From Nemertoderma westbladi (Eukaryota; Animalia; Xenacoelomorpha): a stretch of DNA of 64,000 bases. Each line of letters opens with the position of its first letter. The first letter of the stretch is position 1. Shown piece after piece: positions 1-64,000 of this stretch. The position numbers and the translations under genes were made by a program. The notes beneath the pieces are model-generated. The model did no database searches. It saw nothing but the letters and a program-made list of their open reading frames with translations, and was not told where the DNA came from. The stretch is taken from the NCBI GenBank assembly GCA_032718475.1, contig JAUCBJ010008954.1:1-64000 (forward strand). The letters are read 5' to 3'.

Positions 1-542
1 ATAGACCCTACATGAGTCAGCCTGTGTTCCTTTTATATGTGACTAAAATCAGTGAAGATTGGCAGATTAGTGTGCAGTATTGTGCAGCATTGTGTATGAG
101 TGAGTCTGTTAAAGAAGCATTCCTAAAGAATGCGCCATATATGTGAATTATAATTAAGCCATATCGTTGTGAGTAGTTTAAGTCATAACTCTGTTTATAT
201 AGATAAAGCGCCACGTCCTAAAGGAACTGTTAATATTCCCGAAGGTGAATAATATTGTCAGAGATTATATAATACTGTCAGTCGAATAATACATTAGGCT
301 TACATAGCAACAAAATTAAACCGTCGAACCCAATCTCCCGGGAATATCCAGCGGGTGAATGGTCGCGCACGGATTGGTTTCGACTAGTGTAGTGAATCAA
401 ATACGTGTCATAGACTAAAAACTGATTTAATATCTAGAAGACATCTTAATTTGGTGGGTTAAACTGCCAAAGGTCTGAAAGCGCGAACACCGTAGCTAAA
501 ATTTAAAAAAACCTATAATTGTACAACAATGATGTAACGTTC

Positions 543-1509
543 CACCACAATGGTGAATCAATGACCCACATTGTTGTATAATTGACCCACAATGGTGTCA
601 TTGACCCACAATGTTGTATAATTGACCCAAAATGTTGTATAATTGACCCACAATGTTGTATAATTGACCCACAATGGTATCATTGACCCACAATGGTATC
701 ATTGACCCACAATGGTATCATTGACCCACATTGTTGTATAATTGACCCACATGGTTGTATAATTGACCCACATGGTTGTATAATTGACCCACATTGTTGT
801 ATAATTGACCCACATTGTTGTATAATTGACCCACAATGTTGTATAATTGACCCACAATGGTATCATTGACCCACAATGATATCATTGACCCACAATGGTA
901 TCATTGACCCACATTGTTGTATAATTGACCCACATGGTTGTATAATTGACCCACATTGTTGTATAATTGACCCACATTTGTGTATAATTGAATGGTGTAT
1001 AATTGAAACACCATAGTGTATGATTGACCCACAATGGTGAATAATTGACCCACAATTATGTATAATTGACCGACAAGGGTGTATAATTGACCCACACTGT
1101 TGTATAATTGACCCATAGTGGTGTATAATTGGCCCACAATGTGTATAATTGATCCACTTGACTCACAATGGTGTATAATTGACCCACAATGGTGTATAAT
1201 TGACCCAGTGTGTATAATTGACCCACTTGACCCACAGTGGTGTATAATTGACCCACAATGGTGTATAATTTACCCACAATGGTATATCAATGACCCACAT
1301 TGTTGTATAATTACCCCACATTGTTGTATAATTGACCCACAATGGTGTATCAATGACCCACATTGTTGTATAATTGACCCACAATGGTGTATCATTGACC
1401 CACATTGTTGTATAATTGACCCACAATGGTGTATCACTGACCCACATTGTTGTATAATTGACCCACAATGGTGTATCAATGACCCACAATGGTGTATAAT
1501 TGACCCACA
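543..1509. repeat. 21-bp satellite (TTGACCCACA[AT]TG[GT]TGTATAA), left part
   Basis: Direct tandem periodicity of 21 bp, with some 19-bp variants. The same family resumes at 10519. Confidence 0.97.
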
Positions 1510-1678
1510 AAAAAAAGCACGCAAACAGTCGGCCGAAGCCGGAGGCGACCCGAAGGCTCCTCTTTCGATAGCTGCTACCCGAGGGTAGGGGTGGGCGCTA
1601 CTCCTATCCCAAGATTTGCTCCCAGTTATTTAACTGGTACTCATTTTATCGACCCCAGTGGATGAAAGGCTGAGTGGA
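1509..1678 (-). mobile_element. tRNA-derived SINE, body and 3' tail (split by the LTR element)
   Basis: Minus strand reads TCCAC-TCAGCCTTTCATCCACTGGGGTCGATAAAATGAGTACCAG...CCTTCGGGTCGCC...T-run. It joins the tRNA-like head at 10444-10517 once the LTR element and one GTGGA are removed. The central motif resembles the Meta/MESC SINE core as I recall it (unverified). Confidence 0.75.
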
Positions 1679-2219
1679 TATTAGCTTATTCAATCCCGCC
1701 AACACCCCATAAAGTTATAAGCCGATAAGCAATATTGGGAGCCACGAGATTGGGCAATTAACCAACTCGTGCCATCCCAATAAGAGTGGGAAGGAAGCAC
1801 ACAATAGAGGGTCAGGGGCCAAACCCCTAACCCAGAGAGAACAGGTGGAGTGAACGGGAATACTCCACGGGGCGCCAACAAGGGTATTAACCAATCAGAG
1901 GGGGGAAAGGCATCGATTGAGTAGCAGTAAGGCCACCGTGCAATATAACCAATAACCTATTAATCAGTGATTCAGTTATCTCAGTGTAGCAGTGCTAGCG
2001 TAGGTTAGTAGTCAATTAGTTTAGTTAGGGGATCACGGGACTTTAGTTACCGTATCCCGCCTTGTACACATTATATCTATATCTATATCCTATGCCCTAT
2101 TATTATTATACACCGAACTTCAGAACTCAGTTACTTTATTTCACCCTTATACACGGCGGGGACGCGTGGACTAAATTACCACATCGGATAAATCGGGATC
2201 CCTCCTGGATCCCGTCACA
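1679..2219 (+). repeat. 5' LTR (541 bp)
   Basis: TA(TG)...CA. Matches 9925-10443 except ~3 substitutions and a 22-bp indel. TATAA at 1944 and TCAGT initiator-like motifs at 1964-1985. Confidence 0.95.
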
Positions 2220-2299
2220 GTAACTAAATCCGAGCTGCCGCCCCAGTTAAACTCTAAGAACTACACTGCTAGCTAGCCGAACTCCACCGACCAGACGAG

Positions 2300-3685
2300 A
2301 TGAGTGAATCGGGCGAGACACCGACGCGGACCCCGGACGAAGATCAAACGATCCGCGAGGCCGCGACCAAGCGATACAGGCCCACGACGCCAGAGCCATC
2401 GATAACGGGCGAACCGGAAGTCCAGAACGAGGAGAGTCTGGAACCCGAAGTCGAGCCAAGAGAGAAAGGGAGCGAGATGTAGGGAGATGGAGACGAGTCG
2501 ACACGAGACGGAGAACGGCGCGCCGACGTCGCCGGCCAGCTACCGGCCGAGGGCGACGAGCGGCCCACCGAAACGGCGATGGCGGGGCCGACGGTGCGAC
2601 GCCGGACGCGAAGAGACGGAGGAGAGATCGGTACCGATGTCGCCGGCCAGCTACAGGCCGAGGGCGACGGACGGCCCACCGGAACGGCGACGGTGGAGCC
2701 GCCGGTACGACGTCGAACCCGGAGGGACGGAGGAAAAGTCGGCGAGGAGGACGTCAGGGTCTCTGAGCGACTTCGACGAGCCTACATCGCGGCCCGGAGG
2801 ATGCTAAAGGATGCCAAAAAGGAAGGGGCGAAGGTAGACGAGGTGAGACTGAGAAAGCGACTAGGTGAGTCGGATAGACACTTTAATTATCTAATACGTT
2901 TTGGGCAGAGAGAACTAGCCGAAACGAGAGCACATGAGATTGCCGGGGAACTGTTTGAACTATGGGAATGTGGGAGTATGGAACCTAGCGTAGCGTCAGT
3001 GTACATAGGGCCATACTTGGTCGATGCCCGGGGAGTAAAACCAGTAGGTTGGAGGGGACTCGAAGGGGGCGAATCCGAGGTTAACCCCGAGGATTCGGCC
3101 TCGTCGGTCGGAGAAAGCTCCGGGAAGCGGGGGAAAGTCAGTAGGTCGGGAAGGCGGGGGAAATCCGTCGTAACCGATAAGTCTGTTACATCCTCCGCGA
3201 AAGAAAGAGCGGTGAGAGAAATAGGTGCCGCATATCGTCTCAGCATGGCAGAGCAAGGTCATAGAGAAATGAAGGAATGGCTAGAGGAAGGGAGAGTGCG
3301 GTTAGAGAGGGAAACGGCATTGCTTAAAGAAACCGGAGAGAGGGCCGAAAGGGCTTTGAAAAGCCTAAGGGAGTATGATGAGATAGAGGAAAGGGAGTGT
3401 AGGGAGCGTGAGGCGAGAGAGGAAAGGGAACGCAAGGAGCGTGAGGCAAGGGAGGAAAGGGAACGCAAGGAGCGTGAGGCGGAACGCAAGGAGCGTGAGG
3501 CGAGAGAGGAAAGGGAACGCAAGGAGCGTGAGGCAAGGGAGGAAAGGGAACGCAAGGAGCGTGAGGCGGAACGCAAGGAGCGTGAGGCAAGGGAGGAAAA
3601 GGAACGCAAGGAGCGCGAAGTGAGACGAAGGGAGAGCATTAAGAGTGCTGCAGAGTCGGCCATCAGGGACACCCAGGAGCAATAG
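2300..3685 (+). pseudogene. gag: gag N-terminal remnant (charged coiled-coil region)
   Basis: ORFs 2300-2482 and 2579-3685 share a frame, separated by a TAG at 2480. EREAREERERK repeats at ~3400-3625. The Gag core and zinc knuckles are missing. Confidence 0.7.
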
Positions 3686-4324
3686 AGAAATACGGTTGAG
3701 GAGATACTGGAAACAGGGCGCGAGGTTCGCGACATCCTGAAAGGATCCGGCTTCAACCTGACCAAATTCCAATCCAGTTCAGAAGAATTTATCAAGGCAA
3801 TAGAGGACAAGAAACCAGAATCGACCATGGACAACCCTACAACAGCCAAAGGACAGGACATGGCGAATAAGAGAACACAATCTCAGCAAAAGGCGTTGGG
3901 AATCGTGTGGGATAGAGGAACAGACGAACTGAAGTATCAGCTGAGCCAGGAGGGCGCAGACACCCATACGAAGAGGGGTTATGTATCGTATATAGCAAGG
4001 ATATACGATCCCCTAGGCCTAGCATCCCCATTACTAGTCACGGGGAAACAGATACTCAAGAGAGTATATAAATTGAAGGATGAGTGGGACGTAGAGGTAC
4101 CAGAGGACATCAAGAAACAGTGGAGCAAATGGACAGGAGACTTGGAGAGGATGGGAACATACAACATGCCGCGAGTGTATTTTCCGGACGGGAACATGAC
4201 GAATCTGGACCTACATATGTTCTCCGACGCGTCGTTAGAGGCATACGGAGCGGCACTCTATTTAGTACAACGAGAGGGGGCTCACAAGCCCAGACTAGCC
4301 TTTAGCGAAGAGCAGCTTTTTTAG
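3686..4324 (+). pseudogene. pol: pol remnant: end of RT plus Pao Peptidase_A17/RNase H N-terminal region
   Basis: Same frame as gag. Starts RNTVEEILETGREVRDILKGSGFNLTKFQSS, the segment just after YVDD in BEL RTs, then LGIVWD, YDPLG, HMFSDAS. Protease and RT catalytic core are absent. Confidence 0.88.
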
Positions 4325-4367
4325 GAGCTGCTTTAGACGAGCGAAGAAGGAACGAGCCGTACAGGAG

Positions 4368-5327
4368 ATGGCGCCACTACCGGCGAGTAGGGTAAGACAG
4401 CACGACCCGCCATTTACGCATTGCGGTGTGGACATGTTCGGGCCGATAAAGATCAAGGTGATGCGACACACGGAGAAACGCTACGGTATTATCTTCGTAT
4501 GCAACAATACGCGGGCGGTAGGGATAGAACTCGCCCAAGATGCAACCGCATCAGCATTCATTAACGCCTTAGAAAGGTTTAGGGACCGCAAAGGTGGGAC
4601 GATCGCAGTGATATACAGCGACAACGGCACCAACTTTGTGGGCGCAGAGAGTGAGATGGCAGAGGCCTTGGACATCTTGGAGGGAGAAGAAGTCAGGGCA
4701 GCCATGAGGAGACGACAAGTAAAGTGGGAGAGAAGGACGCCGTATGCACCACATACACTAGGATGCGTCGAGAGACTGGTGGGCAGTTCAAAGCGTCTAA
4801 TGACGAAGTTAATGAACACCCACATGGTCACTGAGGACGTTTTACGGACAGTACTTGCGAAGTGCAAGGGGATCATTAATAGCAGACCGCTATATCCGGA
4901 GAATGATGACCCTGAGTCGTTAGACGTGTTGACGCCTAGCCATTTTCTGATGGAAAGGCCAGCGACCATCGATATGCGGGGTGTAGACCCAGATGACATA
5001 CACTCCCGCCAAAGTTGGAAAGTCGCTAAAGCAATAAGCGCAGAGTATTGGAGGAGGTGGGTAGAAGAATACCTACCCACGCTCCATAAGCGAAGCAAGT
5101 GGAGGAAACCGAATCGGGAGTTAAAAGTAGGAGATCTCGTAATCGTTACGGATGATACTATCATCAACAACCAGTGGCGGTTGGCGAGAGTTGTAGGCAC
5201 CTACTCCGACGAGGACGGAAGAGTCCGATCGGTAGAAGTGCGGATAGGTGGAAAGATAGGTGCGAAAGACAGAAAAACCTACAGGAGAGCAGTAGGTAAA
5301 TGCTGTCTTCTAGAAGGGGCACCTTAA
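4368..5327 (+). CDS. pol: BEL/Pao integrase core plus C-terminal DUF5641-like region (pol remnant)
   Basis: DDE residues in GVDMFGP, SDNGTNF and GCVERLV, then INSRPL, LTPSHFL, W..EYL and D.DGRVRSVEV. Frameshifted relative to upstream pol; the HHCC finger is largely deleted. Confidence 0.92.
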   Translation: MAPLPASRVRQHDPPFTHCGVDMFGPIKIKVMRHTEKRYGIIFVCNNTRAVGIELAQDATASAFINALERFRDRKGGTIAVIYSDNGTNFVGAESEMAEALDILEGEEVRAAMRRRQVKWERRTPYAPHTLGCVERLVGSSKRLMTKLMNTHMVTEDVLRTVLAKCKGIINSRPLYPENDDPESLDVLTPSHFLMERPATIDMRGVDPDDIHSRQSWKVAKAISAEYWRRWVEEYLPTLHKRSKWRKPNRELKVGDLVIVTDDTIINNQWRLARVVGTYSDEDGRVRSVEVRIGGKIGAKDRKTYRRAVGKCCLLEGAP

Positions 5328-5436
5328 ATTGGAGTTAGAGTGGAGTTTAGTCGTCCAAGTTTTGGACTGAGGGGGGTGGGATTGAGGGCGAGACGCCCTT
5401 CCCACACAAATAAAAATAAAAATAAAATAAAAATAA

Positions 5437-6225
5437 TAGTTAGTTAGTTAGTAGGTACGTAGTACCTAGAGTTAGTTAGTTAGTTAGTAGGTACGTAGTG
5501 CCTAGAGTTAGAGAGTTAGTAGGTACGTAGTACCTAGAGTTAGTTAGTTAGTAGGTACGTAGTGCCTAGAGTTAGAGAGTTAGTAGGTACGTAGTGCCTA
5601 GAGTTAGTTAGTTAGTAGGTACGTAGTACCTAGTTAGAGTTAGAGGGTACGTAGTACCAATAGTTAGTTAGAGTTAGTAGGTACGTAGTACCTAGTTAGA
5701 GTTAGAGTTAGTAGGTACGTAGTACCTAGTTAGAGTTAGAGGGTACGTAGTACCGATAGTTAGAGAGTTAGAGGGTACGTAGTACCGTTAGTTAGAGTTA
5801 GAGTTAGAGGGTACGTAGTACCAATAGTTAGTTAGAGTTAGTAGGTACGTAGTACCTAGTTAGAGTTAGAGTTAGTAGGTACGTAGTACCTAGTTAGAGT
5901 TAGAGTTAGAGGGTACGTAGTACCAATAGTTAGTTAGAGTTAGTAGGTATGTAGTACCTAGTTAGAGTTAGAGTTAGTAGGTACGTAGTACCTAGTTAGA
6001 GTTAGAGTTAGAGGGTACGTAGTACCGATAGTTAGAGAGTTAATAGGTACGTAGTACCTAGTTAGAGTTAGAGGGTACGTAGTACCAATAGTTAGTTAGA
6101 GTTAGTAGGTACGTAGTACCTAGTTAGAGTTAGTAGGTACGTAGTACCTAGTTAGAGTTAGAGTTAGTAGGTACGTAGTACCTAGTTAGAGTTAGAGTTA
6201 GGGGGTACGTAGTACCATTAGTTAG
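5437..6225 (+). repeat. Array of 24 GGTAC-GTA-GTACC hairpin units separated by variable (TTAG/TTAGAG)n spacers
   Basis: Counted by eye. Period ~28-36 bp. Lies between pol and the extra ORF inside the LTR element. Confidence 0.92.
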
Positions 6226-6723
6226 AGAGAGAGAGTGAGAGGTAAAAGGGGTAAATAGGATATAGATATTAGTTAGCAGTAAGTAGAGTTAGTAGCGAGA
6301 GGGGGGCATATGAGTACAGCTGGATAAATCGTGTGGCCACACGACGCATACTGCTGTACTACATGGGCCCACAGAGTAGGCCAGAATATGGATCAGAGAA
6401 TAGAATAAACCCATAGGCAGTAGTAGGTAGTAGGACAGTAGAATCAAAGCAAACAAACAAATAAATAGAATAGGGCTAAAATCGTAAAATAGTGGCAACA
6501 CAAGGAAAGTCGTTCTAGAACATAATAAAAGTAACGGACGGAAATTGTAAATTAGGCTGATTTACTAGCTCCGAAATTAATTAGGTTAAATTTAGCTTGA
6601 AAGGCGCAATTAAGTAGAAAGTAGGCCATTATCGAACTGTACGAAACATCTTAAATACTTCACTCATCTGTATTGCGCCTTGGTAAGGTACCACCCTGCA
6701 GGTGAGCGAGTGTAGTGTTCGGA

Positions 6724-9258
6724 ATGGCGAGTAAGCTGATCAGGAAGAGAAAGGCGGAGTCAGGAGGAAAAGAAATATTGGTGGATTTCACCGAAAGACA
6801 CCCGGAAGAGAAGACGAGAGGATACTACGAGAGGTTGGAAAGGGGTCACGCGGCACGAGCGCTGCAGGATCACTTCCGGGAGGCGCACGAACAGCGGTTG
6901 GTCGGGACCTACGGGACCCCGTCGCTGGACAACGCGATCTTCCAACACTTCCACTACGTGGTGAAAGGGGACGAGGCGAAGTTCGGGATTCCGAAGTATC
7001 CGAGGGAATCGCCGAGGAAGGACTGGAAAAGATTCATAGAGTCCGTCAACAGAGGAGGATATATGATCCTAGATGACGAGGGAACCGTGGAAGACGAAGC
7101 GGGTTCGAGACGAGGAACGGCAGGGTCGGCCAGGACCATACTCCTACATTTGGCCACGCCAAATGGGGACATCTTCTTATTCGACCTAGGGACGTATGGG
7201 AAGAAGGACGGGCCGAAATTAGACCGATTGCCGAAAGCGGTACAAGTGTTAGTAAGAGAGAAGTCGACGACGAAAGTGGGATCGGCGATTCGCGAGGACG
7301 CGGAGAGGATCATCGGTCTGGACGCCACCAACCTCCTGGATATGCAGAAAGTCTTTATGGCTATGACGGCACCGGATGGATTGGGGGTAGTCGAAAACAC
7401 AGGCCAATGCGGGGCTGTGGCGATGGGCCAATTATTGGGGCTGGTATGCCACAAACCGATGGACTGGGGAAAGTTTAGGGAAGAATACGGGGCAGAACTA
7501 GCGAACTCGCTGAAGTGGGGAGCGAGACCGGGAAAGCAGGAGGTATATCAGTTTCGCAGAGGAGCGATAAAGGTATATCAGAAGCGATATATCCTGCAGG
7601 AGGACTGGATGATGATAAGTTTGCTTAACTTATTCATGACCGTAGTTATCGAAAGGGAACCAGGGGCATTTCTGTTATCGGGATCACCCCTAAGCTACAG
7701 GAGAGCCTTTAAGACGGCCTTTGACGGTCTGGTAGACCACCCGGGGCTGAAGGGCGAGTCGGTGTACTACAACAGCCGACATCTGGTAGACGGGGAGACA
7801 GATACACCGTATCAGAGATGGGAGCAGCTAGAGGCGGACAGACGAGAAGCAAAGCGACTGGAAGAAGTCGCTAGACGGGAGAGGATAGAAGCAGAGGAGA
7901 GGGAAGAGGAGGCCAGGGCACAGAGTTACGGCTTCGAGGAACAGGCGGGCCTAGACGAACTTCATTGGACTTCGTCAGGGAGTTCGGGGGAGTCTCTAGG
8001 GCGAGAATTGGGATGGATGGTGGGATCGCCGAAACAGTCGACGTCGGGGTTGCAAACGATGCCCATACCAGCGGGCGCCGAGGGCGACCAACCGCCAAGG
8101 AAGTTAAGGGAGCTAGAGGGATGGAGAGCTACGGGCGAGAGTCAAGGCGGGAAGGGACATAGTGGATCCATCGGGATACCGGGATTGGAGACACTACCAG
8201 AAGAGGAGGACGGCGACGACGAGTTCGGAGAGATGCCGCCCATCGAGAGGATAGGCCACTCGGACACAGACTGGGTTGGCGGAAGGGTGGTGACAGCCAG
8301 TGGGGCGAGGGCCTTCTGGAACAGATCCAGCAAGCGGACCTGGGTGCACGAGGAGCCGGCGATGGATTTCGCGGGGAGCACCATCAGGTTGGGCGAGCAA
8401 CCGGGAACGGCACCACGGATAGTATTCGGGGAGACGATGCCCGAGAGGGGCGGAGAGATAGACGTAAACAGGGAGAGCAACGTAGAGAAGTTCGCCTACC
8501 AGCGACTCCATAGACCGCGGAGATCGCTTGGGACGAAAGACGAGGTGGGACGGGAGACATTGGTACTCGGCTGCGACTACTGTGGGAGACAGACCCATCA
8601 GGAAAGCAGCTGCCTATACCGGTTCCAACGGGGAACCTTTTGTCTCTACTGTAGAGAACCAAGCCACAGGATGGGGGCGTGTCCACGGTTGCATAACCGA
8701 TGTCCAAAGTGCCACTTTCGGGGACACTACGGGCGCGAGTGCGACTGGATGAGCGACGAGGAGAAGTTCACAAGATTCGAGGAGTGGGCCGACGTCGGGG
8801 CCATGACGCGCCAGCGCATGAAGGCCCAAGAGTTCAAGTGGGGTTTCTTCCTCATAAACCAGGAGACCCACATGGAAATCATAAAGCGAAGGTTACCGTT
8901 TACCTATCAAGAGGTAGCAACGGCGGCATCGTTCGCCGGAGTTATGAACACGCAACGGTACCTGGACAGGTGGACACCAGAGAACCGGAGGGAGTTTAGG
9001 GATTTCTTGGCGGAACACGTACCAAAGGCAATGAAAATGATCCTATGGGACGCCACACGAGGGAGACAACCAGGCCATTCTGAGGGGCCACCGGCGAAGC
9101 GGTATCGGGCATTAATAACACCAGCGCCCAAGGAGCCAACGACCGGGATCAGCAAGGAAGTGGCGGCGAAGGTCCGGAAGCAGAAAGCGGATGATGCCAG
9201 AGGAACGGTGATAACCAAGAAACGGGCCAGGGAAGAGGACGTGAGGAGGAACAGATAA
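6724..9258 (+). CDS. Extra retrotransposon ORF (844 aa): DEDDy (WRN/EXD/Mut-7-like) 3'-5' exonuclease, coiled coil and 3 CCHC zinc knuckles
   Basis: Uninterrupted ORF. ExoI-like ILDDEG (7066-7083), LLHLATPNGDIFLFDL, ExoII-like KVGSAIREDAERI, NLLDMQ and ExoIII-like YQKRYILQED. Three CX2CX4HX4C motifs at 8572-8742. Confidence 0.8.
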   Translation: MASKLIRKRKAESGGKEILVDFTERHPEEKTRGYYERLERGHAARALQDHFREAHEQRLVGTYGTPSLDNAIFQHFHYVVKGDEAKFGIPKYPRESPRKDWKRFIESVNRGGYMILDDEGTVEDEAGSRRGTAGSARTILLHLATPNGDIFLFDLGTYGKKDGPKLDRLPKAVQVLVREKSTTKVGSAIREDAERIIGLDATNLLDMQKVFMAMTAPDGLGVVENTGQCGAVAMGQLLGLVCHKPMDWGKFREEYGAELANSLKWGARPGKQEVYQFRRGAIKVYQKRYILQEDWMMISLLNLFMTVVIEREPGAFLLSGSPLSYRRAFKTAFDGLVDHPGLKGESVYYNSRHLVDGETDTPYQRWEQLEADRREAKRLEEVARRERIEAEEREEEARAQSYGFEEQAGLDELHWTSSGSSGESLGRELGWMVGSPKQSTSGLQTMPIPAGAEGDQPPRKLRELEGWRATGESQGGKGHSGSIGIPGLETLPEEEDGDDEFGEMPPIERIGHSDTDWVGGRVVTASGARAFWNRSSKRTWVHEEPAMDFAGSTIRLGEQPGTAPRIVFGETMPERGGEIDVNRESNVEKFAYQRLHRPRRSLGTKDEVGRETLVLGCDYCGRQTHQESSCLYRFQRGTFCLYCREPSHRMGACPRLHNRCPKCHFRGHYGRECDWMSDEEKFTRFEEWADVGAMTRQRMKAQEFKWGFFLINQETHMEIIKRRLPFTYQEVATAASFAGVMNTQRYLDRWTPENRREFRDFLAEHVPKAMKMILWDATRGRQPGHSEGPPAKRYRALITPAPKEPTTGISKEVAAKVRKQKADDARGTVITKKRAREEDVRRNR

Positions 9259-9915
9259 GTTCCCAGATACGAGGGAGTGAGACTGAGACTGGGACGTGGT
9301 GCGCCTGGAAGGCGCCGCATGGAACGTACGAACTATTAAATACAAATTTAATTAATGCAAATAATCATATAAGTGCAATTTGTATGTACGTACGTAGTAA
9401 TTAGCAGTAAAATACACGATCGGAGTAAGTACTATAGTCATACAACCTTTCTCAACTAGCTAGTGGGACTGTGACAATTTCACACTTCTTGAGTGCGACG
9501 GCACGAGAGGGGGGGGAGATTCGTCAGAAGGGAAGAGACAGTCGAAGTGAGGTTGAGGGACGGAGTAATAGTGCGGAGTGCGGAGAGAGTGCCGATGCAA
9601 TTCCAGTGTGGGGGGGGGAGAATAAGAGGCTGAGTAAGGGACGAGGAGGTCCGAATGTGAGAGAGTTAGGGCGAGAGTGAAGGTGAGATAGGGCGAAAAT
9701 GTTGGGGAAACAAAAGTTGCGTGGGAGGTGAGCGCGATCGGCCCGACATGAGACGCCAGGCACACAGGGTAGCGTCATCATACCCATAGGGGGCGGCCTG
9801 GAAAGCCGACCCCGAGAGAAAAGAATTCCACCCCACACCCGATACTAGATCGGGATCCAGCGGGATTGTAACGCACTTTTAGGTTGATGCTATCTTCTTA
9901 CCGGGAAGATAGCAT

Positions 9916-9924
9916 GGGGGGGAG
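9916..9924 (+). other. Polypurine tract
   Basis: GGGGGGGAG immediately before the TG of the 3' LTR. Confidence 0.85.
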
Positions 9925-10443
9925 TGTTAGCTTATTCAATCCCGCCAACACCCTATAAAGTTATAAGCCGATAAGCAATATTGGGAGCCACGAGATTGGG
10001 CAATTAACCAACTCGTGCCATCCCAATAAGAGTGGGAAGGAAGCACACAATAGAGGGTCAGGGGCCAAACCCCTAACCCAGAGAGAACAGGTGGAGTGAA
10101 CGGGAATACTCCACGGGGCGCCAACAAGGGTATTAACCAATCAGAGGGGGGAAAGGCATCGATTGAGTAGCAGTAAGGCCACCGTGCAATATAACCAATA
10201 ACCTATTAATCAGTGATTCAGTTATCTCAGTGTAGCAGTGCTAGCGTAGGTTAGTAGTCAATTAGTTTAGTTAGGGGATCACGGGACTTTAGTTACCGTA
10301 TCCCGCCTTGTACACATTATATCTATATCTATATCCTATGCCCTATTATTATTATACACCGAACTTCAGAACTCAGTTACTTTATTTCACCCTTATACAC
10401 GGCGGGGACGTGTGGACTAAATTACCACATGGATCCCGTCACA
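9925..10443 (+). repeat. 3' LTR (519 bp)
   Basis: TG...CA, followed by the TSD GTGGA. Confidence 0.95.
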
Positions 10444-10517
10444 GTGGACCCTGGCGGGGCTAAACCTACAACCAATAGATTGCAGGCCCGGCGCTCAACC
10501 AACTGAGCTACCCCGCC
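10444..10517 (-). mobile_element. tRNA-derived SINE head
   Basis: Minus strand GGCGGGGTAGCTCAGTTGGTTGAGCG...TGCAA...GGTTTAGCCCC: intact A-box, degenerate B-box, no proper cloverleaf. Continues into the SINE body at 1673. Confidence 0.75.
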
Positions 10518-10518
10518 T

Positions 10519-12205
10519 TTGACCCACAATGGTGTATCAATGACCCGCATTGTTGTATAATTGACCCACAATGGTGTATCAATGACCCACATTGTTGTAT
10601 AATTGACCCACAATGGTGTATCAATGACCCACATTGTTGTATAATTGACCCACAATGGTGTATCAATGACCCACAATGGTGTATAATTGACTCACAATGG
10701 TGTATCATTGACCCACATTGTTGTATAATTAACCCACATTGGTGTATCAATGACCCACAATGGAGTATAATTGACACACAATGGTTTATCATTGACCCAC
10801 GATGGTGTATCAATGACCCACAATGGTGTCATTGACCCACAATGGTGTCATTGACCCAGAATGGTGTATCAATGACCCACATTGTTTTATAATTTACCCA
10901 CAATGGTGCATCAATGACCCACAATGGTTTATAATTGACCCACAATGGTGTATCAATCACCCACATTGCTGTATAATTGACCCACATTGTTGTATAATTG
11001 ACCCACAATGGTGTATCATTGACCCACATTGTTGTATAATTGACCCACATTGTTGTATAATTGACCCACAATGGTGTATCATTGACCCACATTGTTGTAT
11101 AATTGACCCACAATGGTGTATCATTGACCCACATTGTTGTATAATTGACCCACAATGTTGTATCAATGACCCACATTGTTGTATAATTGACCCACATTGT
11201 TGTATAATTGACCCACATTGTTGTATCATTGACCCACATTGTTGTATCATTGACCCACAATGGTGTATCATTGACCCACATTGTTGTATAATTGACCCCC
11301 ATTGTTGTATAATTGACCCACAATGGTGTATCAATGACCCACAATGGTGTATCAATGACCCACAATGGTGTATCATTGACCCACATTGTTGTATAATTGA
11401 CCCACATTGTTGTATAATTGACCCACATTGTTGTATAATTGACCCACATTGTTGTATAATTGACCCACATTGTTGTATAATTGACCCACAATGTTGTATA
11501 ATTGACCCACAATGTTGTATAATTGACCCACATTGTTGTATAATTGACCCACATTGTCGTATCATTGACCCAAATGGTTGTATAATTGACCCACATTATT
11601 TTTGTATCATTGACCCACATTGTTGTATCATTGACCCACATTGTTGTATAATTGACCCACATTGTTGTATAATTGACCCACAATGGTTTCATTGACCCAC
11701 AATGATGTATCAATGAACCACATTATTGTATAATTGATCCATAATGGTGTCATTTACCCACAATGGTGTATCATTGACCAACATTGTTGTTATCATTGAC
11801 CCACAATGGTGTATCATTGACCCACATTGTTGTATAATTGACCCACATTGTTGTATAATTGACACACATTGTTGTATCATTGACCCACAATTGTGTATAA
11901 TTGAATGGTGTATAATTGAAACACCATAGTGTATGATTGACCCACAATGGTGAATAATTGACCCACAATTATGTATAATTGACCGACAAGGGTGTATAAT
12001 TGACCCACACTGTTGTATAATTGACCCACAATGGTGTCATTGACCCACAATGGTGTATCATTGACCCACAATGGTGTATCATTGACCCACATTGTTGTTA
12101 TCATTGACCCACAATGGTGTATCATTGACCCACATTGTTGTATAATTGACCCACAGTGGTGTATCATTGACCCACATTGTTTTATAATTGAGCCACAATG
12201 GTGCA
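10519..12205. repeat. 21-bp satellite, right part
   Basis: Same unit as 543-1509. A diagnostic variant block (TTGAATGGTGTATAATTGAAACACCATAG) occurs at both ~988 and ~11900. Confidence 0.97.
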
Positions 12206-12720
12206 CCATAGATTTATTACCTGCGTTGCCAATAAATAATAATTTTAAGTCATAAGTACCGTTTTTAAAGAAACAACGAACATCTTGTAAATAATAAATT
12301 ATAATAGTTTATGAAAATATTGCATAATGACAATGGCCCACAATTAATTATGATGAGTGTGTTTGTGTTCATAAAATATTAAGAAGAAATAAATACAAAA
12401 TTCATAATTTCAATAATTTCCTAAATTCAAAATAATTTTCGCAGTGATTCAATGGAATCCCAACGAAAATTATAATCCCGATTTCGTTTTGTTGGGATCG
12501 ACATCCCAAACTATTCATACTGAAGTGAAGTTGTAAAAATTTTAGATTCGTGCAGTTAATAATTAACAGTCACAATAATTGATTGATATATCAGCAAATA
12601 AATCATCCAGTGTTATTTAAGGAAATCCCGATCTTGAAAATCGGATTCCTGATAGAATATTGTTGTTTAAACACTAACAGATGATAGTAGTCCATAAACA
12701 CAAAGGATCACAGTGACTTT

Positions 12721-15700
12721 CTATCTAAGAGATGGTTGTGTAGATGGTTGTTTATCAGAATGTTTCAGTATCCAAGTGATTGTTTCCTGTAACATTGACA
12801 ACGAGAAACTATTAGCGATACTCATTAGGGTGTCGAGTCTCTGGAAGAGTTTTCTTCGAGTAAACGTGTTCTCGAAATTCCCGGCACATTGACACCACCG
12901 TTTCATGTTATCCGGTTTAACCCAATTGCATTTGGCGCAGACGAGATCCTGCGTAGCGTAGGCGACGGACAGCCGGTTAACCACCTGGATCAGTCGGGAC
13001 TCCATGACGCCGTCGTCGTAAGGGGTGTCGCACGCGGGGCAGTGCCACCGGGGCGGAGACCCGGATCCCGCACTCGAGATCCCTGGATCCCGACACAGAT
13101 CCACATCGCGACAATAGTTGCAAAACTTACAAATAACATCATTGAGTATGTAAGTCAAACAAGGATCGCGCCATTGGGCCTCCCTGGCGAATTCCTTCAC
13201 TCCGATTAGTTGAAGCAAATTGCGTTTAAGTTTCGCGGCTTGGCAATGGATGTTTGTATCCAACGCAAGGACCCGCACGATCGCTTTAACAAGTTCCAAC
13301 GCGGGATTATTCGGATGTAAGTAATGTCCTGGAGGCTCTGGGAAAACCTTCCAATCCGGACCGCTGTACTTCCGGTTGAGATCGGCGATGATGGCGAAGA
13401 CCTGCTGACTCATGTCGTTGTCCACGAGATCCTGGGAGAACTGGACCACTTTGGGGGTGGCGATAGCGTCGCCTTGGAACTTGAGCTGCGTGTTGGGTAC
13501 GTGACGCACCGCAGGGGTTTGTCCCGGGGCGTGAGAAGATTTCTCCTTCTCGACTTCATAGAAGATCGCCATGATGTAACCCGCGATGACCGCGTTGAAA
13601 CTGTCCTGACAACCGGCCTCGATAGGAAGAAAGTTCTTTATATTCCAGTTCATTACGACCTCTATGTTGTCATCATCAGACTCATGTATATCTTCGTCGA
13701 TACACTCCTCTAGGTTATCAACTCCGATTCTTCCTTTGATTCCGCCGAAGTTGGCGTAGTCCAACCAAAGTAGAAACCGCCACCAACCACTTACGGAAAT
13801 GTTAATCCCATGGAAGATTGTCTTGGCGGTGATCGAGCTGATAAGATAGCGGATGTAGGAAACAGAATCAGATAAATGTCGCTTACGGGTGAACGCGAGG
13901 ATCCTGTTGAAATTCGCGTAAACAACAACAGCCCCGAGGTTGTGAAACTCAGAGATTAAAAGCATAAAGAGTTTCTTCATTAGATCGTTAACCATCCGCA
14001 TTAAGGCGGGGTCGTGGAACAGAGACTCGGAGTTCTGTAACCACCGGTAAAAATTGATGATCTGTTCGTCGGCGTATTCGTTTCGGTGCTGCGTTACGTC
14101 ACGCAACCACGCGTGAACGACACCGCGGAGCACGCGGAAAGCTCCGGCGCAGCGGGAAGTCTCGTCGAAGGCGGTGCCGTCTGTGCCGACGCCAACGCCG
14201 CCGTCGCACAGCAACTCCTCCATGGAGTGCTGCGCCCCCGGGGCCCCGTCGAAGTTCAACGCCATGGAGCCGCCGCCCTCAAGAGCATTTATATTGTGGG
14301 CCTGGAGGAGGGTGTTGATGGCAAGGTTGGAGAGACTCAACTCGACCGACACTGTGGCGTAGCAACCCGGTTGATTGACCTCGACGCAGCCCGGAGCGTC
14401 GGCGCTGGTGTCAACCCGCGCGTCATCCACCTCCTTGCCGCCCAAATCTGGGCGTCGCCCGGGCGCCGCCCACCACACGTGGTTCTGGTCGGTTAGTTCG
14501 CGGGCATACGCCACATCGCAGCCCAGCAGATGGGCATCGTCCGTTAGGTTGCCAACAGGTACATTGAAGTATCGTGATTGGCTGAGTAGACGGGCATAGA
14601 TGCGATTGTACGATAGGTAGCCAATCATAACGCGCCGAGAAACAATTCGCTGCCAATCCAACACGTTAAAAGATAAATCATCTTTGATAAAAATCCGAGT
14701 GGAAGGGAAGTCTCTTAACAAAGCGATGTTTGAGTAAAGGTTCGAAGTAGTTGAAGTGGTTTGGTAGATAATCATGGTAGGGCCGTGGCTTTCTTGTTGG
14801 TAAGTTTGAAGGAACCGTTGCACAGCCGAGTGAAGTTTCTTTAAATCGTTGACGACATCGGCAGTGAATACGTGGTCTCCTAGAGGAAGGTCGTCAACCT
14901 CTTCTTGATTAAGAGACTCGAATAGTTTACCACGTTCCTCGTTGTAAGTCGACACGAGATTGGGGAGGTTGTTTGCCGATGATGGGTCTAGAAGGAACAG
15001 TGAACCTTTCTTGAGTTTGGGTAGGAAGACTGCGATAATTTGTCTGTTGCTGGATTCGTGTTGGTAGAGGTAGACATGGTTGATAGAGCCGGGAGCGAGG
15101 TAGCTGGTGCCGGAACCTCGTTTACGAGCTAGTTGGTTCAGCTGGAAGGAGGTTGAGTGGCGCGATCGTTTAGCCGCGTCCGCCGTCACCTGGCAACGGG
15201 CTCCCAATACAGCGACGGCACGGAAGAGCAGCGGTACCTGGGTCTCGTAGATCCCCTCGATCTCCGGGGCCGAGATGTCGGCGTTGAGTTCGTTGACGTA
15301 CTGCACGAAGAGACCCTCGGGTACCGAGTACTCGTACAGGTTGTGGACTTGGTTGGAGCGAGGGAGGACCTTATTGGCCCGTCTCCAACACGCGGAGCCC
15401 CCCGAATGATCCTCCGCCTTGGGCGTCTTCTGGTTGACGTAGAAGATCCTGGGGATGGTGACAGTGACGGTGTGGAGACCATCGCCGATAACCACCCAGA
15501 GTTGAACATCCCCCAGAACTTCCGTATCCCGGATTTCAACGACCTGCCATTGACTGGTTAGTAGCCCCGCCTTGCTACGCAGCAGGAAACCCTGCATCCC
15601 CATGGCAACTGCATCAGGAGCAGCCAATCGTCGTCGCTTAACCCCCTGTTGTTTGCTCGCCATCTGGTATTTCCATTTCTTTTTGTGCCATTGCAACCAC

Positions 15701-15885
15701 TTGGCCATATCATCCTTGTTGCTTCCCATCCTTGGTGGCTCGCCCCACCTCTCCTTGAAGGTACCAGCACCCACCGCTTCTACGTCTTCTGTGTCTCGGG
15801 TCTTCCGTTTGGTAGACACTCGTGGTGTCGCCTTCACCCGGGGTGTCATCGACATACCGTGAATGTCCTCAATATCGTTGGAAAC
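12721..15885 (-). CDS. POLE: DNA polymerase epsilon catalytic subunit, exon 6 (C-terminal inactive polymerase domain, CysA/CysB)
   Basis: WLQWHKKKW, IPRIFYVN, EGIYETQVP, PDLGGKE, FYRWL, CKFC...CPAC, CAKC...CQC. Acceptor TAG at 15888-15886; stop TAG. Confidence 0.96.
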   Translation of the reverse strand, partial: VSNDIEDIHGMSMTPRVKATPRVSTKRKTRDTEDVEAVGAGTFKERWGEPPRMGSNKDDMAKWLQWHKKKWKYQMASKQQGVKRRRLAAPDAVAMGMQGFLLRSKAGLLTSQWQVVEIRDTEVLGDVQLWVVIGDGLHTVTVTIPRIFYVNQKTPKAEDHSGGSACWRRANKVLPRSNQVHNLYEYSVPEGLFVQYVNELNADISAPEIEGIYETQVPLLFRAVAVLGARCQVTADAAKRSRHSTSFQLNQLARKRGSGTSYLAPGSINHVYLYQHESSNRQIIAVFLPKLKKGSLFLLDPSSANNLPNLVSTYNEERGKLFESLNQEEVDDLPLGDHVFTADVVNDLKKLHSAVQRFLQTYQQESHGPTMIIYQTTSTTSNLYSNIALLRDFPSTRIFIKDDLSFNVLDWQRIVSRRVMIGYLSYNRIYARLLSQSRYFNVPVGNLTDDAHLLGCDVAYARELTDQNHVWWAAPGRRPDLGGKEVDDARVDTSADAPGCVEVNQPGCYATVSVELSLSNLAINTLLQAHNINALEGGGSMALNFDGAPGAQHSMEELLCDGGVGVGTDGTAFDETSRCAGAFRVLRGVVHAWLRDVTQHRNEYADEQIINFYRWLQNSESLFHDPALMRMVNDLMKKLFMLLISEFHNLGAVVVYANFNRILAFTRKRHLSDSVSYIRYLISSITAKTIFHGINISVSGWWRFLLWLDYANFGGIKGRIGVDNLEECIDEDIHESDDDNIEVVMNWNIKNFLPIEAGCQDSFNAVIAGYIMAIFYEVEKEKSSHAPGQTPAVRHVPNTQLKFQGDAIATPKVVQFSQDLVDNDMSQQVFAIIADLNRKYSGPDWKVFPEPPGHYLHPNNPALELVKAIVRVLALDTNIHCQAAKLKRNLLQLIGVKEFAREAQWRDPCLTYILNDVICKFCNYCRDVDLCRDPGISSAGSGSPPRWHCPACDTPYDDGVMESRLIQVVNRLSVAYATQDLVCAKCNWVKPDNMKRWCQCAGNFENTFTRRKLFQRLDTLMSIANSFSLSMLQETITWILKHSDKQPSTQPSLR

Positions 15886-16116
15886 CTACAAGAGGGAGTA
15901 ACGTATGTGGAATTAATTAATGGATAGTGGAAGTAGTGTACGGATGATTCGTATATTTAATGTGAAAAAACTATTGAAAATAAGGCAATTTAAGAAAATA
16001 AGGAATTTATGCGAATTTCTGCAACAATCGTGTAAATATCGCAATGGGGATTGTATTTTTCACCGGGATCCCGGTTTTTCGGGATCGGGATCCCGTTTAA
16101 ACCATGACTACCATAG

Positions 16117-17333
16117 AGATAGACCCATTCTACGTCCGCACAAGACCATTATCTGCCATCTAAGACCGCACTAGACCAATTATCTGCCACCTAAGACCGC
16201 ACTAGACCCATTATCTGCCATCTAAGACCGCACTAGACCCATTATCTGCCACCTAAGACCGCACTAGACCCATTAACTGTCACCTAAGACCGCACTAGAC
16301 CCATTATCTGCCACCTAAGACCGCACTAGACCCATTATCTGTCACCTAAGACCGCACTAGACCCATTATCTGCCACCTAAGACCGCACTAGACCCATTAT
16401 CCATTATCTGCCACCTAAGACCGCACTAGACCCATTATCTGCCATCTAAGACCGCACTAGACCCATTATCTGCCACCTAAGACCGCACTAGACCCATTAT
16501 CTGCCACCTAAGACCGCACTTGACCCATTATCCATTATCTGCCACCTAAGACCGCACTAGACCCATTATCTGCCACCTAAGACCGCACTTGACCCATTAT
16601 CCATTATCTGCCACCTAAGGCCGCACTAGACCCATTATCTGCCACCTAAGACCGCACTTGACCCATTATCCATTATCTGCCACCTAAGGCCGCACTAGAC
16701 CCAGTATCTACCACCTAAGGCCGCACTAGACCCATTATCCATTATCTGCCATGTAAGGCCGTACTAGACCCATTATCTGCCACCTAAGGCCGCACTAGAC
16801 CCATCATCCATTATCTGCCACCTAAGGCCGTACTAGACCCATTATCTGCCACCTAAGGCCGTACTAGACCCATTATCTGCCACCTAAGGCCGCACTAGAC
16901 CCATTATCTGCCACCTAAGGCCGCACTAGACCCATCATCCATTATCTGCCACCTAAGGCCGTACTAGACCCATTATCTGCCACCTAAGGCCGTACTAGAC
17001 CCATTATCTGCCACCTAAGGCCGCACTAGACCCATTATCTGCCACCTAAGGCCGCACTAGACCCATCATCCATTATCTGCCACCTAAGGCCGTACTAGAC
17101 CCATTATCTGCCACCTAAGGCCGTACTAGACCCATTATCTGCCACCTAAGGCCGCACTAGACCCATTATCTGCCACCTAAGACCGCACTAGACCCATTAT
17201 CTGTCACCTAAGACCGCACTAGACCCATTATCTGCCACCTAAGGCCGTACTAGACCCATTATCTGCCACCTAAGGCCGTACTAGACCCATTATCTGCCAC
17301 CTAAGGCCGCACTTGACCCATTATCTGCCACCC
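16117..17333. repeat. 31-bp minisatellite in POLE intron 5
   Basis: Unit CTAAG[AG]CCGCACTAGACCCATTATCTGCCAC, with 38-bp variants. Abuts the exon 5 donor. Confidence 0.96.
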
Positions 17334-17335
17334 AC

Positions 17336-17557
17336 CTGTAAAGGTTTGAATATTTCCGTGATTCTCTTCTGTTTCAACACATCGTCCTTCTCCAGCTGTT
17401 TCCGGTGCAGCCAGTCGGGGTGCGGCACTCTCGGCACCGGATTGGACACCGACTGCAACGCGGCTGGGATGGTGATGATCTTTTGGATAGCGCTGCCGAG
17501 TCGCTCCACATAGTAACCCCAATCGAGAATATCTCGAATGTCCATCGACGTAACAAC
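17336..17557 (-). CDS. POLE: POLE exon 5
   Basis: [30 protein letters not shown]...HPDWL. CAG acceptor, GTGGGT donor, phase 0/0. Confidence 0.95.
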
Positions 17558-18410
17558 CTGCAATTATTTCATGGTAAATAATGAAATATAGTTCACAACA
17601 AAGTGTCAGGACGAAATATTTTTACAATTTAGAAAGCGTGCCATGTCGAGATTCATCATAAGGCATTTTGATTTGTGAGAATTACTTAATAATTGGGGAT
17701 CAGGTGGAAGTGGTTCTATCACTATCAGTATCACCTGTGCCATTATCTTTTCAGCTTTGGTCAGTACTGTATTGGTGTAGACAATACTCGGTTTCTTCTT
17801 TATAAGTTACATTATTTATTTTTTCGGAAAAATGTAGAACTTTTTTACGAATTCTCGAGGTATTTCATTTACCGAGCGCCAACGAGGTTAATAAAGGGTC
17901 GAGAGAATATTGAAAAATCAACTTTTACGTTTTTTTCCCATGTAATACGTAATTTCATTCTTAAATTGGTACTTTTTGTTGCTCAATTCTTTAATTAAAA
18001 TATAGAACGATATAGTGTTACAAAATAAATTGAACTGTAGTATTTTACTATATTGCTTCCATATTTACTCCTATTCAAATTACTCTACTCTTCAACTCTC
18101 GATGCTGCCTTAACTCAACGTTAAATAATTTAGTGTTCTCGAATATTTATTACGTAACTAGAGAGCCGCTTAACAACCGTACGAGACACGAGTACGCCGC
18201 GCAGACACTAAAGTTGCAATAACTTTTGAGTGTGTGAATGGATTTTGCTCAAATTACGTGCAAACCTTTTCTCCTTCCATGTTCTTTTAACACAATGTAA
18301 TAAAAAAGTAACATTTAATGCAACCATAGTAACCATACTAGTTTCATTTCTTCTCATGATTCAGGGCCGTACATTAGGGCGAAAGATTAACAATTTAATA
18401 ATAAAATAAT

Positions 18411-21355
18411 AACACTTAAACTGGTCTGCGTCTTCATTTAGTTTTGTTTCGACTTGATAGGAACACAAATTTGTGTTTTATGTGAATGTACGCGAACTGG
18501 TGGGAAAACATAGATTGACGTTCTCCGAGTTGGTAAGAACACAAATATGTTTTAAATTTAAATTTTTACAGTTGTGTCAGTAGTCAGACATTGTGTTAAA
18601 AGGTTGAATAAAGGCCTGTGGCCGAAATATACCTTACTTATCAATTTTTCAACGTTACCGAAAGGTCAGCTCTATCACTTTATTTAATTTTAATTAAATA
18701 TGTGTTTGCCTGAGCGGCTATCCACTTGGCCCTGACGCTTTTTTGTGTTTTAGACATATTTTACGTATTCCTATAATACTACTACTTAATGAATCCCTAT
18801 GGGTTTATCATTACCGGTATTCAATCGCTTGAATGTAGAGCTACACAATGGTAGTTGAATCATCTCGAATCGCCCACTATGGCAGACGCAGTGGTGTGAG
18901 AAAGATTCTAAAATATAGAAAAGTTTAAGTAATGGGCGTTTTTTAACATTATGTCGGATGGACAAAAGATTACCACTACTAGACAGCCCTGTTTATGGGC
19001 TTTCTTCCGATACCTCATATCCGCCAGTTTGGCATCCCCAACGCCCACACAAAGTTTTCCCAGAGGTATGCTTCACAGTATAACAATAACTGAATCTCAA
19101 GACTTCGGCTGCAATATTCCCACACCCCATAAACTTATATAAATGGTTCTTCGTTACTTCGTTTTAGTATCAACGGATTGATAGACCAACTTTATTTGGA
19201 TGGATACATTTTATGACGTGGAAAACTTTTCTACTCCGGTATTCATTCGATTCATGTTATCGAATTGGAGAAACTTATTTATTAATGAATTTATTATTTT
19301 AATTTATTATTATTAATTTATTATTTTAATTTATTATTATAATTTATTATTTTAATTTATTATTTTAATTTATTATTATTTATTTACTATTTTAATTTAT
19401 TTTTATTTATTTATTTATAGTTCTTATTTATTATATTAAGAACAATAGCCGTTAACTCCCGTCTCGTTTATTAATTTTTCACACCTTGCTCATGAAATAT
19501 GGAGTTTAAATAAAATGGCTACTTTTATTCCTAAGCCTAAGTTAATAAATAGTTACTTTTAAATATCAGCACCCTTTGATTTTATAACGGATATATACGT
19601 ATACATACGTATATACGTATACATATATACATAATAGTATTACGTATATATGTGACAGAGATGGATGCGACAGAGCTAAAATTTCATCCGGAGCCGGAGC
19701 CCGGAGGTTGCTCCGGATTACAATATGAGCTCCGGCCAGAGACGGAGCCGGAGCCGGAGATTTGGTGATTGATAATTCCAGTGTATTATTATATTAGACA
19801 TAAACAGATATGTGTCCATGAGACATGGGGGGGGGGGGGGGATTTGATGCAATTTCTTACGCGGCGAATTAATATCTCGCCTCAATGTTAAATTATCAAT
19901 TAAGGGAAATGAGCAATTTACAGTCGCATACTATTATAATCAAAACAATAAACTAACTATATTCAATATAACAGGTTACAGTTTTTTTGTAGTAATCAGC
20001 AGTTATTTGCGTCGATTTTCCCCTGGAGAGGGAAGGGATGAATTTATATTGCGTCCAAAGACTCCCTGCTGTAAAATGGTACATCAACCAATGGGTATCG
20101 TGACGAAGCCAAAAAACTATATTGGGGGGGGGGGGGGGGGGGTGATACTCTACCGACATCAAAACAACGCAGGACATTATTATGACCATCGCTAATTATG
20201 TCTATAATTTATGTCAGGTAATACGTCATAGGTCCTATAGTCGTTAGGTCCCGTGACATAATGTCCTGCGACAATAGATCCTTAGTTACAACAGCTATGA
20301 TTACTAGTATAAAATTAATCTGTAACATGTGCTATCGAGTCTCGTTAGAATAATACCGGTCCGTCACTATATAACCTGCACCCTTCTCGACTGAAAAAAC
20401 GACATGAACAGTACCAACCTGTTGTGGATGGGGGGTGGGGGTCAGTGGAATTGGGGTTCTATAGACTGACGAACGAAACGAGAGTACATGTACAGTATTT
20501 AATATTTTTAATTAGGGAAGAATATTAATTGAATTAACTGAATCATTTCAATGTTTTTGTCTAAATATTTAAACAATTTCTCAAGGGTGGGTGGGGGTTT
20601 ATTAGGAAACTTAAAAAAACATGCTGTAAATTACTTAATGAGTTATTATGTTAATTACTATGATATTTACATTATTCATACATCAGAAAAACTTATTATT
20701 TTAATTCAAATTTCAACAACATGAGCTCCGGATTGGCTCCGGGTTAATTTGCCCGGAGCCGGAACCAGAGCCGGAACTAGAAAATTGGCCCGGAGCTCCG
20801 GATTTCCGGAGCCGGAGCCGGAGCTCTGTCGCATCCCTAGGTAATACTATATAGTAGACTATAGAAAACTATCATACGAAAAAAGTTTATGGGACAGATG
20901 ATAGCCACATTAACTCGGACTCTGATTAACTGTTTATCTAACTGATTAAAACTGTTTGTCTAACTTTCTGTCTTAAATGTTTAACTGTTTATCTTGTATT
21001 TAATGTATATTAAATCAATATAGAAATTAAAAAAAAACCTTCTCCTTATTTTAATGGAAAGATTTTTGTACATGAACATCTAAATGATTATAAAATCCAA
21101 AGAAAAACGCTGACCAAGTTGGATAAAACTCATAAAAAACATCTCACCAAGTCAGACAATACTTACTAAAACACAGATTTGTGTTCATACCAACTCGAAA
21201 CGTAGTTTCTAAAATGGTTAGACCCGCTCGTGACATAAAAGTGTAAACACATATTTGTGTTTTTACCAAGTCAATACAACAACGAAATATATACAGGACC
21301 AAGTCAACATTGTATTCTGAAAACACAAATATGTGTTTCTACCAGTTTAAGTGTT
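18411..21355. mobile_element. Degenerate TIR element (possibly Kolobok-like) filling most of POLE intron 4
   Basis: AACACTTAAACTGGT at 18411 is inverted at 21341-21355. AACACAAAT.TGTGTT/ACCAA subterminal motifs occur in inverted orientation at both ends. TTAA follows the right end only. Confidence 0.45.
19663..20839. mobile_element. hAT-like non-autonomous element
   Basis: GGATGCGACAGAGCT ... AGCTCTGTCGCATCCCTA inverted termini and GGAGCC subterminal repeats. The left end is eroded and no TSD was found. Confidence 0.65.
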
Positions 21356-21370
21356 TTAATTAATAAGAAC

Positions 21371-21876
21371 CTGCATTTTCAACCATTTCTTCAGGTAATG
21401 TCGCTTAACCCCCGGTTCTGCCATGAATATCGCCACAGGTATCGCTCGTTCAGTAACCGGGGCTCCTTCGGGTTTACGCGATATTATGTAGCGACAACTG
21501 AGTCCTTTATCCTTGACCATGGCGTCCCCTAGGAACTCCGCTAGTCTCTTAGCCGTCGATATCGACGTAGACTTCTGGGCGCCGTAATCCTCTAGTTTCT
21601 GACTCATTGTTCGGTTCTCGGAGATCAAATCAAACAATTCGTCGTCAGGCATGTCCATGGCCTTGCTGTAGAGGACGTCGAGCCAATAGTTGGCCACCTT
21701 GGCGACGTGTTGGTAACATTCCGAGAGGTCTGAACCCTCGAGGAATCTATCGAACACCGAACTCTGGAATATCTTTATGAGTCCCAACTCGCCACGTCGT
21801 TTAATCTCGAAACCTTTGAGTTCGGCTATCGATTTATCGAAGTTGAACACGGCGTAACGTTTCTTTAACTTCTTAC
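21371..21876 (-). CDS. POLE: POLE exon 4
   Basis: [49 protein letters not shown]. Phase-1 acceptor; the donor (GTTCTT) is weak but restores frame. Confidence 0.93.
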
Positions 21877-22059
21877 CTGAGAGAATTAATAATGTAAAAA
21901 GTCAAAATATTTCCAGATAGTTTATTGAATATTCAAAGAAAGTTGAAGATTTTCAAGTAGAATTGGCCGAGGAGTTACGTGGCTTGATGCAATAAATATG
22001 GGCATTCTTTGTTTGTTTACAGTATTTAAACACACATTATTGCCCTTTGAATGGGAGAA

Positions 22060-22280
22060 TCTTTTAGGCTCGTTAAGCCAAGGAATGCCTGTTCACCACC
22101 ATTGGTGATCTTCCACAGTAAACCCTGTTTCACAAGTTGCCTTGGTTCCCATTTATCGACCACTGAAGGATGAAAACCAGGGTTGGGCTAGGCTTTTAAA
22201 GCACTGTGCCCAGACAGTGCTGCCCCATCTAGGGATCGAACCAGTGCATCCTGATTGGAAGCCCAGGATTGTCATAATTG
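22060..22280 (-). mobile_element. Degenerate SINE remnant
   Basis: CCCATTTATCGACC...GAAGGATGAAA resembles the core of the SINE at 1640-1670. B-box-like GGTTCGATCCC on the minus strand near 22235. Confidence 0.45.
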
Positions 22281-22660
22281 CCCTTTTAAAAGTATAAATA
22301 AAACTTTATTTCATATGCGACCAATTGCCGGTCAAAGTGCGCCACTATCTGGGGTGACGGGTGTGAAATTGGAAAGTTGGGGGTCAAGGGCGCAAAATCA
22401 CCGCAAACACCAAATTGTGTGTTTAGAGTTAGTGGGTTTGAAATAAGGGAAAGGAGCAGGTTATAGTGGCAGTGTTTTCTAACCAAAACAATAAACTATA
22501 ATTTATTTCACTTGCTGTCAATGTGGGCCACTATCTGGAAAGTGGAACTAATATTTCTGTACACCTGACTATCATTAACCCAATGGAAAATCATATATTT
22601 ATTGGTTAAAAATTTATAAGATATAATAAATTTGTCACTTAGTAACATATATTTATAAAC

Positions 22661-23732
22661 CTTCATCTTTTGCTGCTGGTAGAATCATCGCCAAGTAGGG
22701 TCCGTCCACCTCGAAGAATATCGAGTTCTCCGTACGAATCTTATAAGACAGACTCTTTGGGTCCTCCAACTCTTGGTACTGGTGGTTGGTGAAGTCGTCC
22801 TTCACCATTACGTTCAACATCGCGCCGGGGTAGGAGAGAGTCCGACGCGCACCGCTACGGAGACGCAGTGTGTAGGCCTCCGGGAAGCTGGCCGGAAGCA
22901 TGCACCAGATCCCGTCGGTGTCCAACTCCAGCGGCCGTCCAATCTTCTCGATAATCTCGCGAGCGCGGACGATAATGTTGGACCCGGTGTGGCAAACGAT
23001 CCCCGCCATCTCCATAGAGTGCCACCGCGAGCCGCGCCGCATCACGTACCCGTAGAACGAGTTCAATATACACTTGTGCGCGAGTTGCAACGAATCGTAG
23101 AGTATTTCTTTATTTCCCGCGGACTTTATTGCCTCGGGGTCGCCGCTCTTTACGGCCTCGGCGAGTTGTTTCTTCCAGTGCTTAGTCAGCCCCTTGAACT
23201 CGTAACGGCGGTCGCGGAACGCGCGAACCGTATCAACGTAGAAGGAATTCTCGCGTTGACACACCGTGGATATTCGCTCCTCCACTCTGGTTACTTTTGT
23301 TCGCTTGTACGCTTTATGGCAGTAGCTAGCTAACCTCTTCTTCTCTAATGTAGATTGTTCCTCTTTACTGAGTTGGTGGAAGGCTTTCGTTCCCCCGTTA
23401 TCAGACGGGAATTGCTCCAACTCTAACTGCTGTTGTATTCGCTGAAATTCCGTCTTCGAAGCCGGGGTCATTTCTCCCCGCCATGTCCACGCCATCTTGC
23501 GTTGGCAGTTGGAACCGGCCTTGTTGAAGTCGCATGCGGCGCACATCCGCTCGGATACGATGGCGGGCGGCTGGAGTCGATTGGTTAGAATGATGTTTGG
23601 GTACATAGCGGCCACGTCCAGATGGTAGATTATCGGTTTATCCAGTCGGGAGGGATTCTCCCGCAGATGAATCAACTTATCGCGGATGTCGTCACAAATT
23701 TCATCGAAGTTTTCAACCTCCTCAAAGGCAAT
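22661..23732 (-). CDS. POLE: POLE exon 3 (polymerase palm/fingers)
   Basis: [18 protein letters not shown]...CQR (CysX), [30 protein letters not shown]. Confidence 0.96.
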
Positions 23733-24473
23733 CTAGAAAAATAAGGAACTAAAAGATAAAGAAACATGGTGTGGCTTGGGAAAATAATGAAGGAGTTAAC
23801 TGTGGAAGACCACCCATGGTAGAGAACAGGCATAACATGCTGTGTGAATGAATATCCATAATTGGATTTCACATTGAGTATATTAACTAATCAGCTTTAA
23901 GGAGTTATTATGATAAATAAATCATATAATCAATATATTTAGATTAATCGTTTATATTCTGTTTTTCAATTAACTACAAAGACGTGTTGGAAACAATAAA
24001 AATGTAACTTCAAACTGACACCTGTTAACCAGAAAAGCATTTAAGAATTTTATCTGCATAGATAGCTGGAAGTACCCTCCTCTCTAAACAGGAGGTCCGG
24101 CGCTAGGGAAATTACTTGCCAATTCAATTGGCTTTTCGGTGATTATTATCACCTTTATTGGTAAACAAATGTTTACTACTTACTAATTAGTAAGCATTAA
24201 CTTGAGAGTTAAAAATAAAAGCACCCTGGGTTTATTTGACTTCCTTTTGACTTCCGTTTGAACTGTAACAAATTTATGTGATTTAAATCTGACCTCTCTA
24301 ACATTTTATTAAATATACAATGTAAATAAGACAATATGATAATGCTCTGCTCTCCATAGCGAAAAATATCAACCGGCCCTATTGGGGCTCGAACCCGGTA
24401 CCTAGGTTACAATTCATTTATTATTATTAAACATTTTATAATTTTTCCAAACTTTCAAACTATAGAATCTCAC

Positions 24474-25466
24474 CTTCTCCTCCTCTGTAACACAATGTTT
24501 CATCGTCCGCTCCACTCCGTCGATCAGCAACTGAACAGCGTCCGGAATCAACCGGAACCGACACGGTATGTCCGCCCGGAATACCCCGCTCTCCAATGCT
24601 TCCACACACGCCCCAACGTAAGTCTCAGACTCCAATAGATGCCCATCTTCGCTCAACTTATGCAAATCGCTCTCCTGTTTATTCGGGTAAATAATATTAA
24701 CCTGGAAGGCCTGAACCATCAGAAGGGCTTCGCACAGCGTCCCGGAACCTTTCCGGAGAACCTCGTCCGGTTGCATGGGGATGATTGTACACAACGCGAA
24801 GATAAACGGATTCACGTACTTCTTATACAGGTAGTAGGTGGCCACGGCGTCGCTTACCGAGTAGTTGGCAAGCACCTGGGGTTGATCCCGGGCCATCCGA
24901 CACATATCCTCCGGGTCCAACTCCACCGGATGGTATCGCAGCTTCGCACGCGTCGCCGCTTTTAGGTTCTGACTCCCGACCGGTAGGTAACTGTCGCGTT
25001 TAACCCAGCGGAAGGCGTCCATGTGGACGCAGCTGCGGGAGCGGTACTCCCCCTGCGAGTCGGCCGTGAAGCCAATTTCGGCAGTGAGATTCAACCCGCG
25101 GAGTTCGCAACGCTTCTCCACGAAGGGCCAATCGAACGCGTCGCCGTTGTACGTGACAATGATGTTGGGTTTAACTTCGGCGACGTGGTCGAGGAATCTC
25201 CGTAGAAGAGCGAGTTCGTCGTCCTCGTTAAATACGACGAATGGACCCGGGAACTCCGACCGAGGCGTGTATTCGAAGTCGTCTACGTCGGCGGACACGA
25301 TATCCCGATTGGTGATCAGGTAGCCCTGGCCGTCGATCATGTAGGAGATCATCATGATCTGGTCGGTTTCCACGACGGGGAACTTCAGCGGGAGTTTCGT
25401 CGTCTCGATATCGAAGGCGAGGACAACCGGGTCCGGCCGGTCTAGGAGGTCCGGACGGTGGGTCAC
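24474..25466 (-). CDS. POLE: POLE exon 2 (proofreading exonuclease)
   Basis: [52 protein letters not shown] boundaries, phase 0. Confidence 0.96.
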
Positions 25467-26224
25467 CTGGAGTGGAGAGGAAATAATTTGTGGTTGTTTC
25501 AAACACAGGTCATCCAAAATCTAAGGTCAGCCGCAAATACTCTATTACAGATATTCTATCTCTCTAAATTATCTGGAATATTTTCTGTACCGGTATAGAG
25601 AAACATGCATGTGCAGAAAAAAGGAAGCATGTTTGAATCCGGTGCGGCCGCACGGCATGTATTTATAATATAATTTATCTGTTGCAATCTCGAAAATTGA
25701 AAGGCAATATTGTAATTTTAACTGCGTTTTTAATAGTAAACAAATAATAAAATTGTAAGTAAAAGTGTTATATTCCGAGCAGAATGGGCAAAAAAACCAA
25801 CTTAATATTAACTACCAGTACAACATATTCAAGATTGGGTTTTGTGGAAAAAAAAGATAGGAATAAACAATTACTAAATTAAATGATTTATTCAAACACT
25901 GTTCAATGAAAAGTTATCATATAATTGACCTTTTAATAAACTATGAATTAATTAATCAACTAAATATTCATCACGGAATGGCAAATGGGTTCATATTCCA
26001 AATAACTTTGTGTAACTAAACTAGAAATGTGAAAATTGGCTTACCGGTAATAGCAATAGGCCTAATAAAAAAATTACATTAAATTAAAAATTGCAAATTA
26101 AATTCCGAAACATAATTAAATTAACTTATATTATACTGTTATGTTATAGTGTTATACTGTTATAATATTCTCAAGTTTCGGAAATCTAACAGAACACAGA
26201 AACAATAAAATTAGAATAACCAAC

Positions 26225-27019
26225 CTCTGGAGCGGGGCAGTTGGAACGGATACGTACGGAGTACCAACGTGCGACGTTAATACGCAAATCGATGGCGCAA
26301 CGTACGTGGTAAGGCACATCGTACTCCCGGATACCAACAAGGTTATCCAGCTGACTGCCGTGCCGAGCATCGCCCCTAGTGTGCGAGCCTTCCGAGTAGT
26401 GACTCGTTAACATATCCGTGTAGATGTTTGACTGTTTCTCTTGCTCGCGATTCTTTCGGATGTGGGGAAATAAATCCCGCTTAACTTTCATTAAATCCAC
26501 CGTGGTGCTGAAATAAAGTTTGAGAAATAACGCCTTAATCCCAGTCAAGTGGTTCCCCATCTCTAAATCTTCCTTCCAAACCAATTCGATTCCGGTTAAG
26601 ATTCCTGCGAATTTCTTTGATAAAAAGGAAGATACGTCATGATGAGTTTCTTCCTTAGCGGATATATAGAAATAGGGAGCAAACGGGTACGATATTTTGA
26701 ACGTGGAGCCATCTTCTCGTAGGAAATAGTAGTCCATAGCGGAGACAAGTTTCTGGTCTTCGTCTAGTAATTCGGTTTGCTGCATGTTGATTAGCCAGCC
26801 GACGTATTCCCCGGGTTGCGTGACTCGCGTGAACCCGAATCGGCGGTCCATCTCGTCGTTGGTTTGCGTCTTCGCGAACCGACTTTCAGACGAATCTCCG
26901 CCGTCCGCCCCCGGATCCGCGTATCTCTTGCCCGTATTCCCGGCGCCGAAGGATTTCGTCGATTTATTGTTGCCAGTTTGGCCCGCAGGCTTTTTAAATT
27001 TCGATTGTCGATAAGACAT
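26225..27019 (-). CDS. POLE: POLE exon 1
   Basis: GWLINM, PYFYI, KEDL..NHL.G, IREYDVPYHVR. The six exons sum to 6753 nt, i.e. 2250 aa plus stop. Confidence 0.94.
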
Positions 27020-27097
27020 TGCAGTTTGCGCTGTTGTACCCCACAGTCTGACAGTAGATAGTCAGATAGTTGTTTTTCAGTGTTTGTGTACCGATAG

Positions 27098-27847
27098 TAG
27101 GGCTCGATCGGAGCTCCGGCCTCCGGCTCCGGCTCCGGCCATTTTGGCACATCCGGCTCCTGCTCCGGCTCCGGTAAAAATATTGCCGGAGTTAATTTTT
27201 TAATAAAGTATTATATTTCGTGCATATTCTAATCGGAACAATTATTTACACTATAAATAGGCCTACTGTAGTACAGCTTCAATATCAAGCACAATACTGC
27301 AGTATTTACTTAAAGTCAATGACTGACTGACCGTTGACTGTACTGCAGTACTGGTACTGGCCAGCTGGCTGACTAGCAGACTGTTACAGATAGGCCCTAC
27401 TGTAAAAAATTTTAAATGCTATGATTGTACACTGTACCACTGCAGCCATTTACTGCTGTCATGCCAGCATACTGTACTGCAGTACCGGTACTGGTACAGG
27501 TACGGTAGGCTACCTACAGTACACAACACACCTCCTACCACAATTAGACAGTTAGTGAGTTAGGTAACTGTAGGTAATTTTTAGCCGTCAGCGTCAGGCC
27601 GTCTGTCCGTGATAAATTAATTACTTAAATTTTAAATTGAAAATTCGTAAATCTATAAATTATGAAATTAATTAGAAATTAATGATTGATTATGAGCGAT
27701 TGGCGAACGATAACCATACTTTATTTATTTTTTAATAAAATTAAATTTTTAAAATTTTCGAAAAACTCCGGCTCCGGCTCCGGCCAAATTGTCCAACTCC
27801 GGCTCCTGCTCCGGCTCCGGCCAAATCCCAACTCCGATCGAGCCCTA
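27098..27847. mobile_element. hAT MITE
   Basis: TIR TAGGGCTCGATCGGAG / CTCCGATCGAGCCCTA, 8-bp TSD ACCGATAG (27090-27097, 27848-27855), CTCCGG subterminal repeats. Confidence 0.92.
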
Positions 27848-28806
27848 ACCGATAGTCTTATAGTTCCTGTCGAAGTCAGGCGCAGGCCTAACCACTAACC
27901 TTCCACAACTGCACAATGCGGACTAGCAGAACTCTGTTATTCTGTTATTGTCTCTGATTAATCAGTTTACCGCCATGCAATTGAAAATCCCGCTAAACAT
28001 TATATATATTTTCAGCACTTTTTAACCAATGAAAGTAACTATCTGACTATAGTACTGTAGTAATAAGAAATATTCAATTAACAACGATGTCGATATATCG
28101 AAAATTCAGAACATAAACTACTGTAGAAACACTGTGAAACGAACCTGCCAAACCTCCCACCAGTAAGTAACACACAACATTCATCTACCGCTAGTGTAGT
28201 GATCATCAATATGAGGTCGTGTCGTGTACGGTACTATATTTTTATGAATTTTTATAATTAACTCAAAATATTCTCTATACTGCAAGCTGCAACTTCCAAT
28301 ATGCACATATTTTCATTTTCTGTTTAGCATAGCGACACCCAACACGTTAAAACTCAAAGTTGCATAGCAACATAGTTCAAATGAGAAACATTAGATTAAG
28401 TCACAAATTGTTGTACACTGTAGTGGTTTCATTGAATTCACATCTCTCTGGAGGTCGTGTGTTCGATCCCCGCGGGAATGTCACATGTTTGTTTTTAAAA
28501 CGCGCGCAAAAACGTTTGTTTCACCTCCAAAGGCGCACGGTTTTATTATTTACGGGGTGTAAAAATACACAAATTGATTAATTTCTCCTCCTATTTTAGT
28601 GGATATTATAAGTGAACATATTTATGTGATTTTACCCTCCCCCTAGCGATTGCTTGGAATAAGAGGGGATTTAAATATACAATTACGTTGTAATAAATAT
28701 AATTCCTCTCACTAATGATTGGCTGATATAGGAGTAAATTTAAATATACAACTGCGTTGTAATAAATCCGCTCGCTAATGGTTGGCTGAAAGTACAGCAT
28801 CCACAC

Positions 28807-29226
28807 CAGAGGCGTAGCGAGGGGGGGGGGGGGGGTGCTCACCCGGAAGCGCTAAAATGCCAGGCAAATGTCAGGGTATTCTTGTAATAATAAGACAAAT
28901 CATTGAAAATTCAGGGATTGTGATACAGTATACAGGACATGTATCATAAGCGAAAAATGTAAAAATTTTCTCTGCTCGCTTCGCTCGCCATTCAATATAC
29001 AGTATTATAATTTCACTATATCAAACTTGTGTATAATAGATTTGATATAGTTATATACTTTTAGTAAACTGTTTTTTAGATGTTTTTTTAAAATTATATT
29101 CTGTTATATAATATTAAAAAAAAACGGCATAAATTAAAAGTTAAAATTATTGAAGGTGGGGGGGGGGGGGGGGGGGCTATCTCAGCTTTATTCCCTTGGG
29201 CGCCAGAATGGCTCGCTACGCCTCTG
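28807..29226. mobile_element. hAT MITE
   Basis: TIR CAGAGGCGTAGCGAG / CTCGCTACGCCTCTG, 8-bp TSD ATCCACAC. Confidence 0.92.
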
Positions 29227-29304
29227 ATCCACACCCAAGGGATTGGATGATTCATCGAAATATAATAAGAGTCCTGTTTGAATATGACAGTCTGTTGTCT
29301 TTGT

Positions 29305-29368
29305 CTAGTACTACTACTAGGATCGGCATGCTGCATTGCAGTTGCATTTTTTAAAATGCTGTGCCGGT
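29305..29368 (-). mobile_element. Extreme 3' fragment of the RTE-like LINE
   Basis: Reverse complement of the 34648-34708 LINE end (CCGGCACAGCATT...GCATGCCGATCCTAGTAG). Confidence 0.8.
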
Positions 29369-29384
29369 TTTTTAGATTGGCTAG

Positions 29385-31525
29385 TAGATATGGTGCAGCC
29401 CCCATTTGGGAGTAGATGTGATGCAGGTACCATTGGGGAGTATATGTGTTGCAACCACCGTCAGTGAGTAGATGTGGTGCAGCTACCGTCAGTGAGTAGA
29501 AGTGGTGCAGCTACCGTTTGGGAGTAGATATGATTCAGCCACCCTTTGGGTGATGTGGTGCAGCCGCCATTGGCTTGTAGATGTGGTGCAGGTACCATTG
29601 GGGAGTATATGTGTTGCAACCACCGTCAGTGAGTAGATGTGGTGCAGCTACCGTCAGTGAGTAGAAGTGGTGCAGCTACCGTTTGGGAGTAGATATGATT
29701 CAGCCACCCTTTGGGTGATGTGGTGCAGCCGCCATTGGCTTGTAGATGTGATGCAGGCACCATTGGAGAGTATATGTGTTGCAACCACCGTCAGTGAGTA
29801 GATGTGGTGCAGCTACCGTCAGTGAGTAAATGTGGTGCAACTACCGTTTGGGAGTAGATATGATTCAGCCACCCTTTGGGTGATGTGGTGCAGCCGCCAT
29901 TGGCTTGTAGATGTGATGCAGGCACCATTGGAGAGTATATGTGTTGCAACCACCGTCAGTGAGTAGATGTGGTGCAGCTACCGTCAGTGAGTAGATGTGG
30001 TGCAGCTACCGTTTGGGAGTAGATATGATGCAGGCACCATTGGAGAGTATATGTGTTGCAGTCACCGTCAGTGAGTAGATGTGGTGCAGCTACCGTCAGT
30101 GAGTAAATGTGGTGCAACTACCGTTTGGGAGTAGATATGATTCAGCCACCCTTTGGGTGATGTGGTGCAGCCGCCATTGGCTTGTAGATGTGATGCAGGC
30201 ACCATTGGAGAGTATATGTGTTGCAACCACCGTCAGTGAGTAGATGTGGTGCAGCTACCGTCAGTGAGTAGATGTGGTGCAGCTACCGTTTGGGAGTAGA
30301 TATGATTCAGCCACCCTTTGGGTGATGTGGTGCAGCCGCCATTGGCTTGTAGATGTGGTGCAGCCCCCATTTGGGAGTAGATGTGATGCAGGCACCATTG
30401 GAGAGTATATGTGTTGCAGTCACCGTCAGTGAGTAGATGTGGTGCAGCTACCGTCAGTGAGTAGATGTGGTGCAGCTACCGTTTGGGAGTAGATATGATT
30501 CAGCCACCCTTTGGGTGATGTGGTGCAGCCGCCATTGGCTTGTAGATGTGGTGCAGCCCCCATTTGGGAGTAGATGTGATGCAGGCACCATTGGAGAGTA
30601 TATGTGTTGCAGTCACCGTCAGTGAGTAGATGTGGTGCAGCTACCGTCAGTGAGTAGATGTGGTGCAGCTACCGTTTGTGAGTAGATATAATTCAGCCAC
30701 CCTTTGGGTGATGTGGTGCAGCCGCCATTTGGGAATAGATGTGATGCAGGCACCATTGGAGAGTATATGTGTTGCAGTCACCGTCAGTGAGTAGATGTGG
30801 TGCAGCTACCGTCAGTGAGTAGATGTGGTGCAGCTACCGGTTGGGAGTAGATATGATTCAGTCACCCTTTGGGTGATGTGGTGCAGCCGCCATTGGCTTG
30901 TAGATGTGGTGCAGCCGCAGCCCCCATTTGGGAGTAGATGTGATGCAGGCACCATTGGAGAGTATATGTGTTGCAGCCACCGTCAGTGAGTAGATGTGGT
31001 GCAGCTACCGTCAGTGAGTAAATGTGGTGCAACTACCGTTTGGGAGTAGATATGATTCAGCCACCCTTTGGGTGATGTGGTGCAGCCGCCATTTGGGAGT
31101 AGATGTGATGCAGGCACCATTGGAGAGTATATGTGTTGCAGTCACCGTCAGTGAGTAGATGTGGTGCAGCTACCGTCAGTGAGTAGATGTGGTGCAGCTA
31201 CCGTTTGGGAGTAGATATGATTCAGCCACCCTTTGGGTGATGTGGTGCAGCCGCCATTGGCTTGTAGATGTGGTGCAGCCCCCATTTGGGAGTAGATGTG
31301 ATGCAGGCACCATTGGAGAGTATATGTGTTGCAGCCACCGTCAGTGAGTATGTAGATGTGGTGCAGCTACCGTCAGTGAGTAAATGTGGTGCAGCTACCG
31401 TTTGGGAGTAGATATGATTCAGCCACCCTTTGGGTGATGTGGTGCAGCCACCGTTGGGGAGTAGGCATAGATGTGGCGCAGCCACCATTGGGGGTAGATG
31501 TGGTAGGACCTACTGCCACCATTGA
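29385..31525. repeat. Satellite of ~25-28-bp subunits in a ~165-bp higher-order repeat
   Basis: Subunit GAGTAGATGTGGTGCAGCTACCGTCAGT. The marker TGATTCAGCC recurs at 29531, 29696 and 29861. Confidence 0.95.
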
Positions 31526-32546
31526 GGTGTACTATGTGGTAAATAAAATCACAAAATGCGAATCATAAAATCACATAAATGTGCCCATTTATATCATCCC
31601 CTTTATCAATTTGGGTATTATTACACCACGTAAATAATAAAACCGTGCGCTTTTGGAGGTGAAATAAATGTTTTTGCGCGCTACTTAATGTAGCGGGGTT
31701 TTAAAACTGAATGTATGCCACACTCTGGGGCCAGGGCAGTTATCGTTTCGGTACGACACAAATGCTTTAAAGGGACTTACCCGCTGCGCATCCCTTCCTT
31801 GTATCCTTAATGGTAACTAAATGAGTAGGGTCTTCTCGAGTTTATACTAGTATATGAAAGATAATGAATCGATCTGTCGAGTGTGTCTTTGGCTTTTAAA
31901 CCCCGTGTCTATGAAATTGTTAACGTGTTGTCAAAAATTATAATTTGATAAAGTCATTCAACTTTGAAGTCATTTTTCTCCCGGCATGGTCGAAAAATAC
32001 CTTCACCGTTGTCCTACATACAAATTGTCTGAGATGTTGCTATGTTTAGGGGTTTCAAAATTAAAAAAAATTTCCGTGTTTCTATTTTGAGGAAATTTTT
32101 CTGAAATACTACTCAACCAACTGCGGCATTTTTCAAGATCGGAATTTGTGGGGAATAAACACCATACTGCACCTCCGAATGAAAATTTGTATAAAAAAGT
32201 AAAAACGTCAATGGTGCCCAGCCCACATCATTCCGATTCATAATCACCATGCTCCGAAATATATTTTAATGTATTTTTGATGATTATATATATAAATTTA
32301 CTGTATATATAAAAAAAAATTCAAATTTATTTGGGTATATTTTGTTGGTTGAATGTTAGCAACAAACCGAAATTCTGGAATAGGCAATATTTAATCAATA
32401 TGTATTATTAATTAGCATTGTACATAAGCAAACATGTAGGCCCTACAGTAACTACCGGTATGTAACGGTTTAAGCATGAATTTTAACAGTAGGAAGGCGG
32501 ATCTTACGTAGAAACTACATCCACAGAACCAATAATAAATTGTAAT

Positions 32547-33437
32547 ATGTCGCTAATGTCCGTTGTAACACGTCTTGCAATTCTGGCGTCGATGGCAGGT
32601 ACTGCAGTACTCGCCGCTGTCGCATTCAATAATCAACAACTCCATCCCATCTTGCTCATGCAACCTTCGTTAGAATTAACACCAAAGGTGCAGATAGGTG
32701 TCATATGGTGGTATCTAATTAAATTAATGGGATGGGTGTCTGTCTTCAAACTCGCCCAATATAGCGTAGGTGATCAAGAAAATACGACAATGCTGCTCTT
32801 ATTCTACACGATATTCGGCCACCATTCATTCAACACGTTTCTCTACAGATTAAAGAGATATGGCTCTGTAGTTGAATACCTCTGTACATTTCTATTTCTA
32901 CAAGTTATTATAGAAGCATGTTTACTTAGCATAACGATATTTCCATTAACTTCGGCATACGTGGCGTATGTAAACGGACCTCTATTTACAAGTAAATTTT
33001 ATCCCGACGAACTGCGTTTGCCTTTTGCTTACGTGACTTACGTTTTAACGCAAGGCATTGCGTTAGGGAGCTTCTTGTGCGACTTGTACGGGACAATTTA
33101 CATCAGCGGACGTTCAGTTGAGGAAACGCTAGCTAGCATATTCAATGAAATTAGTGGAACAGGTACATTAATGCCGGCCGTCCACCCAAAGTACAGAAGT
33201 AAATGTCTAACTATAAAACAGCCGTTTTCTTTACCACCAATTCAGACTGGACATTTTATTCAGCATGATTTAAACCGAGCACAACCGATTAGAAAACCTA
33301 AACAGAAACAATGTGAATGCGGCTTAAATTACACATCAACGCAAGAAAAGGATTGCTGCCTTAAATGTATATGCCCAAAAAATTGCACCTGTCGTAAACA
33401 CGAAGTTAAAACAAAGGGACCTGCGCGTACAAAATAA
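32547..33437 (+). CDS. Uncharacterised multi-pass membrane protein with Cys-rich tail
   Basis: 296-aa ATG ORF in AT-rich DNA with several hydrophobic segments and a C-terminal CEC...CC..CICPKNCTC. Confidence 0.6.
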   Translation: MSLMSVVTRLAILASMAGTAVLAAVAFNNQQLHPILLMQPSLELTPKVQIGVIWWYLIKLMGWVSVFKLAQYSVGDQENTTMLLLFYTIFGHHSFNTFLYRLKRYGSVVEYLCTFLFLQVIIEACLLSITIFPLTSAYVAYVNGPLFTSKFYPDELRLPFAYVTYVLTQGIALGSFLCDLYGTIYISGRSVEETLASIFNEISGTGTLMPAVHPKYRSKCLTIKQPFSLPPIQTGHFIQHDLNRAQPIRKPKQKQCECGLNYTSTQEKDCCLKCICPKNCTCRKHEVKTKGPARTK

Positions 33438-33735
33438 CTACTAATATTGTCTGAATCACAATTACTACTTACCTTTTCAATAATTAAACAATGCAATAAC
33501 TTATATGCAATTTAGTTGCTGTAGGGTCTACTACTCAAGGCAGTCAAGGCTTCCAAAACGTCAGGAATTTAATCGCTACTGTAACTGGAATAAATAGGCT
33601 ATTTCACAGTATATAAGGTACTGTAAGTAGTCTCAGTGGAAACTTCATGGTGTTAATGCTCAAGATAGTTATTAAATTCCGGCTGCATGGCAATTGTTTA
33701 GGACATCTTGGCTCCACTCAATCCATTTAGTGATA

Positions 33736-34708
33736 TTGCGCCATTCTTGTTCATAATTATGGTTGAATTTGTTCTACGCATGACCTTAGATCATCACAAT
33801 GATGATGGTGGGTGAAGGTAACTCCACCTACTGGCTCCAAAGGTCGAGGAAATCCTGCCAAGTACCTAACTGATCTAGACTTCTGATGAATTGAGTACTC
33901 TCAGAATCACTAGAGGGAGCCCAACGGCTCCTCAGCTCATTAGAACAGGCTGCTTCTAGTGTTGGTCTTTTTATTAACTCCAAAAAGACCAAAATTTTGA
34001 CAGTTAACTTTGAAAGCCCTCAGCAAGTATCTGACCAGAGGATCATAAGCTCAAAGGATGGTATGCTTGATCATGTGGACGATTTCTCGTACCTGGGATC
34101 ATGGATCCGGAAGTCAGGTGACGTTCGGAAAGGTGACCTTCGAATATGTAAGGGAAAGGCATGGGCAGCCTTGAATAGGATTTTTCCAGGATTTGGAAGT
34201 CACCGAGAATTAATCGGAAACTTAAGGTCCGATTATTTAGAGCAGCAGTAGTTCCAGTACTTATCTATGGGAGTCCATGCTGGGCTGTAACTGCTGAGGA
34301 CACCAAATCTCTGGATGGCACATTCACGAGAATGCTACGCCGGGTTCACTATGTCTAGTACAATGCACACATCTCCAACCAGACACTATATAACATTGGA
34401 GGTGTCTCATTGGTTCCCCCAAGCTTGACACTAGAACAAAATCGCCTCCGCTTTGCAGGACATTGCTTTCGCCGTGAGGATCAGTGCATAATCTTGTGCT
34501 TTGGCAGACTCATGGAGTGAATAAGCATGGTGGACAGCCCATGACTTTCTTGAGACGCATCTTAAAGGACACTGGCATTGAAGATGCGGATGATCTAGCA
34601 AATGTCATGTTTGATAGGGAGTTGTGGCGGCGCAATTTTGTCGACAAGCCGGCACAGCATTCTTAAAACTGCAGCTGCAATGCAGCATGCCGATCCTAGT
34701 AGAAGTAG
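33736..34708 (+). mobile_element. 5'-truncated, degenerate RTE-like LINE
   Basis: APFLF, LTDLD, DDFSYLGSWI, RLRFAGHC, LVLWQ..HG, with frameshifts and stops; (TAG)n-type tail. Confidence 0.88.
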
Positions 34709-34959
34709 TTATTTACGGTTGTGGGCCTTGAGTATTTTCCATCAGCTAGTAAACTAATATACAATAACTAAAGAGATAAAAAAATGCAATAAATATAACT
34801 AAATAATGTGTTAACATTATTCATTTAGGAAATACAATTTTTACTTAAAGAAAAATTGCAAGTAAATTATATATCTTTATTTACTAGTAAACATGATATA
34901 ACACATTATTATGTAGTTTTCCTAAACTATATCCAAAAGTGGTGTGACACAGACAATAG

Positions 34960-35439
34960 TTAGTCTCTTACGATATAGAATGTATTTGCTCTAGAGATTG
35001 CGAATGTCTAGAGGAATATAGAGCAAAAACACCACCTAGACCGAAAACACCACCTAGACCGAAAACACCTCCACGATCGAAAACACCCACTAGACCAAAG
35101 ACACCTCCCGCAAGACGTAGACCAAGAACTCCTAGTAAACAGTGCTGCACATCGAACTGTCAATGTCGCAGGAATCGCACCAGCTCAGATCGAGCGGAGA
35201 CCCAACAAATGAGCGGGTCCGTCTACAACTGCGAGTGCCCTAAGTATTGCAACTGCCGTACGTCGTCAGATATAACCGCGCACTCGGATATTGAGATACC
35301 ACCCATTCGTGTTCCGTGTTCGATGGCACTGCCGTACCAAATAGGGGTGAACTGCGACGCTGATATCGTTACCGCTATCAATGAAAACGTGAAACGAACA
35401 ACAGCACAGATTACTAGGTCATATTGGGATAACGATTAA
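34960..35439 (+). CDS. Probable exon encoding a Cys-rich protein with KTPPRP repeats
   Basis: Open frame after TAG at 34957: IECICSRDCEC, (KTPPRP)x5, CCTSNCQC, CECPKYCNC. Same CxCPKxCxC motif as the end of 32547-33437. Confidence 0.55.
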   Translation, partial: LVSYDIECICSRDCECLEEYRAKTPPRPKTPPRPKTPPRSKTPTRPKTPPARRRPRTPSKQCCTSNCQCRRNRTSSDRAETQQMSGSVYNCECPKYCNCRTSSDITAHSDIEIPPIRVPCSMALPYQIGVNCDADIVTAINENVKRTTAQITRSYWDND

Positions 35440-36053
35440 CTCGAAGACTATTAATTACAGCTGAATATCAGAAGAAGAACTTAATTTATTAGTTATTATG
35501 TAGTTTTAGACGTTTTGTATGTGAAATTATTATTATAAATAATATATAAGAAAAAATAAATAACACGCATACATGGTCTGATTTCATTTCATGATATCGA
35601 CTCGATTGACATGTAAAGTATACCAGACTTTCAGTTATTATATTTCACTTTGCAGTAACACACATGTGAAGAATTAATACCATTCCGGAATATAACCAAA
35701 ATAAATAAATTGGACAATAAGAAGAAAATTAGTAAATCTTTATGTATAAAATTACAATAAAATTTCAACCGAAAAGTGAAAACCTGGTAATTTATATGAC
35801 TCAATATTAATTTTGATATAACCAATATTATAATGTATGAATAAGTACGAAGATCCGGGAATTTAGTTCGCTAGCGGCTTCAGCATTGTTGCCAATGTAG
35901 TCAGTACCTTTCGGCGAGGTCGAGTCGCCGCAGACCTGCCTCGTCTCCAAACCCGAGGGCTTGATGATTTTTATCATAAAAAATATGAAACTATATTTAA
36001 GGTAATATCTAGCTAGGCCTAAGGTACCCCTTGAAATCATCAAAAATTAAGTC

Positions 36054-36126
36054 CGAGCGTGACAGAAGTCGAACCTGGGATCTCCTGCTCCGTAGGCAGA
36101 CGCGTTATCCACTGCGCCACACACCC
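36054..36126 (-). tRNA. tRNA-Arg(ACG) gene or pseudogene
   Basis: 73-nt cloverleaf: GGGTGTG/CACGCTC acceptor stem, TCTGC-CT ACG GA-GCAGG anticodon arm, GGTTCGAC T-loop, downstream T5. The T-stem is mismatched. Confidence 0.65.
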
Positions 36127-36964
36127 GTGGTGGCGCTGTGGATGCTAGACATGAATGAACACGCGACCACAAAGGGTGGATGAAATGCACAAAGCACAAC
36201 AACTAGCAACAATAAGTAAAAGTGAGTATCAATCAGCAGTAATGAGGGACAATGAGAAACAAAGCGCACCAAAAAGCAAGAAGGAGGGCTAATGCTTGTA
36301 ATTACTTCGTCGTAGCAACTGCCATCGTAATTGTAAGAGGATAACTTATTACACATACACCATAACCCTTAATATAACAACCATTTTAGGGGGTCGGAGA
36401 CCCCCCCCCCCCCCCCCCCCCCCCCTATTTTTTTTCAAATATCAATAAAATGCTACGAAATTTGGTATGATGATAGATCGACACCTTTTCTTACTGGTGG
36501 CCTGGCCGAATTTTTTAATTTATGAGCTATTTCGATAGAACAAGCCGTTAAAAATCGTCTATTTCGCAATATTTAGCCATCTTCGTCAGCTTTATTTTTC
36601 GTCTTTGGAATGTAATCTAGATATCATTAGAACCGCCTTCAACTGCAGATTCCGAATATGAAACCCGTTGTAAATTTCACCAAGAACTTCTGGAGATATT
36701 ATCAAATTACTAAGGTGTAAATTTTTTGTGACGTAAATCGCTATAATTCTAATGTTTTTTTTTTTCAATTCTAGAATATTAATTATGGGTAATGAAAAAA
36801 CAAGAAGGAGAGTTTTAAACGCTCAGCTAAAAGCCATCTTATCTTTAGCCACAGGTAACTCACCTGACTGTCAGGGTCTATCAGTGGAACATCTAATTAA
36901 TGCAGATTGTGATGTAATAGCTAATGTGATTGGTGATAAAATACTTTCATATCTTTCATTTCAT

Positions 36965-37866
36965 ACTTTCATTATATGGGATTCCTGATGAAATTATTGC
37001 AGCAATCAGATCAGTATACGATGGTTCGACAACATTTGTGTCTACTGTTGACGGTGACACAGAACCATTTGAAGTGTTATGGGGCGTCCTCCAGGGAGAC
37101 ACACTTGCACCATTCTTGTTCATAATTGTTGTTGACTATGTTCTACGCATGTCCTTAGATCATCATAATGATGATGGGGTGATGATAACTCCACCTACTG
37201 GCTCCAGAAGTCGAGGAAATCCTGCCAAATACCTAACTGATCTAGACTTTGCTGATGACTTAGGAGTACTCTCAGAATCATTAGAGGGAGCCCAACGGCT
37301 CCTCAGCTCATTAGAACATGCTGCTTCTAGTGTTGGTCTTTTTATTAACTCCAGAAAGACCAACATTTTGAAAGTTAATTAACTTTGAAAGTCCTCAACA
37401 AGTCTCCGACCGGATGAGCATAAGCTCAAAGGATGGTATGCTTGAGAATGTGGACGACTTCAGTTACCTGGGATCATGGATCCGGAAGTACGGGAAACGA
37501 ATACGTAAGGGAAAGGCATTGGCAGCCTTGAATAGGCTTTCCAGGATTTGGAAGTCACATATAATTAGTAGGAAAGTTAAGGTCCGATTATGTAGAGCAG
37601 CAGTAGTTCCAGTACTCCTCTATGAGAGTCCAAGCTGGGCTATAACTGTTGAGGACACAAAATCTCTGGATGGCACATTCACAAGAATGCTACGCCGGGT
37701 TCATTGTGTCAAGTACAATGCACACATCTCCAACGAGACACTATATAACGTTGGAGGTGTCTCATTGGCTCCCCCAAGCTTGACACTAGAACAAAATCGC
37801 CTCCGCTTTGCAGGACATTGCTTACGCATTGCATTGCAATGCAGCATTCCGATCCTAGTAGTAGTA
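36965..37866 (+). mobile_element. 5'-truncated RTE-like LINE (same family as 33736-34708)
   Basis: YGIP, GVLQGDTLAPFLF, LDFADDL, DDFSYLGSWI. Internal deletion near the 3' end; (TAG)n tail. Confidence 0.92.
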
Positions 37867-38481
37867 CCTACATTTTCAATTATTTTTGAAACATGACGTG
37901 TATTTTATGTAAAACGATATGTATTTACATTTATTAATAATTATGTTACATGTTTTTCAAAAAAATGTTCTAGAAAAAAAAGTGTTCTAGAACAAAAATT
38001 TTTATCAAAATTTATAACTAACGCGTGTTCTATAACATTTATAAAAAAATGTAGAAAAACGTGCAACAATGAAAAAATAAAAAATGTGTTCTAGAACAAA
38101 AATATTTATCAAATTTGATAACTAACACGTGTTCTATAACATTTATAAAAAAAGTAGAAAAAACTAGCTAGTTGAAAAACTAAAAAATGTATTCTTGAAC
38201 AAAAATATTTTAATTTATAGCTTACACGTAATTTGAAAATGTATGCACCCATGTCGTATAAGTCCCATGCAGCAACATGTTTAAAACCTTTTATTACATT
38301 CCATTTTTATACTAGCTAATCTTTTATATTTTGAGTAATTTGATTTTATAAATAAATTACTATAGATGTTAGCTACTGTATTTAATTCGAAATATTGTTG
38401 TTTTTTCTTGAGTACAAGTTTCTCGTCGTGTGAGTTGTCCTGCAAAAAGTTGCAGAAACCAGTTTATGAAACGAAATCAAT

Positions 38482-41400
38482 TTGCAGCAACAAGATGCAA
38501 CAACAAGATTCCCGCGGGTGAGGAATCCAGCAACAAGTTGATCCGTGTGAGGAATCCAGCAACAAGTTTCCCGCGCGTGAGAAATCCAGCAACAAGTTTC
38601 CGCGTTTGCGGAATCCAGCAACAAGTTGCTCCGTGTGAGGAATCCAGCAACAAGTTGCTCCGTTTGAGGAATTCAGCAACAAGTTGCCCCGTGTGAGGAA
38701 TCTAGCAACAAGTTTCCCGCGCGTGAGGAATCCAGCAACAAAGTTCCTACAGGTGAGGAATCTAGCAACAAGTTGCTCCGTTTGAGGAATCCAGCAACAA
38801 GTTGCTGAGTGTGAGGAATCCAGCAACAAGTTTCCCACGAGTGAGGAATCCAGCAACAAGTTTCCCGCGTGTGAGGAATCCAGCAACAAGTTGCTCCGTG
38901 TGAGGAATCCAGCTATAAGTTGCTCCATGTGAGGAATCCAGCAACAAGTTGCTCCGTTTGAGGAATCCAGCAACAAGTTGCTCCGTGTGAGAAATCCAGC
39001 AACAAGTTTCCCGCGCGTGAGGAATCCAGCAAAAGTTTCCCGCGTGTGAGGAATCCAGCAACAAGTTGCTCCATTTGAGGAATCCACCAACAAGTTGCTC
39101 CGTTTGAGGAATCCAGCAACAAGTTGCTCCGTGTGAGAAATCCAGCAACAAGTTTCCCGCGCGTGAGGAATCCAGCAAAAAGTTTCCCGCGTGTGAGGAA
39201 TCCAGCAACAAGTTGCTCCATGTGAGGAATCCAGCAACAAGTTTCCGCGCGTGAGGAATCCAGCAACAAATTTCCTACAGGTGAGGAATCCAGCAACAAG
39301 TTGCTCCGTGTGAGGAATCCAGCAACAAGTTTCCCCATGTGAGAAATCCAGCAACAAGTTTCCCAAGGGTGAGGAAGCCAGCAACAAGTTTCCCGCGCGT
39401 GAGGAATCCAACAACAAGTTGCTCCATGTGAGGAATCCAGCAACAGGTTTCCCGCGTGTGAGGAATCCAGCAGCAAGTTGCTCCGTGTGAGGAATCCAGC
39501 AACAAGTTTCCGCGTGTGAGGAATCCAGCAACAAGTTTGCCGTGTGAGGAATCCAGCAACAAGTTTCCCGCGGGTAAAGAATCCAGCAACAAGTTTCCCG
39601 CGGGTGAAGAATCCAGCAACAAGTTTCCGCGTGTGAGGAATCCAGAAACAAGTTTCCGCGTGTGAGGAATCCAGCAACAAGTTTCAGCGTGTGAGGAATC
39701 CAGCAACAAGTTTGCCGTGTGAGGAATCCAGCAACATGTTTCCGCGTGTGAGGAATCCAGCAACAAGTTTGCCGTGTGAGGAATCCAGCAACAAGTTTCC
39801 CGCGGGTGAGGAATCCAGCAACAAGTTTGCCGTGTGAGGAATCCAACAACAAGTTTCCGCGTGTGAGGAATCTAGCTTGCACCGTGTGAGGAATCCAGTA
39901 ACAAGATTCCGTCTGTGAGGAATCCAGCAACAAGTTTCCCGCGCGTGAGGAATCCAGCAACAGGTTGCTCCGTGTGAGGAATCCAGCAAAAAGTTGCTCC
40001 GTGTGAGGAATCCAGCAACAAGTTTCCGCGTGTGAGGAATCTAGCAACAAGTTTCCGCGTGTGAGGAATCCAGCAACAAGTTGCTCCGTGTGAGGAATCC
40101 AGCAACAGGTTTCTGTGTGTGAGGAATCCAACAACAAGGTGCTCCGTGTGAGGAATCCAGCAACAATTTTCCCGCATGTGAGGAATCCAGCACCAAGTTG
40201 CTGCGTGTGAGGAATCCAGCAATAAGTTCCTGCGTGTGAGAAATTCAGCAACAAGTTTCCCGCGGGTGAGGAATCCAGCAACAAGTTTCCGCGTGTGAGG
40301 AATCCAGCAACAAGTTGCTCCGTGTGAGGAATCCAGCAACAAGTTTCCTGTGTGTGAGGAATCCAGCAACAAGTTGCTCCGTTTGAGGAAGCAAGCAACA
40401 AGTTGCTCCGTGTGAGGAATCCAGCAACAAGTTTCCGCGTGTGAGGAATCCAGCAACAAGATTCCCGCGGGTGAGGAATCCAGCAACAAGTTTCCGCGTG
40501 TGAGGAATCTAGCAACAAGTTTCCGCGTGTAAGGAATCCAGCAACAACTTGCTCCGTTTGAGGAATCCAGCAACAAGTTGCTCCGTTTGAGGAATCCAGC
40601 AATAAGTTTCCGCGTTTTAGGAATCCAGCAACAAGTTTCCCGCGGGTGAGGAATCTACCAACAAGTTTCCTCGTGTGAGGAATCCAGCAACAAGTTTCCG
40701 CATGTGAGGAATCCAGCAACAAGTTGCTCCGTTAGAGGAATCCAGCAACAAGTTTCCCGCGGGTGAGGAATCCAGCAACAAGTTTCCGCGTGTGAGGAAT
40801 CCAGCAACAAGTTTCCCGCGGGTGAGGAATCCAGCAACAAGATTCCGCGTGTGAGGAATCCAGCAACAAGTTTCCGCGTGTGAGGAATCCAGCAACAAGT
40901 TGCTCTGTGTGAGGAATCCAGCAACAAGTTGCAGCAACAAGTTTCCCGCGTGTGAGGAATCCAGCAATGTGACGAATCTAGCAACAAGTTTCCCGCGTGT
41001 GAGGAATCCAGCAACAAGTTCCTGCGTGTGAGGAATCCAGCAACAAGTTCCTGCGTGTGAGGAATTCAGCAACAAGTTCCTGCGTGTGAGAAATTCAGAG
41101 ACAAATTTTCCGTATGAGGAATCCAGCAACAAGTTCCTGCGTGTGAGGAATTCAGCAACAAGTTTGCCGTGTGAGGAATCCAGCAACAAGTTTCCCACGG
41201 GTGAAGAATCTAGCTAGCAACATGTTTCCACGTGTGAGGAATCCAGCAACAAGTTTCCGCGTGTGAGGAATCCAGCAACAAGTTTCCGCGTGTGAGGAAT
41301 TCAGCAACAAGTTTCTGTGGGTGAGGAATCCAGCAACAAGTTTCCCGCGCGTGAGGAATCCAGCAACAAGTTGCTCCGTGTGAGGAATCCAGCAACAAGT

Positions 41401-43568
41401 TTCCGCGTGTGAGGAATCCAGCAACAAGTTTGCCGTGTGAGGAATCCAGCAACAAGTTTCCGCGTGTGAGGAATCCAGCAACAAGTTTCCCGCGGGTGAA
41501 GAATCCAGCAACAAGTTTCCGCGTGTGAGAAATCCAGCAACAAGTTTCCGCGTGTGAGGAATCTAGCAACAAGTTTCCGCGTGTAAGGAATCCAGCAACA
41601 AGTTGCTCCGTTTGAGGAATCCAGCAACAAGTTGCTCCGTTTGAGGAATCCAGCAATAAGTTTCCGCGTGTGAGGAATTCAGCAACAAGTTTCCCGCGGG
41701 TGAGGAATCTACCAACAAGTTTCCTCGTGTGAGGAATCCAGCAACAAGTTTCCCGCAGGTGAGGAATCCAGCAACAAGATTCCGCGTGTGAGGAATCCAG
41801 CAACAAGTTTCCGCATGTGAGGAATCCAGCAACAAGTTTCCCGCAGGTGAGGAATCCAGCAACAAGATTCCGCGTGTGAGGAATCCAGCAACAAGTTTCC
41901 GCATGTGAGGAATCCAGCAACAAGTTGCTCCGTTAGAGGAATCCAGCAACAAGTTTGCCGTGTGAGGAATCCAGCAACAAGTTTCCCGCGGGTGAGGAAT
42001 CCAGCAACAAGTTTCCGCGTGTGAGGAATCCAGCAATAAGTTTCCCGCGGGTGAGGAATCCAGCAACAAGATTCCGCGTGTGAGGAATCCAGCAACAAGT
42101 TGCTCTGTGTGAGGAATCCAGCAACAAGTTTCAGCAACAAGTTTCCCGCGTGTGAGGAATCCAGCAATGTGACGAATCTAGCAACAAGTTTCCCGCGTGT
42201 GAGGAATCCAGCAACAAGTTTCCGCGTGTGAGGAATCCAGCAACAAGTTGCTCTGTGTGAGGAATCCAGCAACAAGTTGCAGCAACAAGTTTCCCGCGTG
42301 TGAGGAATCCAGCAATGTGACGAATCTAGCAACAAGTTTCCCGCGTGTGAGGAATCCAGCAACAAGTTCCTGCGTGTGAGGAATCCAGCAACAAGTTCCT
42401 GCGTGTGAGGAATTCAGCAACAAGTTCCTGCGTGTGAGAAATTCAGCAACAAATTTTCCGTATGAGGAATCCAGCAACAAGTTCCTGCGTGTGAGGAATT
42501 CAGCAACAAGTTTGCCGTGTGAGGAATCCAGCAACAAGTTTCCCACGGGTGAAGAATCTAGCAACATGTTTCCACGTGTGAGGAATCCAGCAACAAGTTT
42601 CCGCGTGTGAGGAATCAGCAACAAGTTTCCGCGTGTGAGGAATTCAGCAACAAGTTTCTGTGGGTGAGGAATCCAGCAACAAGTTTCCGCGTGTGAGGAA
42701 TCCAGCAACAAGTTTCCCGCGCGTGAGGAATCCAGCAACAAGTTTCCGCGTGTGAGAAATCCAGCAACAAGTTTCGCGTGTGAGGAATCCAGCAACAAGT
42801 TGCTCCGTGTGAGGAATCCAGCAACAAGTTTCCGCGTGTGAGGAATCCAGCAACAAGTTTGCCGTGTGAGGAATCCAGCAACAAGTTTCCGCGTGCGAGG
42901 AATCCAGCAACAAGTTTCCCGCGGGTGAAGAATCCAGCAACAAGTTTCCGCGTGTGAGAAATCCAGCAACAAGTTTCGCGTGTGAGGAATCCAGCAACAA
43001 GTTTGCCGTGTGAGGAATCCAGCAACAAGTTTCCGCGTGTGAGGAATCCAGCAACAAGTTTGCCGTGTGAGGAATCCAGCAACAAGTTTTCCGCGGGTGA
43101 GGAATCCAGCAACAAGTTTCCCGCGGGTGAGGAATCCAGCAACAAGTTTCCCGCGGATGAGGAATCCAGCAACAAGTTTGCCGTGTGAGGAATCCAGCAA
43201 CAAGTTTCCGCGTGTGAGGAATCCAGCAACAAGTTTCAGCGTGTGAGGAATCCAGCAACAAGTTTCCGCGTGTGAGGAATCCAGCAACAAGTTTGCCGTG
43301 TGAGGAATCCAGCAACAAGTTTCCCGCGGGTGAAGAATCCAGCAACAAGTTTCCCGCGGGTTAAGAATCCAGCAACAAGTTTCCGCGTGTGAGGAATACA
43401 GCAACAAGTTTCCGCATGTGAGGAATCCAGCAACAAGTTTGCCGTGTGAGGAATCCAGCAACAAGTTTCCCGCGCGTGAGGAATCCAGCAACAAGTTGCT
43501 CCGTTTGAGGAATCCAGCAACAAGTTTCCCGCTGGTGAAGAATCCAGCAACAAGATTCCACGTGTGAG
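38482..43568. repeat. 28-30-bp satellite (~5.1 kb)
   Basis: Unit GTGAGGAATCCAGCAACAAGTTTCCGCGT, with block duplications (e.g. ~40920-41300 vs ~42270-42660). Confidence 0.97.
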
Positions 43569-44129
43569 GGATGGAAGATAAATATATTAGGACCTCAATA
43601 ACGTATCTTCTATACTCAATCTACTCTTGTATTGAGCATTACACACATCGGCATTTTAGACCTAAATAAAACTCTGACAACTTGTGCAATACACTCCAAC
43701 ATAATAGTTGAATAGTTGAACTGCGCTGTTTCTGGATAGTTTTTTTTTCTTGTCGAATAACATTAAAAATTATGATGGCAATTTTCGAAATATGTATAAT
43801 GCAGGTAGAGAGAGGTGCGTGATTTTGTTTTAACATTGTTACCTCCTTTAATAATGGCATTAAAAACGCGAAAAAAAAAACAGTATGTACTTTCCAATAA
43901 TGCAGTTAAACAATGGAAACATGATGAACAGATTAACTTTTAGTTTAATGAGGATGTTTTGTTACATTAATTTTTACTAAAGTCATCAAATTTAATTTTT
44001 CACTCACCAATCTGATAAGGGTCACAATGGATATCGAAAGTAATTACTGCACATAGCTGACATAAATAATTTGTACCTCCCTACTGCCATCATACTGATA
44101 AGTACAGTAAGAACTAGAACAGCACCATT

Positions 44130-47100
44130 ATGGAAGAATCATGTTCCTTCACTGGGGTAATAATAACATCATATTCAACTAATAATTCATTAAACTGTAT
44201 CAACTGCCAACCACTCGAGGAAGGATCTGTCTCTACAACTCGACGTAGACTGATTTTCTCTGAGTTATTAGCCGTTGTTGACTGGAAGAATGTGCCTGAT
44301 GGTGAAGGAAGTGATGGCAGTGCTACTGGAAACATACATGTCATAGATTGCATGTCACAAGTTACATTTGATATAATAAAATATTCAGTTCTCATTCAAA
44401 ATAGTCACAGTGAATACACCTACGCTCCATATCGTAAAACACACAATGATCGTGAATACAGTTATTCAATATATTTCAAAAATTATATGGAATTTATGAG
44501 ATTTCAAAATATTTACTATAAAGAATGGCTCCCTATGTATTTTTCTGGTGTTGTAATAACAAAATCTGCAAATCAAAAAGATAATATAAAAGTTAGGCTT
44601 TACAGGGAGGGAAAACTATTAGATTTTAATGTACGTGGCGTGGACAGTACAATGACTGACGATGTAATTAATGTTAATGAACGAATCTTCACCATGAGTA
44701 AAGATAATATCATTACCTATACAGGTTGGCAAACATGGACTACCAGTAATACCGGTATACATATGGAGAATGAGTTGTCATTTTGGTTCACAAAATTAGA
44801 AGAGATTACAGATGTAAATCTTGATGACGGAATAGTTGAAGTTACAAAAGGGAATGACCATAATAAATTCCACTTTGATAAAGCTACACCCACAAAACGT
44901 TACCGAGAACCATTTATTGAACCGGGTTCAGTAGGGGAGTTTATTCAAATAGTTGAATATCACCTCAAACAATTGCCTATACGTTCGCCTATACCGATGT
45001 TTCTGAAAGATAATAAGAGATCACAACTTCCATCGATACCCTTAGAACAAGATAAGGTTAGCATTACATTGATTCATGGTTCAGAAATCAAAGTGACGGC
45101 ATTGTTTAAGGGGACAAGATTAAAGCCCATATACTTTCTGATCAGAGAGTTTAAATTTTCTAAATACCAGAATGACGCACAATATGGAACTTGGTTCTGT
45201 CATATAGGCACACCAACGATGAGAAGTAAAAAATATCCAATAGATATTTTCTCAAAATCATCCTTTAAAAAATATAAAGATTACCTGAAAATATATTTTG
45301 ATGATAGCAAAAACAATATGTACAGCTGCAAGATCAGGTTCACTTCTCGTGATGACTTTGATGCTATCATTAAATACTTGGATACATTTCTTAGTTGCAG
45401 AAATGTTGCAGAGAAAAGCACTACCGGTACTACTTCCAGTCAGAGCAGCACCATTATGGAGGAACCCCGTTCATTTACAGGTGTAATGATAACAGCATAT
45501 TCTAATAATAATACACTAAGTTGTATCAACTGCCAACCATTTGAAAAGGGATCTGTCTCTACAACTCGACGTAGACTGATTTTCTCTGAGTTATTAGCCG
45601 TTGTTGACTGGAAAAATGTGCCTGATGGTGAAGGAAGTGATGGCAGTGCTACTCATGGAAACATACATGTCATAGATTGCATGTCACAAGTTACATTTGA
45701 TATAAAAAAATATTCAGTTCTCATTCAAAATAGTAACATTGAATACATTTATCCTCCATACAGTAAAACACTAAATGATAGTGAATACAGTTATTCAATA
45801 TATTTCAAAAATTATATGGAATTTATGAGATTTCAAAATATTTACTATAAAGAATGGCTCCCAATGTATTTTTCTGGTGTTGTAGTAACAAAATCCGCAA
45901 ATCAAAAAGATGATATAAAAGTTAGGCTTTACAGAGAGGGTAAACTATTAGATTTTAATGTACGTGGCGTGGACAGTACAATGACTGACGATGTAATTAA
46001 TGTTAATGAACGAATCTTCACCATGAGTAAAGATAATATCGTTACCTATACAGGTTGGCAAACATGGACTACCAGTAATACCGGTATACATGTGGAGAAT
46101 GAGTTGTCATTTTGGTTCACAAAATTAGAAGAAATTACAGATGTAAATCTTGATGACGGAATAGTTGAAGTTACAAAAGGAAATGATCAGTATAAACTCT
46201 ATTTTGATAAACTGACACCTACTACATTATCTAAAGAAGGTCAATTAGTTGTTGAACACGGTTCAGTGGGAGAATTTATTCAAATAGTTCAATATCACCT
46301 CAAACAACTACCTATACATTCGCCTATACCGATGTTTCTGAAAGATAAGAGACCACAACTTCCATCAATACCATTAGAACAAGATAAGGTTAGCATTAGA
46401 TTGATTTATGGTTCAGAAATAAAAGTGGCGGCATTGTTTAAGGGGATAAGATTAAAGCCCATATACTTTCTGATCAGAGAGTTTAAGTTTACAAAATACC
46501 AGAATGACGAAGAATGTGGAAGTTGCATCTGTCATTTACGCTCACCCACGATGAGAAGTAAAGGAGATCCAATAGATATTTTCTCAAAATCATTCTTTAA
46601 AAAATATAAAGATTACCTGAAAATATATTTTGATGATAACAAAAACAATATGTACAGCAACAGCTGCAAGATCAGGTTCACTTCTCGTGATGACTTCGAT
46701 GCTATCATTAAATACTTGGATACATTTCTTAGTTGCAGAGATATTGCAGAGAAAAGCACTACAGGTACTACTTCCAGTCAGAGCAGCACCATTATGGAGG
46801 AACCCCGTTCATTTACAGGTGTAATGATAACAGCATATTCTAATAATAATACACTAAGTTGTATCAACTGCCAACCATTTGAAAAGGGATCTGTCTCTAC
46901 AACTCGACATAGATATATTTTTAAATTATTTGTCATTGTTGACTGGAAGAACGTGGCTGATGGTGAAGGAAGTGACGGCAGTGCTACTGGAAATGGTCAC
47001 ATAATTGATAATATGTCGAAAGTTATATTTGATAACAAAAAATATTCAGTTCTCATACAAAATAGTCACACTGAATACACCTACCCTCCATATCGTAAAA

Positions 47101-48092
47101 CACAAAATAATCGTGAAACACAAAATGATCGTAAATACAGATATTCAATATATTTCAAATATTATATTGATTTTAAAAGATTTCAAAATATTTACTATAA
47201 AGAATGGCTCCCTATGTATTTTTCTGGTGTTGTAATAACAAAATCCGCAAATCAAAAAGATGATATAAAAGTTAGGCTTTACAAGGAGGGAAAACTACTA
47301 GATTTTAAAGCGCGTGATAAAGACACAATGACTAACGAAGTAATTACTGTTAATGAACGAATCTTCACCATGAGTAAAGATAATATCGTTACCTATACTG
47401 GTTGGCAAAGATGGACTACCAGAAATATACATGTGGAGAATGAGTTGTCATTTTGGTTCACAAAATTAGAAGAAATTACAGATGTAAATCTTGATGACGG
47501 AATAGTTGAAGTTACAAAAGGGAATGAACATAATAAATTCCACTTTGATAAAGCTACACCCACAAAACGTTACCGAGAACCATTTATTGAACCGGGTTCA
47601 GTAGGGGAGTTTATTCAAATAGTTGAATATCACCTCAACCAACTACCTTCACATTCGCCTATACTGATGTTTCTGAAAGATAACAGTCCTCAACTTCCAA
47701 TGATACCAGTAGAACAAGATAGGGTTAGAGTTAGATTGCTTCGTGGTGATCTATTATCAAAAACACTTACCCTTGATGTGAGGGTGTTGTTTAAGGGAAA
47801 AGAGTTGGGTCCAATTTACATACCAATCAATAAGTTTGAGTTGTCAAAATTGCCAATTGACAAACAACACGGAAATGTTGACAAACCCATGACAAGAAGT
47901 GAGGACGATCCTTTCGATATTACTTCACAGTTTTATGTTCACAAATATTTGGGGAATCTGGAAATTCATGTTGATGAATGCAATAAAAAAGATATGTACA
48001 GCTGCAATATCAAGTTTAGTACACAGGATGGCTTAGATAAATTCAACCGTTACATAGAAACATTTTTGTGTGGTATTGAAACTGCTGAATAG
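44130..48092 (+). CDS. Orphan 1320-aa protein with three ~445-aa tandem repeats
   Basis: Intact 3963-nt ORF. Repeats start at 44130, 45456 and 46794; indels between copies keep frame. Confidence 0.85.
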   Translation: MEESCSFTGVIITSYSTNNSLNCINCQPLEEGSVSTTRRRLIFSELLAVVDWKNVPDGEGSDGSATGNIHVIDCMSQVTFDIIKYSVLIQNSHSEYTYAPYRKTHNDREYSYSIYFKNYMEFMRFQNIYYKEWLPMYFSGVVITKSANQKDNIKVRLYREGKLLDFNVRGVDSTMTDDVINVNERIFTMSKDNIITYTGWQTWTTSNTGIHMENELSFWFTKLEEITDVNLDDGIVEVTKGNDHNKFHFDKATPTKRYREPFIEPGSVGEFIQIVEYHLKQLPIRSPIPMFLKDNKRSQLPSIPLEQDKVSITLIHGSEIKVTALFKGTRLKPIYFLIREFKFSKYQNDAQYGTWFCHIGTPTMRSKKYPIDIFSKSSFKKYKDYLKIYFDDSKNNMYSCKIRFTSRDDFDAIIKYLDTFLSCRNVAEKSTTGTTSSQSSTIMEEPRSFTGVMITAYSNNNTLSCINCQPFEKGSVSTTRRRLIFSELLAVVDWKNVPDGEGSDGSATHGNIHVIDCMSQVTFDIKKYSVLIQNSNIEYIYPPYSKTLNDSEYSYSIYFKNYMEFMRFQNIYYKEWLPMYFSGVVVTKSANQKDDIKVRLYREGKLLDFNVRGVDSTMTDDVINVNERIFTMSKDNIVTYTGWQTWTTSNTGIHVENELSFWFTKLEEITDVNLDDGIVEVTKGNDQYKLYFDKLTPTTLSKEGQLVVEHGSVGEFIQIVQYHLKQLPIHSPIPMFLKDKRPQLPSIPLEQDKVSIRLIYGSEIKVAALFKGIRLKPIYFLIREFKFTKYQNDEECGSCICHLRSPTMRSKGDPIDIFSKSFFKKYKDYLKIYFDDNKNNMYSNSCKIRFTSRDDFDAIIKYLDTFLSCRDIAEKSTTGTTSSQSSTIMEEPRSFTGVMITAYSNNNTLSCINCQPFEKGSVSTTRHRYIFKLFVIVDWKNVADGEGSDGSATGNGHIIDNMSKVIFDNKKYSVLIQNSHTEYTYPPYRKTQNNRETQNDRKYRYSIYFKYYIDFKRFQNIYYKEWLPMYFSGVVITKSANQKDDIKVRLYKEGKLLDFKARDKDTMTNEVITVNERIFTMSKDNIVTYTGWQRWTTRNIHVENELSFWFTKLEEITDVNLDDGIVEVTKGNEHNKFHFDKATPTKRYREPFIEPGSVGEFIQIVEYHLNQLPSHSPILMFLKDNSPQLPMIPVEQDRVRVRLLRGDLLSKTLTLDVRVLFKGKELGPIYIPINKFELSKLPIDKQHGNVDKPMTRSEDDPFDITSQFYVHKYLGNLEIHVDECNKKDMYSCNIKFSTQDGLDKFNRYIETFLCGIETAE

Positions 48093-48551
48093 TACTAATC
48101 CAGTTACTAGGCCTATATTAAATATAAAACGTTCTAAACAATAAATCATAATATAATTATTGTTCAACAGTTAGTTATCTGTAATTATTTTATTATAAAA
48201 TTTCCATATATACCTGTATTTGTTAATTTTGACACAATTACTGAGACCAAATCTACAGTATGAGCTACCGATTTGTAGCATAAGAAGCTTGGCATCAGTG
48301 ATCCTGTTATAGATGGTATATATATATATAAATTTGTTATTAAATACAAATTGGCAATACACCGCGCCCTGTAATATACCTAGTGTCATAATTCAGTGAT
48401 ATGTCCTCCCACTTATTTTACAAATCTTACTTGAGATTGCCTGAAATTTGAAACAGAGTTTCACCTCTCTCATTACTGGGTCAGTCCGAATTTATATTTC
48501 TAATTTTGGCCTCACATAGAGAAACTACGACTAGAGAGCCCTGAAGGTAAA

Positions 48552-49597
48552 ATGGTGGAAATCATAAGAGCATGTGGAATACAAGAAGTAATTGTCGCTG
48601 CCATTGGATTGTTAATTTGTGACACAAAAGCTCAGGTACTCTTACCAGATGGGGAAACGGAGTTCTTCTCACTCAATCCTGGCTGGTGTACTGCAAGGTG
48701 AGACATTGGCGCCATTACTATTCATACTTGTACTGGATTATGCTGAGGATGGCGACAAAGGGAGAAGATCTGGGATTCACTTGAACGCAGAAGTAGCAGA
48801 TATCCGGGAACTACTACAGTTACAGACACCAACTTTGCGGATGACATCGCCCTGTTCTCTAATAGGATAGCAGATGCGCAGCTCCTGCTGAATAAAGTAT
48901 GCTGCAGCTAAGGAGGTTGGATTGCATATAAATGCTACCAAGACCGAATTCATGACTTTTAATGTTGATGGAAACTTGACAACAATTAATAATAATCAAC
49001 TAAGGAAGGTTGACGACTTCCAGTACCTTGGATCATGGATAGAGAGTAGCAAAAATGACATAGAAGTTAGGAAAGCAAAGGCTTGCGTAGCTCTATCAAA
49101 AATGGATACCATCTGGAAATCAGATCTCTCCAGGCACCTGAAGACTAAGTTCTTTCGAGCCACAGTGGAAAGTGTATTTTTATATGGGGGTGAGACCTGG
49201 ACACTGACTAAATCACTTGGACAACGAATTGATGGTTGCTACACAAGACTACTAAGGGCAGCCCTAAACATCAGCTGGAGACATGACAACGTGACAACGC
49301 CGAGCCTTATGGTACAATACCACCTGTATCAACCACCTTCCGTGAACGCAGATTAAGATTCAGTGGGCACTGCTGGCGAAGTAAAGACGAGGTTATACCA
49401 GATCTACTTTTCTGGCAACCAACTCATGGAAAGCGTAGTCGTGGACGACCGGCAATAACATATATAGATCAACTCGAAAGGGATACTGAACTTAGGAGAA
49501 ACGAAATTGCGACAACTATGGAGAATCAGGAAGCCTGGAAGGATCTCATTTCCACTGTTCGAGTTCGCTCGACTTAGTAGTAGTAGTAGTAGTAGTA
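48552..49597 (+). mobile_element. 5'-truncated RTE-like LINE, second family
   Basis: GVLQGETLAPLLF, FADDI, DDFQYLGSWI, RLRFSGHCWR, GRP; (TAG)n tail at 49575-49597. Confidence 0.9.
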
Positions 49598-50462
49598 AGC
49601 CCCCTTTAAACGGTTCCGTTTAAAATGAGCTAGCTAACTCAGTTGTTGGAATTCCTATTCAGAATAATAAATGTAATTAAATTAAATTTATTATACAGGC
49701 TAAAAATATTGAAATTGATATACAATCAAAATTCCAATTAGTACCAAACGATGGCAAATTTTATCAGCTATCTGGTGGTAAATAACTCATTTTTTTCAAA
49801 AACTCGAGTTAGCGCCTTTTTATTGCCATGCGATGTATATTTATCTCATAAGTTACTGTTAGTAGCTGGTCTAGTATAGATTACCATGATAAGAACCAGC
49901 ATAGCCCTTTAATTTATAATATGATTTTATTTTTGGAGCTAAAAAATATTTGATTAAAGATTGTTCATCATCGAATCATCGTACAAAATATTTTAAACAA
50001 TATTCACGCGTTTAGGAGTGATAATTCTTGTCCCAAAACAACTTCAAGAACAAACTTATATTGGTGGAGAAACAACCTGTTACCGAAGTAATTATTCTTT
50101 AAAGGAGTCCAGAAATCTGTATTATTCACTACAAATACATATCAACAAAATCTCTATGGTTGAGTAAACTGCGGACAATAAGACCATCCTTTAAAAGGGG
50201 TAGGTAGGAGTAAGGTAGAGAAGGTTGTAAAGGATAGGTTAAACCATTAAAAATTTAAGTCACAAAATATATTTAAATTAAAAAATATAACAAAAGTAAA
50301 ATAATTGTCAATATAGTCTGTTAACATAATATTGTACGTATTAATGATAGAAACTATTAAATAGCACCAAAAGTAATCTTAAAATATTATCAGCACAATT
50401 TCTTAAAACTTTGCAAAGAATGTAACTAAATGTGATTTATTCTATGATTGAGTTTCATTTAA

Positions 50463-51470
<1,008 letters not shown>

Positions 51471-51807
51471 CTAAATAGATTATTAGTAACAGATAATTAA
51501 ATAATCATGGTAATTGTATTTATTACTATTAGAAGTGACAAGGTTTCTTTATATCAAGAAAATAGCAAAAGTTAATTCATAAAGTTATTGACAATTTTCT
51601 CAAAGCCAAGTCAATATATTGACATAGTAAGTCCATAATAATATTTGACTTCGTAAGTCAAGTGAACAATAATTATTCATTTGTAAGTTTATAGGTTTAT
51701 TTTTATTATTTTGAATTATTATAAAATATTTAATAAATATATAAATCAGTTTTACATGATAAAAAAACTGGAATTTATGATATGATAGGGGCACACCATA
51801 CATATTA

Positions 51808-52212
<405 letters not shown>

Positions 52213-52527
52213 TCATAAGTCATAAACCAGGACTCCCCCCCCCCTCCCCCCACCGCATAGAATTTGCCATATTATGGTAGAACGCATGTGGAAGCTATTT
52301 CGCGTTTTCTCATGAACGTTAGTAAAGTAATATTAATGAATTTATTAAACCTAAATGATCCACCAACCCCCCCGAGATTCATTTCGCAGACTATTATTAT
52401 TAAAGCCTGGAACTTCAAAAACTCTGTAGGGACTGTTAGTTTAATATTGTCGACTTTGAGAATTAAAAACTTGACGGAAATAAAACAAAACACATATAAT
52501 AAATAACATTTAATTTGTTAGACTCAC

Positions 52528-54039
52528 CTTATTGAGCAAATCCATATCTGTAAAAACCCACTCATCTTTGGAACTGTTGATTCGGAAATCGCCTTTAAAC
52601 AGCGCATGTAACCCGTAGAGGAAGGAGTCGAGACTTAGTGTCTGGTGCTGGGAAGCAGAACTTAGAGCGCGGCGAGCAACCAAAGCGAGGGCGAAACATA
52701 GGGTAACGCAGAGTTGTGTGGTAGACTGTGTGTCGGAGGGGAAGTCGCAGACGGGGTGAACGGGGGGAGAGGGGTGGTGGGTAGTGGGTGGGACGAGTTG
52801 GGGTGGAGGTGGGGGTGGGACGGGTTGGGGTGGATGTTGGGGTGGGGGTGGAACGGGTTGGGGTGGGAGTTGGACGGGTTGGGGTGGGATAGGGGCGCCG
52901 GGGTGTGGGAGTGGGGTGGTTGGGTGTGGGGAGGAGTTGGGTGGGATAGGGACAGTCTGGTGTATGTGTTGGACGGGATTGGGTGGTGGTGGTGGTGGTG
53001 GTGGGGGTGCGTCATTGTTAGACTGGTCATACAAAGGTGTGCATAGTTCTAGGTCGCCCAGGGAGTCGGATTTTTGAGCGTTAGAAGGTGGAATCAGAGT
53101 GTCAGAGAGTTGCATTTGACTCAAAGTTGGAACGGAATCGGGAAATGGGACAGCCATGGGAATGTTGTGCGGGATGGAGGGTCGAGGTATAGGTGTGTCG
53201 GGACGTGTGCTAGATAAGGCAAACGATGGGGGTGAGGGTGTTTTGGGAGGAGGAGAAGGGGGGATGGGCGTGAGACTAGGGCGGGAATAATGCGGAGCAG
53301 CGGGGGCGGTGGGGACCGCGTTGTCACGGTAACTCGATAGACTTCGAGGGAAGTCCTCGCTATCGAGCATCTCTCGCAATAAACCGGAGGAGTTATCGTC
53401 GTCGTTGCTCCGGGGTTCGGGAGTGGACCCCCGATAGGTCGGGGGGCTGGAGGAGGACTCGCTGGGATTCCGCGAGCCCCTTCCGAGGAAGAAGGACCCC
53501 CGAACTCCGGGCGAAGATCTTTGTTGAGTTCCGCGGGCATCACCTTGCGCCCAAACATCGGCCCTTTCCCGAGCACCACCTTGCGTTTGGCCATCATCTT
53601 GTTCCCAACCATCGCCCATTGACCGGGCATCGCCCTGTGCCCGAGAATCTCCCTGCGTCCGGGTGTCGCCCTGTTTTAAGGAGTCTAACGGATCGGTTTC
53701 CTGTCGACGCGACAAACAGTGATGGATCCACTGGAGGTAAACGAAACAGAACCGTTGCCGGGATATACCGGCCGACCGGCTGTCGTAGTCGTCGTCGATG
53801 TTGGTCGTGAAGCAGGGGTCGCAGTCCACATATGACGGGTCGGCCATCGCCGCAATGGAGGAACGGATTGCCGAGTTGTTCAACCACTCCCGGAGTTTAG
53901 GCGAACCAATAGCGTAGTAGATTACTGACTTTATATAATAACCAACATATATCTTGCGCAATTCAAACACCTGTAACATCGACGCCGCGCTATTATCTAC
54001 TATGCTATATCCTTCCAGTATGTATTTGGTTGCTGTGAC
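52528..54039 (-). CDS. PCNX: Pecanex exon with long Pro/Ser-rich insert
   Basis: KYILEGYSI.DNSAASMLQVFELRK...FLYGLHALFKGDFRI.S.KDEWVF.DMDLL; TAG/GTGAGT boundaries; 504 codons. Confidence 0.92.
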
Positions 54040-54217
54040 CTAAAATAAACAATAAATTATAAATAACTTATTAAACCAGTTATTCAAACAAAACGGTATA
54101 TTATAATAATAACTTTTAATTACCCAAAACACGAACGAAAAGAAAACTATTATTATTGATAAACGTACGAAGAACTCTTATATTTGGACAAAGAGTTACC
54201 AGACCAAGTCTAGTTTA

Positions 54218-54604
<387 letters not shown>

Positions 54605-54689
54605 TTAGTCGGGGTAGGAACGTTATTGATATAACAATATAATAGGGGGATAACTAATATACTAATAAAATAATAATCTTTCATTTTTA

Positions 54690-57864
<3,175 letters not shown>

Positions 57865-58251
57865 GGGTCGATTACGCAAAAAATGGCCAAATTCCAGGTT
57901 AAAATATTTTAAAAAAAATTTTTCGCAAACCCTATCAAACCATACATATTTTGAAAGCCCTTTATGTGCTGATTTCAAATTTCATAGTGGTTCGTTTTTT
58001 CCACCAATAGTAAAGAAGTTATGGACGAAAAACGTATGTCCTGTCGGTAACGATTTGTCTCATATGTAACGCAAGTTTAAACCAATCAGGTAGTCGCTAG
58101 AGTTTAAACTGACCAATCAAATAAGAAATAATTTGGAGGGATTTTATTATGACATAATATCGAAATTATTATGATACAGTTATATGCAATATTACAACAT
58201 ACAATATTACAATATACAATACTGCAATATAAATTATTAAATGCACAACTC

Positions 58252-60531
58252 CTACTGAAACCCGATGAAAAGTTCGTAATCATCCGAATCATCGCCGCTC
58301 ATATCTATTCTACCATCTCCTCTCTCTTCAATCCCATCCACCTCGTCTCCACTCCCATCCACCTCGTCTCCACTCCCATCCACTTCGTCTCCACTCCCAT
58401 CCACCTCGTCTCCACTGCCATCCACCTTGTCTCCACTCCCATCCACTTCGTCTCCACTCCCATCCACCTCGTCTCCACTCCCATCCACCTCGTCTCCACT
58501 CCCATCCACCTCGTCTCCACTCCCATCCACCTCGTCTGCACTCCCATCCACCTCGTCTCCACTCCCATCCACCTCCTTTCCACTCCCATCCACCTCGTCT
58601 CCACTCCCATCCACCTCGTCTCCACTCCAATCCACCTCATCTCCACTCCCATCCACCTCGTCTCCACTCCCATCCACCTCCTTTCCACTCCCATCCACCT
58701 CGTCTCCACTCTCATCCACGTCGTCTCCACTCCCATCCACCTCCTTTCCACTCCCATCCACCTCGTCTCCACTCTCATCCACCTCGTCTCCACTCCCAAC
58801 CTCGTCTCCACTCCCACCCACTTCGTCTCCACTCCCATCCACCTCGTCTCCACTCCAATCCACCTCGTCTCCACTCCCATCCACCTCGTCTCCACTCCCA
58901 TCCACCTCCTTTCTACTCCCATCCACCTCGTCTCCACTCCCATCCACCTCGTCTCCACTCCAATCCACCTCGTCTCCACTCCCATCCACCTCGTCTCCAC
59001 TCCCATCCACCTCCCTTCCACTCCCATCCACCTCGTCTCCACTCTCATCCACCTCGTCTCCACTCCCAACCTCGTCTCCACTCCCACCCACTTCGTCTCC
59101 ACTCCCATCCACCTCGTCTCCACTCCCATCCACCTCGTCACCACACCCATCGTTTTTTTTCACTTCCTTACTGAGCCCCTTCTTGCCAAACAGAACATTC
59201 CATATAATTCCATGCTGAAGGCATCTCAGTTCACAATCATTTAGATTGCAAGACTTCTTCTTCATAATAACAGCAGTAGAGTTGGGGATATATAGCACAT
59301 CGTGACATTTCCCAATGCCAACAACTGGACGTATATTTACCGATTTTAGTGTATTATTCACTTTCCCTATGTCGCCACTTGTATAGGTGATAACTTTTGA
59401 GATTATTCTCGATCGCAACATATCTACCATCCTGCCAAAGGTCGGAGTATCGTCACAAACATGCAGGCTAATGGCGGAATCCAGGGCTCGTTTTGCCGTT
59501 GCTCCTATTCCATCCACCGGGCTCTTCCCGTGTCCAGCCTCCAGATATATCCATTTGCAGTTCTTCTTAATTTCAGTACAATACTTCTGAAATAAGTACA
59601 GAATATACCTATTACGATATTGCGAGGAGGGTGAATCGCTAATTATTGTAACATTTTCAACACACTCGGAGTTGAGTTCAGCCTTCACTTCTTTCATCGC
59701 CTCTCTCATTACCATACGAATACTGGTGAAAACAGCCGCAGCCTTGTGATTTGTATCTTCACTCATAGCAATGTAGGAGGTGGCTTTCTCTTCGTCTCCT
59801 TTCCAAACTAACATTGGATGAAGTGAAACAGATCTTTTATCATAGTAAGCGCTATGTATTTCTCCAGGATTTGGTGCAGCATAATTTTCACTCCAATCGG
59901 CATGAATAATGATACTTCGTTTATCCCGTTTAGCCTTCACACCCTTGATTGCAGAAAACTGCGCCTTAACTCGCTCAATGTGTGCTTTAAGTCCATCCAA
60001 TTCCTTTACTATAATATCAGTAAACGACTTCAAGCGAATAGATCTAGTCACTTTACGCCAGAACCTCTTACCCTTATCGACATCATAATCGTTTATCCAT
60101 TGCTGGACTTCTATGTTCTTGATACTAGAACATTTAATACTCTTTGACCAATTACTATTCTCACGAAATGCGATTTCACAAGCAACACTTCCAGTGGGCA
60201 ATAACTTGGCCGCCACCAAACTTTCTAACATTAACTGGGGATTCACGCAGATAACGCATAAACATGTTCCCCAGTCCGATGCTCTAGGTTGAATCACGTC
60301 GCGTGGCCAGTATCTAGTAAACACCGAGTACGAAATTTCTTTTCCTTTTTCATAAAGAAACCGAGAATGTAAGATACGAAGATTTTCCATTTGATATCGC
60401 AAGGGAACCTCTGACGTTATATGACCGAATCTAACATCAATTGACTTTTTCGACTTATCAGGACACTCTTTTGATACGTCGTCCTGTCTCGCAAAACCCT
60501 CAACCGCTTCACTTTTCTTTCCGTTGAATAT
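58252..60531 (-). CDS. Sola2-type DDD transposase with (GSGDEVD)n tail; start codon unresolved
   Basis: F.RQDDVS..CPDK, CLC..C, HADWSENY, ISDSPSSQYRN, EAGHGKSPVDGIG. The frame is open to 60531 with no ATG there, so an upstream exon is likely. Confidence 0.85.
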   Translation of the reverse strand: MFNGKKSEAVEGFARQDDVSKECPDKSKKSIDVRFGHITSEVPLRYQMENLRILHSRFLYEKGKEISYSVFTRYWPRDVIQPRASDWGTCLCVICVNPQLMLESLVAAKLLPTGSVACEIAFRENSNWSKSIKCSSIKNIEVQQWINDYDVDKGKRFWRKVTRSIRLKSFTDIIVKELDGLKAHIERVKAQFSAIKGVKAKRDKRSIIIHADWSENYAAPNPGEIHSAYYDKRSVSLHPMLVWKGDEEKATSYIAMSEDTNHKAAAVFTSIRMVMREAMKEVKAELNSECVENVTIISDSPSSQYRNRYILYLFQKYCTEIKKNCKWIYLEAGHGKSPVDGIGATAKRALDSAISLHVCDDTPTFGRMVDMLRSRIISKVITYTSGDIGKVNNTLKSVNIRPVVGIGKCHDVLYIPNSTAVIMKKKSCNLNDCELRCLQHGIIWNVLFGKKGLSKEVKKNDGCGDEVDGSGDEVDGSGDEVGGSGDEVGSGDEVDESGDEVDGSGREVDGSGDEVDGSGDEVDWSGDEVDGSGDEVDGSRKEVDGSGDEVDGSGDEVDWSGDEVDGSGDEVGGSGDEVGSGDEVDESGDEVDGSGKEVDGSGDDVDESGDEVDGSGKEVDGSGDEVDGSGDEVDWSGDEVDGSGDEVDGSGKEVDGSGDEVDGSADEVDGSGDEVDGSGDEVDGSGDEVDGSGDEVDGSGDKVDGSGDEVDGSGDEVDGSGDEVDGSGDEVDGIEERGDGRIDMSGDDSDDYELFIGFQ
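58335..59148 (-). repeat. 21-bp coding minisatellite (~39 units)
   Basis: Unit GATGGGAGTGGAGACGAGGTG; length variants are 18 bp (in frame). Confidence 0.95.
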
Positions 60532-60794
60532 TTAGGTAACAACCAGGATATTTATCATAAGTAGCCTATGTCCCAGTATTTTAGTGTCTCAATTAATGTA
60601 TTAAATGAACCCTAACTATTATTTAGCTATACTAATATAACTATAATAGCTTCAGAACAATGAGACCCTGCTTTCCTTTTTAAAATTCCCTCTACTTTAA
60701 CATCAGATTTCATTATTGCATTTTTTTAGCCAATAAGAGGAAAGGAAAATTGTGGTTCAAATAAATATCAACTCTCTAATTTATGTTCTTTTGG

Positions 60795-60935
60795 CGTTAC
60801 ATTTTGCACATGTCTCATCTGTAACGCAAATAATTTGTTTATACATGCGTTACATTTTGGACATGTCTCATCTGTAACGCAAATAATTTGTTTATACATG
60901 CGTTACATTTTGGACATGTCTCATCTGTAACGAAA
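60795..60935. repeat. 53-bp subterminal tandem repeats with internal palindrome in Sola2
   Basis: About 2.6 copies of CGTTACATTTTGGACATGTCTCATCTGTAACG... Confidence 0.8.
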
Positions 60936-61744
60936 GTTTATGCTCATGCATGCGTTACAAGTGAGACAGCGATACAATGCGTTACATACCGTTACATGCA
61001 GGACAACTGTGGACATGCTTAGCAATCTCATTAGGTTAACGTGAAAGCTTGACCTTGTATATCATTAGATAGCGCTTTCAGAAGCGGTATAAATAAACTT
61101 TACATTAAGTAAATCCGATTTGTGGAAGAAAAGTTATTGCAAAAATAAGGGCGTTACAAGATGGACATTTCCAATGACGTTAAAAAACTACTTGGCAAAC
61201 TTTTGGGCATAATTTCTGCTGGACTTATCGATTAGCGTTCATTTGTATATGTATGGATAGCCAATAAAATTATCTTTCGGAAAATACCTTGAAACAAACA
61301 CATTTCACAATAAAAAAATATGTTTCAAAAATGAGCGTTACAACACCTAAAAAATTTATAAAAACGAACATGTAGCATTTTTCATTCCTCAAAAAACAAA
61401 ACTATAAAGAAGTGTACCCCAGTAACGACTAGTACTGGATTGTAGATCATGAAATAAGCTTTTAGCTGATATATAGTTTACTGGAAGTATCTCTTACTGA
61501 CATTTGGTTATGATCGTTTGTATCTCAAAAACTTAGCATCGGACATCGGTCCATTTCGTGCTTGTAATCCAAGGAAAATATATGTCAAATTGCTTAAAAC
61601 CAATGCCAAAAAATGGGCGAAAATTCGCTCTATAGAAATATATATAGGTTTATATGGTTTGGGTTATTTTCTGCTGAGTTATGGCTCATGGAATGGCGAA
61701 ATTACGTCTGACACAATTTTGGCCACTTTTTGCGTAATCTACCC

Positions 61745-64000
61745 TTGGATAGATAGCAGTAAGTAAAGTTGGATAGAAAGCAGTGATGTTGGATAGAAAG
61801 CAGTGCAGTTGGATAGAATGCAATGTTGTTGGATAGAAAGCAGTGCAGTTCGATAGAATGCAATGTTGTTGGATATATAGCAGTGAAGTTGGATAGAAAG
61901 CAGTGATGTTGGATAGAAAGCAGTGCAGTTGGATATAATGCAATGTTGTTGGATAGAAAGCAGTGCAGTTGGATAGAATGCAATGTTGTTGGATAGAAAG
62001 CAGTGCTGTTGGATAGAAAGCAGTAAAGTTGGATAGAAAGCAGTGATGTTGGAAAGAAAGCAGCGATGTTGGATAGAAAGCAATGTTGTTGGATAGAAAG
62101 CAGGGCTGCTGGATAGAAGGCAATGCAGTTGGATGGATAGAAAGCAATGTTGTTGGATAGAAATCAGTGAAGTTGGATGGATAGAAAGAAGTGCTGTTGG
62201 ATAGAAAGCAGTGAAGTTGGATAGAAAGCAGTGATGTTGGATAGAAAGCAGTGCAGTTGGATAATGCAATGTCGTTGGATAGAAAGCAGTGCAGTTGAAT
62301 GGATAGAAAGCAGTGCTGTTGGATAGAAAGCAGTGATGTTGGATAGAAAGCAGTGCTGTTGGATAGAAAGCAATGTTGTTCGATAGAAAGCTATGTTGTT
62401 GGATAGAAAGCAACGATGTTGGATAGAAAGCTGTGACGTTGGATAGAAAGCTGTGACGTTGGATAGAAAGCAATTTTGTTGGATAGAAAGCAGTGATGTT
62501 GGATAGAAAGCAGTGATGTTGGATAGAAGGCAGTGCTGTTGAATAGAAAGCAGTGCTGTTGGATAAAAAGCAATGCAGTTGGATAGAATGCAGTGCTGTT
62601 GGGTAGAAAGCAGTGCAGTTGTTTTTGGATAGAAAGCAGTGATGTTTGATAGAAAGCTGTGACGTTGGATAGAAAGCAATGTTGTTGGATAGAAAGCAGT
62701 GATGTTGGATAGAAAGCAGTGCTATTGGATAGAAAGCAGTGCTGTTGGATAGAAAGCAATGTTGTTCGATAGAAAGCTATGTTGTTGGATAGAAAGCAAC
62801 GATGTTGGATAGAAAGCTGTGACGTTGGATAGAAAGCTGTGACGTTGGATAGAAAGCAATGTTGTTGGATAGAAAGCAGTGATGTTGGATAGAAAGCAGT
62901 GATGTTGGATAGAAGGCAGTGCTGTTGAATAGAAAGCAGTGCTGTTGGATAAAAAGCAATTCAGTTGGATAGAATGCAGTGCTGTTGGGTAGAAAGCAGT
63001 GCAGTTGTTTTTGGATAGAAAGCAGTGATGTTTGATAGAAAGCTGTGACGTTGGATAGAAAGCAATGTTGTTGGATAGAAAGCAGTGATGTTGGATAGAA
63101 AGCAGTGCTGTTGGTTAGAAAGCAGTGATGTTGGTTAGAAATCAGTGCTGTTGGATGGAAGTAGTGATGTTGGATAGAAAGCAATGTTGTTGGATAGAAA
63201 GCTGTGCTGTTGGATAGAAAGCAGTGATGTTGTATAAAGGCAGTGTTGTTTGATAGAGGGCAGTGCTGTTGGATAGAAAGCAGTGATATTGGATAGAAAG
63301 CAGTGACGTTGGATATCAAGCAGTGCTGTTGGATAGAAAGCAGTGATGTTGGATAGAAAGTAGTGCTGTTGGATAGAAAGCTGTGCTGTTGGATAGAAAG
63401 CAGTGCTGTTGGATAGAAAGCAGTGATGTTGGATGGAAAGCAATGTTGTTGGATAGAAAGCAGTGCTGTTGGATAGATAGCAGTGATGTTGGAAAGAAAG
63501 CAGCGATGTTGGATAGAAAGCAGTGCAGTTGGATAGAAAGCAGTGCTGTTGGATAGAAAGCTGTGCTGTTGGATAGAAAGCAGTGATGTTGGATAGAAAG
63601 TAGAGCTGTTGGATAGAAAGCAGTGCAGTATAGAAAGCAGTGATATTGGATAGAAAGCAGTGACGTTGAATATCAAGCAGCGATGTTGGATAAAAAGCAG
63701 TGATGTTGGATAGAAAGCAACGGTGTTGGATAGAAAGCAGTGCAGTTGGATAGAAAGCAGTGCTGTTGGATAGAAAGCAGTGCTGTTGGATAGAAAGCAG
63801 TGATGTTGGATAGAAAGTAGTGCTGTTGGATAGTAAGCAGTGCAGTTGGATAGAAAGCAGTGATATTGGATAGAATGCAGTGACGTTGGATATCAAGCAG
63901 CGATGTTGGATAGAAAGCAGCGATGTTGGATAGAAAGCAGTGATGTTGGATGGAAAGCAATGTTGTTGGATAGAAAGCAGTGCTGTTGGATAGAAAGCAA
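61745..64000. repeat. 20-bp satellite, right part (runs off the window)
   Basis: Same unit as 54846-57864; resumes exactly after the TSD. Confidence 0.97.

What the first reader, a model, noticed from the sequence alone, without database searches (positions are those of the whole stretch)
1679..10443. Candidate new retroelement system: BEL/Pao element combining a non-tRNA PBS, a hairpin array and an exonuclease-knuckle ORF
Seen: three unusual parts in one young element, namely no TGG-type PBS, a 24-hairpin array, and an intact DEDDy exonuclease + 3xCCHC ORF in the slot where env would sit. Established: canonical BEL/Pao elements encode gag-pol with or without env and prime with tRNA. DEDDy extra ORFs are known to me from bdelloid rotifer Ty3/Gypsy-type and Penelope-like elements, not from BEL/Pao. 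Inference: the ~4.5-kb post-pol cassette is a functional RNA-processing module for primer maturation, RNA packaging or anti-piRNA/siRNA defence.
Basis: partly seen in the sequence, partly recalled or inferred. Interest (0 to 1): 0.85.

Follow-up and report, generated by a model that had tools for sequence, protein, structure and literature searches.

The report
BEL/Pao retrotransposons carrying exonuclease-knuckle genes
A young but internally deleted BEL/Pao jumping gene in an animal genome carries an intact extra gene, predicted to encode an RNA-trimming enzyme with three zinc knuckles and found behind the polymerase gene in dozens of other BEL/Pao elements, while its hairpin array and its likely self-priming start site are not shared by those relatives, so the three oddities do not form one system.

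Summary
All three features are real, but they are not one system. The element (1679-10443; LTRs 99.4% alike, 5-bp target duplication) is a BEL/Pao copy that has lost most of gag-pol. Its 844-aa extra ORF is intact and under purifying selection among family copies (15 of 17 listed variants synonymous). Profile and predicted fold make it a DEDDy exonuclease (Nibbler/RNase D type; D-E-D-Y-E) with three CCHC knuckles. A metagenome scan found the same gene directly behind a BEL/Pao integrase in 33 contigs; there it co-diverges with integrase (rho 0.83) and stays open in a subclade without catalytic residues. All 19 relatives with a readable 5' end have a normal TGG primer site, and none of the 33 has an array there. 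This family's primer site instead pairs 9 of 9 with its own LTR (shuffle p 0.02-0.03; the only listed variant keeps a G-U pair), so Tf1-like self-priming is likely but unproven. Nine literature searches found such ORFs only in rotifer elements; Repbase and GyDB could not be checked. Verdict: new variant of a known kind, a widespread BEL/Pao accessory gene whose function, most likely RNA binding and trimming against host small-RNA silencing, is inferred.

The parts
1674..1678 (+). Left target-site duplication GTGGA (right copy 10444-10448)
   Evidence: contigs joining the two flanks without the element, table 5
1679..2219 (+). 5' LTR, 541 nt, begins TA (3' LTR begins TG), ends CA
   Evidence: LTR end supported by loose ends at 2219-2221
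2042..2050 (+). LTR 9-mer complementary to the primer-site position; candidate self-primer (copy in 3' LTR at 10288-10296)
   Evidence: no substitution listed at 1990-2062 among family copies
2194..2214 (+). 8-bp hairpin at the end of U5
   Evidence: pair probability 0.98-0.99 in all 8 folds; no variant listed inside it
2220..2232 (+). Non-TGG primer-binding-site position, directly against the LTR
   Evidence: one listed variant, at 2224, compatible with a G-U pair; kept by copies that lack the leader behind it
2300..3685 (+). 5' remnant of gag, low complexity, with in-frame stops; no Pfam gag domain or knuckle
3686..4324 (+). pol remnant: end of RT plus first part of the Pao-type RNase H region (Peptidase_A17, 114 of 162 positions)
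   Evidence: E 1e-29
4330..5327 (+). Integrase core and C-terminal DUF5641, zinc finger missing
5437..6227 (+). Tandem array, 28-36 nt units, 24 copies of a GTA-loop hairpin; length differs among copies
   Evidence: (table 5)
6724..9258 (+). Extra ORF (ORF3), 844 aa, intact
   Evidence: 15 of 17 listed variants synonymous
6901..7773 (+). DEDDy-type 3'-5' exonuclease domain (about aa 60-350; D117, E119, D192, Y289, E293)
8572..8742 (+). Three CCHC zinc knuckles (aa 617-673), followed by a family-specific helical extension
9916..9924 (+). Polypurine tract
9925..10443 (+). 3' LTR, 519 nt
10452..10517 (-). tRNA-like head of the SINE-like repeat into which the element inserted (its body continues left of 1679)
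   Evidence: 22 bits, below the Rfam cut-off of 29; many variant copies of the flank

Best explanation
This is a recently inserted, internally deleted BEL/Pao copy that carries an intact accessory gene shared with many other BEL/Pao elements, predicted to encode an RNA-binding 3'-5' exonuclease that likely helps the element's RNA get past host small-RNA silencing, while the likely self-priming site and the hairpin array are separate traits of this one family. Shown: the element's anatomy, the gene family, its position behind integrase, purifying selection, co-divergence with pol in relatives, and the absence of array and non-tRNA primer site in those relatives. Inferred mechanism: the copy is mobilised in trans by intact family members. 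ORF3 is made from its own, probably spliced, message. Its three knuckles hold single-stranded RNA and present 3' ends to the exonuclease, as in trypanosome RNase D, so it trims or sequesters silencing small RNAs (about 0.4 for this target against the rivals). Minus-strand synthesis starts from the element's own LTR 9-mer annealed beside the U5 hairpin (about 0.6). The array is a slippage-grown minisatellite with no required role (about 0.65).
For: Family of exonuclease-plus-knuckle proteins (window scores 100 bits on a profile built without it, best of 200 shuffles 1.7). Profile hits EXD2 E 1e-11, WRN, Egalitarian and trypanosome RNase D. Fold matches Nibbler Z 13.4, rmsd 3.7 over 203 residues, tied with Rrp6, RNase D and others. 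47 of 120 motif loci carry the domain, 33 of them behind a BEL integrase, including 29 of the 35 with at least 1 kb upstream; 10 of 10 upstream pol-bearing ORFs chosen for the check have Peptidase_A17 and DUF5641. Integrase and exonuclease identities correlate, rho 0.83, 0 of 2000 permutations, 22 loci. 15 of 17 listed ORF3 variants synonymous against 33% expected. 19 of 19 readable relatives have TGG; 0 of 33 have an array there. Four acidic residues in 31 of 54 relatives; a clade of 13 has lost them, and several of its members keep long open frames, as non-catalytic RNA-binding DEDDy proteins do (passages of 10.1101/2025.08.03.668247). Self-priming.
Against: No activity, substrate or expression data; the small-RNA target rests on analogy only. 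Glu replaces the last Asp in this copy (shared with 4 of 54 relatives). The perfect LTR match is 9 bp, one short of the 10-bp criterion of PMC6317226; it is only moderately beyond chance (p 0.017 and 0.027), competes with another partner in the LTR (primer pairing probability 0.29-0.88 by assumed start), and the transcript start is unknown. The relatives are distant (integrase at most 38% identical), so close kin of this family could still share all three parts. 6 of 35 loci with room show no integrase upstream. Whether the deletions are private to this copy was not resolved.
Confidence: 0.65

Rival explanations
1. ORF3 is mainly a packaging or transport adaptor: a second nucleocapsid-like protein whose knuckles and exonuclease fold bind the genomic RNA, with catalysis secondary.
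For: A whole subclade lacks the catalytic residues yet keeps the gene; the knuckle region is the best-conserved part (12 invariant columns, 11 of them in the knuckles); Egalitarian, whose catalytic residues are dispensable for RNA localisation, is among the top matches.
Against: 31 of 54 relatives keep four acidic residues over very large distances; no shared RNA structure was found beside the gene.
Confidence: 0.25
2. One reading: in this family the exonuclease matures the self-primer, for example by trimming an RNA 3' end back to the 9-bp duplex, and the array is its loading platform.
For: The complementary 9-mer also lies in the 3' LTR (10288-10296), so 3' trimming could expose it; the three features coexist in a multicopy family.
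Against: 19 of 19 readable ORF3 carriers use TGG sites and 0 of 33 have an array, so the gene long predates or is independent of both; unreviewed scan notes report self-priming BEL/Pao elements without mention of such a gene (leads only).
Confidence: 0.1
3. ORF3 acts on DNA, polishing or proofreading cDNA 3' ends before integration.
For: WRN, EXD2 and polymerase proofreading domains score close to the RNases.
Against: CCHC knuckles with a DEDD domain serve RNA binding in trypanosome RNase D (passages of PMC7797062); loss of catalysis in an apparently active subclade.
Confidence: 0.1
4. The primer is a host RNA (a tRNA fragment or another small RNA) and the LTR match is a by-product of the repeated AGTTA motifs in this LTR.
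For: Match only 9 bp, p 0.02-0.03; partial matches recur near 1970, 2019 and 2125 (sequence); half-tRNA priming exists in copia lineages.
Against: The match starts at the first base after the LTR; both partners show no disruptive variant while 2063-2145 varies freely; seven TGG relatives score only 4-5 on the same measure.
Confidence: 0.3

Closest known systems
DEDDy ORF3 of bdelloid rotifer LTR retrotransposons Juno and Vesta, and of Athena/Terminon elements (PMC5408684, passages read)
   Same: RNase D-like DEDDy gene in the env position behind pol; catalytic residues kept with a D-to-E change; function untested; 3'-end processing or silencing roles proposed.
   Different: Here the host elements are BEL/Pao; the protein adds three CCHC knuckles and a conserved extension (the paper has no occurrence of 'CCHC'); the gene co-diverges with pol across a wide clade and has a catalytically dead branch. 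Common origin with the rotifer ORFs was not tested.
Belpaoviridae / Semotivirus (ICTV profile PMC8742986, whole text read)
   Same: LTRs, PPT, 8.8 kb, Pao-type RNase H region and integrase; third gene slot behind pol.
   Different: Third gene is an enzyme, not env; no tRNA-type primer site in this family; most relatives show a TGGCGCCCAAC site (tRNA-Lys type, label recalled) rather than the Arg or Gly listed.
Trypanosoma brucei RNase D, TbRND (PDB 7c42/7c45; PMC7797062, passages read)
   Same: DEDD exonuclease followed by an array of CCHC knuckles that bind RNA and support trimming; top Foldseek hit and matched in both domains by the profile.
   Different: Cellular mitochondrial enzyme with four knuckles close to the nuclease; here three knuckles after about 250 disordered residues; 15-18% identity and a Z score tied with other DEDDy proteins, so likely convergent architecture.
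Self-primed Tf1/sushi-group chromoviruses (criterion from PMC6317226, passages read; Tf1 mechanism recalled)
   Same: No tRNA site; sequence directly after the LTR is complementary to the LTR; stable U5 structure beside it.
   Different: BEL/Pao rather than Ty3/gypsy; 9 bp perfect (12 with one bulge) rather than 10 or more; not shown to lie at the RNA 5' end.
Nibbler, Egalitarian, Exd1 (animal DEDDy proteins of small-RNA and RNA-transport pathways)
   Same: Same fold (Z 12.1-13.4); includes members that work as RNA binders without catalysis.
   Different: Host genes, 11-15% identical; no knuckle triplet; no evidence that ORF3 derives from any one of them.

Membership tests
BEL/Pao (Belpaoviridae) | Direct LTRs with TG...CA ends, target duplication and PPT | tested here: met
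   the 5' LTR begins TA, one substitution from the 3' LTR
BEL/Pao (Belpaoviridae) | Pao-type pol domains in RT-RNase H-integrase order | tested here: met
   Peptidase_A17 E 1e-29 then rve and DUF5641; the 120 listed integrase hits nearly all carry DUF5641 and mostly Peptidase_A17
BEL/Pao (Belpaoviridae) | Complete gag-pol with knuckles, protease and RT core (autonomous element) | tested here: not met
   missing in this copy; present in relatives. Filed as a deleted derivative
BEL/Pao (Belpaoviridae) | 18-nt primer site matching a tRNA 3' end (ICTV description) | tested here: not met
   no TGG. Descriptive rather than defining; the assignment rests on pol homology
DEDDy 3'-5' exonucleases | DnaQ-like fold | tested here: met
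   predicted model, Z 13.4 rmsd 3.7 over 203 residues to Nibbler; 36 chains at Z 8 or more; profile E 1e-11 to EXD2
DEDDy 3'-5' exonucleases | Four acidic residues plus Tyr in ExoI-III | tested here: met
   D117, E119, D192, Y289, E293; last position Glu instead of Asp
DEDDy 3'-5' exonucleases | Metal-dependent 3'-5' activity | not testable with these tools
   needs biochemistry
Rotifer Juno/Vesta/Athena DEDDy ORF3 pool | Carried by Juno/Vesta or Penelope-like elements | tested here: not met
   carriers are BEL/Pao
Rotifer Juno/Vesta/Athena DEDDy ORF3 pool | Groups with the rotifer ORFs in a tree | not tested
   rotifer sequences were not among those fetched
Tf1/sushi-type self-priming elements | No tRNA primer site | tested here: met
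   half-tRNA priming not excluded, host tRNA set unavailable
Tf1/sushi-type self-priming elements | At least 10 bp complementary to the LTR, starting 0-5 nt after it | tested here: inconclusive
   9 bp perfect from position +1, 12 with one bulge; p 0.017-0.027
Tf1/sushi-type self-priming elements | Primer is the 5' end of the element's RNA, released by cleavage | not testable with these tools
   no raw RNA reads offered
Tf1/sushi-type self-priming elements | Chromovirus (Ty3/gypsy) lineage | tested here: not met
   pol is BEL/Pao; works like, is not a member

The most novel reading that the evidence does not exclude
A broad lineage of animal BEL/Pao retrotransposons encodes its own antagonist of piRNA/siRNA silencing, a Nibbler-like trimming enzyme with an RNA-gripping knuckle triplet, which survives as a non-catalytic RNA trap in one branch and which in this family sits in an element that has also dropped tRNA priming.
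Probability: 0.3. Interest if true: 0.8.

Novelty: new variant of a known kind. Interest (0 to 1): 0.55.

Why it matters
Exonuclease ORFs in LTR retrotransposons were described from bdelloid rotifers, with no known function. Here one appears as a stable third gene of a wide BEL/Pao lineage, with active-looking and catalytically dead branches, which gives a natural comparison for asking what such genes do and whether animal retrotransposons encode counter-silencing enzymes. Separately, a self-primed BEL/Pao family would extend tRNA-independent priming beyond the gypsy and copia groups in which my searches found it described.

Tried and rejected
No host genome is held, so full-length copies, copy number and the host tRNA set could not be examined. 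Pfam and phmmer-PDB on the single ORF gave nothing; a single-sequence fold failed (pLDDT 30). The word-indexed protein search timed out once and then found nothing with the alignment. Three scans of viral contigs found nothing. No RNA holder listed; one guessed RNA run of another organism has scattered contigs, no evidence on expression. Summed contig depth was not used as copy number. No tRNA gene in the element or in 52 relatives' loci, so an element-encoded tRNA primer is rejected. A splice-built primer, suggested by scan notes, is not supported here: of two donor-like sites in the LTR neither, joined by inspection to the AG at 2045-2046, improves the pairing. Independent capture of ORF3 by this family was suggested by the first integrase tree (window outside the carrier clade), but one clade of window plus carriers was not rejected (AU p 0.46, 52 rows after dropping 3 long and 20 similar rows); left open. 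An energy test of 3' UTR against own primer site beat all 20 shuffles in only 3 of 14 scored loci, one of them by 0.1 kcal/mol. The knuckle region has no convincing atlas family (best 0.85). The host could not be placed beyond 'invertebrate-like animal' (POLE at most 48% identical to hits). Other 8-11 nt complementarities of the leader were treated as chance.
Full report
Observation. The element runs from 1679 to 10443. Its LTRs (1679-2219, 9925-10443) differ by 3 substitutions in 519 nt and a 22-nt indel; a GTGGA duplication flanks it and a PPT precedes the 3' LTR. It sits in a tRNA-headed SINE-like repeat (below Rfam's cut-off) inside a 21-nt minisatellite, about 2.3 kb past the stop codon of the host POLE gene. 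It is BEL/Pao by Peptidase_A17 and DUF5641 and by its integrase relatives. The family is multicopy: 32,251 contigs of one run lay on the stretch and 1,052 variant rows were found.

The extra ORF. 6724-9258 is open for 844 aa with three CX2CX4HX4C knuckles. Pfam sees nothing. A search of 1.84 billion representatives gave 75 hits, mostly through the knuckles. A profile of the N-terminal 330 residues of 13 hits, built without the window's protein, scores it at 100 bits against a best of 1.7 for 200 shuffles. A 27-sequence profile hits EXD2 (E 1e-11), WRN, Egalitarian and trypanosome RNase D in the PDB. The model made with that alignment (mean pLDDT 61; mostly 70-90 in the two domains) matches Nibbler (Z 13.4, rmsd 3.7, 203 residues), tied with Rrp6, RNase D and polymerase proofreading domains (Foldseek agrees). 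The catalytic positions read D117, E119, D192, Y289, E293; 31 of 54 relatives have acidic residues at all four, 4 share this D-E-D-Y-E set, and a clade of 13 has lost them. Of the 40 best-supported of 1,052 variant rows shown, 17 fall in the ORF and 15 are synonymous, against 33% expected for transitions (binomial p 4e-6; rows are not independent); in the gag remnant 7 of 20 are.

Relatives in context. A degenerate pattern for the family's knuckle signature returned 120 loci from 22 of 64 parts of the metagenome collection, about 360 estimated in all; 40 of the 120 came with only about 650 nt. 47 carry the exonuclease domain upstream of the motif; 33 of these have a BEL integrase upstream, including 29 of the 35 with at least 1 kb of room. 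Ten upstream pol-bearing ORFs that I chose all have Peptidase_A17 and DUF5641. Among 22 loci with both domains, integrase and exonuclease identities correlate (rho 0.83, 0 of 2000 permutations), and the two trees share their main clades: the gene is inherited with pol. The window's integrase is closer to other BEL elements (up to 46%) than to these carriers (up to 38%), but one clade of window plus carriers is not rejected (AU p 0.46), so one or several origins is open.

Co-segregation. I inspected 24 loci for a 5' LTR junction; 19 were readable and all 19 have TGG within a few bases of the LTR end, 17 of them TGGCGCC (the script picked a wrong upstream site for L039, whose true site is visible); five (L022, L026, L047, L048, L071) were not readable in what I printed. 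The labels tRNA-Lys and tRNA-Tyr for these sites are recalled. Tandem Repeats Finder on all loci over 1.5 kb found six arrays, none between integrase and ORF3. The limit is distance: no close sister family was available.

The primer site. The nine bases directly after the 5' LTR are the exact complement of LTR 2042-2050, extendable by 3 bp over a bulge. Shuffles that keep dinucleotides or trinucleotides reach 9 in 1.7% and 2.7% of 2000 trials, other positions of the element in 0.8%, and seven TGG relatives reach 4-5. In contigs of three samples no substitution is listed at 1990-2062, in the U5 hairpin 2194-2214, or at 2220-2248 except one at 2224 that turns a G-C pair into G-U, while 2063-2145 has 24 variant rows; copies that lack the leader behind 2229-2254 keep the site. 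Folding gives the pairing a probability of 0.29-0.88 depending on the assumed start, with a rival partner at 2170-2175. This falls one base short of the published screening criterion of 10 bp (PMC6317226, passages) and the RNA start is unknown, so self-priming is likely (about 0.6), not shown. I reached this reading; unreviewed scan notes seen later report the same in other genomes and are leads only. Their splice-built variant does not fit here (and inspection).

The array. 24 cores, 5-7 bp stems with a GTA loop, -5 to -7 kcal/mol each as RNA; the whole array folds preferentially between units. Its length varies among copies and the window holds many other minisatellites. I take it as a family-specific expansion without a shown role.

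Mechanism. The closest working model is trypanosome RNase D, where CCHC knuckles bind RNA and support 3' trimming (PMC7797062, passages). Retention without catalysis in one branch points to RNA binding as the core task, as for Egalitarian and Exd1 (10.1101/2025.08.03.668247, passages); retention of catalysis in most points to useful trimming. Since carriers prime with tRNA, a role common to all is needed. I rank interference with silencing small RNAs first (about 0.4), a packaging or transport adaptor second (0.25), cDNA polishing and primer maturation lower (0.1 each). None is tested.

Literature. Seen: PMC5408684 (passages: DEDDy ORF3 in rotifer Juno, Vesta, Athena; function undemonstrated), PMC8742986 (whole text: gag, pol, env, tRNA site; no exonuclease), PMC3118150 (passages; 'exonuclease' and 'PBS' do not occur in the main text; supplements not read and could bear on novelty), PMC5718144, PMC6338049, PMC3601003, PMC9094657, PMC554778 (passages; nothing on this architecture), PMC1635307 (abstract). 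Searches listed no paper describing a DEDDy ORF or self-priming in BEL/Pao; I read only the papers named. Repbase, GyDB and subscription journals were out of reach. One unreviewed scan note reports Rrp6-like genes in other invertebrate LTR elements.

Verdict. Observation largely right, integrated-system reading not supported. What remains is a widespread, apparently undescribed BEL/Pao accessory gene and a probably self-primed family: new variant of a known kind, interest 0.55.

Noticed in passing
L031, L039, L041, L045, L046, L047, L067, L072, L075, L077, L078, L079; 140-340 nt after the ORF3 stop: 12 of 44 loci with enough 3' sequence share a CCCCACGTTGG-like motif shortly before the PPT. 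It matches the complement of the 18-nt primer site of L046, that is the primer tRNA's own 3' end; six are in the catalytically dead subclade and none in the loci with a complete catalytic set. Possibly a second contact for the primer tRNA; gypsy has a second primer site at its 3' end (abstract of PMC1635307).
   Followed up: partly
L002, L009, L025, L036, L039, L041, L044, L046, L075, L078, L079 with P0042, P0066: A well-supported subclade (SH-aLRT 100) whose exonuclease has lost its catalytic residues, mirrored by a clade in the integrase tree.
   Followed up: partly
L026:5172-10916: A second LTR-bounded copy that lacks integrase but keeps a gag piece and the ORF3 region (one stop inside), like the window's copy in layout.
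   Followed up: partly
L007, L010, L038, L042, L064: ORF3 family members with 1.2-3.3 kb upstream and no BEL gag-pol similarity; other carriers or domesticated copies are possible. L019, L050, L061 and L007 have long N-terminal extensions without a Pfam match.
   Followed up: partly
window 9851-9860: 10-nt perfect complement of the U5 hairpin's 3' arm (2205-2214), 65 nt before the 3' LTR; could join the two ends of the RNA.
   Followed up: no
window 5454-6216: The hairpin loop is GTA closed by C-G, a type recalled as unusually stable in single-stranded DNA (no call supports this); the two stem variants seen both keep a G-U/G-T pair on the plus strand.
   Followed up: partly
window 6660-6705: Acceptor-like and donor-like splice signals just upstream of the ORF3 start codon, read by eye.
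   Followed up: no
window 12721-25520, minus strand: Exons of the host DNA polymerase epsilon gene, one of over 3 kb.
   Followed up: partly
window 545-1510, 10519-12203, 16136-17332, 29383-31464, 38501-43569, 54843-57864, 58325-59151, 61768-63999: At least eight minisatellite arrays of 20-31 nt units; this genome makes such arrays readily, which lowers the surprise of one inside the element.
   Followed up: no
window 36053-36127, minus strand: tRNA-Arg(ACG)-like gene called by ARAGORN.
   Followed up: no

Follow-up and report, generated by a model that had tools for sequence, protein, structure and literature searches.

What is the role, in an LTR retrotransposon, of a third ORF predicted to encode an exonuclease followed by zinc knuckles? 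The question is raised by a contig of Nemertoderma westbladi (JAUCBJ010008954.1), of which the window, i.e., the whole stretch of DNA analyzed, comprises 64,000 nt. The element to which ORF3 belongs, as its third ORF, is a young BEL/Pao LTR retrotransposon with internal deletions; it has LTRs, a polypurine tract, a target-site duplication, and pol remnants carrying PF05380 and DUF5641 (Table 1). The two LTRs differ by three mismatches over 505 bp, and contigs that join about 1674 to 10445 show the flanking repeat empty, without the element. The broken ORF upstream of pol is called gag for its position alone, since neither Pfam nor tblastn with the gag-pol of five relatives gave a match there. 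The pol remnants correspond to aa about 1328–1546 (remnant 1) and aa 1880–2195 (remnant 2) of the 2208-aa gag-pol of a relative, L013, so that the parts between and before them are missing. Thus, the window copy has no complete single gag-pol ORF (absent are the protease, the greater part of RT, and some of RH/integrase). Open gag-pol ORFs of 2100–2400 aa occur in the relatives L013, L026, and L046, and PF05380 is present in 14/14 of the upstream pol ORFs scanned in relatives. Rfam gave no match anywhere in the element.

Table 1. Features of the element and of ORF3 in the window
Feature	Position	Strand	Description
Target-site duplication TGGA	1675..1678; second copy 10430-10433	+	read from flanks
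5′ LTR	1679..2183	+	505 bp; begins TA not TG, CA end
gag-position broken ORF	2300..3685	+	low-complexity, E/R-rich repeat; stops 2480-2482, 3683-3685
pol remnant 1	3686..4324	+	RT end and PF05380 Peptidase_A17 region (BEL/Pao hallmark), E=1.1e-29
pol remnant 2	4299..5327	+	integrase core and DUF5641, TAA end; PF18701 E=3.6e-25, rve E=5.7e-5
Tandem array, about 34-bp period	5437..6227	+	within pol-ORF3 spacer
ORF3	6724-9258	+	844 aa, unbroken, own ATG; between pol and 3′ LTR
Predicted DEDDy 3′-5′ exonuclease domain	6901..7773	+	about aa 60-350; model 59-349 compared with Aedes Nibbler EXO
ExoI D117-x-E119	7072..7080	+	predicted strand aa 113-121; aligns with EXD2 D-C-E
ExoII D192	7297..7299	+	predicted helix aa 189-196
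ExoIII Y289-x-x-x-E293	7588..7602	+	predicted helix aa 284-311
E/R-rich long helix and disordered linker	7807..8559	+	aa 362-402 and aa 403-612; predicted structure
Triple CCHC domain and conserved helical cap	8572..9018	+	aa 617-673, cap to about aa 765; invariant columns
Polypurine tract	9915..9924	+	before 3′ LTR, read from sequence
3′ LTR	9925..10429	+	TG...CA ends

The N-terminal domain of ORF3 is a predicted DEDDy 3′–5′ exonuclease. A preliminary description had proposed an element-encoded DnaQ-like DEDDy fold with three knuckles, and both a profile match and a structure model bear this out: the model superposes on the Nibbler EXO domain over 203–209 residues (Z 14.2–14.3, rmsd 3.3–3.6), and Foldseek gives 52 matches at E ≤ 0.001. 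The four putative catalytic acids fall on the expected strand and helices of the predicted secondary structure. The motifs lie where they had been placed, including LLDM at aa 204–207 and Y289-I-L-Q-E293-D294 at 7588–7605. ExoIII is indeed noncanonical; its last acid is E293 and not D294, as reading YILQED had suggested, and the motif is YxxxE because the family alignment places E293 in the acid column. That column contains D in 39 of 73 rows and E in 22; E is the last acid in 7 of the 39 relatives with all four acids, a conservative variant that they share with the window copy.

The label "WRN/Mut-7-like" stands at the level of the fold and goes no finer: the structural scores are close together (Nibbler Z 14.3, NrnC/diDNase 13–14, WRN 13.2, Egalitarian 13.0, TbRND 12.9) and the sequence favors EXD2, the best match in a profile search (E=1.4e-11). 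The proofreading domains of WRN, Pol I, and the apicoplast polymerase score Z 11.8–13.2, and Exd1 and Egalitarian are also among the structural matches listed. With the PF01612-clan proteins Nibbler/Mut-7, EXD2, WRN-exo, EXD1, and Egalitarian, ORF3 shares fold and motif order at 12%–18% identity; it is without their other domains, and its family, unlike them, carries its own insert between ExoII and ExoIII. Pfam on the whole ORF3 finds no family and none of the extra domains of Mut-7/Nibbler, EXD2, or WRN. No match is returned by phmmer with the exonuclease domain alone against the PDB, by a word-index protein search with aa 20–360, or by the same search with alignment A1 at E ≤ 1e-8 (the Zn alignment gives eight, all unnamed). 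No named member occurs in the 10 protein clusters looked up, and BFVD gives only generic giant-virus and phage exonucleases. The Zn domain has no sequence match in the PDB better than E=0.6 (Atlas best 0.85). A single-sequence fold is unusable (pLDDT 36).

Downstream from the exonuclease, the coiled coil of the preliminary description becomes one long predicted helix, while its disordered linker stands (pLDDT under 50). The three zinc knuckles are present as described, each an exact CX2CX4HX4C, with first residues C617, C640, and C660. By profile they resemble the knuckles of Gag nucleocapsid and Lin28. The helical cap that follows contains the motifs LH, RGH, AxxGxxT, and WGF; the domain with its cap is modeled at pLDDT 69–94 per block, and 12 Cys/His/Arg/Gly positions are invariant across 28 aligned proteins of the family. 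Profiles of relatives built without the query give 94 bits for the N-domain of the window ORF3 and 98 bits for the Cys domain, far beyond chance. Basic clusters are found at both ends by pattern match (aa 7–10, 789–795, and 818–844) and could direct the protein to the nucleus.

The same order, DEDDy exonuclease then CCHC, occurs in TbRND (Trypanosoma brucei RNase D, PDB 7c42–7c4c). The family profile matches PDB 7c45 on both domains, and TbRND entries are the top Foldseek matches. The TbRND knuckles strengthen both the binding of RNA and its cutting (PMC7797062). TbRND differs in being a cellular guide-RNA trimmer with four knuckles, a 28-aa linker, and no helical cap; its identity to ORF3 is 14%–17%, and the shared layout is probably convergent. 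By analogy with TbRND, the ligand of ORF3 is quite probably single-stranded RNA, gripped by the knuckles and with its 3′ end entering the exonuclease pocket, and a role as an RNA trimmer is plausible. Against this, DNA too is cut by EXD2, the best sequence match, and by WRN, and knuckles of the nucleocapsid type bind single-stranded DNA as well.

ORF3 belongs to a widespread family, a motif scan for relatives giving 120 metagenome loci; neither this family nor its catalytically dead clade (see below) appeared in the preliminary description. In 30/31 loci whose upstream sequence extends for 5 kb or more, BEL/Pao pol lies directly before ORF3 on the same strand; it is never on the opposite strand. 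Pfam, run on 43 of 75 relatives, places PF01612 below the cut-off in two and gives weak knuckle matches in six. Of the well-supported splits in the ORF3 tree (30 loci and the window), 16/18 recur in the integrase tree, and none is in conflict with it; no exchange of ORF3 between lineages is seen there. Each of the two domains has a median dN/dS of 0.15 (21 and 76 pairs), with maxima over all pairs tested of 0.25 for the exonuclease and 0.37 for the Zn domain. In the host's own copies, 15/17 ORF3 variants are synonymous among the variants listed. ORF3 is thus inherited with pol over deep time, under purifying selection, and D-E-D-Y-D/E is maintained over branches of 1–2 changes per site. A pattern scan of viral contigs for this type of ORF3 gave no match. 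Some candidates were rejected: fourth ORFs after ORF3 (L051, L009, L040, and L074) are gag starts in circularly permuted assemblies, L071 is a chance pattern match inside an H+-pyrophosphatase, and L014 was not confirmed as a relative.

All four acids are kept in 39/73 rows and at least one is missing in 34/73. Catalytic residues are lost in one clade of 21 rows (SH-aLRT 99), and pairs within it have dN/dS of 0.04–0.25, values indicating that the dead clade remains under selection. Because a large clade lost the catalytic residues and kept the gene, the main task is likely binding, with cutting as an option. Egalitarian is a precedent for an RNA-binding form without normal catalysis, and its complex with I-factor RNA is among the Foldseek matches listed. 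EXD1 is another such precedent (PMC5408684).

In some relatives, the junction between pol and ORF3 has a particular form. In 12/43 loci ORF3 is in the pol frame with no stop over 414–789 nt, and in 12/12 it lies behind TGA (10 TGA-C contexts and two TGA-GGG). The hairpins that follow are too variable for a MAFFT alignment, so base pairs were scored at one constant offset. There, a perfect 9-bp stem is present in 9/16 loci of the readthrough lineages, 0/28 others, and 0.6% of shuffles, with two to five pair types per position (covariation); these counts are not independent, given that the stem position was picked with the sequences in view and that the loci share ancestry. The signals match readthrough signals listed in PMC3542737: the UGA-CGG, UGA-CAA-UUA, and UGA-GGG contexts of type I/II programmed readthrough are shared by the relatives, as is a stem-loop about 9 nt past the stop. 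Unlike the cases in that source, readthrough here would carry translation from the pol of a BEL/Pao element on into its accessory ORF. These observations make stop-codon readthrough from Pol into ORF3 likely in relatives. The signals are missing from the window's element and from 27/43 loci, and 14/16 of the readthrough-lineage loci are in the dead clade or adjoin it.

Our preferred reading, to which we give an even chance, is that ORF3 is an accessory gene for a predicted exonuclease with CCHC knuckles whose target is the element's own genomic RNA in the RNP or particle, with action in cis. The knuckles would hold the element RNA, the flexible linker connecting them to the exonuclease pocket, and the protein would trim ragged or tailed 3′ ends of the genomic RNA, or merely cap and shield them. 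In the dead clade and one other lineage, UGA readthrough would likely yield the ORF3 protein at a low level, as an extension of Gag-Pol; the window copy, with its own ATG, would need its own mRNA. Co-inheritance with pol and the likely Pol-ORF3 fusion lean toward a function within the cycle of the element itself. Against action in cis, ORF3 distances are about 1.8 times integrase distances, as also expected under a model of conflict with the host. Since the window element has no readthrough signals, the argument for action in cis comes from relatives; the readthrough product could, once released by the protease, have its function elsewhere, and co-inheritance with pol is expected for any helpful linked gene, including one acting in trans.

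DEDDy third ORFs are known in the rotifer elements Juno, Vesta, and Athena/Terminon (Rodriguez et al. 2017; PMC5408684; PMC6431247), where they were acquired on two or more occasions and exchanged between classes, and where a role in 3′-end processing or silencing was proposed. As here, the ORF stands behind the pol of an LTR retrotransposon in Juno and Vesta, and a D-to-E motif change is present. The rotifer hosts are gypsy-type and Penelope-like elements, whereas the host here is BEL/Pao, and the present family has, unlike the rotifer ORF3s as described, a fixed triple-CCHC partner and vertical inheritance. The parts of these sources consulted mention neither knuckles nor readthrough nor a dead clade, the comparison being by description. 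The CERV of Cer1 was dropped as a parallel: the protein overlaps gag, has a C4 loop, and contains no exonuclease (PMC10309623, in part). No ORF of this type appears in the portions consulted of PMC2996953 and PMC2774666, and we found no literature report of a DEDDy ORF3 in BEL/Pao.

The rotifer cases bring in a second explanation, a silencing antagonist acting in trans, already raised in the preliminary description. ORF3 would over-trim or destroy piRNA/siRNA precursors, or remove U/UG tails, and the dead form would decoy factors of the Nibbler/EXD1/Mut-7 type. DEDDy ORF3s in two mechanistically different retroelement classes of rotifers, for which silencing was raised (PMC5408684), are in keeping with this, as are the restriction of LINE-1 and RNA viruses by uridylation (PMC6232586), the selection of uridine by the TbRND knuckles (PMC7797062), the presence of Egalitarian and Exd1 among the listed matches, and the faster divergence of ORF3 than of integrase. 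The top structural match is Nibbler EXO, but the scores of NrnC, WRN, and the polymerase exonucleases differ from it by about 1 Z or less, so that small-RNA enzymes are not singled out. Besides, the dN/dS maxima reveal no positive selection, a low-level Pol fusion is a poor route to an abundant antagonist, and the absence of observed exchange between lineages argues the same way. The antagonist has no direct support in this analysis and we consider it unlikely.

Action on DNA is improbable as well. ORF3 would then remove mismatched or nontemplated 3′ nucleotides of cDNA in the particle or pre-integration complex, serving reverse transcriptase as proofreader or end-polisher, and dead forms would hold cDNA ends or tether integrase to the target. 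The EXD2 match and the scores of the proofreading domains fit such a role, and readthrough would place ORF3 directly on the integrase end of Pol. A proofreader, however, requires catalysis, and the readthrough-lineage loci are mostly in or near the dead clade; further, the sole solved exonuclease-plus-CCHC protein in the consulted source is an RNase (PMC7797062). A broader reading, equally doubtful, is that the lineage, an ancient one, packages a knuckle-guided 3′-end-editing enzyme, by Pol readthrough in some branches, that would strip tails added by the host to the genomic RNA or, while reverse transcription proceeds, proofread cDNA ends, one successful branch having turned it into a dead RNA-binding adaptor fused to integrase. 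Very improbable is a role unrelated to nuclease function, with ORF3 as a passively carried piece of host sequence, a further nucleocapsid gene resembling gag, or a stand-in for env: the Gag-like knuckles and the rows missing an acid would suit it, but both domains are under purifying selection and co-inherited with pol, the catalytic residues persist over long branches, and, as for an env-like ORF3, which the nuclease fold also led us to reject, a hydrophobic segment (signal/anchor check) occurs in just 5/36 two-domain ORFs of relatives, at scattered positions.

The role of non-env third ORFs for LTR retrotransposons is an open question, and the rotifer DEDDy ORF3s are too few and too scattered to reveal selection or mechanism. 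With the present family come a triple-knuckle domain that had no annotation and what is likely a new site of recoding in BEL/Pao elements. The family offers dozens of diverse, intact, and selected members, with active or dead nucleases and with ORF3 as a separate ORF or behind a readthrough codon; with these built-in contrasts, a single pair of purified proteins together with a single reporter can put the third-ORF question to the test.

The motifs of ORF3 lie where the preliminary description had placed them, and the putative catalytic set read from the sequence is D117, E119, D192, Y289, and E293; the third motif (ExoIII) is indeed non-canonical and reads YxxxE (Y289, E293). The exonuclease domain expected from that description is absent from the Pfam results, and neither Pfam nor a single-sequence PDB search with ORF3 gave a match; family profiles do recover it. 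A full phmmer scan yields 75 unnamed proteins, many with both the N-terminal domain and the triple-CCHC knuckle (Cys) domain, and the ORF3 of the window scores 94 bits (N-domain) and 98 bits (Cys domain) against profiles built without it. A 28-sequence profile matches EXD2 (1.4e-9), Trypanosoma brucei RNase D (TbRND; 2.7e-5, over both domains), WRN, and Egalitarian. The exonuclease-only profile (30 loci) matches EXD2 at 1.4e-11, with no other match below 0.1. In the ESM Atlas, residues 95-330 adjoin PF01612 clusters (0.94; PF01612 in 34% of members). The alignment-based model contains two confident domains. The first, as predicted, resembles the DnaQ-like exonuclease Nibbler EXO (Z 14.3, rmsd 3.6, 209 residues), and the catalytic acids would occupy the expected strand and helices. 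The proposed WRN/Mut-7 likeness holds in part: WRN is among the matches at Z 12-14, with polymerase exonucleases and Rrp6, but NrnC/diDNase, Egalitarian, and TbRND, also in that group, are equally near.

Of 78 proteins, 61 contain the pattern H-x4-C-x2-LH-x2-C-x2-C-x2-RGH; scanned as DNA, it occurs at no fewer than 120 loci in metagenome contigs (26 of 64 parts of the collection covered; estimate about 300). The knuckle profile confirms 117 of the 120, and L079 is confirmed separately; L071 is a chance match and was rejected, and L014 is unconfirmed. Upstream sequence of 5 kb or more is available in 31 loci. With BEL/Pao queries only, a BEL/Pao pol precedes the ORF on the same strand in 30 of these (on the other strand, 0), and the exonuclease is seen in 28. 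PF05380 is present in all 14 upstream pol ORFs scanned (11 are open frames of 2000-2400 aa), and terminal repeats enclose the ORF in L023 and L013. Because loci were selected by the knuckle motif, these counts give no estimate of the share of BEL/Pao elements lacking ORF3. In four loci (L005, L015, L043, L051), ORF3 is as long as 1300-1600 aa, the exonuclease being preceded by a very long N-terminal extension of low complexity.

Trees were compared for the window and the 30 loci in which all three domains are present. The integrase tree recovers 16 of 18 well-supported ORF3 splits, the reverse comparison gives 15 of 18, and there are no conflicts; the distances have a rank correlation of 0.87, as high in 0 of 5000 permutations. 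The integrases of these lineages have diverged to about 30% identity; since the trees agree without conflict, ORF3 has travelled with pol during that divergence. For non-independent pairs at 65-99.5% identity, dN/dS has a median of 0.15 in both the exonuclease (maximum 0.25, 21 pairs) and the knuckle domain (maximum 0.37, 76 pairs).

The non-redundant set comprises 73 exonuclease domains. All four acids are kept in 39 of them (the last being D in 32 and E in 7), 2 are cut short, 11 show scattered losses, and 21, all of which have lost the site, group in one clade (SH-aLRT 99 in a quick tree). This dead clade keeps open frames; several of its members have a full gag-pol, and its dN/dS is 0.04-0.25. 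The window protein is a long branch that groups weakly (84) with other YxxxE forms. In a separate lineage (L010, L044, L077, L079), His replaces the ExoIII Tyr and all four acids are kept.

Judging from sequence, programmed readthrough of the pol UGA into ORF3 is likely in BEL/Pao relatives. Pol end and exonuclease are both present in 43 loci. In 12 of these, ORF3 is in the frame of pol and stop-free over 414-789 nt, and in all 12 the stop of pol is TGA: 10 TGA-C (CGG three times, CAA-TTA twice, CAA-TTT, CAT twice, CTC, CGC) and 2 TGA-GGG. The other 31 include five TGA-C, four of which sit inside the same clade and show one apparent break; pol ends in TAA or TAG in 19 of the remaining 27. L007, L065, L068, and 13 related loci make up the set in which the stop of pol is UGA-C or UGA-GGG and ORF3 follows in frame. 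Among the readthrough signals listed in PMC3542737 are CARYYA, UGA-GGG, and UGA-CGG when a stem-loop lies about 8 nt downstream. A stem that begins 9 nt past the stop, an offset chosen after the sequences had been seen, is perfect over 9 bp in 9/16 readthrough-lineage loci vs. 0/28 others (window included); at a fixed offset, 0.6% of shuffles give such a stem. Several pair types occur at every position, and the covarying stem-loop consists of the 9-bp stem, a TCGG-containing bulge, and an upper stem. Folding z-scores have medians of -1.5 (12 in-frame loci) vs. -0.7 (others). The signals are confined to two lineages, most of the dead clade and the pair L029 and L076, which is active and without the exact 9-bp stem. 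The element of the window does not use this route, because its pol stop is TAA, followed by a 1.4 kb spacer, and ORF3 starts at its own ATG.

Established for ORF3 are two domains, position, vertical inheritance, purifying selection, and optional catalysis. TbRND binds and cleaves better with its knuckle domain, which also selects for uridine (PMC7797062); uridylation of retroelement and viral RNA is described (PMC6232586). By analogy with TbRND, the knuckles of ORF3 may bind a nucleic-acid single strand, probably RNA, so that its 3′ end reaches the exonuclease pocket. Through the likely Pol-ORF3 fusion, the particle or replication complex would receive a few copies of the protein. The survival of catalytically dead forms says that nucleic-acid binding alone can suffice. 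The likely fusion and the dead forms together lead us to favor, at about even chances, a role in cis on the element's own RNA. A silencing antagonist acting in trans is rather unlikely, and a cDNA-end editor or integrase adaptor slightly more so. A protein without any nuclease-related role is very improbable.

The insertion in the window is young, since its LTRs differ little (see table) and a TGGA duplication flanks it. It lies in animal genomic DNA that is rich in satellites. Compared with the gag-pol of five relatives, its pol lacks the protease, most of RT, and the stretch between both remnants, so the copy is non-autonomous. Many diverged copies along the entire element, ORF3 included, occur in sequencing runs under the same organism label: 27,941 contigs of one run (X1) were aligned to the element, and depth is found in 30/30 bins in each of three DNA runs. 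Among the best-supported 40 of 909 variant rows, 15 of 17 ORF3 variants are synonymous. No clear primer-binding site was found behind the 5′ LTR. One 16-base sequence occurs both there, at 2206-2221 inside the element, and in the flank after the 3′ LTR (10430-10445); homology-guided target choice or a later conversion may explain this. The surroundings of the insertion (1500-1678 and 10430-10518) belong to a repeated SINE-like sequence, which is itself inside a 21-bp satellite and often lacks the element in the runs. Its far end looks tRNA-derived by eye (minus strand) and is not called by ARAGORN or Rfam.

The last exon of the DNA polymerase epsilon gene is open over 1054 codons. Many long ORFs of the window are by-products of satellite arrays (periods 31, 28, 29, and 20 bp). 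For the 1324-aa repeat frame, Pfam gave nothing better than E=0.007.

Features of the window and of three relatives
Feature	Position	Strand	Remarks
5′ LTR	1679-2183		505 bp
3′ LTR	9925-10429		505 bp; 3 mismatches between LTRs
gag position	element interior		broken ORF
Two pol remnants	element interior		PF05380 (E=1e-29); integrase + DUF5641
Tandem array	element interior
ORF3	6724-9258	+	intact, 844 aa
DNA polymerase epsilon catalytic subunit gene	12721-27061	-	several large exons; after the element
tRNA-Arg(ACG) gene and reverse transcriptase remains	36053-37896		adjacent; remains frameshifted, LINE-type by eye
Open frame, AT-rich	44118-48092	+	1324 aa; three internal repeats of ~440 aa
Satellite arrays, unrelated	16136-17332, 29383-31464, 38501-43569, 54843-57864, 61768-63999
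Stop + stem-loop, relatives	L007:1234-1299; L065:6736-6801; L068:5645-5710

The ORF3 is real, intact, and under selection. DEDDy ORF3s are known from rotifers, in the LTR elements Juno and Vesta and in Athena/Terminons (parts of PMC5408684; PMC5718144; PMC6431247), and an exonuclease ORF3 is therefore unsurprising in itself. In the available parts of these accounts, BEL/Pao, a triple knuckle, readthrough, or a dead clade are not mentioned; knuckles may appear on some rotifer ORFs (PMC5408684, in part). We found no report of an exonuclease-knuckle ORF in BEL/Pao in the full-text literature (mostly non-subscription, Repbase being outside its scope). As far as found, the BEL/Pao-wide, vertically inherited exonuclease-knuckle fusion is new, together with its pseudo-nuclease clade and likely recoding site, and it makes the function of ORF3 testable.
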